A stretch of 42,871 nucleotides of DNA from an uncultured Candidatus Saccharibacteria bacterium (GTDB lineage: Bacteria > Patescibacteriota > Minisyncoccia > Minisyncoccales > CG1-02-41-26), in the NCBI GenBank assembly GCA_964450565.1, contig CAYVCP010000001.1, positions 15,073-57,943 on the forward strand. The letters are read 5' to 3'. Below the pieces are notes generated by a model that was not told where the DNA came from, ran no database searches, and worked only from the letters and a program-made list of their open reading frames with translations. This document shows, piece by piece, positions 1 through 42,871 of the stretch. The number at the start of each line of letters is the position of its first letter. Position 1 is the stretch's first letter. Made by a program: the position numbers and the translations under genes.

Positions 1-150
1 ATGATTAATCGTGATTGGATTACCTTATACAAGAAAGAGCTGGGGGTTGAATGGAGATTAGATAAAACTCATTTTACTGAATATACTTTATTAAGTTTTC
101 AAGAAGAACTGAAATGTGCTGGTTTGATGATAAAAGAGTATTCTGTTTAG
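1..150 (+). CDS. partial CDS (3' end only, 49 codons + TAG); possibly the C-terminal tail of a class I SAM-dependent methyltransferase
   Basis: Frame 1 is open from the window edge to TAG at 148-150 (...HFTEYTLLSFQEELKCAGLMIKEYSV*). The tail resembles methyltransferase C-termini but is too short to be sure. Confidence 0.3.
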   Translation: MINRDWITLYKKELGVEWRLDKTHFTEYTLLSFQEELKCAGLMIKEYSV

Positions 151-182
151 TTTGGGGAGATTTGGGCAATTGTTAAAACAAT

Positions 183-1142
183 ATGAAAAAAAAGATATTT
201 ATTACAGGTATAGCTGGATTTATTGGCTCTCATTTAGCTGAGTATTGTTTACATAAAGGAGCTCTTGTTTCGGGTACTATTTTAGAAAAAGAAGATACAA
301 AAAATATTGATAACATCAAAGATCAAGTCAGTCTTTTTAAATGCGATTTGACCAATAAAAAAAGAACGAAGCAAGTTTTAGGAGAAATTAAGCCAGACAT
401 TATATTTCATTTAGCAGGACAAAGTTCCATTGCTCTTTCTTTTAAACATCCAGACAAAACATTATTGGTTAATATCTTTTCAACACTTAACATTTTAGAA
501 TCTTCCAAAGAATTAAATATAAATCCCATAATTCAAATTGCAGGTTCTGCAGCAGAGTATGGTTTAATAAAAAAAGAAGAATTACCAATTAAGGAAAACG
601 TTCCTTTAGTCCCCTTATCTCCTTATGCTGTTTCTAAGGTTACTCAAGAAATGTTGGCTTTACAGTATTATAAAACAAATGATTCTAAAATTATTATAAC
701 AAGATTTTTTAATATTGAAGGTGCAAGGAAAGATCATTCTGCTGTTTCTTCTTTTGCTCAACAAATTGCTTTAATTGAAAAAGGAAACAAAGCAGAAATC
801 TGTGTTGGCAATTTAGATGCTATCCGTGATTTTGTGGATATTGATGATTTAATAAAAGCTTTGTGGGTTTGTGTAGTAAAATGTGATTTTGGAGAAAGTT
901 ATAATATCGGAACAGGAAGGGGATATAAAATAAGAGATGTGTTAGACATGCTAATATCGTTATCTAAAAATAGAGATATTCAGATTAAACAAACCGAAGA
1001 AAGAATAAGGTCAAATGATGTGCCTGTTCTTATCTCTGATTCTACAAAATTTAAAAAAAAGACAGACTGGATACCAAAAACTGGTTTAAAAACAACATTA
1101 AAAAAGGTGCTAAATCATTATAGATATGAGACAAAAGATTAA
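183..1142 (+). CDS. rmd: NAD(P)-dependent SDR epimerase/dehydratase, most like GDP-4-dehydro-6-deoxy-D-mannose reductase (Rmd-like)
   Basis: N-terminal Rossmann motif ITGIAGFIGSHL and catalytic SPYAVSK (YxxxK). The HLAGQ, RFFNIEG and GNLDAIRDFVDIDD blocks parallel Rmd as I recall it. A gmd gene lies 2 kb downstream in the same operon. Confidence 0.55.
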   Translation: MKKKIFITGIAGFIGSHLAEYCLHKGALVSGTILEKEDTKNIDNIKDQVSLFKCDLTNKKRTKQVLGEIKPDIIFHLAGQSSIALSFKHPDKTLLVNIFSTLNILESSKELNINPIIQIAGSAAEYGLIKKEELPIKENVPLVPLSPYAVSKVTQEMLALQYYKTNDSKIIITRFFNIEGARKDHSAVSSFAQQIALIEKGNKAEICVGNLDAIRDFVDIDDLIKALWVCVVKCDFGESYNIGTGRGYKIRDVLDMLISLSKNRDIQIKQTEERIRSNDVPVLISDSTKFKKKTDWIPKTGLKTTLKKVLNHYRYETKD

Positions 1143-2172
1143 TAAAATATTTGATTCTATAAGTAATGTATTCTTGAACGATAAATATGATTTGTCCTAT
1201 ATCGCAGAAAGTAGGGATTGGGTTATTGGGCAACTAGGCAGGGAGATAACTAATAATTTGAACTCTTTAAAAATGATAAAATCTAGAATGACTCTCTCTT
1301 CTTTTGGTTTAAGGAATCAGATTGTGCACTTTGGGTCTCCTCATATTTTTTTAAAAGACAATGGGGTTTGTCATATTGATAAAACAAATAAATATGTTTT
1401 AAGCTGGTTTCATATAGTTCCTGGGAATAGGAGAAATAAAAATATTATAGAAGGACAAAAACATTTAAGTTTTATCCATACTGCTTGTTATTCTACTAAA
1501 AAAGAATTAGTTAATCTTGGGGTAAAAGAAAATAAAATTATTGTTATTCCATTGGGGATTAATTTATCATTATTTAAACCATCCTTGAATAAGGGGTTAG
1601 ATTTACCAAAAGATAAAATAATCATAGGATCTTTTCAAAAAGATGGCATAGGGTGGAAAGAAGGACTAGAACCAAAAATGGTAAAAGGACCCGATATTTT
1701 TGTTAAGGTTGTTTCAGAATTAAATAAAATACACCCTGTCTTTGTTCTTTTGGTCGGTCCCTCAAGAGGATATGTAACAAAAGAGCTCGGAAAGAGGGGT
1801 ATTCCCTACAAAAGTATCGGATTTTTAAGAGATTTTAGAGACATTGTACAATACTATCAGGCTTTAGATCTATACTTGATAACCTCAAGAATAGAAGGAG
1901 GACCAAGAGCTATATTAGAATCTTGGGCTACAAAAGTTCCTCTTGTTTCCACAAAAGTAGGTATGGTTCCAGATATTGCAGAAAATGGTTTAAATGCTCT
2001 TTTGACTGAAGTTGAAGATGTTGGTGAGATTATAAGTAAAGCGAAAATGATTATTGAGAATAAGAATTTAAGAGAAAGTTTAATAAACAATGGATTTGAA
2101 GCTGTACAAAATTATTCTTTAGAAAAGACTACAAAGAGATTTTTTAATGAAATTTATTCAAAGCTTTTATGA
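1126..2172 (+). CDS. GT-B fold glycosyltransferase (GT4-like)
   Basis: C-terminal donor-binding block SRIEGGPRAILESWATKVPLVSTKVGMVPD (E-x7-E type). The start overlaps the upstream stop by 17 nt. Confidence 0.7.
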   Translation: MRQKINKIFDSISNVFLNDKYDLSYIAESRDWVIGQLGREITNNLNSLKMIKSRMTLSSFGLRNQIVHFGSPHIFLKDNGVCHIDKTNKYVLSWFHIVPGNRRNKNIIEGQKHLSFIHTACYSTKKELVNLGVKENKIIVIPLGINLSLFKPSLNKGLDLPKDKIIIGSFQKDGIGWKEGLEPKMVKGPDIFVKVVSELNKIHPVFVLLVGPSRGYVTKELGKRGIPYKSIGFLRDFRDIVQYYQALDLYLITSRIEGGPRAILESWATKVPLVSTKVGMVPDIAENGLNALLTEVEDVGEIISKAKMIIENKNLRESLINNGFEAVQNYSLEKTTKRFFNEIYSKLL

Positions 2173-3170
2173 AAATTCATATTTTATTTCAATTTAAGCA
2201 TGGTCCTTTTGGCGGAGGAAACCAGTTTTTGAGAGTACTAAAAGAAGAATTTAAAAAGATGGGAGTTTATGAAGAAAGAAAAGAAAGGGCTGATGCTATT
2301 CTTTTTAATAGTCATCATCATCTAAAGCAGGCTTTTTGCTTAAAAAATAAATTTCCTAAAAAAGTTTTTATTCATAGAATTGATGGACCAATCTTTAATT
2401 ATAGAAAGAAAGAGAAATTTTTTGATAAGGCTATTTTTGATATAAATAAACTTTTGGCTGACATAACTGTTTTTCAATCGCTATGGTGCTTTAAAGAAAA
2501 TAAAAAGTATTTTTCTTATCCTAGTGACAGTAAAATTATCTTAAATGCTGGAGATCCTATTTTTAATCAGCAAGGGAAAAAACCATTTGATCAAAATAAA
2601 ATAAAACTAATTGCTGTGAGTTGGTCTTCTAATTGGTTAAAAGGATTTGATATTTATAAGTATTTAGATGAAAATCTTAATTTCTCAAAATATGAAATGA
2701 GTTTTGTAGGTAATACCCCTATAAAGTTTAAAAATATTAAGACAATACCACCTGTATGTTCCGAGGAATTATCAAAAATTCTTAAACAATATGATATTTT
2801 TATCCAAGCAAGTAAAACAGAGGCTTGTTCTAATGCATTAATAGAAGGTATCTCGTCTGGATTGCCAGTAGTTGCTTTCAATGCAACGAGTAATCCAGAA
2901 GTTGTTAATAAAGGAGGGGAGTTGTTTAACTCAAAGGAAGATGTTATAGATAAGATAGAAAAAGTTGTTAAAAATTATAAATATTATCAAGATAATTTAC
3001 CAATTTTTTCTATTAAAGATAAGGCAGAAGAATATTACAATATTATTTTAGGTTATCAAAATATTAACAATAAAAAGATTAATTTTACTAAAAAGTTAAA
3101 GTTTTTGATCCTAGAAGCAATTGTTTTAATTCATAAAATAATAAATAAAATATGTCTAAAAAAGCATTAA
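2169..3170 (+). CDS. GT-B fold glycosyltransferase (GT4/GT1-like)
   Basis: Block [30 protein letters not shown] is typical of the GT4 C-terminal domain. ATGA overlap with the upstream gene. Confidence 0.55.
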
Positions 3171-4192
3171 TCACCGGTATTACCGGACAAGACGGTTCTT
3201 ATTTAGCTGAGTTTTTATTAGCTAAGGGATATGAAGTTTATGGGGTTAAAAGAAGATCTGCTTCTTTTAATGAAGAAAGAATTTCACATATTAAAAATGA
3301 TAATTTTCATCTTTATTATGGAGATATGACAGATACGGGAAACTTAATAAGTATGATGCAAGAAATAAAGCCAGATGAGGTTTATAATCTGGCTGCTCAA
3401 AGTCATGTTGGAACTTCTTGGAAAATACCAGAATATACAGCAAATGTGGATGGTGTAGGTGTTTTAAGAATATTAGAAGCCATAAGGTCTCTGGGTCTTA
3501 AAAGCAAGTTTTATCAGGCTTCAACAAGTGAACTTTTTGCTGGAGAGGCAAAAGAAGGATTTTTAAAAGAATCAACCCCTTTTCATCCTCAAAGCCCTTA
3601 TGCTATAGCAAAGTTATTTGGCTATTGGACTGTGAGAGCATATAGAGATGCTTATAATATTTTTGCTTGTAATGGTATTCTTTTTAATCACGAGTCACCA
3701 AGAAGAGGAGAAAATTTTGTTACTAGGAAAATAACCTTAGCTGCTTCTAGAATACATTTTGGTTTACAAGAAAAGCTTTTTTTAGGAAATTTAGACGCTA
3801 AAAGAGACTGGGGCTATGCAAAAGATTACGTAGAAATGATGTGGCTTATGTTACAGGCAGAAAAACCAGATGATTATGTTATAGCAACAGGAGAGAATCA
3901 TTCTGTAAAGGAATTTTGCGAAATAGCCTTTAAAGAAGCGGGCATAGAACTCGTATGGAAAGGAGAGGGTATGTTAAAAAAAGGGATTGATAAAAAAACA
4001 AATCAAATAGTTATTGAAGTGGATCCTAAATTCTTTAGACCCGTTGAAGTAGCCTCTCTTTTAGGAGATGCCACGAAAGCAAAGAAAGAGTTAGAATGGT
4101 TTCCCAAAACAAGTTTTTCTGATTTAGTGAAAATAATGGTTAAATCCGATTTAGAAAAAGCAAAGAAAGAGTTTAATGCTAAATCATATTAG
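3152..4192 (+). CDS. gmd: GDP-mannose 4,6-dehydratase
   Basis: [40 protein letters not shown]..., SPYAIAKL (YxxxK), [17 protein letters not shown] and [17 protein letters not shown] are hallmark Gmd blocks. The 346 aa length is typical. Confidence 0.92.
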
Positions 4193-4772
4193 AAAAACTT
4201 ACCATAGAAATATCTTAGAGGAATTTCTAAAAAAAGAAGCTTCTTTGATAGAGGGTAGTGTTTTGGATGTTGGCTCTCAAAAAAGAAAATATGATCATTT
4301 GTTCTCTGGTAAAGTTTTTGCTTGTGATATAAATGCAGATGAAAAATTAAATATTGAAAAACAAAATGTTGTATCTTTAAGTTATCAAGACAATGCCTTT
4401 GATAATGTAATTTGTTTAGAGGTTCTTGAATATTTAGAAGTTTATGATTTTAAGAAAGCTCTTTCTGAATTAAAAAGAGTTGCCAAGAAAAGTTGTTTAA
4501 TTACCATACCTTTTTATTATAAAGATCATAAGGATAATTTTAGAGTTACTTTTTCTTATTTAGAAAAAATACTTAATGACATGAATGTATCTTATGAAAT
4601 AAAAAAGATAGGCAATAGATTTACGAGCTCTTATGATGCAACTAGATATTCTTTTCTTGAAAGACGAATTGTTTTCCCGGTACTTTTATTTAAGTTCGTC
4701 ATGATCAAACTATTTTCTTTACATAAAATAGAAGATGATTTTTATTCTGGTTTATTTATCAAAGTTCTATGA
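4176..4772 (+). CDS. class I SAM-dependent methyltransferase
   Basis: Motif I-like VLDVGSQ and [13 protein letters not shown] (Methyltransf_11-type post-I/II region). Sits inside a glycan operon. Confidence 0.5.
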
Positions 4773-5560
4773 ATTTTTATGAAAAAAAGTATAAAAGAAT
4801 AGTGGTTATTGATAGGAAAGCTGATTCTAATTTTTGGGATAGTCATTGGGACAAAGAAAATTTATCAACAATGATGACAAGAGGGGGTAGTCGTATTGTA
4901 AATAAATTTACAAAAAGATTCTTAAAGAAGGGTTCTAGGATATTAGAGGGGGGGTGTGGAACAGGAAAAAATGTTTATAACTTAAATAAATTAGGATATG
5001 ATTGTTATGGTGTAGATTTTGCTAAAAAGACAGTAGAGAGAATAAAACACTATTTTCCTAATTTAAAAGTGTCTGAACAGGATTTGAATCATCTCTGTTT
5101 CCCTGATAATTATTTTTCAGGGTACTGGTCTCTAGGGGTCATAGAACATAATTTTACAGGATATGAAGACATGATCAAAGAGGCTAGTAGAGTTTTAAAA
5201 CCAGCAGGCTATTTGTTTTTAAGTTTTCCCCACATGTCACTTTTGAGAAAAATAAAAGCACATTTTGGTTGTTACCCTAATTTTAATGGAGAAAACGGTT
5301 TTTATGAATTTATTTTAGACGATAATCAAGTTGAAAAATGTGTTAAAAATCAAGGTTTTTCACTTATTTCCCAACATTCCTTGGACGCTGTGAAGGGAAT
5401 TAAAGACGAAATCAGTATACTCAGACCCTTTTTAAGGTTATTATATAAAAATAGAAGTTTGTTTGCTCGGGGTACGCGTTATATAATCTCTACCTTCTTT
5501 GCTTTTTTAGTTGGGCATTCTAAATTAATGATTTTTCAAAAAAATGATATTAAGAATTGA
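4769..5560 (+). CDS. class I SAM-dependent methyltransferase
   Basis: Motif I ILEGGCGTGKN, then YGVDFAKKTVE, then LKPAGYLFLSFP. Confidence 0.7.
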   Translation: MNFYEKKYKRIVVIDRKADSNFWDSHWDKENLSTMMTRGGSRIVNKFTKRFLKKGSRILEGGCGTGKNVYNLNKLGYDCYGVDFAKKTVERIKHYFPNLKVSEQDLNHLCFPDNYFSGYWSLGVIEHNFTGYEDMIKEASRVLKPAGYLFLSFPHMSLLRKIKAHFGCYPNFNGENGFYEFILDDNQVEKCVKNQGFSLISQHSLDAVKGIKDEISILRPFLRLLYKNRSLFARGTRYIISTFFAFLVGHSKLMIFQKNDIKN

Positions 5561-6296
5561 TGACATTGGGGCTTCAACTAAAACTTTTAACCAGTATGGA
5601 AAAAAAGTTTTTTATATTAGTAATATTCCTGTCTTTTATTTTCCTTTAGCTAATTTCTGGTTTTTCAAAAAAGTGTGGCCCTTTAAAGGGTGGGGTCCTT
5701 ATAAGGAGCTGTTAAAAGAAGAATGGCTAAGCTATCTTGAGGTTTTTAAAGAATATCAAATAAAACCAATTATTGCTATTACTGCTTGTTGGTGCGAAAA
5801 AGATTCTTCTCTGACTCCTTTTTTTGAGAAGTTTCCTGAACAATCAAGTTTATTGAAAAAAGCCTTTTTAAACGATGATATTATAATTGCTAACCATGGT
5901 TTAAGTCATTGTGTTATTGGAAAGCATCTACCTTTGTTTTTTGGTTCTAATAGAAGGTATCATAGAGAGTTTTGGCCTTATCTCACGGAAAAGACACATT
6001 TTTTTCATATTTTAAAATCCCAAAAGATTTTAGAAGATTTTTTTGAAAAACAAATTGAAATTTTTGTTCCACCTGGTAATATATGGAGTCATAAAACATA
6101 TGAAGTATTAAAAAAAACTAATATAAAAAAGGTTATAGCCAATAGATATATGGCAGACTCAGAAGAGGATATGATAGGAATTGATTTTATCGATGACAGA
6201 GAGGATTTTGCCATAATGCACGATAGAGATTTAAAATTAAAGGGAGTAAAGTATCTTAAAAATGTACTCAAAAAATTTACAAAAAAAGATAATTGA
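5544..6296 (+). CDS. polysaccharide deacetylase-like (NodB/DUF2334-type) protein
   Basis: LRIDDIG (Asp-Asp motif) and ANHGLSHC (H-x3-H-like metal motif). Assignment is tentative. Confidence 0.35.
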   Translation: MILRIDDIGASTKTFNQYGKKVFYISNIPVFYFPLANFWFFKKVWPFKGWGPYKELLKEEWLSYLEVFKEYQIKPIIAITACWCEKDSSLTPFFEKFPEQSSLLKKAFLNDDIIIANHGLSHCVIGKHLPLFFGSNRRYHREFWPYLTEKTHFFHILKSQKILEDFFEKQIEIFVPPGNIWSHKTYEVLKKTNIKKVIANRYMADSEEDMIGIDFIDDREDFAIMHDRDLKLKGVKYLKNVLKKFTKKDN

Positions 6297-6984
6297 ATAT
6301 TATACCTCTTATTATAAGTCTTGTGGCTTGAAAGATTTTGAAGAAAGAGCGAAAGCAAGATTGAGAGAAGAAGATTTAGAACTAGAGAGAATGAAAAAAC
6401 TTGAAAAGATTTTACACAAAAACTTTACGAAAAAAAAGCATTTTATTTTTGGTGCAGGCACCGCAGGCTTAGCTGTCGTTTTAAAAGAACAATATGATGC
6501 TGATGTCTATGGTATAGAACCATCAACCGAAGAGTTTAATATTATTCAAATGAAATTAAAGGAAAGGGGTATTGCTCTTTCAAACTTTAGAAAGGAATAT
6601 GGAGAAAAACTATCCTTTTTTAATGAACAATTTGATTTTGTTCATTGTTTTACGGTCTTAGAGCATGTTACTAATGTAAGAAAATGTATTGAAGAAATGG
6701 TAAGAATTACAAAAAAAGGGGGGGTTATTTATATTAATACTCCTAATTATGCTTTTCCCGAAGAAAGACATTATAAAATTAGATTTCCTTTTCCACCAGC
6801 CTATATGCCGAGAATATTCTCTTATTTTTATCTAATGTTAAGACAAAGACCGTATAAGTTTTTAAGGAGCATTAACTTTTTAACCGAGAGAAAATTAGAG
6901 AAATATTTAAAAGAAGTAAAGGGGATTCAATGGGAAAGAATAGGAAAAAAGCATAATCAAGAAATAATAATTAAAAAACAATGA
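6262..6984 (+). CDS. class I SAM-dependent methyltransferase
   Basis: IFGAGTAGLAVVL (motif I), VYGIEPS, FDFVHCFTVLEHV, GGVIYINTPN. Confidence 0.65.
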   Translation: MYSKNLQKKIIEYYTSYYKSCGLKDFEERAKARLREEDLELERMKKLEKILHKNFTKKKHFIFGAGTAGLAVVLKEQYDADVYGIEPSTEEFNIIQMKLKERGIALSNFRKEYGEKLSFFNEQFDFVHCFTVLEHVTNVRKCIEEMVRITKKGGVIYINTPNYAFPEERHYKIRFPFPPAYMPRIFSYFYLMLRQRPYKFLRSINFLTERKLEKYLKEVKGIQWERIGKKHNQEIIIKKQ

Positions 6985-8195
6985 AAATAGCTTTTATAAT
7001 TTATAGAGACGCTTATTACAAGCATTTTGGACCTATTATCACAGAGGCCTTGAAAAGAAACCATGACATTTTTTGTTTACACGATTACTCACAATCAAAG
7101 GATGGATTAAAGGGATATCAATTTCCCAGTATTGAAAAAATGCCAAATTTTAAAGGTAACGTAAAAGCAATATCGTTTCTTAATAGAGATGATTTATTGA
7201 AAAAGATAAAAGAAAACAATATTGAAACTGTTATTTTACTAGAATTCTTAGAAGAACATATAGCCTTAAAAAAACAACTAAACATTTCTTTTGTTTCTTT
7301 ACAGTGCGTATATGACACTATGACTCATTACCAGTTCATAAAAGAAGCTGATAGGTATTTTTTCTATTCTGAAAATTGGTTTTCTATCATTCAAAAATAT
7401 TTAGAAGAAAAGAAGCAAATACTTGATAGAAAAAATATTAGATTTACTGGTAGTCCAGAGCTAGATCAAGTTTTTAAGATTGACAAACAAGAGATGAAAA
7501 AAAAGTTTAATATTCCTCAAGATCAAAAAGTAGTTTTATTGTTACCCTTTCCTTTTAAGGCTTCTTCTGATAGGTTTTGGGCTCCTATTATATATGGAAA
7601 GAGTAATTTTATCTTACAATTATTTATATCTATTTTTTCTTTTAAATTAAGATTTATCAAGCAAGTTATTAAAAGACAGAATGATAAAAAAGTCATAGAA
7701 AAAATTAGAGAATTTTGTGACAAAAATGATGCTTATCTTTTAGTTAAAGCAAGAAAAAAAGAGCCTGTTAGAAAGTATTTGAAAAAGTTAGCAGATCAAA
7801 TAATATACGACGAAAGCTATTATCCTGCTACTATTTTAGAGTGTATGAAAATGTCGGACATTTGTTTAAGCTTTTATTCTTCTGCTGTAATTGAGGCTAG
7901 TGCTTGTGCTGTTCCTAATCTATGTATTACTCCTTCAGGAAAAGACTATAAGAATTTAAAAACTGATATGTGGAAGGTTATACTTGAGTACCAAAAAGAA
8001 ATATTTAATTTCCATGGTGTTTCTTACAAAATGAGTATTCCAGAGATTATTAAAGATATGCCACTAAAGTCTTTCTCAGACTTTCCTGTAATTAATGAAA
8101 AAAGGAGAGAGTATCTTGAAAAATTTCTTCCTTTTTTAGGTAAATCTTCTGAGAAAATTCTTGATGAGATTGAAAATATGGCAAGAATAGTTTAA
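6981..8195 (+). CDS. hypothetical protein, possibly a GT-B/TagF-like transferase
   Basis: 404 aa ORF coupled by ATGA to the upstream gene. The C-terminal half (VVLLLPFPF..., LLVKARKKEP..., SFYSSAVIEASACAVP) loosely resembles CDP-glycerol glycerophosphotransferase-like or capsule transferases. No firm motif was found. Confidence 0.3.
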   Translation: MKIAFIIYRDAYYKHFGPIITEALKRNHDIFCLHDYSQSKDGLKGYQFPSIEKMPNFKGNVKAISFLNRDDLLKKIKENNIETVILLEFLEEHIALKKQLNISFVSLQCVYDTMTHYQFIKEADRYFFYSENWFSIIQKYLEEKKQILDRKNIRFTGSPELDQVFKIDKQEMKKKFNIPQDQKVVLLLPFPFKASSDRFWAPIIYGKSNFILQLFISIFSFKLRFIKQVIKRQNDKKVIEKIREFCDKNDAYLLVKARKKEPVRKYLKKLADQIIYDESYYPATILECMKMSDICLSFYSSAVIEASACAVPNLCITPSGKDYKNLKTDMWKVILEYQKEIFNFHGVSYKMSIPEIIKDMPLKSFSDFPVINEKRREYLEKFLPFLGKSSEKILDEIENMARIV

Positions 8196-8205
8196 AATTA
8201 AACAT

Positions 8206-9171
8206 ATGAGTTTAAAAAATAAAACAATTTTATTGACTGGGGGAGTTGGTTCTTTCGGAAAAAAGTTTGTTTCAATAGCTTTAAAAGAGCACGATCCTTA
8301 TTCTATTAGGGTATATGATATTAATGAATTAGGACTTGTGGAAATGAGAAGACATTTTAAAGACAAAAGATTAAGATTTCTTATTGGAGACGTAAGAGAT
8401 AAAAATAGATTGAAAAGAGCTATGAATAATGTTGATATTGTGGTGCATGCTGCTGCTTTAAAACATGTTGATATGTGTGAATATAATCCCATTGAAGCTG
8501 TTCGGACAAATATAGAAGGAGCAATGAATGTTGTTGACGCTGCTATTGATAATAATGTTGCAAAAGTAATTAATATCAGCACTGATAAAGCAGCTTACCC
8601 TGTTAATCTTTATGGAGCTAGTAAAATGGTAGCTGAAAAACTTTTTATTCAAGGAAATACTTACGTTTCTGCTAATAAAGAAACTATTTTTTCTTGCACT
8701 AGGTATGGAAATGTACTCGGATCTTCTGGTAGTGTAATTCCATTATTTCAAGAACAAAAGGAACAAGGAAAACTTAAGATTACAGACGAAAATATGACTA
8801 GATTTTGGCTTAAGATAGAGGATGGGGTAAATTTTGTTATAAAAAGTATTAATATGATGAAAGGAGGAGAGATTTTTATTCCCAAAATTAAAAGTATGAA
8901 AATTATGGATTTAGCCGAAGCTATAGCTCCTGGGGTAAAAAAAGAGATTATCGGAATAAGACCAGGTGAAAAAATACATGAAGTTTTGCTTACCAAGGAA
9001 GAGGCTAGACACTCAAAGGCTTATAAGGATTATTTTGTTGTTTGTCCAGAGTTTTCTTTTTGGAAGGATGAAAAAGACAGTGGCTGTCAATTAGACTCTT
9101 CTTTTGAGTATTCTAGCGATACCAACGAAGATAAACTAGTTAAAGAAGATTTAAAGAAAATAATAAATTAA
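8206..9171 (+). CDS. pseB: UDP-N-acetylglucosamine 4,6-dehydratase (inverting), PseB/FlaA1 family
   Basis: ILLTGGVGSFGKKF, IGDVRDKNRL, VVHAAALKHVDMCEYNPIEAVRTNIEG, ISTDKAAYPVNLYGASKMVAEKLF. This is the classic CapD/PseB short form. Confidence 0.85.
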   Translation: MSLKNKTILLTGGVGSFGKKFVSIALKEHDPYSIRVYDINELGLVEMRRHFKDKRLRFLIGDVRDKNRLKRAMNNVDIVVHAAALKHVDMCEYNPIEAVRTNIEGAMNVVDAAIDNNVAKVINISTDKAAYPVNLYGASKMVAEKLFIQGNTYVSANKETIFSCTRYGNVLGSSGSVIPLFQEQKEQGKLKITDENMTRFWLKIEDGVNFVIKSINMMKGGEIFIPKIKSMKIMDLAEAIAPGVKKEIIGIRPGEKIHEVLLTKEEARHSKAYKDYFVVCPEFSFWKDEKDSGCQLDSSFEYSSDTNEDKLVKEDLKKIIN

Positions 9172-10268
9172 TGAAAAAGATTATCCCTTATGGCAAGCAA
9201 TGGATTTCAGAAGAAGATATTAAAGAAGTTGTTAAGGTATTACATACAGATTGGTTAACTTGTGGACCAGAAGTTAAAAATTTTGAACAGAAGTTAGCTT
9301 CTTATTGTAAGGCAAAATATGCTGTTTGTGTTTCTTCTGGAACAGCAGCCCTACACTCAGCTTATTATGCTATTGGTTTAGGAAAAGGCGATGAGGTTAT
9401 CACAACACCTTTAACTTTTTCAGCAACATCAATGGCTCTAGCATATGTTGGAGCAAAACCAGTATTTTGTGATGTAAAAAAGGATACTTTAAACATAGAT
9501 CCGAAAGAAATTGAAAAATCAATTACCAAAAAAACAAAAGCGATTTCTATTGTGGATTTTGCAGGTCAGCCTTGTGATTTAGACGAAATAAAAAAGATAG
9601 CAAAAAAACATAATTTATTTGTCATTGAGGACGCTTCCCATGCTATTGGATCTGATTATAAGAAAAGAAAGGTGGGCGGTATAAGTGACTTAACAATTTT
9701 TTCTTTTCATCCTGTTAAAACAATATGTACTGGAGAAGGAGGGGCCATATTAACGAATAATAAAAAGTTTTATGAAAGAATGAAGATGTTTCGTCATCAT
9801 GGCATTATTAAAAAAGATAATTGGAAATATAGTGTGGTAGATATAGGTTATAACTATAGGATTACTGATATGCAATGCGCTCTTGGAATTTCACAATTAA
9901 AAAAGATTGATTTTTTTAAAAAAAGAAGAAGAGAGATTGTTGAAATGTATAGAGATTTATTAAAAAATGAAGATATTATTTTTATTAAGGAAAAAGAAAA
10001 TGTTAAATCTTGTTGGCATATTTATCCCATTCAGTTGAAAAATAGGAAAAAAGTATTTGAATTTTTAAGAAAAAAAGGTATTTTGGTTCAAGTTCACTAT
10101 GTTCCCTTGCATTTTCAACCCTTTTATCAAAAGAAGTTTAATTATAAAGTAGGAGATTTTCCTGTTGTAGAAGAGTATTATAAAAAAGCTTTAACCTTGC
10201 CTCTTTATCCTAAGATGAAAAATACAGATGTTGAAACAGTTGTAAAAACATTAAAACAAATTTTATGA
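9171..10268 (+). CDS. pseC: DegT/DnrJ/EryC1 aminotransferase, PseC-like (UDP-4-amino-4,6-dideoxy-N-acetyl-beta-L-altrosamine transaminase)
   Basis: IPYGKQWISEEDI..., SGTAALH, and the PLP-lysine region SFHPVKTICTGEGG. The start shares one base with the pseB stop (TAATG). Confidence 0.8.
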   Translation: MKKIIPYGKQWISEEDIKEVVKVLHTDWLTCGPEVKNFEQKLASYCKAKYAVCVSSGTAALHSAYYAIGLGKGDEVITTPLTFSATSMALAYVGAKPVFCDVKKDTLNIDPKEIEKSITKKTKAISIVDFAGQPCDLDEIKKIAKKHNLFVIEDASHAIGSDYKKRKVGGISDLTIFSFHPVKTICTGEGGAILTNNKKFYERMKMFRHHGIIKKDNWKYSVVDIGYNYRITDMQCALGISQLKKIDFFKKRRREIVEMYRDLLKNEDIIFIKEKENVKSCWHIYPIQLKNRKKVFEFLRKKGILVQVHYVPLHFQPFYQKKFNYKVGDFPVVEEYYKKALTLPLYPKMKNTDVETVVKTLKQIL

Positions 10269-10888
10269 GGACATTCCAAGAAGAAAATTGGACCTCAGAA
10301 CATGGCGACCAGTATAATACGAGAAATCCAAAAACTATAGAAGAAACAGATCAGCTTTATCTAAAGAACTATGATTTGAAAAGAAGTTCTTTAAATGAAG
10401 AGTTTTTGGGAGATCTAAAAAGAGATATCAAAATTCTTGAAGTTGGTTGTAATATGGGGGCCCAGTTAGACGGTTTAAAGAAAATGGGTTTTACAAATTT
10501 ATTTGGCATTGATGTTAATAGGGAATCTTTGAAGGTAGCTAAAAACAATTTTGATGCTATGTTTGGGTCTGCTCTAGATTTACCTTTTAAGGATAATTAT
10601 TTTGATTTAGTTTTTACCTCTGGAGTTTTAATTCATATTTCACCTAAAGATTTGAAACAAGTAACAGAGGAAATTGTGCGATGTTCTAAAAAATATATCT
10701 GGGGTTTTGAATATTTTTCAGATACAGCAAAAGAAATACCTTATAGAGGAAAGGAAAATTTGCTTTGGAAAAATAATTTTTCTAAATTTTATCTAAATAA
10801 CCATAATCTTGATCTTATAAAAGAAAAAAGAATTCAATACTTAAACGATAAAAATGAAGATGTAATGTTTCTTTTAAAAAAGAAATGA
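10265..10888 (+). CDS. SAM-dependent methyltransferase (pseudaminic acid biosynthesis-associated methylase type)
   Basis: ILEVGCNMGAQL (motif I), FGIDVN, FDLVFTSGVLIHI. Embedded between pseC and the cytidylyltransferase. Confidence 0.6.
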   Translation: MRTFQEENWTSEHGDQYNTRNPKTIEETDQLYLKNYDLKRSSLNEEFLGDLKRDIKILEVGCNMGAQLDGLKKMGFTNLFGIDVNRESLKVAKNNFDAMFGSALDLPFKDNYFDLVFTSGVLIHISPKDLKQVTEEIVRCSKKYIWGFEYFSDTAKEIPYRGKENLLWKNNFSKFYLNNHNLDLIKEKRIQYLNDKNEDVMFLLKKK

Positions 10889-11607
10889 TCTCAAGCATCA
10901 TACAAGCTCGTATTACGTCAACTAGATTGCCTAATAAGGTTTTGATGGACATAGAAGGAAAGCCCATGGTTTTAAGGGTTGTAGAGAGATTAAGAATGTC
11001 TAAAATGATAGATCTGCTTATTTTAGCTATTCCGGATACAAAAGAAAATGATATTTTAGAAAGTTTTTGTAAAACAAATAAAATAAAATACTTTAGGTCA
11101 TCTGAAGAAGATGTTTTAAAAAGATATTATTTAACAGCAAAACACTATAATGTTGATACAATAGTACGCATAACCTCTGACTGTCCTTTTATAGATCCTG
11201 TTATTACAGATAAAATTATCAAAGAGCATATTAAAAGTAAGACAGACTATACTTCTAATGTTATTAAGAGAACTTTTCCGCGCGGTTTTGATACCGAAGT
11301 TTTTTCTTTTTTTGCTTTAGAAAAATCTTATAATAAAACAAAAGAAAAATATCAAAGAGAACATGTCACCCCTTATTTCTTTGAAAATCCAAATATTTTC
11401 AGTCTCCACAATGTCGTTTATAAGAAAGATTACTCTGATATAAGATTAACAGTAGATACCAAAGAAGATATGGAATTAGCCAGAAAGATTTATAACCACT
11501 TTAAAGATAAGATGTTTTTTTTAGAAGATATTATTTTATATTTGCGTCAAAAACCTGATTTTTCTATCATAAATAAAGGTATAAGACAAAAAGATTTAAA
11601 AGCGTGA
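10885..11607 (+). CDS. SpsF/FlmC-type cytidylyltransferase (likely the CMP-nonulosonate synthetase of this cluster)
   Basis: N-terminus IIQARITSTRLPNKVLMDIEGKPMV and ITSDCPFIDP match the COG1861/NeuA-like nucleotidyltransferase pattern. Confidence 0.65.
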   Translation: MISSIIQARITSTRLPNKVLMDIEGKPMVLRVVERLRMSKMIDLLILAIPDTKENDILESFCKTNKIKYFRSSEEDVLKRYYLTAKHYNVDTIVRITSDCPFIDPVITDKIIKEHIKSKTDYTSNVIKRTFPRGFDTEVFSFFALEKSYNKTKEKYQREHVTPYFFENPNIFSLHNVVYKKDYSDIRLTVDTKEDMELARKIYNHFKDKMFFLEDIILYLRQKPDFSIINKGIRQKDLKA

Positions 11608-12167
11608 GTTTTTTTAAAAATAAAGTTGTTTTTTGTCGGCATGGGAAAACAGATTGGAATAAAGAAAAAAGGACAATGGGAAATATTGATATACCATTAT
11701 CTAAAGAGGGTATTTTACAAGCCCAAGAAACAGCAGAAAATTTAAGTAACTGTAGTTTTGATCTTATAATTGCTTCACCCAAAAAAAGATGTATCCAAAC
11801 AGCAGGTATTATAGCAAAGAGATTAAATATTCAAGAAATCATAACACAAGATAATTTTACAGAAAGAAATTTAGGTGTTTTACAAGGGTTAACAAACTTA
11901 GAAGCAAAAAATAAATACCCTTTTCTTTTTAAAGAAGGAAAATTTGATTATAATAGTATTGTCCCTAAAGGAGAAAGTGTGAGAGATTTTATTGCAAGAA
12001 TAAAGGGGGGGATAGAAGAGGGAAGACCATTATTTGATTCAAAAAAAGTTCTTGTTATAACGCACCATGGTGTTTTAACAGCCGTTTTTTCTATTATAAA
12101 AAACATGGATTTTAATGAAGTTGCGCAAAAATATACTTTTTCATATGCAGAAATAATTGAAATTTAG
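11604..12167 (+). CDS. histidine phosphatase family protein (phosphoglycerate mutase-like)
   Basis: RHG catalytic motif (VVFCRHGKTDWN) and a downstream THHGV histidine. The GTG start at 11604 overlaps the upstream TGA. Confidence 0.7.
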   Translation: MSFFKNKVVFCRHGKTDWNKEKRTMGNIDIPLSKEGILQAQETAENLSNCSFDLIIASPKKRCIQTAGIIAKRLNIQEIITQDNFTERNLGVLQGLTNLEAKNKYPFLFKEGKFDYNSIVPKGESVRDFIARIKGGIEEGRPLFDSKKVLVITHHGVLTAVFSIIKNMDFNEVAQKYTFSYAEIIEI

Positions 12168-12211
12168 CTTTTTTCTTTACTAATTAATCAAAAAAGAGTA
12201 ATAATATATAC

Positions 12212-12649
12212 ATGATGTTATCTTTAAGAAAAGCAAATATTAAAGACGCAGAATTTCTTTTTGAATTAAGGAATAATCCTGATATCTTTAAATATTATAG
12301 AAATCCAGTAAAAGTAGTATGGAATGAACATATCAGCTGGTTAAAATCTGTTGTTTTAGGAGAAACAAATAAAGATCTTTATATTATAGAACTTGATGGA
12401 AAAAGAGCAGGGCAAATAAGGTTTGATACCGAGGGAGACAAAAAGGAATTGAGTATTTCTCTACAAAAAGATTTTCAAGGACAGGGATTAGGATCTAAAT
12501 CGTTAAAAAAAGCAATAGAGATGGAGAAATCAGTGATACTAATAGCTGAAATTCATAAAGAGAACATTGCTTCTATTAAACTATTTGAGAAATTTAATTT
12601 TAAACTTCAAAAAAATAAAGGTAATTTTAATATTTATGAAAGAATTTAA
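12212..12649 (+). CDS. pseH: GNAT N-acetyltransferase, PseH-like
   Basis: LRKANIKDAEFLFELRNNPDI... and the QGQGLGSK acetyl-CoA loop. The size (145 aa) and the position directly before pseI also fit. Confidence 0.6.
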   Translation: MMLSLRKANIKDAEFLFELRNNPDIFKYYRNPVKVVWNEHISWLKSVVLGETNKDLYIIELDGKRAGQIRFDTEGDKKELSISLQKDFQGQGLGSKSLKKAIEMEKSVILIAEIHKENIASIKLFEKFNFKLQKNKGNFNIYERI

Positions 12650-13688
12650 AATAGGCAATAAAAAAATAGGAGCAGATAATCCTGTCTTCATTACAGTAGA
12701 TATTTCAGCTAATCACTTAGGAGATAAAGAAAGAGCAAAAGAGCTTGTAAAAAAAGCTTGTGAATGTGGTGTTGATGCAGTAAAAATACAGACTTATACT
12801 CCCTCAACAATGACTTTGAATTCAGAAAAGGATCCTTTTCAGGTAAAGGTAAATGATGCTTGGAAAGATAGAACTCTTTATAATCTTTATGAAGAAGCTT
12901 TTACCCCTTGGGAATGGCACAAAGAATTAGAGGAAGTTTCTCTGTCTTTTAATATTCCATTATTCTCAACAGCCTATGATGATTCTTCTGTTGATTACTT
13001 GGAAAAAATGAATACTCCTTGTTATAAAATAGCTTCTTTTGAGGTTACAGATTTAGAACTTTTAAAAAAAGTAGCTATGACAAAAAAGCCAGTTATTATC
13101 TCAAGAGGTTTATCTAATTTGAAAGAATTAGAATTAGCCCTAAAAACTTTGAAAGAATCGGGCGTAGAAGACATCGTCTTACTTCATTGTATAAGTTCTT
13201 ATCCTAGTAAAATAGAAGAAGCAAACTTAAAAACAGTAGCAGATATTGAAAAAAGATTTAATGTTATACCTGGATTATCAGATCACTCTCTAACGACATG
13301 TTTGCCCGTAGCTGCAGTTGCCTTAGGGGCAAAGGTTATTGAAAAACACTTTACCTTGCAAAGGTCTGATGGGGGAGTAGATGCTAACTTTTCTTTAGAA
13401 CCCGAAGAATTAAAGAGAATGATAAAAGAAATTAGAGAAGTAGAAAAAGCATTAGGCAAGGTTTCTTATGAAGTTGGTCAATATGAAATAGAAAATAAAC
13501 AATTCAGAAGATCTCTTTGGGTTATTAAACCAATAAAAAAAGGAGAGATACTTACTAAAGAAAATATTGGAAGATTTAGACCAGAATCAGGGCTTCCTAT
13601 TAGGTGTTTGAAAGAAGTTCTAAATAAAAGAGCAAAAACAGATATTAGTTTTGCAACTCCTTTAAGTTGGGATTTAATAGAAAAATGA
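12636..13688 (+). CDS. pseI: pseudaminic acid synthase (NeuB family, PseI)
   Basis: MKEFKIGNKKIGADNPVFITVDISANHLG..., KIASFEVTDLELL, LHCISSYPS, GLSDHS, and a C-terminal SAF domain. I place the start at ATG 12636 rather than the 12567 ORF-track start, whose extension overlaps pseH. Confidence 0.8.
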   Translation: MKEFKIGNKKIGADNPVFITVDISANHLGDKERAKELVKKACECGVDAVKIQTYTPSTMTLNSEKDPFQVKVNDAWKDRTLYNLYEEAFTPWEWHKELEEVSLSFNIPLFSTAYDDSSVDYLEKMNTPCYKIASFEVTDLELLKKVAMTKKPVIISRGLSNLKELELALKTLKESGVEDIVLLHCISSYPSKIEEANLKTVADIEKRFNVIPGLSDHSLTTCLPVAAVALGAKVIEKHFTLQRSDGGVDANFSLEPEELKRMIKEIREVEKALGKVSYEVGQYEIENKQFRRSLWVIKPIKKGEILTKENIGRFRPESGLPIRCLKEVLNKRAKTDISFATPLSWDLIEK

Positions 13689-14353
13689 AAAAATATATAG
13701 TTTGTGGATACACGCCATGGTCAAAAAAGGTTTTTGATCAAAAAATATCTAAATATAATGGAAATTGGTTTTTGTTTTCTAAGAAAAGCGACCTAACATT
13801 ATCTAGAATTAAAAAGATAGATCCAGTTTTTATCTTTTTTCTTCACTGGTCTTGGATTGTTCCAAAAGAGATAGTTGATAACTATAATTGTGTTTGTTTT
13901 CATATGACAGATGTTCCTTATGGAAGAGGAGGAAGTCCTTTGCAAAATTTGATTGTTAGAGGACATAAGACAACAAAATTAACAGCTCTAAAAATGGATC
14001 AAGGGATGGATACTGGTCCTGTTTATTTAAAAAGGCAAATGCCTTTAGATGGTAAGGCTTCAGAAATTTATGAAAGAGCTTATCTTTTGTCATCTGAAAT
14101 GATAAAAAATGTTATTAAGGGCATTAAGCCAAAACCTCAAACAGGGAAAAGCACTGTTTTCAAGCGAAGGAAGCCAGAACAAAGTGAGATTACGGCAGAA
14201 AAAATAAGTGATGTTTATGATTACATTAGAATGTTAGATGCTGAAGGATACCCCTTGGCCTTTGTCAAAAAAGACGGTTTTTTATATGAGTTTTTTGATG
14301 CTACATTAGAGAAAAAAGAAGTTATAGCAAAGGTTAGGATAAAAAAAATATGA
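13685..14353 (+). CDS. formyltransferase-domain protein (Fmt N-terminal-like)
   Basis: HMTDVPYGRGGSPLQNLI matches the formyl_trans_N active-site block (H...P.GRG..P). ATGA overlap with the pseI stop; start taken at 13685. Confidence 0.65.
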   Translation: MKKYIVCGYTPWSKKVFDQKISKYNGNWFLFSKKSDLTLSRIKKIDPVFIFFLHWSWIVPKEIVDNYNCVCFHMTDVPYGRGGSPLQNLIVRGHKTTKLTALKMDQGMDTGPVYLKRQMPLDGKASEIYERAYLLSSEMIKNVIKGIKPKPQTGKSTVFKRRKPEQSEITAEKISDVYDYIRMLDAEGYPLAFVKKDGFLYEFFDATLEKKEVIAKVRIKKI

Positions 14354-15831
14354 AAGTTTTAATTGTTGTTTCTCATCCCGATGATGAGGTTTTGGGTTGT
14401 GGAGGAATAATTTTAAAGCATATTTCCAAGGGAGATCAAGTTTATATTTTAATTTTAAGCGATGGAGAAACTTCAAGGGATCAAGGGGTTGATTTGGTAA
14501 AAAGAGAAAGTAACGCAAGGAAAGTAGCGGACATGTTAGGGGTGACTCATCTTTATTTAGAGAAATTACCAGACAATCAATGCGATGCTATCCCATTATT
14601 GAATGTGGTCAAAATAGTAGAAGGAGTGGTCAAAAAAGTTCAACCATCAATTGTTTATACTCATAATTCTTACGATTTAAATATAGACCATCAAATTGCT
14701 TTCAGGGCTGTTTTAACAGCTTGTAGGCCCCAGCCCAATTTTTTCGTTAAAAGAATTTTAGCTTTTGAGGTTCTTTCTTCTACTGAATGGCAGACGAAAG
14801 AGAGAAGCACTTTGTTTTGTCCCACCGTATACGAAGACATTACAGATTTTATTGATAAAAAAATAGAAGTTTTAAAAATCTATCAGGACGAATTAAGAGA
14901 GTATCCTCATCCAAGAAGTATAGAGGGAGTAAGAGTTTTGGCAAAATATAGGGGTATTGAATCTGGTTATAGATTTGCCGAAGCGTTTCAATTAATAAGG
15001 GAGTTAAAAGATTATGCATCAATGAAAGTTGATGGCAAAAAAATAGCTACATCAATTATTGAAGATTTAAAAAGTAAGTTTAAAGAGAATAAAGCTGTTT
15101 TGGTTCTTATTGCCATTAATCCTGATAAAGCTATCCTTTCTTTTATTGAGCAAAAAAAGAAAACAGCCCAAAGGGTAGGGGTAGAATTGAGGATTAAAGA
15201 ATTAGATCAAAATATTACCCAACAAGAAGTTTTTTCTTTACTTAAAGAAATTGGGCAAGACAAGGAGGTTGATGGCATTATTGTTCAGCTTCCCTTACCA
15301 AATCATTTGAATGAACAGGATATTTTGGACGCTATCCCGAAAGAAAAAGACGTTGATGCTTTAGGAAAAAATGCAGAAAATCTTGCCTTGTCTGTAGAAA
15401 CTGTAAAATATATTTTTAATAAATACGAGATTGATATGGATCATAAGGTAATTGTTTTGAACGGATTTGGAAAATTAGTTGGCATGCCTCTATATCATTG
15501 GTTTTGTTCTTTGGGTTTAAAAGAGAACGTAATAGTTATTAAAGAGGATACTTGTAATAAAAAAGATTTAATTAAAAAAGCAGATATTTTAATCTCAGGA
15601 GTTGGTAAAGCCAATTTGATACCATCTTACTGGTTGAAAAAAGGAGTTATTATTATTGATTTTGGTTGTGAGGTCAAACAAGGAAGAATATTTGGAGATG
15701 TGGAAAAAACAGTAAAGGAAAAAGCGAGAATTTTTACTCCGACACCAGGAGGTACAGGGCCCATCTTAGTTGCTTTAATTTTTAGAAATTTATATTCTCT
15801 CAAAAAAGCCAATGATAAAATACGGTCTTAA
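14350..15831 (+). CDS. fusion protein: N-terminal PIG-L/LmbE-type sugar N-deacetylase plus C-terminal FolD-like methylene-THF dehydrogenase/cyclohydrolase domain
   Basis: N-terminal VVSHPDDEVLGCGG and DLNIDHQ (PIG-L motifs). From the in-frame ATG at 15022: MKVDGKKIA..., VDGIIVQLPLP, KDVDA, TPTPGGTGPILVA (FolD motifs). There is no stop codon between the domains. Confidence 0.7.
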   Translation: MKVLIVVSHPDDEVLGCGGIILKHISKGDQVYILILSDGETSRDQGVDLVKRESNARKVADMLGVTHLYLEKLPDNQCDAIPLLNVVKIVEGVVKKVQPSIVYTHNSYDLNIDHQIAFRAVLTACRPQPNFFVKRILAFEVLSSTEWQTKERSTLFCPTVYEDITDFIDKKIEVLKIYQDELREYPHPRSIEGVRVLAKYRGIESGYRFAEAFQLIRELKDYASMKVDGKKIATSIIEDLKSKFKENKAVLVLIAINPDKAILSFIEQKKKTAQRVGVELRIKELDQNITQQEVFSLLKEIGQDKEVDGIIVQLPLPNHLNEQDILDAIPKEKDVDALGKNAENLALSVETVKYIFNKYEIDMDHKVIVLNGFGKLVGMPLYHWFCSLGLKENVIVIKEDTCNKKDLIKKADILISGVGKANLIPSYWLKKGVIIIDFGCEVKQGRIFGDVEKTVKEKARIFTPTPGGTGPILVALIFRNLYSLKKANDKIRS

Positions 15832-16558
15832 ACTATGGAGCAAAAACAAAGAATGGTTTCCTAAAGCCATTTCTCTTTATAATGAAGGAATTATTGATTT
15901 TATAGAGCTTTTTATTGTACCCAATACTTTAAGAGAAGTAGAGATTTTAAAAGAAGTTCCTATCGTAATACATGCACCTCATTTTACGTTTGGTTTTAAC
16001 ATTTCTAATCTTACTGAAGATAGTTTATCTATTTTTAAAGAGCAAGTAATAAAAACAGCAGATTTTTTTAATTCAGAATATATTATTGTGCACGCTGGAG
16101 TAGGTAAAGAACAAGAAGTTTTCCAAGAGAACGTTGCGAAACTTCAAGATAAGAGGATTTTAATTGAAAATATGCCGAGAAGAGGTTTTGTTGCTTCTGA
16201 TGGGGATTTGTGTTTTGGGAGTACTGTAGATGATTTAGAATTTATTAAAAAAGAATGTGGCTTAGATATTTGTTTTGATTTCTCCCACGCTTGTTCATCT
16301 GCTTTTTCTCAAGGATTAGACTATAAAGAGTATATTTCTACCCTATTAGAAAAGTTAAATCCTTTCTATTTTCATATTTCAGGTAACGAGAAAGAAACAG
16401 AGCAAGATAAACATATGAATTTATATGAAAGTGCTATTGATATTAAATGGATGAAAGAGAAAATAAAAGATAAAGATATTTTTCTAGTTGTTGAAACTCC
16501 CAAAAAGGATGGTTTAAAAAATGATCAAAAGAATATAATGTATTTGAGAAACCTTTAG
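15812..16558 (+). CDS. xylose isomerase-like TIM-barrel (sugar phosphate isomerase/epimerase, AP_endonuc_2) protein
   Basis: Pattern IELF..., HAPHF..., IIVHAG..., LIENM..., FDFSHA... is typical of this TIM-barrel family. Confidence 0.45.
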   Translation: MIKYGLKLWSKNKEWFPKAISLYNEGIIDFIELFIVPNTLREVEILKEVPIVIHAPHFTFGFNISNLTEDSLSIFKEQVIKTADFFNSEYIIVHAGVGKEQEVFQENVAKLQDKRILIENMPRRGFVASDGDLCFGSTVDDLEFIKKECGLDICFDFSHACSSAFSQGLDYKEYISTLLEKLNPFYFHISGNEKETEQDKHMNLYESAIDIKWMKEKIKDKDIFLVVETPKKDGLKNDQKNIMYLRNL

Positions 16559-16564
16559 AGATAA

Positions 16565-17808
16565 TTACATTTTTTTAAAAAAGAATAATTGCAAGAAAAA
16601 AGTGATAACTTCAAGAATTAAAAATGCTAAGATAGCTCCCCATATTCCCAAAAAGGGAATTAACAAGAGAAGTAATATAATATATATAGGAGAAAGTATA
16701 AAAGCGCCTAAGTAGAGTTGTTTTGTTTTCATCTTTGCTGTCAAAGAAGTACCCAATAATGTTCTTGGGAAGGTTAAAAGAATAAGGATATATACTTGGG
16801 AGAAAGAAACAAACTCTTTATATGCTGGAAAAAGTATTTTATATAAAAAAGGAGCCAAAAGAATATAAGAAATTATAATTGGCACTGTGATAAAAAATAT
16901 TTGTCGCATTTTTTGAGGCACTGTTTCTTTTAATTCTTGTTCACTTTTTTCTGCGTATTTGGGCAATGCAAGACTACTTACTATTTTTAAAATTTCTTTT
17001 ATTTTTATGGGCAAGGATAGTGCAATAAAATAAATAGCTACATAATCTGCTCCTAAAAAGTGCCATATAATTATTTTATCCAAATGGGAATTTACTAAAC
17101 TGAAAGAGCCTATTAAGCTTAAGTGTTTTCCGTAAGAGATTGTTTTACTGTCTTCTTGTGTGTTAATGTCACATTTTTTCTTTGTAAGAATTAAAAATAA
17201 TAAGTGTAGAAAAGACCAGATAAAAAAATAACTAAAAATAATAAGATAAAGGTTCTTTGTTAAAATTACAACCAAACTAACCGTTAAGGCAGAAACGATA
17301 TAAACAAAACTTTTTATTTTATTCTGTATGTCAAACCTTTTTTTACCTTGCCAAAAAAAGTTATATAAAGAAAAAGAATTTAGCAAAGGAATAAAAGCTG
17401 AAATTAAGACAAAACTTAAAGCTAAAGTATTATTGCCTTGCAAGAAATAATATATAGCTATTATTATTGATCCCGCTATTCCTAATGATCCCCATTTCAA
17501 TTTTGTTTTTAATGCTTTTTGAAACGATCCTTCCTTTTTCCTTGAGACAGCTTGCAAAAAAGCAATATCCATACCAGACAAAGAAGGGATAGCAAGAATT
17601 CCAGCTACGCTTAATATGTATCTATATGCTCCCAAGAGTTCTTTGGTGGCAAAGTTAGCAAAACAAGAGTAAGTAAAAGTCCCGACACAGCAGTTGCTAT
17701 TTGTCCGCAAGCTAACCAAAAACCTCCTTTAGTTAGGTAAACCATGTCCGTTTTGGTATATTTTTCTGATTTTTTTAATCCCTTGTAAATTTTATTTTTT
17801 AAAGCCAT
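16565..17808 (-). pseudogene. wzx: Wzx-type polysaccharide flippase (MOP superfamily) interrupted by a 1-nt frameshift
   Basis: Two overlapping minus-strand ORFs (17611-17808 and 16565-17719) together give a normal Wzx: ...KGGFWLACGQIATAVSGLLLTLVL | ANFATKELLGAYRYILSV... The frames switch at the GTTTTG run (plus-strand AAAA at 17660-17663). The total span of 1244 nt is one base short of a multiple of three. Confidence 0.7.
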
Positions 17809-17831
17809 AATATAATATATTATCCTAATTT

Positions 17832-18578
17832 ATGCTAAATGAAAACCCTAAAGTTTCAGTTTTAATGGCTGTTTATAATTCAGCAAAATATCTGAAGCCG
17901 TCTATAGAAAGTATATTAAATCAAACATTTATTGATTTTGAATTTATTATCATTGACGATTGTTCTAGTGATAACTCTTTATCTCTTTTGGAAAGCTATC
18001 AAGACAAAAGAATTAAAATTATTAAAAATGTTAAAAATCAGGGTTTAACTAAAAATCTTAATAAAGGTTTAAAAATAGCAAGGGGGGATTATGTCGCTCG
18101 TATGGATGATGATGACATTTCTTCTTTAGATAGATTAGAAAAACAGTATAATTTTATGGAACGAAATAAAGAAGTTTTTTTATGTGGATCCTTAGGTTAT
18201 GTTATTGATGAAAATGGAAAAAGGATAGGAGAAAAAAATTTAGAAATAAAGAATATCAAAAAGAGACTTTTATTCAATAATCAATTTATCCATTCTTCTT
18301 TGTTTTTTAAAAGGGGAGTGTTTTATGACGAGTCTTTTGAAAGAGCTCAAGATTATGAATTTGTTTTAAGAATTGCTTCAAAATATAAAGTAGCCAATCT
18401 AGAAGAGAGATTAGTAGAATGGAGGAAAAGAAAAACCTCTCTATCCTTTTCTTCAAAAAAGCAAAAGAAATGTGCTATTAAAGCAAGATGGCTTGCTATA
18501 ACAAAATATGGTTATCCTAAAATAGAAGGATTTTTCCACATCTTGCTTCGTATTGGACAGTTAATTTTCTCTAATTAA
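17832..18578 (+). CDS. family 2 glycosyltransferase
   Basis: VSVLMAVYNSAKYL..., FEFIIIDDCSSDNS, ARMDDDD (DxD). This is a canonical GT2 N-terminal domain. Confidence 0.85.
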   Translation: MLNENPKVSVLMAVYNSAKYLKPSIESILNQTFIDFEFIIIDDCSSDNSLSLLESYQDKRIKIIKNVKNQGLTKNLNKGLKIARGDYVARMDDDDISSLDRLEKQYNFMERNKEVFLCGSLGYVIDENGKRIGEKNLEIKNIKKRLLFNNQFIHSSLFFKRGVFYDESFERAQDYEFVLRIASKYKVANLEERLVEWRKRKTSLSFSSKKQKKCAIKARWLAITKYGYPKIEGFFHILLRIGQLIFSN

Positions 18579-19885
18579 CCTTTTTTAAAAAATAATTGAA
18601 AGGTTCTTAAAAGTATTCCAAGGTCTAAGATAATAGATCTATTCTTTATGTAATAAAGATCATATTGGAATTTTTCATGACTTTCTTCTTTGTTCCTTGC
18701 ATATTTTATCCATCTTGTTTGTGCCCACCCTGTAAATCCAGGCTTTATAATATGCCTTAAATCATAATGGGGAATTTCTTTTTCTAAATGTTTCACAAAT
18801 TCAGGACGTTCTGGTCGTGGACCTGTCAATGAAAGATCTCCCTTTAATACATTAATTAATTGAGGGAACTCATCTATGTGAAATCTTCTTATAACTTTTC
18901 CTGTTTTGGTCCTTCTCTTGTCTTCTTTTTCTGCCCACTTTGCTCCGTTTTGTTCAGCATTTTCTACCATAGATCTAAATTTCCATATCTGAAATGTTTT
19001 TGAGTTTTTTCCTACCCTCTGCTGTCTGTAAAAAATAGGGCCCTTATCTTCTATCTTAATTAAAAATGATGTTATAAGCCAGATGGGAAACGTAATACAT
19101 AATAGTATGCTACTTAAGAATATATCTAAAATTCTTTTTGTATTATCATAAAGTTTTTTTTCATTATTTGTCATATTATTTAAAAACCACAATTTATCTG
19201 TGAAATCAACTGGGAGTTTGTTAAGAATTAGTTCATAAGCTTTTGCTAAATCAATGAAGGTCGTAATACAAGAAAGGCATTGATACAATTCTTTAACGAT
19301 AGCTTCATTTTCTGAAATATCTTCTGCTATTATTAAGACTTTAATTTTTCCATCTATAAGTTGTTTTTTGATATTCTTTTTTTTATCAAGAAATTTAACA
19401 AACCTATACCCCAGTTGAGGCTGGGTTTCAATTTGTTTTTGTAAGTTTTCTGATAATTTTGTTTTTCCTAAGAAAGCAACGTTTTGTAAATAGACCAAAG
19501 AGAAAAGAAAAAAGAATAGTTTTCTCCAAAGAAAAATAAGAAATCCAAAGACAAGAACATTAATTAAAAGATTTGTTTTCGGTGTAATGCTGAATAGGGG
19601 AATTAAATAAAAGAAACTTAATCCAATAAGTAAACATCCTATCGTAGCTTTAATTGTTTTTGAAAGTATTTCTGTTTTTTGTCTTACTATTTTTAAATCA
19701 TAAAGGCCAAAGACATACATTATAGAGAACCAGAAGATATATAATATAGCAAAGGGCAAAATATGATCGCTTATCAATTTTTTTGTTACGTTATTCCAAA
19801 AACCTAAATATATTGTTGCAATAAAAGAAATAGATATTAAAATTATATCTCCCAAGAACAAGACGAATTGTCTTTGCTTTTTCAT
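18575..19885 (-). CDS. polyprenyl-phosphate sugar phosphotransferase (WbaP/EpsL-type initiating 'bacterial sugar transferase')
   Basis: Multi-TM N-terminus followed by KRILDIFLSSILL..., GPIFYRQQRVGKNSKTFQIWKFRSM, DEFPQLINVLKGDLSLTGPRPERPEF. Confidence 0.88.
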   Translation of the reverse strand: MKKQRQFVLFLGDIILISISFIATIYLGFWNNVTKKLISDHILPFAILYIFWFSIMYVFGLYDLKIVRQKTEILSKTIKATIGCLLIGLSFFYLIPLFSITPKTNLLINVLVFGFLIFLWRKLFFFLFSLVYLQNVAFLGKTKLSENLQKQIETQPQLGYRFVKFLDKKKNIKKQLIDGKIKVLIIAEDISENEAIVKELYQCLSCITTFIDLAKAYELILNKLPVDFTDKLWFLNNMTNNEKKLYDNTKRILDIFLSSILLCITFPIWLITSFLIKIEDKGPIFYRQQRVGKNSKTFQIWKFRSMVENAEQNGAKWAEKEDKRRTKTGKVIRRFHIDEFPQLINVLKGDLSLTGPRPERPEFVKHLEKEIPHYDLRHIIKPGFTGWAQTRWIKYARNKEESHEKFQYDLYYIKNRSIILDLGILLRTFQLFFKKG

Positions 19886-19931
19886 ATTTCGTTATTTTAC
19901 AACGCTTTTAGCTTTTTAACAACCTATTTTA

Positions 19932-20291
19932 ATGCCTATGTCCATACAAGTATTTGTTAATGAATTTAAAAATAAAAAAATGAATTCAAAGAAGATAGAA
20001 AAAGAAATAACGAAGTTAATGCAGGATGAAGATGTAACAAAAGAATCTGGCATTTACCCATATGTTTTGACTAGACAAGAAAAATATCTAAATATTCGAG
20101 TATTTACCGATAAAATGAAACGAGAAGCATATGAGAGGCAAAAAGGTATTTGCCCAAGATGTAAGGAACGTTTTGAAATAGAAGAAATGGAAGCAGATCA
20201 TATAAAGCCTTGGCACGAAGGTGGAAAAACAATAGATAAAAATTGTCAAATGTTATGCAAAGAGTGTAATAGAAGAAAATCTGGAAAATAA
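19932..20291 (+). CDS. small stand-alone HNH endonuclease-domain protein
   Basis: C-terminal CPRCKERFEIEEMEADHIKPWHEGGKTIDKNCQMLCKECNRRK, i.e. CxxC...DH...N...CxxCN HNH. The start could be ATG 19932, 19938 or 19980. Confidence 0.7.
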   Translation: MPMSIQVFVNEFKNKKMNSKKIEKEITKLMQDEDVTKESGIYPYVLTRQEKYLNIRVFTDKMKREAYERQKGICPRCKERFEIEEMEADHIKPWHEGGKTIDKNCQMLCKECNRRKSGK

Positions 20292-20323
20292 AACTTAAAA
20301 GATTATTGGTAGAATTTAAGTTG

Positions 20324-20364
20324 TGTAAAGATACCTGTCAATTTGCTTGACAGGTATCTTTACA
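20324..20364 (+). terminator. perfect 18-bp inverted repeat (5-nt loop); candidate intrinsic terminator of the HNH gene and/or operator
   Basis: TGTAAAGATACCTGTCAA (20324-20341), loop TTTGC, TTGACAGGTATCTTTACA (20347-20364). Followed by only a short TTT run. Confidence 0.45.
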
Positions 20365-20375
20365 TTTGCTACGAT
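20347..20375 (+). promoter_or_regulatory. candidate sigma-70-type promoter for the XRE/Panacea operon
   Basis: TTGACA (20347-20352), a 17-nt spacer, then TACGAT (20370-20375). The -35 lies inside the right arm of the palindrome. Confidence 0.4.
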
Positions 20376-20443
20376 AGAAACGTGGCTAATAATTTTGAAA
20401 AAATAACGTGGGATATGTTAGAAAAATTATATAAAAAATAATT

Positions 20444-21220
20444 ATGATTACATTTTTAAAAAAACTTCGCCAAGAAAACGATGTGAGCCAAGGATTTTTG
20501 GCAAAAAAAATAGGTGTATCCCGTCCGACTTATGCGCAGATTGAAAGCGGTGCGCGAGACATATCTGTAAAAGAAGCGCAAAAATTAGCCCGATTTTTTG
20601 GATTGTCTTTAGAAAATTTTCTTGCTGGTAAAAAAACACCGGAGTCAAAAGTAGAATTGGAGAAAACAAAAAAGAAAAAAATACAAAAAATTGAACCTCG
20701 TGATTCAGTACCTCAGGAAAAAGTAGAAAAATTCAAAGAAGTACTTTTGTATATTTTGGAAAAAATAGGTGCGCGTCCAAATGTCGGCGAAGCTGTCGTG
20801 TGTAAATTAATGTATTTTATTGACTTTGATTATTATGAAAAATTTGAGGAACAATTAATTGGGGCTAAATATATAAAAAATCATTTTGGACCAACCCCTG
20901 TTGCTTTTCCTGAGATTATTGCGCAAATGGAACAAAATGGTGATTTGACACGTGTTACAAAAAAATATTTTCAACACGATCAAAAAAAATATTTACCACG
21001 CAGATTTGCCGACCTTTCGAATTTTTCAGCTAGAGAAAAAGAATTAATTGATTGGGAAATTGAACGATTTAAGGAGTTTAACGCTACAAAGATGCGTAAT
21101 TATTCACACAAAGATGTTCCGTGGATTGGTGCTGACGATCTACAACCGATTAACTATGAAGCGGTTTTTTCTCGTACCGATGAATTTTCCGTAAGACAAT
21201 ACGATGATGAACTATTATGA
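20444..21220 (+). CDS. XRE-family HTH protein fused to a Panacea (DUF4065/SocA-like) domain; putative PanA-type antitoxin
   Basis: N-terminal LRQENDVSQGFLAKKIGVSRPTYAQIESGARDISVKEAQKLARFFG (HTH_3). C-terminal VVCKLMYFIDFDYYEKFEEQLIGAKYIKNHFGPTPVAFPEII resembles DUF4065. Confidence 0.65.
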   Translation: MITFLKKLRQENDVSQGFLAKKIGVSRPTYAQIESGARDISVKEAQKLARFFGLSLENFLAGKKTPESKVELEKTKKKKIQKIEPRDSVPQEKVEKFKEVLLYILEKIGARPNVGEAVVCKLMYFIDFDYYEKFEEQLIGAKYIKNHFGPTPVAFPEIIAQMEQNGDLTRVTKKYFQHDQKKYLPRRFADLSNFSAREKELIDWEIERFKEFNATKMRNYSHKDVPWIGADDLQPINYEAVFSRTDEFSVRQYDDELL

Positions 21221-21569
21221 AACAGAAGAATTTACACGTGATTTTAAAAAACTGCTGAAGAAATTTTCATCATTGGCGGAAGACTTAGAAGTGAACAAGC
21301 AATATCGGATTGAGCTTTTTCATTGTAAGGGGATAGATAGTAAGGGTATTATTGAAATTCAAGGAGTTGGCAATACAACGGAGCTTAAATTTTTTAAAGT
21401 TAAAAAATTTCAATGTAAAGACTTAAAAGGTCGTGGAGCAAAAAGTGGCATTCGTGTTATTTATGCTTATTTTCCTGTTGAACAAAAAATAGTGTTTATA
21501 GAAATATATTTTAAAGCAAATCAAAACAACGAGAACAAACAAAGAATTATTAATTTTATAAATACATAA
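21204..21569 (+). CDS. RelE/ParE-superfamily (HigB/Gp49-like) toxin candidate
   Basis: 121 aa. The C-terminal core GIRVIYAYFPVEQKIVFIEIYFKANQ is typical of RelE/ParE-fold toxins. Overlaps the upstream antitoxin-like gene by 17 nt. Confidence 0.55.
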   Translation: MMNYYETEEFTRDFKKLLKKFSSLAEDLEVNKQYRIELFHCKGIDSKGIIEIQGVGNTTELKFFKVKKFQCKDLKGRGAKSGIRVIYAYFPVEQKIVFIEIYFKANQNNENKQRIINFINT

Positions 21570-21572
21570 TTT

Positions 21573-22154
21573 ATGAATATAGAATACGAAGCAACATTTT
21601 TAAACATTAATAAAGATGTTATACGGGAGAAGTTGAAAAACATTAATGCTAAATTAGTTAAAGCTGAATATTTACAAAAGCGAGTTGTTTTTAATTTACC
21701 AAAAAATATAGATGGAGCACATAAATGGGTTAGAGTAAGAGATGAGGGGGATAAAATTACGATGAGTTTGAAAGATGTCGATGCTGGAAAAATAGAAAAC
21801 CAAAAAGAGGTTTGTTTAAGGGTGGGCGATTTCAAGAACGCTGTGGATCTATTAGAATTAAGTGGGTTTCATAAAAAAGCGTATCAGGAGAATAAGAGAG
21901 AAAAATGGCTATGTGATGAGTGCGAGATAGATATTGACGAATGGCCATTTTTAGAACCATATATAGAAATTGAGTCAACAAGTGAGCAGTTAGTAAAAGA
22001 TATGGCTCAAAAATTAGGATTTGATTACTCTAAAGCATTGTTCTGTTCTACAACCACTATTTATGCTAAAAAATATAATATATCGGATGATATTATAAAC
22101 AACCAAACACCAAAAATAATTTTCAATATGGAAAATCCGTTTTTGAGAAGATAA
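21573..22154 (+). CDS. CYTH-domain protein (class IV adenylyl cyclase / triphosphate tunnel metalloenzyme family)
   Basis: N-terminal IEYEATF (ExExK-like), WVRVRDEGDKITMSLKD, ENQKEVCLRV, REKWLCDECEIDIDEWPFLEPYIEIES. This follows the CYTH beta-strand pattern. The start is 4 nt after the toxin stop. Confidence 0.55.
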   Translation: MNIEYEATFLNINKDVIREKLKNINAKLVKAEYLQKRVVFNLPKNIDGAHKWVRVRDEGDKITMSLKDVDAGKIENQKEVCLRVGDFKNAVDLLELSGFHKKAYQENKREKWLCDECEIDIDEWPFLEPYIEIESTSEQLVKDMAQKLGFDYSKALFCSTTTIYAKKYNISDDIINNQTPKIIFNMENPFLRR

Positions 22155-22286
22155 AAATATACGAAAATATACGTTGATATTATATGTATAAGCCGAACCT
22201 TTATTTTTAAATACCTATGAGGAATACTATCATATGAAACGGTGTCTTTAATTGCAATTTAATGTTTTTTTGTCTAAAATGTTTCA

Positions 22287-24395
22287 ATGGGAAAAAAATC
22301 AAGATTAAAAAAAGAGAAACAAAAGAATCATATAGCCATAGGGGAAGAAATTAAAGAGCAAAGAGATGGTTTTGAGAGTTTTTTATTGCATTTAATTGAA
22401 GTGGTTGCGGGTGTAGCTCTTTTTTGTCCCTTGGTTTTTGCAACGCATTTTTATTTTCCCTATGTTGGCCCAAAGAGTCTTTTTTTTATGGCAATGTGTC
22501 AAGTCATTTTTTTTACTTGGCTCATCTTAGCTATAAGGTATAAAAAATATAGGCCTAAGCTAAACTTTGTTTTAATTGCTATGGGCTTTTTTCTTTTTAT
22601 TTTAATTCTGTCAGCACTATTTGGAGTAGATCCTTCGCGTTCATTTTGGTCTAAATTTGAGAGAATGACAGGAGTTTTAATGTGGCTACATCTGTTCGGT
22701 TTTTTCTTAGCTTTAAGTTCTACTTTTAAGAAAATATCTCAATGGAAAAATTTATTAATAGTTTCTTTGTCGGTTGCTATTATCTTAAGCACTACCTTTC
22801 TTATTGTAGAAACAGAATCAAGGTGGTTTGCTCCTGAAACAGGAAGTATTTTTACCTTTGCGAGAGGAGGTGGAGCTACCCTAGGAAATAGTTCCTTTTT
22901 GGGAAGCTATCTTCTTTTTAATGTTTTTATTGGTCTTTATCTATTTTTTAGAGACGATAGGAAATGGGCTAAAATTTTAGCAGTTGCTGCTATTATCCTT
23001 GGGTTTTTAGCTATTTTTGCTTCTGGAGCAAGGGCAGCTACTTTAGCTACTTTGGGAGGGATGGGCTTAGTATTTTTACTATTTTTGTCTTTTTATCAAA
23101 AAAATAAAAGATTAAGAAAAATAGGCATAATCTTTTTAATAATATCTATTTTGATTGTTTTATCTGCTTTTGTTATGTTGTTTTTTCCACAAACTTTTGT
23201 ACATAAAAAGTTTATTGAATTAACCACACAAGCAAGATATTTGAATTGGCAAATAGCATGGAAGGGTTTTTTAGATAGACCTCTTTTGGGATGGGGTCCT
23301 GAAAATTATACAGTTTTATTTCCAAAATATTTTCATCCCTGTTTGTTTACAAAAGAATGCGGTAGTGAAATTTGGTTTGATAGAACACATAACATTATTT
23401 TAGATACTTTATCAATGACAGGAATTTTAGGACTTTTATCTTACCTTTCTTTATTTGTTATTTCTTTTTTTGTTTTATGTAAAAAGTTCTTTAAAGAAAA
23501 ATTAATTGATTTCTTTGGTTTTAGTATTTTTACTTCTTTATTAATTGCTTATTTTATTCAGAATTTAACTGTTTTTGATATGGTCGCTAGCTTAATGATG
23601 TTTGTTCTGTGCCTATCATTCCTTTCTTTTTTAACTAAAAAAGAAGAAAGGAAAGAGCAGTTAATTGTGTCACAGAAAAAGTGGCCTATTATTGCTGTTT
23701 TGATTATTTTCTCAATTACTTTTTTTCAATTCATTATACAACCTCTTAAAACAGATAGTTTGACAATTGATGCTATTGCAGAAAGCCCTAACCCAGACAT
23801 TATTGATCAATTAAAAGAAAGAGGAGATGACCAAGTACAAGCTTTCTTAAGGAGTGTGGCTGAAAAGAGAATTGCTCTTTACAATAAAACATTAGAAACT
23901 TCTCCTATGGGAAAATATCAAATAAGAGATTTTTTTGCTCAGCATACTCAAGAAATTTTAAATAGTTATATTAGCTTGATGCCAGTAGATGTTTATAAAA
24001 AAGAACTAGATGCTGGGATAGCGCTTTTAGAAGATTCTGTTAAAGATTCGCCATTAGATTATAGGTCAGCTTTAAAACTTGCTCAACTTTATAACCTTTA
24101 CATCTATATAGAACCAGAGAAATTAGAGAGAGCTGAAGAATTAGCCAGAAAAGCGTTAGATTTATCTCCTACTAATCAACAGTCTTATTGGGCATTGACT
24201 CAAACTAATCTTTATATGAATAATCTTGATGTAGCCCTAGATTATGCAGAAAAAGCAATTATATTAGAGCCCAACTGGTTTCAAAGTTATTTGATTGCTC
24301 ACCAAATAGCAGGCTTCAAAGAAGACGCAACAAAGCAAGAAGAGATTATAGAAAGAGCAAAACAAATAAATCCTGATTGGGAAAATAATTTTTAG
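22287..24395 (+). CDS. O-antigen ligase/polymerase-like (Wzy_C) polytopic membrane protein with a C-terminal TPR domain
   Basis: About 12 hydrophobic segments, GARAATLATLGG and FDRTHNIILDTLSMTGILGL (Wzy_C-type loop). The C-terminal ~230 aa carry TPR-like repeats (ALKLAQLY..., YWALTQTNLYMNNLDVALDYAEKAIILEPNW). Confidence 0.7.
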   Translation: MGKKSRLKKEKQKNHIAIGEEIKEQRDGFESFLLHLIEVVAGVALFCPLVFATHFYFPYVGPKSLFFMAMCQVIFFTWLILAIRYKKYRPKLNFVLIAMGFFLFILILSALFGVDPSRSFWSKFERMTGVLMWLHLFGFFLALSSTFKKISQWKNLLIVSLSVAIILSTTFLIVETESRWFAPETGSIFTFARGGGATLGNSSFLGSYLLFNVFIGLYLFFRDDRKWAKILAVAAIILGFLAIFASGARAATLATLGGMGLVFLLFLSFYQKNKRLRKIGIIFLIISILIVLSAFVMLFFPQTFVHKKFIELTTQARYLNWQIAWKGFLDRPLLGWGPENYTVLFPKYFHPCLFTKECGSEIWFDRTHNIILDTLSMTGILGLLSYLSLFVISFFVLCKKFFKEKLIDFFGFSIFTSLLIAYFIQNLTVFDMVASLMMFVLCLSFLSFLTKKEERKEQLIVSQKKWPIIAVLIIFSITFFQFIIQPLKTDSLTIDAIAESPNPDIIDQLKERGDDQVQAFLRSVAEKRIALYNKTLETSPMGKYQIRDFFAQHTQEILNSYISLMPVDVYKKELDAGIALLEDSVKDSPLDYRSALKLAQLYNLYIYIEPEKLERAEELARKALDLSPTNQQSYWALTQTNLYMNNLDVALDYAEKAIILEPNWFQSYLIAHQIAGFKEDATKQEEIIERAKQINPDWENNF

Positions 24396-24405
24396 TATTA
24401 AAAAA

Positions 24406-25389
24406 ATGGATAACGATTCTTATGCGAAAGATAATAAAAACTATTTTGATAAACTAATAGTTAATGTTCCCGAGTTGTACTCTCAATACCCTCCTAAGGA
24501 TTCTTCTAAAAACACTTTTGATATCAGAAAGACTATTTTTTCAAAGATTTATAGGAGTCGTTTTTTTACTTTAAAGATAAGAAATTATCTCTTTCATTTT
24601 TTTAGAAGAATTAATTTAGATTTAACTTGGCTTGATGAGTTTAAGTTTTATTGGCAAGGTTGTCTCAAGGGAAGACCGTTTTGGAGTTCTCATGATTTTT
24701 TCTTTCTTAAGAACCTATACAGAGTAAAATTTCAAAACAATGAAGTTCCCAAAGAGATTGATAGTTCAAAAGATCATTTAGATTCGTGGCAAAAACCAGA
24801 AGTTTTATACCAATTACTACATTTAGTTGCTAAAGAATCTGTTCACAATGAAATAAAAATTATTAAACTGTTAAAAAAGTATAGAAAGATTAAAGATCTA
24901 AACATAATAGAATTTGGGTGTGGCACAGCTCCTATTGTAAAATCTTTATATGAATTTGAACCTAATTTTAATAAATTAAAAATAACAATATCAGATATTC
25001 AAACTTTGGCTTTTCACTATGCTTGTTTGAGATTTAGTCACTTAAACAATGTAAAATCACTTCTCTTAGATTATAAAAATGATTTTCAGGTTGTAACTCA
25101 AGAAAAGTTTGATGTTATTTTCTGTATAACAGTTTTTGAACATTTGCAAAATCCCTTAGAAACAATAAAAAAGTTTTATCATTTACTAAATGATAATGGA
25201 TTATTATTCTTTGATTATATCAAAGGAAATGGAGAAGGTTTAGATACCCAGAAAGCTGTTATTGAAAGAGACGACGTTATTAATTATATAAAAAACAATT
25301 TTAAAATACTTTCGGGAGAAGTTTCTAAAGAAAAAAGTATCGGTTTGTGTTTGTGTGAGAAAAAAGCAGTGAAAAGCTTGACAAAGTAA
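24406..25389 (+). CDS. class I SAM-dependent methyltransferase with an N-terminal extension of unknown function
   Basis: IIEFGCGTAPIV (motif I), FDVIFCITVFEHLQNP, LNDNGLLFFDY. Confidence 0.55.
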   Translation: MDNDSYAKDNKNYFDKLIVNVPELYSQYPPKDSSKNTFDIRKTIFSKIYRSRFFTLKIRNYLFHFFRRINLDLTWLDEFKFYWQGCLKGRPFWSSHDFFFLKNLYRVKFQNNEVPKEIDSSKDHLDSWQKPEVLYQLLHLVAKESVHNEIKIIKLLKKYRKIKDLNIIEFGCGTAPIVKSLYEFEPNFNKLKITISDIQTLAFHYACLRFSHLNNVKSLLLDYKNDFQVVTQEKFDVIFCITVFEHLQNPLETIKKFYHLLNDNGLLFFDYIKGNGEGLDTQKAVIERDDVINYIKNNFKILSGEVSKEKSIGLCLCEKKAVKSLTK

Positions 25390-25439
25390 AGTTAATTTGC
25401 TAATATAAGAACAAGTGTAAGTGTAGTTTCTAAGTAGGT

Positions 25440-25470
25440 AAAAGATTTTCCTTTTTTGGGAAGATCTTTT
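25440..25470 (+). terminator. candidate intrinsic terminator hairpin
   Basis: AAAAGATTTTCC (25440-25451) pairs with GGAAGATCTTTT (25459-25470). The stem is 12 bp including one G-U, with a 7-nt loop. T-rich sequence follows (GCTTT...TTTTTTTT). Confidence 0.45.
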
Positions 25471-25572
25471 GCTTTACAAAAATTTTTTTTATTTATATAA
25501 TAACAATGGGTTGGGAGCGGCACTTACACTAATACTTAGAAGTCAACCCTCCCGGCCCATTGGTGTTTTAAA

Positions 25573-26445
25573 ATGAAAGAAACTGATTTTAAGAAAAATA
25601 TTTCTCTGAAAAGTCTAAATACTTTTAGAGTTGGAGGGGATGCTAAATACTTTTTTGAGCCACACACAGAGAAAGATTTGATAGAAAGTATAAAATGGGC
25701 CCAAGAAAATAAGGTTTCTTTTTTTATTTTAGGTGGAGGTAGCAATGTTATTTTTGATAGTAGGGGTTTTAATGGTTTAGTTATAAGGTCAAAGCTAAAT
25801 TCTATTGATATTAGAAAAGATAAAGTACTGTTGGGAAGTTCCGTTAGTGTTGCGACGCTGTTAACAGAATGCCTTAAGCATGGTTTGTCTGGTCTTGAGT
25901 GGGCGAGTGGCATTCCCTCAATGACCATTGGAGGAGCTCTGTATATGAATGCTGGAGCTTTTGGAGCTAATATGGCAGATATTACAGAAAAAGTTAGTGC
26001 TTTGAATACTGATACTTTAGAAAAACAAGATTTTTCTTTTACTGAATGTCAGTTTGGTTACAAAGAAACCGTTTTTAAGACACAAAAGAATTTAATCATT
26101 CTTTCTTGTATATTGAATTTAGAAAAGAAAGACCCTAAAGAAATAAAAAAAGAAATGGACAGAGTTATAGATTATAGGAGAACAAATCATCCCTTGGTCT
26201 TTCCTTCAGCAGGTTCTATTTTTAAAAACCCTTTTAACATATCAGCTGGACAGGCAATTGAGAAAGTGGGCTTAAAAGGTAAGAGAATGGGGGATGCGAA
26301 GGTATCAGAAAAGCATTGTAATTTTATCGTTAATATGGGACAAGCAACGTCAAAAGACATTCTCTCTTTAATTAGTTTGATTAAAAAAGAAGTTAAGCAA
26401 AAGTTAAATATTGAGCTAAAAGAAGAAGTTGAGATTGTAAAATAG
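25573..26445 (+). CDS. murB: UDP-N-acetylenolpyruvoylglucosamine reductase
   Basis: SLNTFRVGGDAKYFFEP, FILGGGSNVIF, GLEWASGIPSMTIGGALYMNAGAFG, PSAGSIFKNP. These are hallmark MurB blocks. Confidence 0.9.
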   Translation: MKETDFKKNISLKSLNTFRVGGDAKYFFEPHTEKDLIESIKWAQENKVSFFILGGGSNVIFDSRGFNGLVIRSKLNSIDIRKDKVLLGSSVSVATLLTECLKHGLSGLEWASGIPSMTIGGALYMNAGAFGANMADITEKVSALNTDTLEKQDFSFTECQFGYKETVFKTQKNLIILSCILNLEKKDPKEIKKEMDRVIDYRRTNHPLVFPSAGSIFKNPFNISAGQAIEKVGLKGKRMGDAKVSEKHCNFIVNMGQATSKDILSLISLIKKEVKQKLNIELKEEVEIVK

Positions 26446-26460
26446 AAAAGTTTTATTATT

Positions 26461-28806
26461 ATGTCAATTTTTAAATTATTCAGAGATCCAAACGAAAAAT
26501 ACTTGAAAGAAGCAAGACAGGTTGTTTTAGAAATAAACGACAAAGAAAAGGAGTTTGAGTCTCTAACAGATGAACAATTAAAAGAAAGATCTTTATTACA
26601 AAAAGAAAAGAAAGATCTAGTAGAGTCTTTTTGTTTAGTCAGAGAGGTTTCAAAAAGAAAATTAAAGCAAAGGCATTATGATGTTCAGTTGATAGGGGGA
26701 ATGGTTTTGAATGATGGGAAAATAGCTGAAATGAAAACAGGTGAAGGAAAAACCTTAACTTCTACCCTAACTGTTTATTTTAATGCATTGTCTCAACAAG
26801 GAGCCCATGTTATTACAGTTAATGATTATTTAGCTAAAAGGGATGCTGTTTGGATGGGTCAAATTTACAATGCCCTTGGCTTAAGTGTTGGTTGTATAGT
26901 TCATGAGAAAGCATATTTATATCAACCAATAGAAGATGAAAAAAAAGATAATCAAAGAGATATTAAGGGAGGTTTTCTTGTTGAAGAAGATTACTTAAAA
27001 GAGGTGTCAAGAAAAGAAGCCTACAATGCTGATATTACTTATGGAACAAACAATGAGTTCGGCTTTGATTACCTAAGAGATAATATGGCATTTTCTTTAG
27101 AAGAGAAGGTACAGCGAGGTTTTCATTTTGCTTTAATAGATGAAATTGATTCAGTTTTAATTGATGAAGCTAGAACGCCCTTAATCATTTCTTCTCCTGA
27201 TTTTGAATCTTCTAAACTTTATAAAAATCTTTCTTCTATTACCTCAAAATTATCTGAAGATGATTACGAGAAAGATGAGAAAATGAAAACAGTTTTTTTA
27301 AAAGATCAAGGTATTAAAAAGGTAGAAAAGATGCTCGGTTTAAACGATATATACCAAGAGAAAGGATTTAAATATCTCCATTATTTAGAGCAATCCTTAA
27401 GAGCTTATGCATTTTTTAAAAAAGATACTCATTATATTATAAAGGGAGGAGAAGTTATTATCATTGATGAGTTTACGGGTAGATTAATGCCAGGTAGAAG
27501 ATATTCTGGAGGATTGCATCAAGCCGTTGAGGCTAAGGAAGGGGTTGAGGTACAGCCAGAGTCAAAAATTTTAGCTACTATCACATTTCAGAATTATTTT
27601 AGGATGTATAATAAACTATCAGGTATGACAGGTACAGCTCTTACTTCAGCTGAAGAATTTGATAAAACTTATAATCTTGATGTTATTTCAATTCCTACCA
27701 ACAAACCACTACAAAGAGATAATCAACAAGATCTTGTTTTTAAATCAGAATTAGGAAAGTTCAGAGCTATAGCTAAAGAGGTAAAAAAAAGACAGGAAAA
27801 AGGACAACCCGTTTTAATAGGTACCAGATCTGTTGATAGAAATGAATACTTAAGTAAATTATTAGATAGAGAGGGGATTAGACACGAAGTTTTAAATGCT
27901 AAAAACCATCAACGAGAAGCAGAGATTATAGCGCAAGCAGGAAAGAAGGGAGCTGTTACTGTTGCTACTAATATGGCTGGGAGAGGTGTAGATATTATTT
28001 TAGGAGGAAATCCTCTAATAGAAGAAGAAGCACAAGAAATCAAGAACTTAGGTGGCCTTCATGTTCTGGGAACAGAAAGACATGACTCAAGAAGAATAGA
28101 TAATCAGCTCAGGGGAAGGTGTGGGAGACAAGGAGATCCTGGTTCTTCCAATTTCTTTATTTCTTTAGAAGACGATCTTTTAAAGATTTTTGGAGGAGAA
28201 AAACTTAAAAACTTACTTAATTTTTTGAAAGTGGAAGAAGATCAACCTATTGAATCTAAAATGATATCTTCTGCCATTGAAAAAGCTCAAACAAAAGTAG
28301 AGGGTCTCCATTTTGATTCTCGAAAACATGTTTTAGAGTATGACGATGTGATATCAAAACAAAGAAATAAGATTTACTCTCAGAGAGATAATGTCCTCAC
28401 TATGAACTTTGATAAACTACAAAATTTTGTAAAAGATATTGTTATAGAAGAAGCAGGGGCTGTTTTTGGAACAGAGGAAATCAAAACTATTCTTCCTTTT
28501 CCTGTTTCCTCAAAAGAAGAGATTGTCAAAGTGATTAATGATTTATTCCATAAAAGAGAAGAAAAAGAAGGAGTAGAGAGCTTTCAGAAACTTTTAAAAT
28601 TCGTTGTCTTGAAAAGCTTAGACTCTTTTTGGACGGAACATCTTGTGAATTTAGAACACTTAAAGGATTCTGTTAGATTAAGAGCATACGGAGGCAAAGA
28701 TCCTTTAGTTGAGTATAAAACTGAAGGACATAAAATGTTCCAGGGTCTTTGGGATTCTATTAACTCACAAATTGCGAGAACTGTCTTTAAAATTTCTTTT
28801 AATTGA
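26461..28806 (+). CDS. secA: preprotein translocase ATPase SecA
   Basis: RHYDVQLIGGMVLNDGKIAEMKTGEGKTL (Walker A), ALIDEIDSVLIDEARTPLIIS (DEAD-like), MAGRGVDIILGGN, GTERHDSRRIDNQLRGRCGRQGDPGSS. Confidence 0.95.
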   Translation: MSIFKLFRDPNEKYLKEARQVVLEINDKEKEFESLTDEQLKERSLLQKEKKDLVESFCLVREVSKRKLKQRHYDVQLIGGMVLNDGKIAEMKTGEGKTLTSTLTVYFNALSQQGAHVITVNDYLAKRDAVWMGQIYNALGLSVGCIVHEKAYLYQPIEDEKKDNQRDIKGGFLVEEDYLKEVSRKEAYNADITYGTNNEFGFDYLRDNMAFSLEEKVQRGFHFALIDEIDSVLIDEARTPLIISSPDFESSKLYKNLSSITSKLSEDDYEKDEKMKTVFLKDQGIKKVEKMLGLNDIYQEKGFKYLHYLEQSLRAYAFFKKDTHYIIKGGEVIIIDEFTGRLMPGRRYSGGLHQAVEAKEGVEVQPESKILATITFQNYFRMYNKLSGMTGTALTSAEEFDKTYNLDVISIPTNKPLQRDNQQDLVFKSELGKFRAIAKEVKKRQEKGQPVLIGTRSVDRNEYLSKLLDREGIRHEVLNAKNHQREAEIIAQAGKKGAVTVATNMAGRGVDIILGGNPLIEEEAQEIKNLGGLHVLGTERHDSRRIDNQLRGRCGRQGDPGSSNFFISLEDDLLKIFGGEKLKNLLNFLKVEEDQPIESKMISSAIEKAQTKVEGLHFDSRKHVLEYDDVISKQRNKIYSQRDNVLTMNFDKLQNFVKDIVIEEAGAVFGTEEIKTILPFPVSSKEEIVKVINDLFHKREEKEGVESFQKLLKFVVLKSLDSFWTEHLVNLEHLKDSVRLRAYGGKDPLVEYKTEGHKMFQGLWDSINSQIARTVFKISFN

Positions 28807-28875
28807 CTATTTTAATTAATGAAGTAATCTCTTAAGGAAAAAAGGTGACTTATATGATGAATTTCTTGAGGCATA

Positions 28876-29799
28876 TTAAGGTTTTACTAAATCATAAAAG
28901 AAACCTTTGAATCCAGCAGTGTTTAACCAATAATTGTTTGGATTCTGTTTTAAATATTTTTGAATTTCTTTTCTTTGTGTCGTTAATTTATCTCCGGATT
29001 TACTATTAGATAAAAGGATGTTTGAATAATTACCATCTAAGAAAGAGACATAAGAAATGTTCAGGGTTTTTTCTTTGAGATTTAATATTTCAATTAATTC
29101 TGAAATTTGCTTATCTTGTCCACCACCAGAAGTATTGAGGTGTTTGGCTTCTATTAAAAATATTTCATTTCTATATTTAACAACTAAATCAAGCATTTTT
29201 CCCTGTTTTTTAGTTTTAATTTTAATATTTAAATTTTCCCTAATCTTTTCTACGCTAAAGACCTTAGAGAACTGAGTAATACATTTATTCAATTTATGAA
29301 AATCTTCCCAATTTTTGATTTCTTTAAATCCTAATTTCTTTAATATAGAAATTAATTTTAATTCTCCACACCTTCCTTTTTTTCGAGATGAGTTGGAATC
29401 TATGATTGCTTGAATCCATTCTTCTGGGACTAAATCGCTTAAAAACCTTTTAGAAAAGTATTTCTGGGTGATTTCCTTTGTTAAATCCAAGCTCTTTTTA
29501 GTTGCATCTAATGTATTGTCACAAGCATTAACAAAACAAGCAAATTCAGAGCAATTAGAAAATTTTGTTAGAGACCCTTGAAGTTCTAAAAAATATTTAT
29601 TGATTATTCTAGGGTCTTCTTTTTTCTTTTGTAGCATTTTAATTGTAGTCAAAATTTCTTTAATTTCTTTTGTGTTTTTAACATATTTTGCTAAATTCAA
29701 ATTCTTTTGATCAAAGATATAAAAATCATCTAAAGAAGGCTCTGGGTTTTCTTGAGATATTTTAAAATAGTGTTGGTTGTTTTGAGTATTCTTTTTCAT
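28876..29799 (-). CDS. type II restriction endonuclease candidate (PD-(D/E)xK-like core)
   Basis: Immediately downstream of, and overlapping, an N6-adenine methyltransferase gene. SSRKKGRCGELKL and LDLVVKYRNEIFLIEAKHLNTSGGGQDK give a D...E-x-K nuclease-like core reminiscent of DpnII-type enzymes. Specificity is unknown. Confidence 0.55.
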   Translation of the reverse strand: MKKNTQNNQHYFKISQENPEPSLDDFYIFDQKNLNLAKYVKNTKEIKEILTTIKMLQKKKEDPRIINKYFLELQGSLTKFSNCSEFACFVNACDNTLDATKKSLDLTKEITQKYFSKRFLSDLVPEEWIQAIIDSNSSRKKGRCGELKLISILKKLGFKEIKNWEDFHKLNKCITQFSKVFSVEKIRENLNIKIKTKKQGKMLDLVVKYRNEIFLIEAKHLNTSGGGQDKQISELIEILNLKEKTLNISYVSFLDGNYSNILLSNSKSGDKLTTQRKEIQKYLKQNPNNYWLNTAGFKGFFYDLVKP

Positions 29800-30901
29800 A
29801 AAGATAGTTTAAGAATTTATATGTGAAATCAAAAGATATTCTTTTACGGCCATTGTCTCTAAAGTTAGTAAGAAAAAAAGAAAAGTATTTTTTTCTATTT
29901 TCATTTAATCTTTTATTAAATTCTTGCATTAGTTTTTCTTGTTCTTCTATGGTAATTTCCTGGCCAAAAATTATATGAGCCATATTTCGGGACGTATTTT
30001 TACCAATAAGTCCTAGGATGTTATATTCCCTTATATCCTCAAGTTGTATCTTTTTTCCGTTTTTACTGTCAATAGCTCTCAATAGTAGAATGTTTCTTTC
30101 TAAACGATTTTTTACATTTTTATGGATGCTATAATCTTTTATTTCTTTTACATTTTGAAATGCCATTTTAGCTTTATAGTTTCCGGATTCCAGAAAATTT
30201 TCAGTTAAACGAAAAATTTCTAAACCATTTTTTGCATTTTTTACTTGATCAATAAAATTTCCACCTAATTGCCAATCAAATCTTTTTTCTATAACAAAAT
30301 TAATTTTTTCTTTTATTGGAAAGATAGTAGCTGAAATTTTACTTTGATCCTTAAAATCATTTTTCTTTTTGTAATAAAAAGAGACTACATTATAGGTTGT
30401 ATCCTTAAAAACTTGTTGAAAAAAAATATTTAATTTCATAATTTTAAATTTCTCAAAAAATAGATTTCTGATTTTTTTTGAGTTTTGCGCACAAAGGAAA
30501 TTTAATGGAATAATTAAAATTCCTTCTTCTGAGTCCAATATCGAGTAAATAGAAATTTGGTATAAATCTTCCAAGGAAGGATGAGTACCAGAAAAGAAAT
30601 TTTCTTTTGTTTTCTTATCGGCTTTATTTTTATGTAAATATGGTGGATTAGTCAAAACAAATTTATATTTTTTAGGATTATTGATTGAGTCGTCAAAGAA
30701 GACATTCTTATCATCAACATAACTTTTGTCATATTCAAAACCAATAATTTTTTTACATTTGTTCTGTTTAGCCCAACTAAATAAATCTTGATTACCTGCA
30801 AACGGATCGATTATTTCTTTATCTTTAACAAATTGCTCTAGCCCTTGAAGAATATATTTGGAGTTTGTAGTAAAAAATTGTCCTAATAGTGCCTTGGTCA
30901 T
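29762..30901 (-). CDS. N6-adenine DNA methyltransferase (gamma-class order: motif X, motif I, NPPY)
   Basis: LGQFFTT (motif X-like), IIDPFAGNQDLF (motif I-like), VLTNPPYL (motif IV NPPY). The 3' end overlaps the nuclease gene start by 38 nt. Confidence 0.75.
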   Translation of the reverse strand: MTKALLGQFFTTNSKYILQGLEQFVKDKEIIDPFAGNQDLFSWAKQNKCKKIIGFEYDKSYVDDKNVFFDDSINNPKKYKFVLTNPPYLHKNKADKKTKENFFSGTHPSLEDLYQISIYSILDSEEGILIIPLNFLCAQNSKKIRNLFFEKFKIMKLNIFFQQVFKDTTYNVVSFYYKKKNDFKDQSKISATIFPIKEKINFVIEKRFDWQLGGNFIDQVKNAKNGLEIFRLTENFLESGNYKAKMAFQNVKEIKDYSIHKNVKNRLERNILLLRAIDSKNGKKIQLEDIREYNILGLIGKNTSRNMAHIIFGQEITIEEQEKLMQEFNKRLNENRKKYFSFFLTNFRDNGRKRISFDFTYKFLNYLYEKEYSKQPTLF

Positions 30902-31048
30902 ATTTACTTACATTATATCATTTTGAAAAGAAAGATACCACAAGGACGATATTTTAATTTTAATTGTTTTATTTTATTACTAGGGTCTTAAGGTATTGTA
31001 AATTTTTTTATGTTGCAAAAGCAACCTTTTTCTGTTATTCTATATCCT

Positions 31049-32425
31049 ATGAAAAAGAAATACACTAACTTAATAATCGTATTACTGATTGTTTTTTTTG
31101 TTTTTAACCTTGTATTTCCTTCTTATATCAATAAAGGGATTGATAAATTAGACTCCATACCCTTGTTGACAAATATCCCTAAGTTTCCAGAGAAAAGTTT
31201 TAAATTGGGACTGGATCTTTTAGGGGGAACTCATTTGGTTTATGAAGCTGACCTTTCTCAAATAGAAGATAAGACAGAGTCAATGCAAGGACTAAGAGAT
31301 GTTATTGAAAGGAGGGTAAACCTTTTCGGTGTTTCAGAACCCATTGTACAAACAAAAGAAGCAGGGGAATCTTATAGACTGATTGTTGATTTACCTGGAG
31401 TAAGAGATGTTGCTGAAGCTATTAATATGATAGGAAAAACTCCTTATTTAGAGTTTAGAAAAGAAAGGCCAGAAGAAGAAACTGAAAAAATTCTTAAGCA
31501 AGCAGAAGAAATTATAGAGAAAGAAGATTTAACTGAAGAGGAAAAGGTAGCAAAGATAAAGTTAGACCTTCAAGATCCTTATTTCGAGCCGACTCAACTT
31601 ACAGGGCGATATATTAAAGAAGCAGTATTGGGTTTTGATCAAAGGACAATGGAAGCTCAGGTTTTATTAGAGTTTGATTCTGACGGAAAAGAACTATTTA
31701 AAAAGCTTACAGAAGAAAATGTTGGTAAAAGATTAGCAATCTATATAGATAACGTTTTGATATCAGCTCCAGTTATTAACGAAGCTATTCCTTCTGGGAG
31801 AGCGCAAATTACAGGTAATTTTCAAGTAGAAGAAGCTAAGGAATTAGTAAGAAATTTAAACGCTGGAGCGTTGCCTGTTCCTATTGAGCTTATTTCTCAA
31901 AACACTATTGGTCCAACCTTAGGAAAAATATCCCTAGAGAAATCATTAAAAGCTGGTATTTTTGGTTTATCAGCTGTTGTTTTGTTTATGATTATTTTTT
32001 ATGGTTTGAATGGTGTTTTTGCTAGTTTATCTTTAGCTGCTTATGCTTTGATTATGCTCTGTTTATTTAAATTTATTCCGGTTACTTTAACACTAGCTGG
32101 AATTGGGGGAGCTATTCTATCCATTGGTATGGCGGTTGATGCTAATATATTAATTTTTGAAAGATTTAAAGAAGAAAAAGAAAAAGAAAATTTCCTTCAA
32201 TCATTAGAGAATGCTTTTAAAAGGGCTTGGCCCTCAATAAGAGATGGGAATATTACTACCTTGATTGTAGCTTTAATTATGTTTACTTTTGGCACAAGCT
32301 TTATTAAGGGGTTTGCCTTTACATTGGGCATTGGAATATTTACATCTATGTTTTGTGCCATGTATGTTTTGAGAAGTTTTTTAAAGGTTTTTGTGGGAAC
32401 GAAATTAGAGAAGTTATTTAAATAA
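31049..32425 (+). CDS. secD: protein-export membrane protein SecD
   Basis: LGLDLLGGTHLVYEAD, LEFR, GALPVPIELISQNTIGPTLG, and the C-terminal 6-TM block GMAVDANILIFERFKEE. Start taken at ATG 31049 (MKKKYTNLIIVLL...), in frame with the 31010 ORF-track start. Confidence 0.9.
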   Translation: MKKKYTNLIIVLLIVFFVFNLVFPSYINKGIDKLDSIPLLTNIPKFPEKSFKLGLDLLGGTHLVYEADLSQIEDKTESMQGLRDVIERRVNLFGVSEPIVQTKEAGESYRLIVDLPGVRDVAEAINMIGKTPYLEFRKERPEEETEKILKQAEEIIEKEDLTEEEKVAKIKLDLQDPYFEPTQLTGRYIKEAVLGFDQRTMEAQVLLEFDSDGKELFKKLTEENVGKRLAIYIDNVLISAPVINEAIPSGRAQITGNFQVEEAKELVRNLNAGALPVPIELISQNTIGPTLGKISLEKSLKAGIFGLSAVVLFMIIFYGLNGVFASLSLAAYALIMLCLFKFIPVTLTLAGIGGAILSIGMAVDANILIFERFKEEKEKENFLQSLENAFKRAWPSIRDGNITTLIVALIMFTFGTSFIKGFAFTLGIGIFTSMFCAMYVLRSFLKVFVGTKLEKLFK

Positions 32426-32428
32426 TCT

Positions 32429-33307
32429 ATGTTTTTAAAGAAAAGAAAAACTTTTTATTTCATTTCTATAGTACTTTCTTTAGCAAGTATATTATCTATT
32501 TTATTCTATGGTTTAAATTTAGGTATTGATTTTACTGGAGGAAGCATTATGGAATTTGAATATAGTAAAGCTCCTTTAGTAGAAGAAGTAAAAAATGTTT
32601 TACCAGAGATTGGAGAGTATACTTTACAGAAAAAAGGAGACAATGGTTTTATTCTAAGGACAGGAGAGATTACAGAGCAAACACATCAAGATATCGTTGT
32701 TGTTTTAAAGTCACTTGGTGAGTTTATAGAAGAAACTGAAAGTTTTCAAAATATTGGTCCTGTTATAGGAAGAGAATTAAAATCAAAAACAAAGATTGTT
32801 ATTATTTTATCTTTGTTGTGTATTCTATTATACATCGCTATTTCTTTTAGAAAGATATCAAGACCTGTAAAATCTTATATCTATGGCATTACTTCTTTAA
32901 TAGCCCTATTCCATGATGTTTTGATCCCTCTGGGTGTTTTTTCTGTTCTAGGGAAGTATTATGGTGTTGAATTAACTATACCTATCATCACAGCTTTTTT
33001 AACTGTCTTTGGGTATTCTATTAATGATTCTGTCGTTGTTTTTGACAGAGTAAGAGAAAATCTATTAAAATTGAAAACAAACGATTTTAATGAAGCTGTT
33101 GAAATAAGTTTAAAACAAAGTATCAGGAGATCTTTAAATACATCATTCACTACCTTAATAGCATTACTATCTATTTTTCTTTTTGGTGGCGAAACCTTAA
33201 AATTCTTTTCTTTTGCTTTGATTCTGGGAATTGGACTGGGAACATACTCTTCTTTATTTTTAGCAACCCCTCTTTTGGTTAGTTATTATAAGTTAAGAAA
33301 TAAATAA
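32429..33307 (+). CDS. secF: protein-export membrane protein SecF
   Basis: LGIDFTGGSIMEF, HDVLIPLGVFSVLG, GYSINDSVVVFDRVREN. Directly follows secD. Confidence 0.9.
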   Translation: MFLKKRKTFYFISIVLSLASILSILFYGLNLGIDFTGGSIMEFEYSKAPLVEEVKNVLPEIGEYTLQKKGDNGFILRTGEITEQTHQDIVVVLKSLGEFIEETESFQNIGPVIGRELKSKTKIVIILSLLCILLYIAISFRKISRPVKSYIYGITSLIALFHDVLIPLGVFSVLGKYYGVELTIPIITAFLTVFGYSINDSVVVFDRVRENLLKLKTNDFNEAVEISLKQSIRRSLNTSFTTLIALLSIFLFGGETLKFFSFALILGIGLGTYSSLFLATPLLVSYYKLRNK

Positions 33308-33324
33308 GTTGTCCACAAGTTCTC

Positions 33325-33353
33325 TTGACATTATGAAGAGGTTATGTTTAAAT
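33325..33353 (+). promoter_or_regulatory. candidate sigma-70-type promoter placed so that transcription would begin at or next to the ATG at 33361
   Basis: TTGACA (33325-33330), a 17-nt spacer, then TTAAAT (33348-33353). Only 7 nt (AAAAAAT) separate the -10 from the start codon, and there is no Shine-Dalgarno sequence. Confidence 0.35.
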
Positions 33354-33360
33354 AAAAAAT

Positions 33361-34338
33361 ATGCAAAAGATTGATTATAAAAAGATTTCACAAAATATTT
33401 TATCAAACCTTTCCAAGAGACAAAAAGAAGTTCTTGAGAGGAGGTTTGGTTTAGATGGATATAAACAAGAAACTCTCCAACAAATTGGTATGGATTTTGG
33501 TGTTACAAGAGAAAGAATAAGACAAATTGAGAGAGAGGCGTTTTTGAAATTAAGAAAAAAAGAGGATAAATTAAGAATTGTATTCAATCATTTTATTGAT
33601 TATTTGAATAAGAATGGTGGACAAAAGAGAGAGGATCTGTTAATTAAAGATTTGGCAGAGGATCAAAAAGCTTATATCTATTTTTTGCTTTGTATAGGCA
33701 GTGTTTTCTTTAGACAAAAAGAGGACAATGATGTTCACTCTTTTTGGTCTAATACCAAAGACGCTAAAGAAAAACTAGACAAAGAAGTTTTTCCTTTAAT
33801 TCAGGAACTTAAGAAAAAGAATAAACCGGTTGAAGAAAAATATGTTTTTCAATTAGTTTCAGCTTCTTCTTTAGAAATTACAAGGCGCATTGAAAAAGGA
33901 CCGTTAGGTAATTTTGGGCTATCTTTCTGGCCTGAAATTAATCCTAAAGGAGTTAGAGATACAGCATATCTTGTATTAAAGAAAACAGAACAACCTATTC
34001 ATTTTAGAGAGATTGCTTCTAGGTCAAACCAACTTTATGCGCAAACTAAAAAAGTATTACCACAAACCGTTCACAATGAATTAATAAGAGATCCTAGGTT
34101 TGTTTTAGTTGGCAGGGGTATTTATGCTTTAAAAGAATGGGGCTATGACTCTGGGACTGTTAAAGATGTTATTTTGAATACTTTGAAGAAATCTAAAAAA
34201 CCATTGTCTAAAAATGAAATTTTAAATGCAGTGAAAAAGCAAAGAATTGTAAAAGACAATACTATCTTTCTTAATCTTTCTGATAAGACTAGTTTTAAAA
34301 GAAACCTAGATGGCAAATACGTTATAAGAATGGCTTGA
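33361..34338 (+). CDS. sigma-70 region-4-like HTH protein with a C-terminal HARE-HTH domain (not a complete sigma factor)
   Basis: LSKRQKEVLERRFGLDGYKQETLQQIGMDFGVTRERIRQIEREAFLKLRK matches sigma-70 region 4. The C-terminal IHFREIASRS...TVHNELIRDPRFVLVGRGIYALKEWGY matches the HARE-HTH pattern. No region 2 was seen. Confidence 0.65.
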   Translation: MQKIDYKKISQNILSNLSKRQKEVLERRFGLDGYKQETLQQIGMDFGVTRERIRQIEREAFLKLRKKEDKLRIVFNHFIDYLNKNGGQKREDLLIKDLAEDQKAYIYFLLCIGSVFFRQKEDNDVHSFWSNTKDAKEKLDKEVFPLIQELKKKNKPVEEKYVFQLVSASSLEITRRIEKGPLGNFGLSFWPEINPKGVRDTAYLVLKKTEQPIHFREIASRSNQLYAQTKKVLPQTVHNELIRDPRFVLVGRGIYALKEWGYDSGTVKDVILNTLKKSKKPLSKNEILNAVKKQRIVKDNTIFLNLSDKTSFKRNLDGKYVIRMA

Positions 34339-34369
34339 TAGCTGGTTCTTTTTGTTATACAATTAAAAA

Positions 34370-35662
34370 ATGAATTATTTAGCAATAATAAAGGAAATAG
34401 CTTTTATTATTTGGCAAACCTTAGAAAATTGGTGGTGGGTACCTTTACCTATCATTCTTTTTTTACTCCTTAAGTATTTTTATATTTGGTTTTTGAATAA
34501 TAAGTATTGGGCAAGGGTCAAATGGATTACACTTGAGATGAAAATACCTCAAGATGTAGATAGACCACTGAAAGCCATGGAGGCTGTGATTGCTAATTTT
34601 TGGACACTATATGATCCCGCTGATTTTAAAGAGATTTGGTGGGAGGGAAAATTTCAAGTTCCTTTTTTCCTTGAAATTGCAGGTATTGACGGTGACGTTC
34701 ATTTTTTCTTAAGAATGCCCTCATCTATGAGAAATGTTTTTGAATCAGGTATTTATTCGCAATATCCAGAAGTAGAAATTATAGAGGTTGAGGATTATGT
34801 TAAAAATGTTCCTCAAGATATTCCTAACGAACAATGGGATATGTGGGGTTGTAATTTTAAATCAACTAGAAGAGGAGATCCAAATTCTGATTGTTATCCT
34901 ATCAAAACTTATTCTAGTTTTTTTGAACCAACCCAAGAGATTGCAGAAGAAAGAAGAGTAGATCCCTTAGCTGTGTTAATTGAAGGAATGTCAAGATTAA
35001 AGCAAGGAGAACAGCTTTGGTTTCAAATGAGGTTAACACCCATTCCTGGAAGGAAATGGGTTGGGAGATGTAAAACTGTTGTTAACGAATTAGCCCAAAG
35101 ACCGAAAGAGAAACAACCCAAATCAATTACAGCTTCAGCTGTTGATTTGTTGGTTCATAATGAAATGCCATTTCAGAAGGTAGTAGAAGAAAGACAAGAT
35201 ACTATTCCACCTGAAATGAGAATGACACCGGGAGAGAGAAGTATTGTTGAATCTATTGAAGAGAAAATGTCCAAACATGGTTTTGAAACTAACATGAGAA
35301 TGATTTATTTAGGAGATAAAAACGTTTTTTTTAAGCCTAATTTAAAACTTATTTTAAATTTCTCTGTTGCTGTATCAACAGAAAATATGAACGGTTTAAT
35401 GCCAGCCCAAACAACCAAGGTAGTTCCTCCAACTATGTTTAGACAGAGAAAGTTATATATGAAAAAAAAGCGGATGTTTAGAAGATATGCAAAAAGATGG
35501 ACTCCTAATTATCCTTGGTCAGGAGGAACTTTTGTTATGAACACAGAAGAAGTAGCTACTTTGTTTCATTTTCCGAGCAAGGCAGGAGCTCCTACCCCTT
35601 CATTTCAACGCATAGAATCGAGGAAGTCAGGACCTCCTTATTCCTTACCCATTGAAGAATAA
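34370..35662 (+). CDS. conserved hypothetical protein with an N-terminal membrane anchor
   Basis: 430-aa ORF with one or two N-terminal hydrophobic segments (WWWVPLPIILFLLLKYFYIWF), then a soluble domain. Separated by 5 nt from the downstream ATPase gene. I recognise no motif. Confidence 0.5.
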   Translation: MNYLAIIKEIAFIIWQTLENWWWVPLPIILFLLLKYFYIWFLNNKYWARVKWITLEMKIPQDVDRPLKAMEAVIANFWTLYDPADFKEIWWEGKFQVPFFLEIAGIDGDVHFFLRMPSSMRNVFESGIYSQYPEVEIIEVEDYVKNVPQDIPNEQWDMWGCNFKSTRRGDPNSDCYPIKTYSSFFEPTQEIAEERRVDPLAVLIEGMSRLKQGEQLWFQMRLTPIPGRKWVGRCKTVVNELAQRPKEKQPKSITASAVDLLVHNEMPFQKVVEERQDTIPPEMRMTPGERSIVESIEEKMSKHGFETNMRMIYLGDKNVFFKPNLKLILNFSVAVSTENMNGLMPAQTTKVVPPTMFRQRKLYMKKKRMFRRYAKRWTPNYPWSGGTFVMNTEEVATLFHFPSKAGAPTPSFQRIESRKSGPPYSLPIEE

Positions 35663-35667
35663 AAAAT

Positions 35668-37347
35668 ATGGAAGAAGAAATTAATTTTTTTGGTAGAACA
35701 ACTTTTAGGAATGAAAATAAGAAGTTTGGTATTAAATGCGACGATAGAAGGCGTCATGTTTATGTTATTGGAAAAACTGGAATGGGAAAAACTAACCTTC
35801 TCAAAGTAATGGCTATTCAAGATATTAAGAATGGTCATGGCGTTGGTTTTGTGGATCCTCATGGAGAGGCAGCTGAAGAATTACTTGAATATGTGCCCAA
35901 AGATAGAATGAAAGATGTCGTTTACTTCAATCCAGCAGATAGAGATTTTCCTATCAGTTTTAATGTAATGGAGAATGTAGCGCCTGAATTAAGACATTTA
36001 GTTGCTTCTGGATTAATGGGTGTGTTTAAAAAAATATGGCCCGATGTATGGTCAGCAAGAATGGAATATATTCTTCATAATTGTATTTTAGCATTACTGG
36101 AGCATCCAACTACTACTCTTCTTGGTATTAATAGAATGCTTTCTGATTCAGATTATAGAAGCTTGGTTGTTGAGGGAATAACAGATCCTGTGATTAAAGC
36201 TTTTTGGACCCAGGAATTTTCAAGATATACCCAGAGATACGAAGTTGAAGCGACTGCTGCTATTCAAAATAAAATTGGGCAATTTATTTCTTCTCCTTTA
36301 ATTAGGAATATTATAGGACAAGTTGAATCAAGCATAGATATTAGAAAGTTGATGGATGAAAGAAAGATTTTAATATTTAATTTATCCAAGGGAAGGATAG
36401 GGGAGGACTGTTCAAAATTATTAGGTGGTCTTTTAATTACTAAACTGCAATTGGCTGCCATGTCTAGAGTTGATATCAAAGAAGAGGAAAGACAAGACTT
36501 TTTCTTATATGTAGACGAATTTCAAAATTTTGCAACAGAATCATTCACTAATATTCTTTCTGAAGCTAGGAAGTATAGACTAAGTTTAATTTTAGGACAT
36601 CAATACATAGCTCAAATGGAAGATCCCGTAAGAGATGCTGTTTTTGGAAACGTTGGTACTCTTATTACTTTTAGGGTTGGAGCTGAAGATGCTGAGTTTT
36701 TAGAAAGAGAATTTCAACCTTATTTTACAGCTCAAGATTTAGTAAATTTACCCAAATGGCAGATATATTTAAAGCTTATTGTTGATGGAGTAGCTGGAAA
36801 TCCTTTTTCCGCTCAAACATTAGAGCCTTTTTCAGAACCAGAAAAGTCTTATAAAAATGAAATTATTAATTTCTGTAGAGGAAACTATGCTTCTCCGAGA
36901 GAAATAGTGGAAAAAAGAATTAGTAAATGGTCTGATAATTTTGCTCATAGTAATAAAGAAGAAACAAAAAAAGAGGTAGAAATGTTTGAAGTTCAATGCA
37001 AGGAGTGTGGTAAGTGGACCAGGGTACCATTTAAACCAAAACCAGATAGGCCAGTTTACTGTAAGACATGTTTAAAGAAATTAGAGAACGAAAAGGTTAA
37101 ACAACCAGAAAAAGAAGAAAAACAACCAGAAAAAGAAGAAAAACAACCAGAAAAAGAAGAAAAACAATTAGAGAAAGAGAATGTATTTTCCTTAGAACAA
37201 CTTTTAACGAAAAAACCAATATCTTTTTCTAAAAAACAACAAGAGAGAAAAGAGCTTGATAAAGAAAAACTTAAGCAAGTTTTAAGAGATTCTTTAAAAG
37301 ATTCTAAAAAGCAAAAAATAGAACCTGGTGACACAATTAAATTTTAA
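35668..37347 (+). CDS. VirD4/TraD/TraG-like (type IV coupling protein family) P-loop NTPase with a C-terminal CxxC...CxxC zinc ribbon and a Lys/Glu-rich repeat tail
   Basis: Walker A YVIGKTGMGKTN, GFVDPHGE, Walker B-like FFLYVDEFQNF, and the TraG-D_C-like EARKYRLSLILGHQYIAQM. Zinc ribbon CKECGKWTRVPFKPKPDRPVYCKTC at 36997-37071. Confidence 0.7.
   Translation: MEEEINFFGRTTFRNENKKFGIKCDDRRRHVYVIGKTGMGKTNLLKVMAIQDIKNGHGVGFVDPHGEAAEELLEYVPKDRMKDVVYFNPADRDFPISFNVMENVAPELRHLVASGLMGVFKKIWPDVWSARMEYILHNCILALLEHPTTTLLGINRMLSDSDYRSLVVEGITDPVIKAFWTQEFSRYTQRYEVEATAAIQNKIGQFISSPLIRNIIGQVESSIDIRKLMDERKILIFNLSKGRIGEDCSKLLGGLLITKLQLAAMSRVDIKEEERQDFFLYVDEFQNFATESFTNILSEARKYRLSLILGHQYIAQMEDPVRDAVFGNVGTLITFRVGAEDAEFLEREFQPYFTAQDLVNLPKWQIYLKLIVDGVAGNPFSAQTLEPFSEPEKSYKNEIINFCRGNYASPREIVEKRISKWSDNFAHSNKEETKKEVEMFEVQCKECGKWTRVPFKPKPDRPVYCKTCLKKLENEKVKQPEKEEKQPEKEEKQPEKEEKQLEKENVFSLEQLLTKKPISFSKKQQERKELDKEKLKQVLRDSLKDSKKQKIEPGDTIKF
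37099..37182 (+). repeat. in-frame 21-bp tandem repeat (3 perfect copies plus 1 degenerate copy) encoding (KQPEKEE)3-KQLEKEN
   Basis: AAACAACCAGAAAAAGAAGAA occurs at 37099-37119, 37120-37140 and 37141-37161. A fourth copy at 37162-37182 has 6 mismatches. Confidence 0.9.
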
Positions 37348-38494
37348 AACCTTAAAAGATTTTAACTTTGACGGAAAAAGAGCATTATTAAGATGCGATT
37401 TTAACGTTTCCATAAAGAAGGGAGTTGTTTTGGATGATTTTAGAATTAAGAGAGTATTAAAAACGATAAGTTATTTACAACAACAAGGAGCAAAAATAGT
37501 TTTAATTAGTCATTTAGGAAGACCTTCTAGAAAAAAGAAGAGCAATAGCTTGAAACCGGTTGCTTTATATTTAGAAAATTTATTGCAAGTTAAAATTAAG
37601 TTTGCTAAAACGATTAAACCAGCCATTAGAAAGACTAAAAAGTTAAAAGCTGGAGAAATCCTTATGTTAGAAAATTTAAGATTTCATAAGGGAGAGACAA
37701 GGAATGATAAAGGTTTTGCCAAAAAGCTTTCTTTATTAGGAGATATTTACGTGGCTGAAGCTTTTTCTGTGAGCCACAGAAACCACGCTTCTATAACTTC
37801 TTTACCAGAATTAATGCCAAGGTGTTTAGGTTTTGAGTTTATGAAAGAAATTAAGGTATTATCTGAATTATCTTCTGATCCCAAAAGACCTTTTTGTGTT
37901 ATTATAGGTGGGTCAAAAGTAGATTCAAAGGTTCAGGTCATAGAGCGTTTTTTAAAGAAAGCAGACCATATCTTACTAGGGGGTAAAATAGCGAATGTTG
38001 TATTGGGGGCTAAGGGGATTTCAATTGGACAACCATTTCCCAAAAAAGAAATATTAAAAATTATTAGAAATTTTAATTTAACCAATCTAAAAATGCACCT
38101 TCCCTTAGATGTTGTGGTTTCTTCAAGAGAACGATCATACATAAGAGAATCTGGTCCAGGAAATGTTAGAAAGGATGAAAGTATTTTTGATATTGGACCA
38201 GAAACAGTAGATGTCTTTTCTGATATTATTAAAGAATCAAAATCTATTTTTTTCTCTGGTGTTTTAGGTCTTGTAGAAGATGAAAGATTTGCTTTGGGAA
38301 CAAAAAAAATCATTAAAGCTATATGTGAAAATAATCAAGGCTCTCTAAAAGTAGCTGGTGGGGGAGACACTATTGCTTTTATCAGAAAATATAATTTAGA
38401 AAATTATTTTTCTTTTCTCTCTACGGGTGGTAGTGCTTTTTTGGGATTTTTGGCAGGAAAGAAAATGCCTGGAATTGAAAGTTTAAAATCATGA
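37328..38494 (+). CDS. pgk: phosphoglycerate kinase
   Basis: GKRALLRCDFNV, ISHLGRP, LENLRFHKGE, FSVSHRNHAS, GGSKVDSK, GGGDT. The GTG start at 37328 overlaps the upstream gene by 20 nt, and there is no in-frame ATG before the conserved N-terminus. Confidence 0.9.
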   Translation: MTQLNFKTLKDFNFDGKRALLRCDFNVSIKKGVVLDDFRIKRVLKTISYLQQQGAKIVLISHLGRPSRKKKSNSLKPVALYLENLLQVKIKFAKTIKPAIRKTKKLKAGEILMLENLRFHKGETRNDKGFAKKLSLLGDIYVAEAFSVSHRNHASITSLPELMPRCLGFEFMKEIKVLSELSSDPKRPFCVIIGGSKVDSKVQVIERFLKKADHILLGGKIANVVLGAKGISIGQPFPKKEILKIIRNFNLTNLKMHLPLDVVVSSRERSYIRESGPGNVRKDESIFDIGPETVDVFSDIIKESKSIFFSGVLGLVEDERFALGTKKIIKAICENNQGSLKVAGGGDTIAFIRKYNLENYFSFLSTGGSAFLGFLAGKKMPGIESLKS

Positions 38495-39615
38495 AAGAAA
38501 TTAAGAATTTAAAAAAAGCAGCGAAAAGAATTCAAAAAGCCATAAAAAAAGATGAAAAAATTATTCTCTTTGGTGATGGCGATTTAGATGGAGCGACTTC
38601 TTTGCTTATTTTAGAAGAATCTATTAATAGCTTAGGAAAGCAAGTGGCTGTGAAATATTTTCCTGACAGAGAGAAAGAGGGATATGGATTGAATAAAATT
38701 GCATTAGAAAAATTATCTTATTTGACTCCTTGTCTATTAATTAATTTAGACTCTGGGATAGCTAGTTTTAAAGAACTAACCCTTGCAAAGAAGATGGGGT
38801 TTGAAGTTATTGTGATAGATCATCATGAAGTTTTAGATAGAGTACCAAAAGATGCTTTAATTATAGATCCTAAACAAGATGGTGATAAGCACGAGTTTAA
38901 AAAATTAAGCACCTCAAGTATTGCATATCGTTTATCTAAAATTTTAGTAGAAAACATGAGTAATGAATTAGACAAGAGCTTTATGGAGCTATCAGCTTTA
39001 GGAGTAATTGCCGATATGATGCCAGAGGAATCAACAAACAAATATGTTATTGATCACGGCGTAGTTTCTATCTTTTCTTCTTTCAGGATCGGTTTTAAGG
39101 TTTTGCAAGACTTGTTACAAGAGGACTGTCAAAGATCTTTTTTTTCTAAAATGGTAGGTATTTTAAATATCACAGAAATAAAAGATAATTTAACGCAAAC
39201 ATATGTTTTGTTGTCGTCAACAGATTATAAAAAAGCTAAAGAGTTAGCCCGTCAATTAATATTGTCTGCACAAAGAAGAAAGGAAGAAACAAAAGAAACA
39301 GCTAATAGTATTGTTTCTGATTCTAATATAGTATTTGAAGGGGATCCTAATTGGAAACAGTCTTTGACTGGAGCCATTGCTTCAAGGGTATGTAATAAAG
39401 AGCACAAACCTACTTTTATTTTTAAACTAGGAAAAGAAAAAAGCAGGGGTTCTGTAAGAATGCCAAAAGGATTAAATGCTGTTGAGGCAATGAAGTCTTG
39501 TGAACATCTTTTAATAATGTATGGAGGACATCCTCCGGCAGCGGGATTTTCTTTAGCAAACGAAAATATAGATAAGTTTAAGGAGTGTTTAGAAAAATAT
39601 TTTAAAAATATATGA
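38491..39615 (+). CDS. recJ: DHH/DHHA1 phosphoesterase, short RecJ-like single-strand exonuclease
   Basis: ILFGDGDLDGATSLLIL (motifs I/II), VIVIDHH (DHH), GVIADMMP, GGHPPAAGFS (DHHA1). At 374 aa it is shorter than classical RecJ. Confidence 0.6.
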   Translation: MKEIKNLKKAAKRIQKAIKKDEKIILFGDGDLDGATSLLILEESINSLGKQVAVKYFPDREKEGYGLNKIALEKLSYLTPCLLINLDSGIASFKELTLAKKMGFEVIVIDHHEVLDRVPKDALIIDPKQDGDKHEFKKLSTSSIAYRLSKILVENMSNELDKSFMELSALGVIADMMPEESTNKYVIDHGVVSIFSSFRIGFKVLQDLLQEDCQRSFFSKMVGILNITEIKDNLTQTYVLLSSTDYKKAKELARQLILSAQRRKEETKETANSIVSDSNIVFEGDPNWKQSLTGAIASRVCNKEHKPTFIFKLGKEKSRGSVRMPKGLNAVEAMKSCEHLLIMYGGHPPAAGFSLANENIDKFKECLEKYFKNI

Positions 39616-40031
39616 AAACAATAATTCAAATAGACGGGGGTTCAAGGGGAAATCCTGGAAAATCAGCTTTTGGAGTTGTCTTTCCTAATCAATCTTTTTC
39701 TCAAGTTTTAGGTATAAAAACCAATAATGAAGCTGAATACAGTGGATTGATTTTTGCTTTGAAAAAGATTAAATCAGTATATGGTAAGGTAAAGTCAAAG
39801 AACATGGAAATTGAAATTCAATCCGATTCTGAGCTTTTGGTCAAACAAATGAATGGAGAATATAAGGTAAAAAATGAATCAATCCAGAAACTTTTTCTCC
39901 TTGCATGGAACCTGAAGATTGATTATAAAAATCTTATCATATCGCATATTCCGAGAGAAAATAATAAGAAAGCAGACGCTTTAGTTAATCAAGTTTTAGA
40001 TAGCGAAAGAAAGAACCAAAAACTTTTTTAA
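39612..40031 (+). CDS. rnhA: ribonuclease HI family protein
   Basis: IQIDGGSRGNPG (Asp), TNNEAEYSGLIFAL (Glu), IQSDSELLVKQMNGEY (Asp), NKKADALVN (Asp). This is the DEDD RNase H fold. Confidence 0.8.
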   Translation: MKTIIQIDGGSRGNPGKSAFGVVFPNQSFSQVLGIKTNNEAEYSGLIFALKKIKSVYGKVKSKNMEIEIQSDSELLVKQMNGEYKVKNESIQKLFLLAWNLKIDYKNLIISHIPRENNKKADALVNQVLDSERKNQKLF

Positions 40032-40039
40032 AAGATATT

Positions 40040-40678
40040 ATGATTCTTATTATTGACTTTGATGGTGTTATCCTTGACTCTTTTACTTGTAGTAAAAACA
40101 ATATTTTAAAAGTAGCTACTAAGCTTAATTTGCCATTTCCCAAGGAAACAGACTTTATTAACTATTGGGGGAAAGAATGGTCTTCTTTTCTTTTGTCTGT
40201 TTGGCCAAACATTGATGTAAAGCTTTTTAATAAAACATTTAACGCAATGAATTTGCATCAAGAAAGAATCCCTAGTATTGAAGGAGCTGTTCAAGTTTTA
40301 AAAGATTTATCAAAAAAATATTATTTAGCGATGGTAACGAATAGGGGGTGGGACACATTATCAAAAAAAGCAAAAGATATAGATCTTGATCTCAGCTTGT
40401 TTCAGTTTGTGCAAGCATTTGAAGATACGCCATTTGAAAAACCAGACTCTCGTGTTTTTAATAAATTACTCTTAAAAATGTCAAAAATGAAAGAAACAAA
40501 GGCAATTTTTGTTGGAGATACAGTTCACGATTTTGGGGCTTGTGATGTAATTCCAGAGATAGATTTTATAGGAGTTCTAACTGGTCCAACAAAAAAAGAA
40601 ACATTTTTATCTTTAGGGGTGAGAGAAGACAACTTACTTTTAAGCATTAAAGAGCTACCTTTTTGGTTAAAGTCTTGA
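40040..40678 (+). CDS. HAD-superfamily hydrolase (phosphoglycolate phosphatase-like)
   Basis: Motif I IIDFDGVILDS (DxD), motif II MVTNR, motif IV VGDTVHD. Confidence 0.75.
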   Translation: MILIIDFDGVILDSFTCSKNNILKVATKLNLPFPKETDFINYWGKEWSSFLLSVWPNIDVKLFNKTFNAMNLHQERIPSIEGAVQVLKDLSKKYYLAMVTNRGWDTLSKKAKDIDLDLSLFQFVQAFEDTPFEKPDSRVFNKLLLKMSKMKETKAIFVGDTVHDFGACDVIPEIDFIGVLTGPTKKETFLSLGVREDNLLLSIKELPFWLKS

Positions 40679-40709
40679 TTTTTTGATATTTTTTTGTTAT
40701 ATTCACATT

Positions 40710-41046
40710 GCCTGAGCAGGCAAGACAATCGCTCTCTAAATTTTTTTAGAGGGAGGAAAGTCCGAACATCCACTTTGTTAAAAAGTAGCATGGTAGCGGG
40801 TAACGCCCGTCGGGAGTAATCCTAGAGGTGCGATTAGAGACGCCTTTTTTTGCAAAGAAAAAGGCCCCTTAGGGGTGAGCTTTTGGGAAACCTAAAGTTG
40901 AAACGGCTAAATCCTTACCTGGATGCAAGAACAAAGTCTTCGGCGTTCTCCGGATTCGCCGAAGATAAAAAGTAGTTCGCATTAGATAAATGATTGTCAC
41001 TCAGCTTTGTGCTGAGAACAGAATTCGGCTTATTGCCTGCTTGAGC
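40710..41046 (+). ncRNA. rnpB: RNase P RNA, bacterial type A (ends approximate, +/-5 nt)
   Basis: 5' P4 strand GAGGAAAGTCCG (about 40752-40763) and 3' P4 strand ACAGAATTCGGCTTA (about 41018-41032). The P1 helix pairs GAGCAGGCAA (40714-40723) with TTGCCTGCTT (41033-41042), and there is a GGTAACGCC-type P10/11 region. The segment is GC-enriched in an AT-rich context. Confidence 0.9.
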
Positions 41047-41068
41047 TTTTTTGTTTACAATAGATGAT

Positions 41069-42700
41069 ATGATAAGCAAGATACTGCACTCAAAAACTAA
41101 AACAGTAACATTTGCTGCTTTTTTATTATTATCCTTTTCTTTTTTAAGTAGAGTTCTTGGTCTTTTAAGGAATAATCTTTTGGGTAATATTTTTCCTAAT
41201 GCTGATGTTGATGTCTATTTGGCTGCCTTTAGAATACCAGATCTTTTGTATGGAATTTTAATAACAGGAGGAATCGTATCAGCTTTTCTGCCTGTTTTCT
41301 CTTCTTTTTTTAAAAAAGGAGAAAAAGAAGCACAAGACTTAGTAAGAAATATCTTTACTATTTTTTTACTGGTTTTAATTGTGTTATCTTTTTTATTGTT
41401 TCTACTAGCTCCTTTCTTAGCTAAACTTATAGTTCCTGGTTTTGATTTAGAACAAAGAGCTTTAACAGTTCAATTGATGAGAATAATGTTTTTGAGCCCA
41501 ATATTGTTAGGAGGATCTGCTATTCTTTCTGGTGTTTTACAATATTTTAATCTATTCTTATCTTATGCTTTAGCTCCTATTTTTTATAACATAGGAATTA
41601 TTGCAGGTATTTTGTTTTTAGCTCCTTATCTTGGTTTAAGAGGAGTTGCTATTGGGGTTATTATTGGAGCTTTGTTGCATTTTTTAATACAACTCCCTGC
41701 TTTTTTTAAAGCAGGTTTTAGTTTAAAACCTCTTTTTAGGTTTAAACAAGATGGGTTGAAACAAATATTTTCTTTAATGTTACCAAGAACGATTGGTTCT
41801 ATGGCACATCATTTTAATCTAATCGTAACAACAGCTATAGCCTCTACTCTAGCTACTGGTTCTATTATGGTTTTTGGTTTTTCTAGTGATCTTTATTGGG
41901 CACCCCTTGGTTTAATTGGAGTTTCTTTCGCTGTAGCTTCTTTTCCAGCTTTAAGTCGTAATTTTGCAGAGAAGAATAAAAAAGAATTTTTAAGTAATTT
42001 TTCTTCTGTATTCTCTCATATTATTTTTCTTTCTATCCCTTTAAGTTTTTTATTATTTATTTTCAGAGCTCAAATTGTAAGACTACTGTATGGAACAAGA
42101 TTTATGGGTACTGGTTATTTCTCATGGCAAGCGACAAAGCTTACAGCAGCAAGCCTTGGTATTCTTACCATTTCTGTTGTTTCTGGTTGTTTGGTCGCTT
42201 TTTTATCAAGAGTTTTTTATTCTTTATGTGATACAAAAACACCTGTCAAAATAGCTGTTTTGTGTGTTATTTTGAATATAGTTTTTTGTTTTCTTTTTGT
42301 CTATGTTTTACAACAAGAAAATTTCTTTTCTAACTTCATAAGCTTTTTTTTGAAAGTAGAAAGTGGTATTGAAGTTTTAGGGTTAAGTTTGGCTCTTTCC
42401 CTGTCCTCTTTGTTGCATTTTTTCTTTCTATACTTTTTTCTGAAAAAGAAATTAAGAGAGATAAGGTTTGATAAGATTGTTTTTTATAAGGTAATTACTT
42501 CTTCATTTTTTGCTTCTTTATTGGGCTATCTTTCTTTAAGAGTGTTTGATTTTGGGACACAAACAGTAGTTGGTCTTTTTCTACAACTTTTTCTTTCTTT
42601 CATTGTTGCGTTATGTTTCTTTCTTTTGTTTTCTTTTCTGTTAAACTCAAAAGAGCTGAAAGAAACTGTTCAGTCTTTAAAAAAACAATTTAGAAAATGA
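41069..42700 (+). CDS. murJ: lipid II flippase MurJ (MviN)
   Basis: [44 protein letters not shown] and about 14 TM segments. Start set at ATG 41069. The ORF track uses TTG 41051, only 4 nt after the rnpB 3' end. Confidence 0.85.
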
Positions 42701-42871
42701 AACAATTTAATTTTTCCATTATTTCTCATATTGATCATGGTAAATCAACCTTAGCTGATAGATTTTTGGAAATTACAGGAAGGCTCAAGGAAGCAAAGGG
42801 GCAGGTTTTAGATTCTATGGATTTAGAAAAAGAAAAGGGGATTACCATTAAGATGCATCCTGTGAGGTTGA
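42697..42871 (+). CDS. lepA: translation elongation factor 4 (LepA), 5' partial; continues beyond the window
   Basis: [28 protein letters not shown]...[18 protein letters not shown] carries the G1 motif (HIDHGKST) and the LepA-typical N-terminus. ATGA overlap with the murJ stop. Confidence 0.85.

Follow-up and report, generated by a model that had tools for sequence, protein, structure and literature searches.

A genuine and extremely rare PIG-L::FolD fusion at the end of a pseudaminic acid operon, with a possible role in sugar formylation

Introduction

At the end of a pseudaminic acid (Pse) operon from an uncultured Candidatus Saccharibacteria bacterium, one open reading frame (ORF) joins a PIG-L/LmbE-type amidase to FolD, immediately after a formyltransferase (FT)-like gene, which raises the question of whether this is a purpose-built module or a chance merger of neighbours. 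The fusion itself is real, and a dedicated cofactor supply by its FolD half is a conjecture. Nonulosonic acids such as Pse are displayed on flagella, pili, capsules and S-layers, where recognition by the immune system and by phages depends on their N-acyl groups. To our knowledge, the routes by which non-acetyl acyl groups reach N5 are largely unknown. Here, the whole stretch of 42,871 nucleotides carrying the fusion (hereafter the window) was compared with related loci, solved structures and known pathways.

Results

The fusion ORF (14350..15831, + strand) contains no internal stop and encodes a product of 493 amino acids. A PIG-L/LmbE amidase domain (residues 1-220; 14350..15009, +) is followed by a four-residue linker, D-Y-A-S (15010..15021, +), and by a FolD domain (residues 225-493; 15022..15828, +), both domains being complete. 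Motif VVSHPDDEVLGCGG occupies residues 6-19, the in-frame ATG at 15022 corresponds to M225 and opens the segment MKVDGKKIA, and the fusion also contains VDGIIVQLPLP and TPTPGGTGP. The join is head-to-tail, stand-alone PIG-L proteins stopping at positions equivalent to residues 220-223 of the fusion. Pfam profiles PIG-L, THF_DHG_CYH and THF_DHG_CYH_C all matched above their gathering cut-offs, in agreement with the domains assigned in the original prediction.

The PIG-L profile (PF02585) scored 84.4 bits against a cut-off of 28.2 over residues 4-124. The metal and catalytic motifs H9-P-D-D12-E and D113-H114 are present; H9-P10-D11-D12 and D113-H114 line up with the same residues of solved deacetylases and are conserved in 124 stand-alone relatives. 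Across the whole subfamily, the usual HPDH begins with Asn instead of His. Homologues in the PDB include diacetylchitobiose deacetylase, TT1542 and BshB. With 54 of 56 family-conserved columns retained (stand-alone median, 53), this half is intact and conserved like stand-alone members of the family. It is predicted to be a zinc amidase, which may act on an intermediate of the Pse pathway.

An artefact of assembly or sequencing, in which separate PIG-L and folD genes were merged through an overlooked stop codon or an indel, is effectively refuted. A second assembly record, ENA k141_622484, possibly derived from the same reads, matches at 99.93% identity across 5,506 bp and has the ORF intact and an identical protein despite four SNPs, of which three are synonymous in scored genes and the fourth lies in a minus-strand ORF. 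Moreover, a 60%-identical orthologue labelled Gribaldobacteria (P0002), found with identical DNA in two further assembly records, carries the same fusion in the same order (PseI, FT, fusion), and its junction, with linker D-P-T-C, aligns ungapped with that of the window. A survey of the architecture found it in a single cluster (50% identity) out of 1.84 billion representatives, in none of 185,579 reference genomes and in one contig of the JGI metagenomes; only two sequences among about 15 billion proteins carry it. The only named member of the cluster bears the NCBI title 'PIG-L family deacetylase', which omits FolD, in line with the earlier view that the fusion was undescribed. The fusion is thus genuine, lineage-restricted and extremely rare.

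Upstream genes, all on the + strand, constitute a Pse operon in which PseB, PseC and PseI equivalogs of the canonical pathway all score above their NCBIfam cut-offs. It begins with pseB, encoding the inverting UDP-GlcNAc 4,6-dehydratase (8206..9171; TIGR03589, 451.6 bits versus 407.75), followed by the aminotransferase gene pseC (9171..10268; TIGR03588, 477.9 versus 423.5) and a gene for a pseudaminic-acid-biosynthesis-associated methylase (10265..10888; TIGR03587, 154 versus 112). A CTP_transf_3 (SpsF-like) cytidylyltransferase (10885..11607; PF02348, 125.8 bits), presumed to be the CMP-Pse synthetase, reached 26.8 bits against the PseF model (cut-off 205.7), and its homologues occur in 15 of 40 related PIG-L loci. 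Next come a histidine-phosphatase-superfamily protein (11604..12167; PF00300, 138 bits), for which no homologue was found in the comparison loci, and a GNAT N-acetyltransferase (12212..12649; PF13302, 50.3 bits) that is weakly PseH-like (TIGR03585, 44.3 bits versus 93.1). The pseudaminic acid synthase gene pseI (12636..13688; TIGR03586, 443.6 versus 340) starts at a corrected ATG at 12636. No match to the UDP-sugar hydrolase PseG was obtained in the NCBIfam scan of ORFs 183 to 18578; comparator locus L011 carries a PseG::GNAT protein (256 bits). The predicted coupling of pseI, FT and fusion was read directly as ATGA stop/start overlaps at 13685-13688 and 14350-14353. On the other side, a gene for a xylose-isomerase-like TIM-barrel protein (15812..16558, +; PF01261, 41.3 bits) overlaps the 3' end of the fusion by 20 nt and is absent beside P0002.

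The FT-like gene (13685..14353, +) starts at ATG 13685 and encodes 222 amino acids including HMTDVPYGRGGSPLQN. It lies one gene away from folD, and the annotated parts of the window yielded no other formyltransferase-like gene. Its description as an Fmt-N-like formyltransferase stood in part. Membership of the family of PDB entry 1ZGH is clear (E=1.1e-62, 214.6 bits, residues 17-219; shared motif FHMTD(L/V)P(F/Y)GRGGSPLQN), PF21553 Formyl_trans_C_2 scored 69 bits versus a cut-off of 27, and His73 and Asp109 of the Asn-His-Asp triad are kept. By contrast, PF00551 Formyl_trans_N reached 25.8 bits, just below its cut-off of 26.1, matching profile positions 73-159 only, and the canonical Asn is missing, its position being taken by Cys71 here and by Val in 1ZGH. 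Characterized sugar formyltransferases in the PDB all scored at most 32 bits, and the formyltransferase domain of ArnA matched weakly (43 bits).

Gene neighborhoods were counted in 40 related PIG-L loci. NeuB/PseI was encoded near PIG-L in 35, and FT-like genes in 15, mostly directly adjacent, leaving 25 loci without any FT. The Pseudoalteromonas lipolytica flagellin glycosylation island holds the same gene set. This PIG-L subfamily is therefore a regular component of nonulosonic-acid clusters across phyla, including CPR, Campylobacter, Helicobacter, Pseudoalteromonas and cyanobacteria. PIG-L::Formyl_trans fusions were found (P0020, P0034, P0043 and P0064), as was a PIG-L::FT_C_2::GNAT fusion (P0027, 38 members). 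Together with a cluster of Candidatus Kuenenia described in a preprint (see below), these associations bear out the proposed functional link between PIG-L and formyltransferases. FolD, however, was near PIG-L in none of the 40 loci, the 15 with an FT included, indicating that the PIG-L and FT module normally draws on the general formyl-THF pool.

In the FolD half, THF_DHG_CYH (residues 228-336) and THF_DHG_CYH_C (residues 351-486) scored 95.8 and 94.6 bits, respectively, so that the C-terminal half does hit FolD profiles. Its 269 residues compare with 263-280 for stand-alone CPR FolDs, and the catalytic residues K269, Q313, D334/D336 (within KDVD 333-336) and PGGTGP (466-471) are all there. 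In place of the YxxxK Tyr there is Phe, a feature shared with the stand-alone CPR FolD consensus and the representatives inspected. Identity is 35-40% with solved FolDs and 39.9% on average with 92 stand-alones, and the domain retains 56 of 60 conserved columns, matching the stand-alone median of 56. The best score against the NCBIfam FolD equivalog, 154.5 bits, misses the cut-off of 355, a shortfall that may reflect lineage divergence and not loss of function, since stand-alone CPR FolDs share the sequence type. Neither conserved columns nor identity revealed any specialization relative to stand-alone CPR FolDs, and this half is to all appearance an ordinary CPR FolD. Stand-alone relatives usually neighbor glyA, a position from which the folD of the fusion has departed. 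No second folD or glyA was found in the window, and the fusion may carry the sole FolD of the cell.

Combined, these data suggest a pathway whose substrate, nitrogen position, step order and any benefit from channelling we infer. The fusion would have originated by loss of the stop codon between the gene of a nonulosonic-acid-cluster PIG-L de-N-acetylase and a folD directly downstream. PseB, PseC and the GNAT would build a 2,4-diacetamido Pse precursor, from which the PIG-L domain would remove the N-acetyl group inherited from UDP-GlcNAc, corresponding to N5 of Pse. The coupled 1ZGH-type enzyme would then formylate the freed amine from N10-formyl-THF, which the FolD domain would produce from 5,10-methylene-THF by its dehydrogenase and then its cyclohydrolase activity. 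As FolD is fused to the deacetylase, production of the donor would be co-expressed and co-localized with the step generating the acceptor amine. That a Pse intermediate exchanges acetyl for formyl in this way, the donor coming from FolD, is plausible and has partial support; as a full account of this genuine fusion we regard it as close to an even call, falling slightly on the side of doubt. That FolD is joined to the deacetylase rather than to the enzyme using its product counts against it. A stronger version, a selected and self-sufficient formylation unit that makes the donor where and when the acceptor amine arises in a minimal-genome symbiont, appears rather doubtful. It would assign N10-formyl-THF-dependent acetyl-to-formyl exchange at N5 to the PIG-L and 1ZGH-type pair and would predict 5-N-formyl-pseudaminic acid, no occurrence of which was found in the literature searched.

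The merger may instead have been neutral, a single housekeeping folD having moved to a site just behind the Pse operon and become joined to its last gene through stop loss, to serve all needs (including fMet-tRNA) with no selected link to sugar formylation. This is a serious contender, in our estimate short of probable. The restriction of the fusion to two sequences, the ordinary conservation of its FolD half, the lack of folD in the 40 PIG-L loci and of a second folD or glyA in the 43-kb window all fit it; small CPR genomes rarely carry duplicate genes. An event of the same kind was found in another metagenome-assembled genome (P0090), where a FolD adjoining glyA is fused to an unrelated GT4 with no formyltransferase close by, so a compact genome can produce fusions of this kind by accident. 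These same observations (the 0 of 40 count, the ordinary FolD, its glyA-side relatives and FolD::GT4) speak against the original prediction of FolD as a dedicated cofactor supply. Set against a neutral merger are the departure of folD from its usual glyA side, its landing one gene from an FT-like gene (a chance well under 1% by a post hoc estimate assuming ~1,000 genes) and the retention of arrangement and fusion across about 40% protein divergence, although persistence is weak evidence, fusions being hard to undo.

The chemistry could also differ: the FT would formylate the 4-amino group (N7 of Pse), like PseJ, while PIG-L frees the N5 amine or permits re-acylation by the GNAT, so that no one nitrogen would exchange acetyl for formyl. 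Among fusions of the family PIG-L::GNAT is the most frequent (22 among the matches listed), in locus L006 it adjoins acyl-activating genes, and the 25 PIG-L loci lacking an FT likewise suit this reading, as do the Kuenenia CMP-sugar, which bears a single free amine and a single formyl group, and PseJ itself, cited as completing the Pse5Ac7Fo pathway and reportedly acting on the 4-amino group. We consider it unlikely. A separate PseH-like GNAT is encoded in the window and accounts for N7; with three enzymes for two nitrogens, the simplest fit has the FT acting on the amine freed by PIG-L, and the FT mostly lies right beside PIG-L or is fused to it. Finally, the FT-like protein might be no formyltransferase at all, binding or hydrolysing something else, for example, which would leave FolD chemically unconnected with the Pse pathway. 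The replaced catalytic Asn, the partial, sub-threshold Formyl_trans_N match and the structural-genomics origin of 1ZGH could be read this way. Yet His73, the P-x-x-R-G segment and Asp109 of DTG reach 90% conservation or more in the family alignment and align with Fmt, and canonical Formyl_trans_N(+C) domains are fused to the same PIG-L family in P0034 and P0064, making this explanation improbable.

Discussion

In sequence, the one direct hint that ties the PIG-L and FT-like pair to formyl-THF chemistry comes from the FolD fusion. If this link is real, the fusion provides a candidate function for a large protein family, a Rosetta-stone link for the widespread pairing of PIG-L with a 1ZGH-type enzyme in clusters for pseudaminic and legionaminic acid, and an instance, in a reduced genome, of a glycan pathway with its cofactor supply built in. 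An accidental fusion would be a curiosity showing how neighboring genes merge in compact CPR genomes.

The analogy with Pse5Ac7Fo proposed originally holds in that N10-formyl-THF-dependent formylation would take place within the Pse pathway, as with PseJ. It is imperfect as regards the route: Reimer and co-workers are said to have reported in 2018 that PseJ makes Pse5Ac7Fo by formylating the 4-amino group and replaces PseH, no deacetylase being needed. Unlike PseJ, the FT of the window belongs to the 1ZGH family and co-occurs with a GNAT and PIG-L, and the presence of a deacetylase would place the change at N5, unlike in Pse5Ac7Fo. PseJ is cited in PMC11040635 as the enzyme completing the Pse5Ac7Fo pathway. 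In Ca. Kuenenia stuttgartiensis, a legionaminic-acid-like cluster encodes, according to the SugarBase preprint (bioRxiv 10.64898/2026.04.20.719630), a deacetylase and a formyltransferase and is associated with CMP-nonulosonic acids bearing a free amine and a formylated amine; as these modifications are on CMP-sugars, both changes would precede sugar transfer. In contrast to the window, that cluster is Leg-type and not Pse-type and features no FolD, and its assignment there is likewise by gene context alone. A 5-N-formyl-legionaminic acid has been described in Halorubrum.

The FT-like protein is clearly a relative of 1ZGH, listed as 'methionyl-tRNA formyltransferase' of Clostridium thermocellum; this is a structural-genomics entry, and its name comes from automatic annotation. 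MshB, BshB, diacetylchitobiose deacetylase and TT1542 are de-N-acetylases of GlcNAc-type amides. The PIG-L half shares their fold family and metal motif (HPDD...DH), although it matches solved PIG-L/LmbE members at 22-46 bits only, has the hallmark DLNIDH instead of HPDH and belongs to a subfamily tied to NeuB/PseI clusters. FolD is joined to another enzyme here as in eukaryotic MTHFD1 (C1-THF synthase) and in P0090. In MTHFD1 it is combined with formyl-THF synthetase, a folate enzyme that also handles 10-formyl-THF, whereas in the window its partner is a sugar amidase; the P0090 fusion, in which FolD is joined to a glycosyltransferase and nothing nearby concerns formyl chemistry, looks accidental. 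ArnA is a UDP-Ara4N formyltransferase fused to a UDP-GlcA dehydrogenase/decarboxylase, and ArnD is a deformylase. The partner in ArnA is thus a sugar dehydrogenase and not a folate enzyme, and formylation serves as transient protection and not as final decoration. The ArnA/ArnD system nevertheless resembles the arrangement proposed here in combining, within one sugar-nucleotide pathway, N10-formyl-THF-dependent N-formylation, an amidase step and a fused bifunctional enzyme.

A PIG-L::FolD fusion gene within a pseudaminic acid operon

According to the original prediction, a PIG-L/LmbE-type deacetylase and a FolD enzyme are encoded here by a single gene. The ORF at 14350..15831 (+) was indeed uninterrupted and encoded 493 residues, and all the motifs quoted in its support were found in the sequence. 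Pfam recognized three domains, all scoring far above their gathering cut-offs, namely PIG-L (residues 4-124, 84.4 bits), THF_DHG_CYH (residues 228-336, 95.8 bits) and THF_DHG_CYH_C (residues 351-486, 94.6 bits). The preceding gene, encoding a formyltransferase-like (FT-like) protein of 222 aa (ATG 13685..14353), overlapped the start of the fusion gene via ATGA, and its own start overlapped the pseI stop codon in a second ATGA. The observation was fully confirmed as a whole, and the domain arrangement proved genuine and essentially unique.

The genes around the fusion constitute one tightly packed plus-strand operon. It contains pseB (8206), pseC (9171) and pseI (12636-13688, with a corrected start), all three scoring above the NCBIfam equivalog cut-offs, together with genes for a pseudaminic acid (Pse)-associated methylase (10265), a SpsF-like cytidylyltransferase of the CTP_transf_3 family (10885), a protein of the histidine phosphatase family lacking homologues in any comparison locus (11604-12167), a weakly PseH-like GNAT (12212) and a xylose-isomerase-like TIM-barrel protein (AP_endonuc_2; 15812-16558) that overlaps the 3' end of the fusion gene by 20 nt. 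PseG, the UDP-sugar hydrolase, was not found in the operon (8206-16558) despite the presence of canonical PseB, PseC and PseI, and the UDP-release step of this pathway may be done differently; a related Pseudoalteromonas cluster encodes a PseG::GNAT protein (256 bits). Directly upstream of pseB, a 404-aa ORF (6981-8195) without a Pfam match showed weak similarity to the BFO_1060-family glycosyltransferase domain (30 bits versus a cut-off of 200); its product is a candidate transferase for the modified CMP-Pse. A scan for promoters and terminators was uninformative, with 48 promoter-like sites versus 41.7 ± 5.5 expected.

The operon is flanked by genes encoding glycosyltransferases, a GDP-mannose dehydratase, methyltransferases, a Bac_transf initiating transferase and a Wzy_C protein. 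Between the latter two, inside the glycan locus, genes for an HNH endonuclease, an HTH plus SocA/Panacea antitoxin-like protein, a 121-aa ORF and a CYTH-domain protein (19932-22154) may constitute a small mobile or toxin-antitoxin island. The window has a GC content of 30%, and SecA homologues assigned its organism to the Parcubacteria type of Patescibacteria (CPR), the closest relative sharing 70%. In the nearest relative (locus L115, 70% SecA identity) the contig ends just upstream of murB, with the glycan region beyond the visible part. In this relative secD directly follows secA, so that the DpnII-like restriction endonuclease gene and adjoining 378-aa ORF without a Pfam match found between secA and secD in the window (28876-30901, minus strand) have the appearance of a restriction-modification-type cassette inserted at this site. 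Between housekeeping genes, namely a sigma-factor-like gene and PGK, the window encodes a homologue of TrwB/VirD4-like coupling proteins that carries a treble-clef zinc finger (35668-37347). It occupies the same position in L115 and thus belongs to the stable core region of the lineage rather than being a recent insertion.

Authenticity and rarity of the fusion

A second assembly record, ENA k141_622484 (5.5 kb), which may share reads with the window contig, was 99.93% identical to positions 12107-17612 and encoded the same 493-aa protein, residue for residue. Four positions differed; three of them lay in scored plus-strand genes and were all synonymous, one being in the FolD half. An orthologue, P0002 (509 aa; NCBI MBM4177375.1, annotated as PIG-L family deacetylase of Candidatus Gribaldobacteria bacterium), has the same three domains and is 60-61% identical over its whole length. 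It is carried by contigs Logan SRR7979709 and JGI 3300020109, which overlap by 2.7 kb without a single DNA difference, and in both the gene order is PseI, FT-like, fusion. A DUF6580 gene lies downstream of the fusion at this locus, where the TIM-barrel gene is not conserved. Preservation of the ORF in the second assembly record and in the orthologue ruled out an assembly error.

A HMMER search covering every sequence of 1.84 billion cluster representatives returned one protein spanning both halves, P0002 (657 bits), the runner-up being a single-domain FolD (245 bits). A word-indexed search of 5.8 billion clusters found the architecture in the window protein and P0002 only, no PIG-L::FolD fusion was detected in 185,579 species-representative genomes, and a scan of JGI metagenomes located it on the P0002 contig only. 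A widespread architecture was ruled out by the representative search and the genome and metagenome scans. The two fused FolD halves are 55% identical to each other and at most 47.5% identical to any other FolD, which fits a single fusion event.

The junction aligned without gaps, reading AFQLIRELKD-YAS-MKVDGKK in the window protein and AFQLIRELKD-PTC-LIVDGNQ in P0002. In 124 stand-alone members of the PIG-L family, the C-terminus falls at positions matching residues 220-223 of the fusion, and stand-alone CPR FolDs begin with MI(I/V)DGKK; the fusion therefore consists of a complete PIG-L, a four-residue linker and a complete FolD from its original initiator position. Such a junction would result if the stop codon separating two neighbouring genes were lost, and among 40 loci the unfused arrangement of PIG-L followed by folD was not found. 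Met225, encoded by the ATG at 15022 and a candidate internal start for FolD, is Leu (TTG) in P0002. The AAGGGAG motif present 18 nt before this ATG is too distant for a normal Shine-Dalgarno site; it belongs to the conserved LIRE codons and has no counterpart in P0002.

Condition of the two halves

Both halves of the fusion look functional, judging from residue conservation. Of the 56 columns showing at least 80% conservation in stand-alone proteins, 54 are retained in the PIG-L half (stand-alone median, 53), among them H9-P-D-D12 and D113-H114, which align with metal and catalytic residues of solved deacetylases. The FolD half keeps 56 of 60 conserved columns (52 in P0002; stand-alone median 56, minimum 47). 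Its mean identity to 92 stand-alone FolDs was 39.9%, these being on average 43.1% identical among themselves with individual means from 35.5 to 48.8%. All the catalytic residues are kept, that is, the Lys of YxxxK (K269), the Gln of VQLPLP, the Asp residues of KDVD and the PGGxGP loop. Departures from textbook FolDs comprise Phe for Tyr in YxxxK, GFGKLVGMP, TPTPGGTGP, a shortened PCTP loop and, in place of the HSxT of NADP-dependent enzymes, an acidic KEDT segment. Most of these deviations are common to stand-alone CPR FolDs, and are therefore lineage traits rather than signs of decay or specialization. The NCBIfam equivalog cut-offs for FolD were not reached (154 versus 355 bits). A degenerate or specialized FolD half was ruled out, its conservation being equal to that of stand-alone enzymes.

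In the NAD(P)-binding domain (15514-15560, residues 389-404), an acidic (E/D)-K-x-T segment is present in the fusion and its closest stand-alone CPR relatives, versus H-S/R-x-T in NADP-dependent FolDs. This suggests that the subgroup uses NAD+ rather than NADP+.

A PIG-L subfamily associated with nonulosonic acid loci

The PIG-L half is a member of a very large family whose proteins are about 225 aa long. Among the matches listed in the word-indexed search of 5.8 billion clusters, family members were fused to GNAT in 22 cases (annotated as PseH in Helicobacter and Campylobacter upsaliensis), to Formyl_trans_N in four (P0020, P0034, P0043 and P0064), to NeuB/PseI in three, and once each to a methyltransferase, a DegT aminotransferase, a cytidylyltransferase, and FT_C_2 plus GNAT (P0027, 622 aa, representing a cluster of 38 member sequences). 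When homologues were counted within about 10 kb of the PIG-L gene in 40 loci of at least 8 kb, NeuB/PseI was found in 35, PseC in 32, PseB in 23 and the FT-like gene in 15, mostly directly adjacent; FolD was found in none. The cultured gammaproteobacterium Pseudoalteromonas lipolytica has almost the same gene set in a flagellin glycosylation island, comprising PseB, PseC, a SpsF-like cytidylyltransferase, PseG::GNAT, FT-like (47% identical), PseI, PIG-L (48%), GNAT and Maf. From these comparisons, the subfamily appears to be an unrecognized regular component of Pse and legionaminic acid (Leg) pathways.

In a Patescibacteria MAG, GCA_035290245.1 (L006:3731-11268 and L007:968-8505), a PIG-L::GNAT fusion with a 58% identical PIG-L is followed by genes for a phosphopantetheinyl transferase, an AMP-binding enzyme, a mannitol-dehydrogenase-like and an inositol-phosphatase-like protein, a B12-binding radical SAM enzyme and an Antibiotic_NAT. 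This gene set suggests that a nonulosonic acid is first deacetylated and then receives an unusual N-acyl group.

Clear homology (E=1e-62) connects the FT-like protein to PDB 1ZGH, an uncharacterized structural-genomics 'Fmt'. Characterized sugar formyltransferases showed only a distant likeness to the FT-like protein (at most 32 bits), and entries for tRNA Fmt scored up to about 40 bits. The His (His73) and Asp (Asp109) residues of formyltransferases are conserved in its family, as is the P-x-x-R-G segment, with the canonical Asn replaced by Cys in the FT-like protein and by Val in 1ZGH.

Role of the fused FolD

For stand-alone relatives of the fused FolD, the usual gene location is close to glyA, which encodes SHMT. 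A fragment upstream of P0004 (47% identical) corresponds to the SHMT C-terminus, glyA is directly upstream of P0038 (46%) and P0090, and in reference Saccharibacteria and Parcubacteria genomes it lies 1-2.5 kb upstream of folD; two other related FolDs have unrelated gene contexts. Neither glyA nor a second folD was found within the 43-kb window. A further protein, P0007 (588 aa), is a tandem FolD-FolD.

The most economical reading gives a job to each of the three tailoring enzymes. The GNAT would acetylate the 4-amino group (N7), PIG-L would strip the acetyl inherited from GlcNAc (N5), and the FT-like enzyme would formylate the freed amine using N10-formyl-THF, made from methylene-THF by the FolD domain. 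Strong comparative evidence places PIG-L within the Pse pathway and links it with a formyltransferase, whereas which nitrogen is modified, and in what sequence the reactions occur, is inferred. The original interpretation is partly supported. A module for de-N-acetylation and N-formylation is a reasonable hypothesis and now a better founded one; that the module is self-contained, with a fused cofactor supply, is unproven.

The FolD may instead have no dedicated role, its arrangement being unselected. Its sequence is unremarkable, none of the 40 compared loci with this kind of PIG-L has a FolD, and its fusion partner is the deacetylase instead of the enzyme that would consume the FolD product. 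Moreover, an evidently accidental FolD fusion exists elsewhere: in P0090 (636 aa; L030:10001-11911, NCBI GCA_030689595.1, JAUYHP010000031.1) a GT4 glycosyltransferase is fused at the FolD C-terminus, more glycosyltransferases follow and no formyltransferase occurs in 20 kb, indicating that in compact CPR genomes FolD can merge with an unrelated downstream neighbour. By contrast, the FolD studied here is one gene away from a formyltransferase-like gene, no other being detected in those parts of the window that were annotated, folD has left its usual place near glyA, and the fusion has persisted over about 40% divergence; for these three reasons a link to formylation is proposed. Quite possibly, it is the only FolD of a CPR genome of roughly 1 Mb, also serving fMet-tRNA formylation. 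The dedicated and the accidental readings are not exclusive, since in both FolD would make formyl-THF for the neighbouring enzyme, and they differ only in whether the arrangement was selected. The fusion is chiefly valuable as a Rosetta-stone clue to what the large and uncharacterized pair of PIG-L and FT-like proteins does in nonulosonic acid clusters.

Comparison with known N-formylated nonulosonic acids

In the searchable literature, no paper connecting PIG-L or LmbE with pseudaminic acid was found, and the term 'Pse5Fo' was absent. The formyltransferase PseJ reportedly takes the place of PseH and formylates the 4-amino group, which makes a deacetylase unnecessary for Pse5Ac7Fo. Pse5Ac7Fo is a known natural sugar whose pathway is completed by PseJ (PMC11040635). 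In Halorubrum sp. [quoted passage not shown] In Ca. Kuenenia stuttgartiensis, CMP-nonulosonic acids with one free and one formylated amine are described in the 2026 SugarBase preprint, which points to a Leg-type cluster with a deacetylase and a formyltransferase (bioRxiv 10.64898/2026.04.20.719630).

Follow-up and report, generated by a model that had tools for sequence, protein, structure and literature searches.

Here we present an analysis of a two-gene locus within a 42.9-kb stretch of DNA (the window, by which we mean the whole stretch analysed) which, judged from sequence, is a genuine PanAT toxin-antitoxin cassette with predicted toxicity and neutralisation. We consider it quite probable that the locus forms a type II PanAT cassette of about 1.25 kb that is self-contained and moves horizontally, and in which a predicted HigB2-like mRNase is paired with a PanA that represses its own operon. 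PanAT modules were defined by Kurata et al. 2022 (PNAS 119:e2102212119, PMC8832971), whose catalogue counts 343 PanAs carrying an HTH at the N-terminus and lists RelE/ParE-like toxin clusters. Going by the dataset and annotations of that paper, this type of pair was computationally catalogued in 2022, and the pair in the window is a well-preserved addition, not a new system.

Genomic context and layout of the cassette

The host genome (544.5 kb, 96.8% complete) is of the reduced, CPR type, as had been supposed in an earlier reading made from the sequence alone (the sequence-only reading), and the close homologues of the pair carry Patescibacteria labels. It contains one Panacea gene and one PanT toxin gene. 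The two open reading frames on which that reading was built, of 258 and 121 aa, are both present (Table 1) and overlap by 17 nt (21204-21220), where GATGATGAACTATTATGA is read in two frames. Neither a tRNA nor a compositional anomaly was found near the cassette. CYTH was considered as a third component and rejected, because what lies downstream is different at every other locus.

Table 1. Features of the PanAT cassette, in window coordinates
Feature	Position	Strand	Basis
Probable operator: perfect inverted repeat with 18-nt arms, TGTAAAGATACCTGTCAA-N5-TTGACAGGTATCTTTACA, core CTGTCA-N7-TGACAG	20324..20364	+	Repeat search, conservation
Predicted sigma-70-type promoter: -35 TTGACA (20347-20352), 17-nt spacer, extended -10 TGcTACGAT (20367-20375)	20347..20375	+	10/12 matches, TG present; conserved with the cassette
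panA, predicted antitoxin, 258 aa	20444..21220	+	ORF call, domain scan, alignment, AlphaFold2 model
panT, predicted toxin, 121 aa	21204..21569	+	ORF call; RelE/ParE-superfamily fold closest to VcHigB2; near-invariant K65/R84/E100/Y102/K104
Putatively transferable cassette	20300..21573	+	blastn boundaries; 77-88% nucleotide identity to the cassettes of other genomes; flanks unrelated

Domain organization of the antitoxin PanA

Both domains that had been ascribed to the 258-aa protein were recovered. HTH_3 occupies residues 5-57 (Pfam, E 5.9e-16), and the C-terminal block corresponds to SocA_Panacea (PF13274, formerly DUF4065) at residues 120-227 (E 1.6e-16, 61.6 bits). An objection from a missing DUF4065 domain fails, because PF13274 scores well above its gathering cut-off of 25.7 bits. 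The Lys/Glu linker described between the two also exists, and a pLDDT below 50 at residues 66-89 predicts it to be disordered.

In the AlphaFold2 model of PanA, built from 32 homologues (mean pLDDT 81.6), the XRE domain forms five helices (residues 1-60) and the Panacea domain a well-folded alpha/beta unit (residues about 94-245), followed by an extended tail without secondary structure (residues 244-258). Alignment across phyla revealed a set of invariant or nearly invariant positions C-terminal to the Pfam domain (I236, Y238, E239, F242, R244, S249, V250, R251 and Y253), with the conserved C-terminal tail comprising residues 244-254. By sequence and fold, the HTH is likened to those of controller proteins, SinR, HipB, PezA and HigA. 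Foldseek searches with PanA returned HTH domains only, plus a weak match to a DarG chain (M. tuberculosis DarTG, 7yk3, TM 0.35-0.5), and a sequence search with PanA turned up no solved structure of a Panacea domain.

Family and fold of the toxin PanT

The RelE/ParE-type core proposed for the 121-aa protein in the sequence-only reading found support from a family profile, a structure model and a structure search. Searched as a single sequence, PanT matched no Pfam, NCBIfam or PADLOC model; it did match PHROG 5869 (function unknown, E 5e-7) and, weakly, the HigB2 of V. cholerae among PDB sequences (E 0.38). A profile made from 85 PanT relatives matched VcHigB2 over residues 68-114 (E 2e-4), and the AlphaFold2 model of PanT (pLDDT 96.8, pTM 0.90), which has the topology beta-alpha-alpha-beta4-alpha (E3-6, H8-20, H24-42, E49-51, E62-66, E83-90, E95-103, H112-120), found almost exclusively RelE-superfamily toxins in Foldseek. 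Among its best 50 PDB matches, 46 were RelE-type RNases and the remaining 4 were chains of one ParE-like entry. HigB2 came first (E 3.9e-4) and archaeal RelE second (E 7.2e-4), with EcRelE, YafQ, YoeB, HigB, HP0892/HP0894 and Cami1 after them, all at modest TM-scores of 0.5-0.66.

PanT has 629 close relatives in a 90%-clustered database, nearly all of them 75-89% identical and from Patescibacteria MAGs; at 50% identity the family as a whole makes up 456 clusters, and most records label it "hypothetical protein". Ten positions are near-invariant in the 85-sequence alignment: F10, L17, D27, K65, G78, G82, R84, E100, Y102 and K104. Since just three of the 85 members reach PF06296, at E about 0.005 or weaker, the family is effectively without curated-model coverage.

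Predicted active site and mode of action

The active site of HigB2 has been defined by mutagenesis as R51, R64, Y82 and K84 (Hadzi et al. 2017, PMC5416850). In HMMER alignments, R64, Y82 and K84 of VcHigB2 correspond to R84, Y102 and K104 of PanT, each of which is kept in at least 90% of the 85 sequences. R51 falls opposite Q70, which is variable; the PanT strand aligned with it, beta3, carries the conserved lysines K65, K67 and K68, which may stand in for R51. With the fold above, and with near-invariant counterparts for three of the four HigB2 active-site residues, we read PanT as probably a RelE/HigB2-type mRNA endonuclease that depends on the ribosome.

RelE and ParE have one common fold, so PanT might instead be a ParE-type poison of DNA gyrase; the ParE-like toxin PfiT (9w3a) appears at Foldseek ranks 14-18 for the PanT model, and ParE is among the PanT domains named by Kurata et al. 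(PMC8832971). We judge this very unlikely, and much less likely than RNase activity. The best matches in both sequence and structure are RNases (HigB2, aRelE, EcRelE, YafQ, YoeB), the residues that are essential for HigB2 RNase activity, R64, Y82 and K84, are the ones retained in PanT, and no member of the 85-sequence set matched Pfam ParE_toxin.

Conserved pairing across genomes

Using the window toxin protein as query, 46 related loci were collected from species-representative genomes. Twenty-one are close (73-92% identity) and belong to Patescibacteria-type MAGs, and 25 are distant (39-60% identity), from Bacteroidota, Saganbacteria, Margulisiibacteriota, Aminicenantes and Actinomycetota. 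In 44 of the 46 loci, representing at least five phyla, the toxin is directly preceded by a same-strand ORF of 239-329 aa (the majority 255-295 aa, the 239-aa example being cut by its contig), and at likely start codons the spacing of the two genes ranges from -17 to +17 nt. All 32 upstream partners that were scanned contain both HTH_3 and PF13274. The module had been proposed as PanAT-type from the one locus, and this identification is sustained by the PF13274 match above cut-off and by the coupling of a RelE/ParE-superfamily partner to an HTH-Panacea gene across these loci. Furthermore, toxin and antitoxin diverge in parallel in the distant set (39-49% vs 39-47% identity), and the flanking genes vary from locus to locus.

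Promoter and putative operator

The arms of the palindrome (20324-20341 and 20347-20364) lie 80-120 nt upstream of panA, and the -35 hexamer opens the right arm. In seven aligned loci, a 60-nt block containing promoter and palindrome is nearly invariant, with the sequence diverging on either side. Allowing at most 2 mismatches, 14 of the 20 close loci have the palindrome core at a distance of 31-156 nt upstream of their antitoxin ORF, and the close loci that lack the full core retain its right half-site and the promoter. Elsewhere, across the close loci and the whole window, the core has only 4 matches; the sole other near-match in the window is at 33030, with 1 mismatch. Bacteroidota-type loci have TGTTTTA-N3-TAAAACA at the equivalent position (14 of 23). 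Because a conserved palindrome containing the -35 hexamer precedes the pair, and another palindrome occupies the same place in a distant clade, we suggest that the palindrome is the operator of the XRE domain, which would give autorepression.

Mobility and selection

Nucleotide identity to other cassettes by blastn (77-88%) is confined to the stretch between the promoter and the stop codon of the toxin gene, about 20300-21573. The PanT family was found in 10 of 41 related genera. Compared with one genus of the same family (G022), PanA is 88% and PanT 84% identical, with SecA at 63-64%; for a second (G010), the values are 82%, 80% and 69%. In other genera of this family the pairs belong to different subclades (PanA 51-57%, PanT 39-51%). 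Thus the pair departs from the species tree. The cassette appears to have been exchanged between genera, and is probably horizontally mobile. A phage or plasmid vehicle is unsupported, because no relatives of the toxin were found in IMG/VR viral contigs by pattern search, or in GenBank phages and PLSDB plasmids by tblastn.

Against 17 close copies, at dS 0.7-1.8, the antitoxin has a median dN/dS of 0.084 and the toxin one of 0.10. Ratios of about 0.1 at this dS indicate that purifying selection acts strongly on both genes and that the transfers are not very recent. Few toxin-antitoxin pairs would be expected to show conservation of this degree, with amino-acid identities of 80-90% between genera, and together with the single copy in a minimal genome it could point to a domesticated regulator, that is, an HTH-Panacea transcription factor with a non-toxic small co-regulator that no longer functions as a toxin-antitoxin system. 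We find this highly improbable. The RNase catalytic residues are near-invariant, and the operator occurs at the pair's own promoter only, the near-match at 33030 apart. Moreover, the distribution is patchy and mobile, and decayed toxin copies adjoin intact antitoxins at two loci (L022 and L049), which are typical toxin-antitoxin dynamics.

Proposed mechanism

As a working toxin-antitoxin system, the cassette would operate as follows. The sigma-70-type promoter would drive a bicistronic panA-panT message, and the 17-nt overlap would couple translation of the toxin to that of the antitoxin. Free PanT would be expected, from its fold and catalytic residues, to enter the ribosomal A site, cleave the mRNA being translated and arrest growth, with catalysis by R84, Y102 and K104 and the beta3 lysines K65, K67 and K68. 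PanA would bind and neutralise PanT through the Panacea domain, the conserved C-terminal tail or both. A dimer of its XRE HTH would also bind the palindrome with the 18-nt arms and the -35 hexamer and repress the operon, as the conserved position of the palindrome suggests. Loss or degradation of PanA, or a trigger sensed by Panacea, would then release the toxin, resulting in addiction to the cassette and possibly in abortive infection.

As to the mode of neutralisation, a stand-alone Panacea domain can bind toxins directly (Ernits et al. 2023, PMC10440598). In multidomain PanAs, neutralisation is carried out by other elements (PAD1, Phd-C, ZBD), often not by Panacea, which may act there as a sensor (Ernits et al. 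2023, PMC10440598). We hypothesise that the C-terminal tail of PanA is a candidate toxin-binding element.

The sensory role that Ernits et al. 2023 (PMC10440598) favour for Panacea in multidomain PanAs would also suit a pair that serves primarily as an anti-phage abortive-infection module, in which Panacea senses a phage cue and frees or activates the RelE-like effector, addiction being secondary. Two further observations are in keeping with such a role: the strong purifying selection in genomes of 0.5 Mb, and the neighbouring HNH nuclease gene, which is similar to the C-terminal part of a type II REase, adjoins the cassette and leaves remnants that stay with it in other genomes. However, PADLOC returned nothing for the toxin and only generic HTH matches for PanA, and the 46 loci showed no recurring defence-island context; we regard a primarily anti-phage module as unlikely. 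A broader proposal is that the cassette in Patescibacteria is a defence or addiction device under active selection in ultra-small episymbionts, that Panacea would sense a phage or host cue, and that the PanA tail I236-Y253 (IxYExxFxRxxxxSVRxY) would be a previously undescribed neutraliser of RelE-fold toxins. This combination seems to us quite unlikely; if true, it would open a first way into the question of how sensing by Panacea is linked to the release of an RNase toxin.

Significance of the cassette

For a family of 456 clusters that has no curated model, the findings supply a fold and, as probable assignments, the catalytic residues, the target and a regulatory site. They also document the carriage and apparent exchange of toxin-antitoxin pairs in minimal CPR genomes; in the 0.54-Mb genome examined here, few other accessory cassettes have stayed intact. 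Being compact, conserved and well defined, the pair lends itself to the study of how a RelE-fold RNase is neutralised by a Panacea antitoxin.

Comparison with known systems

The sequence-only reading had left the toxin subfamily unassigned, and on this point it can be amended: the family corresponds to PanT cluster pT15/T14, which is HigB-2-like by HHpred. Dataset S1 of Kurata et al. (PMC8832971) lists for Pedobacter ginsenosidimutans KACC 14530 an HTH-PanA (WP_083505562.1) and a toxin (WP_057935310.1), in a row that reads pT15/T14, order A|T, 2-nt gap and "notest"; HHpred annotates T14 as "Toxin HigB-2 (99.73%)" (PMC8832971). Our locus L044 is that of KACC 14530 and has the HTH-PanA, the A|T order and the 2-nt gap of the Dataset S1 row. 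Its toxin is 42% identical to the window toxin (tblastn E 2e-20). We infer that L044 is the pT15/T14 pair of Dataset S1, the match being one of strain, architecture and spacing, not of sequence. Since L044 matches the T14 row and T14 is annotated as HigB-2-like, the PanT family had already been catalogued computationally.

The Pedobacter pair of T14 and the window pair have in common an antitoxin with N-terminal HTH and Panacea, the antitoxin-first order and the toxin family. They differ in sequence, identity between the Patescibacteria clade and the Bacteroidota members being only about 40-49%, and in their putative operator palindromes, CTGTCA-N7-TGACAG in Patescibacteria and TGTTTTA-N3-TAAAACA in Bacteroidota. 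Neither of the terms Patescibacteria and Parcubacteria was found in the part of the supplement of Kurata et al. that was searched; relative to that part, the present loci extend cluster T14 into CPR/Patescibacteria.

Outside the PanAT catalogue, Vibrio cholerae HigBA2 provides both the closest solved toxin structure and the closest profile match to PanT (HigB2, PDB 5JA8/5JA9/8A0X, PF06296). HigB2 and PanT have similar Gly/Lys-rich beta2-beta3 loops (KGKGKRGGSR vs KGRGAKSGIR), but they are only about 20% identical, PanT lies below the PF06296 threshold, and R51 is without a conserved counterpart at the aligned position. Also, the toxin gene comes first in higBA2, whereas the window pair has the antitoxin first. 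The antitoxins are unlike each other as well, with HigA2 neutralising by a disordered N-terminus and carrying a C-terminal HTH and no Panacea, and PanA combining an N-terminal HTH with Panacea.

E. coli RelBE and archaeal aRelBE (PDB 4FXE, 1WMI, 4V7K) resemble the window pair in the fold of the toxin and, as predicted for PanT, in a catalytic strategy based on basic residues and Tyr. Both have the antitoxin-first order, and autoregulation through an operator at the promoter is predicted for the window pair too. RelB, in contrast, is small, has a ribbon-helix-helix fold and neutralises by way of a disordered C-terminal segment, and PanA is a 258-aa protein with an XRE-HTH and a globular Panacea domain.

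On the antitoxin side, a related system is SocAB of Caulobacter crescentus (Aakre et al. 2013), reportedly the founder of Pfam SocA_Panacea, with SocA having the same Panacea/DUF4065 domain as PanA. Its toxin SocB is said to target the DNA polymerase sliding clamp, whereas the toxin in the window has a RelE fold. SocA reportedly acts as a ClpXP adaptor for its toxin and is without an HTH, which PanA has.

Flanking genes and gene neighborhood

Two genes immediately flank the HTH-Panacea antitoxin and RelE/HigB2-like toxin pair (panA-panT) in the window (see the table). The downstream CYTH/CyaB-like gene was considered as a third component of the cassette and rejected as a chance neighbour, because it was absent beside the cassette in every other locus examined. 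The upstream gene encodes a stand-alone HNH nuclease, which also matches the PADLOC type II restriction endonuclease model PDLC03418 (E 1.5e-38), through the C-terminal third of the model only (260-372 of 372). Degraded remnants of the 3' end of this gene lie upstream of the cassettes at two related loci, clearly in L011 and more weakly in L009. Window positions 20182-20291 match L011 from position 426, within an alignment of 84% overall identity, and the HNH reading frame is broken in L011. From these remnants, the toxin-antitoxin cassette and the HNH gene seem to have moved as a unit in some lineages.

Features of the cassette region and damaged toxin genes in relatives
Feature	Location	Remarks
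HNH nuclease gene, stand-alone	window 19932-20291	119 aa; directly upstream of cassette; Pfam HNH, E 5.8e-14
5' leader	window 20376-20443	promoter to panA start codon
panA antitoxin gene	window 20444-21220	
CYTH/CyaB-like gene	window 21573-22154	starts 4 nt past toxin stop codon; Pfam CYTH, E 1.7e-10
Truncated or frameshifted toxin gene	L022:3001-3362	
Truncated or frameshifted toxin gene	L024:1803-2093	
Truncated or frameshifted toxin gene	L049:2799-3056	
Truncated or frameshifted toxin gene	G010:C10:12307-12387	

Putative operator and leader

Upstream of the antitoxin gene, an exactly repeated palindrome, TGTTTTA-N3-TAAAACA, was found in the Bacteroidota-type clade (L029, L032, L040, L041, L042 and L044), where it occupies, in the same pair, the place held by CTGTCA-N7-TGACAG in the Patescibacteria clade. 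Between the two clades, a change in the putative operator thus seems to have gone along with a change in the HTH. The leader carries two AACGTGG boxes in the window's genome; since it is variable in length and not conserved across the other cassettes in the alignment of seven promoter and palindrome blocks (A3), a function for these boxes is unlikely.

Decay and diversification

The damaged toxin genes in relatives represent typical toxin-antitoxin decay, in which the toxin is lost first. The upstream HTH-Panacea antitoxin is intact despite the damage in L022, L049 and contig C10 of G010, a 0.7-Mb genome of another genus in the same family; L024 has no antitoxin reading frame upstream. G010 itself encodes two HTH-Panacea pairs of different subclades, whose antitoxins share 82% and 57% identity with that of the window, as well as two short Panacea proteins lacking the HTH; these genes lie on contigs C107, C10, C14 and C112. 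Thus, Panacea antitoxins diversify even inside minimal genomes.

Possible relation to DarG

Antitoxin residues 76-212 matched NCBIfam NF048014 (E 0.0019, model positions 150-279), and a Foldseek search with the antitoxin matched chains B and D of 7yk3 over 154 columns (TM 0.35-0.50). This weak profile match and the structural match hint that Panacea and the toxin-binding domain of the antitoxin DarG are related folds, the similarity being a weak one to the C-terminal, DarT-binding part of DarG.

Follow-up and report, generated by a model that had tools for sequence, protein, structure and literature searches.

A core chromosomal gene pair of Patescibacteria, a DUF8128 membrane protein and a TrwB-like ATPase, probably represents a split coupling protein

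The window analysed here is a stretch of 42,871 nucleotides from an uncultured Candidatus Saccharibacteria bacterium, and it carries two adjacent open reading frames, A and B, whose features are collected in Table 1. The first-pass annotation had described them as a membrane-anchored protein of 430 residues followed after five nucleotides by a P-loop ATPase of 559 residues, and the translations confirm both the coordinates and the motifs that it quoted. The stop codon of A and the start codon of B are separated by AAAAT; GKTGMGKTN occupies residues 35-43 of B and EARKYRLSLILGHQY residues 299-313. Directly upstream of A lies a gene for a protein with sigma-70 region 4 and HARE-HTH domains, which lacks sigma region 2. 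A Pfam scan of the other window ORFs of at least 100 residues identified genes for glycan and nonulosonic-acid biosynthesis, SecA, SecD, SecF, MurB, MurJ, PGK, a DHH phosphoesterase, RNase H and a HAD hydrolase, as well as toxin-antitoxin-like genes and a restriction-modification pair. These ORFs include no VirB4, VirB6, relaxase, pilin or integrase, and tblastn searches with VirB4, PrgI, TrbL and Replic_Relax queries gave zero matches in the window, in agreement with the earlier observation that the pair has no T4SS or conjugation genes around it. The GC content and GC skew at 34-37.4 kb are like those of the remainder of the window.

Table 1. Features of the A-B locus, in window coordinates.
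Feature	Position	Strand	Description
Sigma-70 region 4 + HARE-HTH gene	33361-34338	+	Pfam Sigma70_r4 at aa 14-66, HARE-HTH at aa 200-260
ORF A	34370-35662	+	430 aa, ATG start
A, N-terminal anchor (aa 1-49)	34370-34516	+	amphipathic helix, then aromatic-rich hydrophobic helix WWWxPLP(I/F)ILF
A, C-terminal tail (aa ~393-430)	35548-35662	+	conserved EE(L/V)AT(L/I)(F/W)HFP...AP...R...PP..LP
ORF B	35668-37347	+	559 aa, ATG start
B, Walker A GKTGMGKT (aa 35-42)	35770-35793	+	invariant G35, K36, T37, G38, K41
B, Walker B region FLYVDEFQNF (aa 279-288)	36502-36531	+	invariant D283, E284, F285, Q286, N287
B, CxxC-x17-CxxC treble-clef zinc ribbon (aa 438-471)	36979-37080	+	Pfam zf_Tbcl_2, 55.4 bits; TIGR04272, 54.9 bits
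B, Lys/Glu-rich tail	37099-37178	+	21-nt tandem repeat, 3.8 copies, KQPEKEE heptads

Protein A had been described as carrying no motif that could be named; it belongs to Pfam family PF26449 (DUF8128), a match found in the precomputed Pfam annotation of the window protein itself (P0001) and of most of its homologues, while the local Pfam and NCBIfam model sets gave no match. Its homologues fall into 2,868 clusters (50% identity) at E<=1e-3, and no relatives are present in 2.9 million viral contigs and 72,556 plasmids. The AlphaFold2 model of A (pLDDT 82.6, pTM 0.79) places the N-terminal anchor in two helices, at residues 3-21 and 25-49. The single aromatic-rich hydrophobic segment of the protein is at residues 24-42 (Kyte-Doolittle 19-residue mean 2.0); W21, W23 and P27 are conserved. 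Across 35 homologues the 15 residues before this segment hold a mean of 0.6 Lys or Arg and the 15 residues after it a mean of 2.4, and this enrichment on the C-terminal side of the anchor implies, as a topology predicted from charge, that the globular domain is cytoplasmic.

A Foldseek search of the PDB with the model of A returned TrwK/VirB4 for all 14 of the best matches (E 5e-5 to 7e-3, probability 0.93-1.0, with TM-scores of only 0.30-0.39). Neither TrwB, HerA, FtsK nor any other P-loop ATPase appears among these 14, so that the match would concern the VirB4-specific part outside the P-loop domain. The predicted fold of the alpha/beta domain of A, as compared by Foldseek, thus appears to resemble the N-terminal part of VirB4, which attaches the ATPase to inner-membrane subunits of the T4SS. 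Taken together A and B are also VirB4-like in size and layout, with an N-terminal domain close to the membrane and a RecA-like ATPase after it; however, this likeness does not extend to the sequence of A. There is no Pfam match of A to CagE_TrbE_VirB, and hhalign found nothing between DUF8128 and TrwK (E 0.3) or actinobacterial VirB4 (E 0.17 and 0.063), the last value reflecting only a P-loop stretch that entered the actinobacterial DUF8128 alignment through partially fused members. Moreover, B is like TrwB and not like the C-terminal domain of VirB4, with no VirB4 chain among its top 50 structural matches.

The coupling-protein character assigned to B at first pass is supported. Its score for Pfam TrwB_AAD_bind is 40.5 bits (cut-off 20.5; residues 25-319), and DUF87 and TraG-D_C also exceed their curated cut-offs; TrwB is the only match of a phmmer search of the PDB, and the best Foldseek match of the AlphaFold2 model (pLDDT 80.4; E 1e-12, TMt 0.62-0.68), ahead of HerA, DotL and Cagbeta. 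The Walker A motif aligns with GATGTGKS of TrwB and the Walker B region with LWLFIDEL, and the model places seven helices (residues 106-216) between Walker A and Walker B (residues 279-285), in the manner of the all-alpha domain of TrwB. B has no membrane segment (19-residue hydropathy maximum 1.1). We conclude that B is a soluble ATPase of the TrwB/VirD4 coupling-protein (T4CP) type: its P-loop NBD, into which an all-alpha domain is inserted, is followed towards the C-terminus by a zinc ribbon and a charged tail. T4CPs usually carry recognition tails for cargo or adaptors at the C-terminal site that the ribbon holds in B, and the ribbon is a candidate module for binding substrate, nucleic acid or a partner. 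Its cysteines C444, C447, C465 and C468 are invariant, and a strict regular expression recovers the motif in 44 of the 64 complete B ORFs of related loci; the same CxxC-x17-CxxC motif binds zinc in small proteins of M. mazei (PMC12704099). The tail beyond it is encoded by a tandem repeat (Tandem Repeats Finder score 139, 94% matches) and is predicted to be disordered (pLDDT <50 at residues 478-530).

B differs from TrwB of R388, VirD4 and TraD in several respects. Identity is about 15%, the chain has no N-terminal transmembrane domain, its anchor being located on the separate protein A, and no relaxase or T4SS genes are linked to it; the large cytoplasmic domain of A is absent from these proteins. 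The first-pass annotation had held that its reading would suffer if the ATPase grouped with canonical plasmid TraD/VirD4. This is not the case: NCBIfam models TIGR03743, TIGR03754, NF045973 and TIGR02759 score B at 16-49 bits against cut-offs of 250-650, which by sequence places it outside every curated conjugative TraD/VirD4 equivalog.

The closest architectural parallels are found in actinobacteria, where DUF8128 either forms the N-terminal part of a chain that continues into an ATPase of this kind or has a gene of its own directly upstream of the ATPase gene. These proteins lie in monoderm conjugation modules that comprise T4SS_pilin, TrbL_3 (VirB6-like), PrgI (VirB3-like), a VirB4-like protein, DUF8128/T4CP, a Replic_Relax relaxase and NlpC/P60. 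Fused forms combine PF26449 with PF10412, PF01935 or PF12696 in one protein (Streptomyces and actinobacterial metagenome proteins), and their membrane anchor is in the same chain as the ATPase; examples are an 812-residue protein from a plasmid of Embleya sp. NBC_00896 (WP_331738717.1), which shares 29% identity with B in its C-terminal half, and a 682-residue DUF8128-T4CP protein of Nonomuraea rubra (P0441). The split form also occurs there, with a 460-residue DUF8128 protein and a 384-residue TraG-D_C ATPase in Streptomyces yunnanensis. Both lineages have the same order of parts, a transmembrane anchor and DUF8128 followed by a TrwB-like ATPase. Homology to A is full-length (hhalign probability 93.9%, E 1.5e-7, 361 columns, residues 10-430 of the query on 26-391), and the ATPases are about 29-31% identical to B. 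A weaker profile match to A (E 0.013, 250 columns) comes from a haloarchaeal ORF that precedes a T4CP-like gene. As a separate observation, a Sulfitobacter plasmid carries a stand-alone B-like ATPase with transposases as its neighbours.

A junction motif, ELAxLxHxP...AP...R...PP, is common to the actinobacterial proteins and the window pair. In A it forms the C-terminal tail, in which E393, E394, H400, P423 and P427 are invariant and which is modelled with low confidence (pLDDT 49-69); hhalign aligns it with the actinobacterial counterpart, which in the Embleya protein reads SVPELAALAHLP..APG..R..PP and stands directly N-terminal of the P-loop domain. As this segment is the junction into the ATPase domain in the fused proteins, the tail of A is likely to be its docking segment for B. 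The two lineages differ in their setting, the actinobacterial genes lying between VirB4 and Replic_Relax and the window pair in a housekeeping block. In addition, the window pair has gained the zinc ribbon and the charged tail, and it is vertically conserved across Patescibacteria.

The co-occurrence of the two genes bears out the first-pass view that they are a genuine pair. Of the 72 related species-level Patescibacteria loci with enough flanking sequence to be counted, 69 have A next to B on one strand, with gaps of 6-238 nt between tblastn matches, and the B homologues of related loci are 50-76% identical. The pair is embedded in a conserved chromosomal block of secDF, the sigma-r4/HARE-HTH gene, A, B, pgk, DHH and rnh; the sigma-like gene adjoins A upstream in 72/72 loci (71 by script count, as in locus L051 it overlaps the start of A by 1 nt). 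A-B is therefore a vertically inherited core chromosomal pair of Patescibacteria that stands apart from secretion-channel genes.

An apparent fused orthologue is SEML1_0293 of Ca. Southlakia epibionticum ML1 (Saccharibacteria), a 921-residue protein with T4CP domains at residues 402-719 that was flagged as a member of a core, Patescibacteria-enriched family (Wang et al. 2023, PMC10633639, Tables S1 and S2). Its T4CP Pfam domains begin after about 400 residues, and the gene immediately before it (SEML1_0294) encodes a Sigma70_r4+HARE-HTH protein, as in the window; a DUF8128 N-terminus is suggested by this length and synteny. Unlike A and B it is a single protein, and its remaining neighbours differ from those in the window. 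In co-culture Tn-seq SEML1_0293 was non-essential (normalized reads 5,817, declining to 1,372 in the course of two passages), whereas the T4SS genes and the sigma-like neighbour were essential (PMC10633639); the essential function of the T4SS is thus independent of SEML1_0293. In a survey of 3,035 Patescibacteria genomes, T4CP homologues were present in 2,918, only 148 of them near virB4, and VirB4 in 2,417; the T4SS of the phylum is of MPF-FATA descent and for the most part has no relaxase (PMC12102498).

The occurrence of DUF8128, fused or adjacent to the same ATPase, within complete actinobacterial T4SS modules suggests as the simplest reading a single coupling protein divided between A and B, with its channel genes elsewhere. 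We consider it probable that they form a split and domesticated DUF8128-class T4CP, which most plausibly serves a T4SS encoded at another locus. The first-pass proposal of a minimal two-component device of uncharacterised function is accordingly upheld as to the pair itself, but not as to its stand-alone, uncharacterised kind, as in actinobacteria DUF8128 and its ATPase belong to complete monoderm T4SS modules with a relaxase. The ancestral setting would have been a monoderm conjugation module of the MPF-FATA type, with DUF8128 and the ATPase fused or adjacent near VirB4 and the relaxase, and the Patescibacteria pair would then have become core chromosomal, linked closely to the sigma-r4/HARE-HTH gene but no longer to the T4SS cluster. 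We propose that A provides the membrane anchor, through its N-terminal helix pair, and a cytoplasmic portion with the VirB4-N-terminal-like alpha/beta domain, while B provides a TrwB-like motor that is presumably hexameric, by analogy with TrwB, VirD4 and HerA. In such a complex A would tether the ring of B to the membrane at the T4SS (VirB4/VirB6/VirB3/pilins), the ribbon and charged tail of B would sit where T4CPs usually bind cargo or adaptors, and ATP hydrolysis by B would feed substrate into the channel. As most Patescibacteria genomes lack relaxases, the transported molecule is probably a protein, or a nucleic acid whose handling is independent of a relaxase.

Against this split coupling protein stands the lack of T4SS channel genes around the pair, both in the window and across the 80 related loci searched by tblastn, a search of limited sensitivity. 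The same observation favours a different possibility, which we regard as rather doubtful, that the pair was exapted from a conjugative T4CP and that a B hexamer anchored by A now translocates DNA or protein through the single membrane independently of a T4SS, either alone or with other partners, for instance ComEC or type IV pili. The excess of some 500 genomes with T4CP homologues over those with VirB4 fits a role that does not depend strictly on the T4SS, although incomplete genomes could account for part of it, and exaptation was raised by the authors of that survey (PMC12102498). The strong purifying selection on B seen in its identity across species and the dispensability of the orthologue in Ca. 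S. epibionticum, where the T4SS is essential, point the same way. However, A has one marginally hydrophobic helix per subunit and no sign of a pore, all settings of DUF8128 with its ATPase found outside the CPR are full T4SS modules, and about 80% of Patescibacteria genomes encode a T4SS without an adjacent T4CP of its own (PMC12102498). It is improbable that the pair is instead unconnected with secretion, B being a cytoplasmic HerA/FtsK-like nucleic-acid motor linked to the sigma-r4/HARE-HTH protein and acting at the membrane on chromosomal DNA or transcription complexes, in segregation, repair or nucleoid anchoring. The invariable adjacency of the sigma-like gene, which is retained in Saccharibacteria where other synteny is lost, would fit such a motor, as would the zinc ribbon, whose type is associated with transcription proteins, and the presence of HerA among the best structural matches of B; but gene order is weak evidence where long-range synteny is conserved, and B is nearer to TrwB than to HerA or FtsK. 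Furthermore, Ca. S. epibionticum requires the sigma-like gene but not the T4CP-like gene, which argues against one shared indispensable function, and a separate FtsK-like protein of this species, SEML1_0142, is itself essential (PMC10633639).

Membership of the FtsK/HerA superfamily also brings into view an anti-phage defence module, with B as a HerA- or MADS-mad8-like ATPase and A as its accessory protein, and to this we give very little credence. B scores 55.7 bits against PADLOC mad8 and weakly matches HerA defence models, defence HerA complexes are among its structural matches, and the restriction-modification pair lies 3.5 kb upstream. Yet B lacks the N-terminal barrel of HerA and has no NurA, Sir2 or nuclease partner, A has neither a PADLOC match nor a recognisable effector domain, and the sigma-like protein matches only the region-4 end of the PADLOC MzaA model. 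The genomic pattern is likewise that of core genes: the pair has a fixed place in a conserved housekeeping block throughout 80 species and its sequences are highly conserved, whereas defence systems are typically patchy in distribution and carried on islands, and T4CP homologues are near-universal in the phylum (PMC12102498). Finally, the relatives on conjugative modules outside the CPR and the Sulfitobacter plasmid ATPase might hint that the pair is left over from a plasmid or from an integrated element, conjugative or mobilisable, the setting that the first-pass annotation had itself named as contrary to its reading. We judge this exceedingly improbable. The position of A-B within the conserved block, with the same flanking housekeeping genes in dozens of species, contradicts an integrative conjugative element, and we rejected an element or plasmid origin on this ground, on the lack of integrase, relaxase and T4SS genes in the window, on a base composition that matches the surrounding DNA and on the lack of relatives of A among the plasmids and viral contigs.

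Orphan T4CPs had already been described from Patescibacteria in 2025. What our analysis adds is the identity of the partner protein, the relationship between the split and fused forms, and the conserved linkage of this coupling-protein pair to a sigma-like gene.

Our study describes a pair of adjacent genes, A and B, whose products are homologous to the two halves of type IV coupling proteins (T4CPs) of the DUF8128 class, with a positive-inside membrane anchor on A, a predicted T4CP-type fold in B and tight pairing of the two genes. The first-pass annotation had described a 430-residue protein with an N-terminal hydrophobic segment, followed after 5 nt by a 559-residue protein with coupling-protein-type P-loop motifs, in a window lacking other T4SS or conjugation genes, and our results agree with it on each count. 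The motifs GKTGMGKTN (residues 35-43), FLYVDEFQNF (279-288) and EARKYRLSLILGHQY (299-313) are present in B, which passes the curated Pfam thresholds for TrwB_AAD_bind (40.5 bits), DUF87 and TraG-D_C, and neither Pfam nor tblastn with T4SS queries detected VirB4, VirB6, a relaxase or a pilin within the window.

Features of the window with their coordinates
Feature	Position	Strand	Description
Surface-glycan cluster	183-19885		~20 kb
PIG-L/FolD ORF	14350-15831	+	493 aa
Accessory patch	19932-22154	+	small
Restriction-modification-like pair	28876-30901	-	between secA and secD
sig	33361-34338	+	sigma-70 region 4 and HARE-HTH, without sigma region 2
ORF A	34370-35662	+	430 aa
ORF B	35668-37347	+	559 aa
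Tandem repeat inside B	37099-37178	+	21-nt unit, 3.8 copies, 94% matches
B/pgk overlap	37328-37347		20 nt shared by the 3' end of B and the GTG start of the pgk ORF
RNase P RNA	40713-41047	+	bacterial class A, 120.8 bits, full length; between HAD hydrolase and murJ

Outside the pair the window has a GC content of ~30% and nearly all of its genes lie on the plus strand. It contains a nonulosonic-acid/glycan cluster, a Panacea-type antitoxin-like gene, a Wzy_C protein, MurB and SecA, and then a minus-strand restriction-modification pair, SecD, SecF, the sigma-r4/HARE-HTH protein (sig), A and B; PGK, a DHH phosphoesterase, RNase H, a HAD hydrolase, RNase P RNA and MurJ lie 3' of B. The overlap of B with pgk suggests co-transcription or translational coupling of these two genes. 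Promoter and terminator scans gave matches at chance level, so that our claim on operon boundaries is limited to the A-B spacing and the B/pgk overlap. Across all 42.9 kb of the window, no tRNA gene was found.

The surface-glycan cluster, large for a small genome, encodes a NeuB-type nonulosonic acid synthase, a CMP-sugar cytidylyltransferase, a DegT aminotransferase, two 4,6-dehydratases, several glycosyltransferases, six ORFs with class-I methyltransferase domains and a Bac_transf priming transferase. An unusual fusion joins an N-terminal PIG-L (GlcNAc-PI de-N-acetylase-type) domain to a complete FolD, the THF dehydrogenase/cyclohydrolase, in a single ORF. The accessory patch comprises an HNH endonuclease ORF, an ORF with HTH_3 and SocA/Panacea antitoxin-like domains and a CYTH-domain protein; a 121-aa ORF without a Pfam match follows the antitoxin-like ORF and is a possible toxin. 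The minus-strand pair consists of a DpnII/Tsp45I-like restriction endonuclease and a 379-aa ORF that has an NPPY motif, lacks a Pfam match and is likely a methyltransferase; GC content is at its minimum in this region (0.255-0.26), the GC skew is reversed, and the region looks like an inserted restriction-modification cassette.

The conservation of the pair was assessed by scanning one genome per GTDB species for relatives of A, which gave at least 577 stretches; the best 80 were retrieved, and pairing was scored in the 72 loci where 700 nt or more of sequence lies downstream of A. A homologue of B lies downstream on the same strand in 69 of these 72 loci, the two tblastn matches lying 6-238 nt apart, and in none of them are the two genes fused. 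The sig gene is found directly 5' of A in all 72 loci, secD-secF upstream in most, and pgk-DHH-rnh downstream in the closer ones, while identity across species is 50-76% for B and 30-54% for A; the linkage of sig to A runs deeper than the general synteny. In the only three exceptions (loci L037, L052 and L070) A is followed by a protein that we take to be Fic-like, by small inserted ORFs and a membrane ORF, or by an MltG-like gene; we interpret these cases as the outcome of local insertion or rearrangement, and not as counter-evidence to the pairing. Relatives of A were absent from 2.9 million viral contigs and from 72,556 plasmids. The first-pass annotation had named an integrated conjugative element (ICE) among the findings that would refute its reading; on the conserved synteny and these empty searches we reject an ICE, plasmid or phage origin, and the A-B locus is a vertically inherited core locus.

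The predicted structure of B (pLDDT 80.4) is best matched by TrwB (E 1e-12, TMt 0.62-0.68), with HerA, DotL and Cagbeta next in rank. Helices inserted between its Walker motifs resemble the all-alpha domain of T4CPs. A treble-clef zinc ribbon (CxxC-x17-CxxC) occupies residues 438-471. Canonical T4CPs carry a TM domain in the same chain and are linked to relaxase or T4SS genes, whereas no hydrophobic segment was found in B and its gene is unlinked to either; B also falls far below every cut-off of the curated TraD/VirD4 equivalogs. B is homologous to coupling proteins and may work in a like manner. The tandem repeat codes for KQPEKEE heptads, which fall in the predicted disordered C-terminal tail, and the pattern I.PG.T.KF, formed by the last residues of B, is also seen in the consensus of its homologues. 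A match to the PADLOC model for mad8, from the MADS defence system, covers residues 17-363 of B and scores 55.7 bits, more than the Pfam T4CP match, which indicates that mad8 is part of the same T4CP/HerA-like ATPase neighbourhood. A stand-alone 395-aa ATPase on the Sulfitobacter mediterraneus plasmid NZ_CP081110 (L081:5986-7173) is 41% identical to residues 3-385 of B, compared with roughly 26-35% for the other plasmid matches listed; it has no DUF8128 gene, adjoins a recombinase and transposases, and may be a CPR-type motor moved by horizontal transfer.

Gene A had no match in our local Pfam and NCBIfam copies, nor did a PDB sequence search with its profile give one; precomputed PF26449, named DUF8128 by the sources, is assigned to A and nearly all of its homologues. 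The family around A comprises 2,868 clusters at 50% identity at E<=1e-3 and 932 at E<=1e-30, and the named matches of A are Patescibacteria (Gribaldobacteria, Nealsonbacteria, Paceibacterota and others). Through a plasmid tblastn search with B we reached a protein of 812 aa on an Embleya plasmid, named 'type IV secretory system conjugative DNA transfer family protein', whose C-terminal half is the part aligned to B. In the N-terminal half of this protein a polybasic stretch comes after a TM segment, and this half closes with SVPELAALAHLP..APGLTRAGARSVVPP, the motif that also closes A (EEVATLFHFPSKAGAPTPSFQRIESRKSGPP). A search with this half found 85 proteins, all of those with a source name being actinobacterial; most have PF26449, and many combine it with PF10412, PF01935 or PF12696 in a single chain. 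Profile-profile comparison of the Patescibacteria alignment of A with the actinobacterial DUF8128 alignment gave a probability of 93.9% and an E of 1.5e-7 over 361 columns, covering approximately the whole protein. This full-length homology and the presence of PF26449 in fused T4CP chains indicate, at the level of sequence, that A is the N-terminal module of one coupling-protein class, encoded here as its own gene. The split form also occurs in Streptomyces yunnanensis, as a 460-aa DUF8128 protein and a 384-aa TraG-D_C ATPase. DUF8128 is not present on every long T4CP relative, as the N-terminus of a 708-aa T4CP-like protein from Bradyrhizobium is unrelated to it. On the Haladaptatus pallidirubidus plasmid NZ_CP085307 a 350-aa hypothetical protein (L090:3575-4627) lies directly 5' of an 895-aa T4CP-like gene; it matches the DUF8128 profile at E 0.013 over 250 columns, more weakly than the two alignments match each other, with the shared landmarks YPI, Q-V-x-x-R-P, GFxTNxR and ELAxxxHxP, and the pairing of a DUF8128-like protein with a T4CP may therefore reach haloarchaeal plasmids.

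The single hydrophobic segment of A, near its N-terminus, is rich in aromatic residues, with a mean K/R of 0.6 before and 2.4 after the helix. The AF2 model (pLDDT 82.6, pTM 0.79) shows an alpha/beta domain preceded by two N-terminal helices. In a Foldseek search of the PDB the best 14 matches were all chains of R388 TrwK/VirB4 (E 5e-5 to 7e-3, probability 0.93-1.0, TMq 0.30-0.39), below which stood only unrelated, poorly scored alpha+beta folds. A has no P-loop and found no TrwB, HerA or FtsK structure in this search, which suggests that it resembles the VirB4-specific non-ATPase part, as a structural lead only. Sequence profiles of DUF8128 were negative against TrwK of R388 and against the actinobacterial VirB4-like proteins of the same modules; A is thus a member of DUF8128 and by no sequence test a VirB4, and with all profile tests negative we retain the VirB4 link as a structural resemblance. 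On these models, A and B together would reproduce the layout of the fused proteins: a membrane anchor, a VirB4-NTD-like domain and a TrwB-like motor.

The actinobacterial relatives stand in a recurrent setting. In Streptomyces and Nonomuraea the order is T4SS_pilin, TrbL_3 (VirB6-like), PrgI (VirB3-like), VirB4-like ATPase, DUF8128/T4CP, Replic_Relax relaxase and NlpC/P60 hydrolase, and the annotated stretch of the Embleya plasmid has PrgI, VirB4-like ATPase, DUF8128/T4CP, relaxase and NlpC/P60. This is a monoderm T4SS conjugation module, of the same class, MPF-FATA, from which the Patescibacteria T4SS reportedly derives (PMC12102498). Quinonero-Coronel et al. (2025) counted 5,713 VirD4-type T4CP homologues in 2,918 of 3,035 Patescibacteria genomes (96%), only 148 of them near virB4; VirB4 occurs in 2,417 genomes, the relaxases numbered just 109, and the survey, unable to place the orphan homologues, left T4CP exaptation standing as a possibility (PMC12102498).

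Ca. Southlakia epibionticum, the only species tested, has an essential T4SS cluster in which no coupling protein or relaxase can be recognised (Wang et al., 2023; PMC10633639). The T4CP-like SEML1_0293 of this species (921 aa, T4CP Pfam domains at residues 402-719) belongs to a core, Patescibacteria-enriched family and was called non-essential at all three time points, its normalized reads falling from 5,817 to 2,940 to 1,372 while non-essential neighbours were flat or rising; SEML1_0294 is essential (PMC10633639). SEML1_0294 lies directly 5' of SEML1_0293 and has the Sigma70_r4 and HARE-HTH architecture of the sig protein. Residues 1-400 of SEML1_0293 probably correspond to DUF8128, in which case the fused form and the sig linkage would reach Saccharibacteria. 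A second T4CP-like protein, SEML1_0142 (1,019 aa), is essential and has a TraM-recognition domain, an FtsK-like P-loop at residues 381-800 and an N-terminal region of ~380 aa (PMC10633639 Table S1/S2); it may explain why T4CP homologues were reported at roughly two to a genome in Patescibacteria (PMC12102498). The idea that the sig protein is a diverged Replic_Relax relaxase was dropped, as BLASTP revealed no similarity.

Our preferred reading, which we hold to be probably correct, is that A and B form a split T4CP coupled to a T4SS. Because TrwB forms hexamers, the recognition sites of TraD and DotL are C-terminal tails, and pilus biogenesis does not need VirD4, we infer a model in which the cytoplasmic domain and C-terminal tail of A would tether a B hexamer to the membrane, the complex would dock on a T4SS encoded elsewhere in the genome, and cargo would be chosen by the zinc ribbon and charged tail of B. 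A non-essential SEML1_0293 beside an essential T4SS fits this reading, with pilus or contact functions needing VirB4 and not the T4CP. The same observation fits a T4SS-independent role equally well, and such a role is the main rival, to which we give a modest but real chance. A more specific proposal, and a doubtful one, is that DUF8128 and the T4CP make up a phylum-wide, T4SS-independent membrane motor, exapted from conjugation and coupled to the essential sig protein; nucleic acid (DNA or transcripts) or nucleoprotein might then pass from the transcription or chromosome machinery to the surface or host, and DUF8128 would represent an ancestral N-terminal domain of the VirB4 kind, so that these proteins would connect VirB4 with coupling proteins in evolution.

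The remaining explanations carry less weight. A motor linked to the chromosome or to transcription is unlikely, as the sigma-like neighbour is essential but the T4CP-like gene is not. A defence function could be argued from the matches of B to mad8 and HerA, but A has no PADLOC match, and the core-genome pattern together with the absence of any effector leads us to reject it as highly improbable. An ICE remnant, contradicted by the conserved synteny, is scarcely credible.

Orphan T4CPs in Patescibacteria have already been published (PMC12102498). We found no paper that mentions DUF8128 or PF26449; also not found in the literature were the identity of the partner as the DUF8128 module of monoderm T4CPs, the split/fused relationship, the VirB4-like predicted fold of A, the added zinc ribbon of B and the invariant sig linkage. 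The orphan T4CP gains a defined architecture, a membrane-anchored DUF8128 module with a TrwB-like motor, as well as a traceable origin in monoderm conjugation modules and an invariant neighbour in sig; DUF8128 gains a functional context, and a structural bridge from VirB4 to the T4CPs is raised as a possibility. The advance is incremental and adds no new category of system, turning a vague 'orphan ATPase' into a defined, testable two-part machine whose split/fused relationship predicts a physical complex. Patescibacteria rely on surface machines for life on their hosts, and the cargo of the CPR T4SS and its use of this motor become testable through a concrete gene pair in a tractable Saccharibacteria system.
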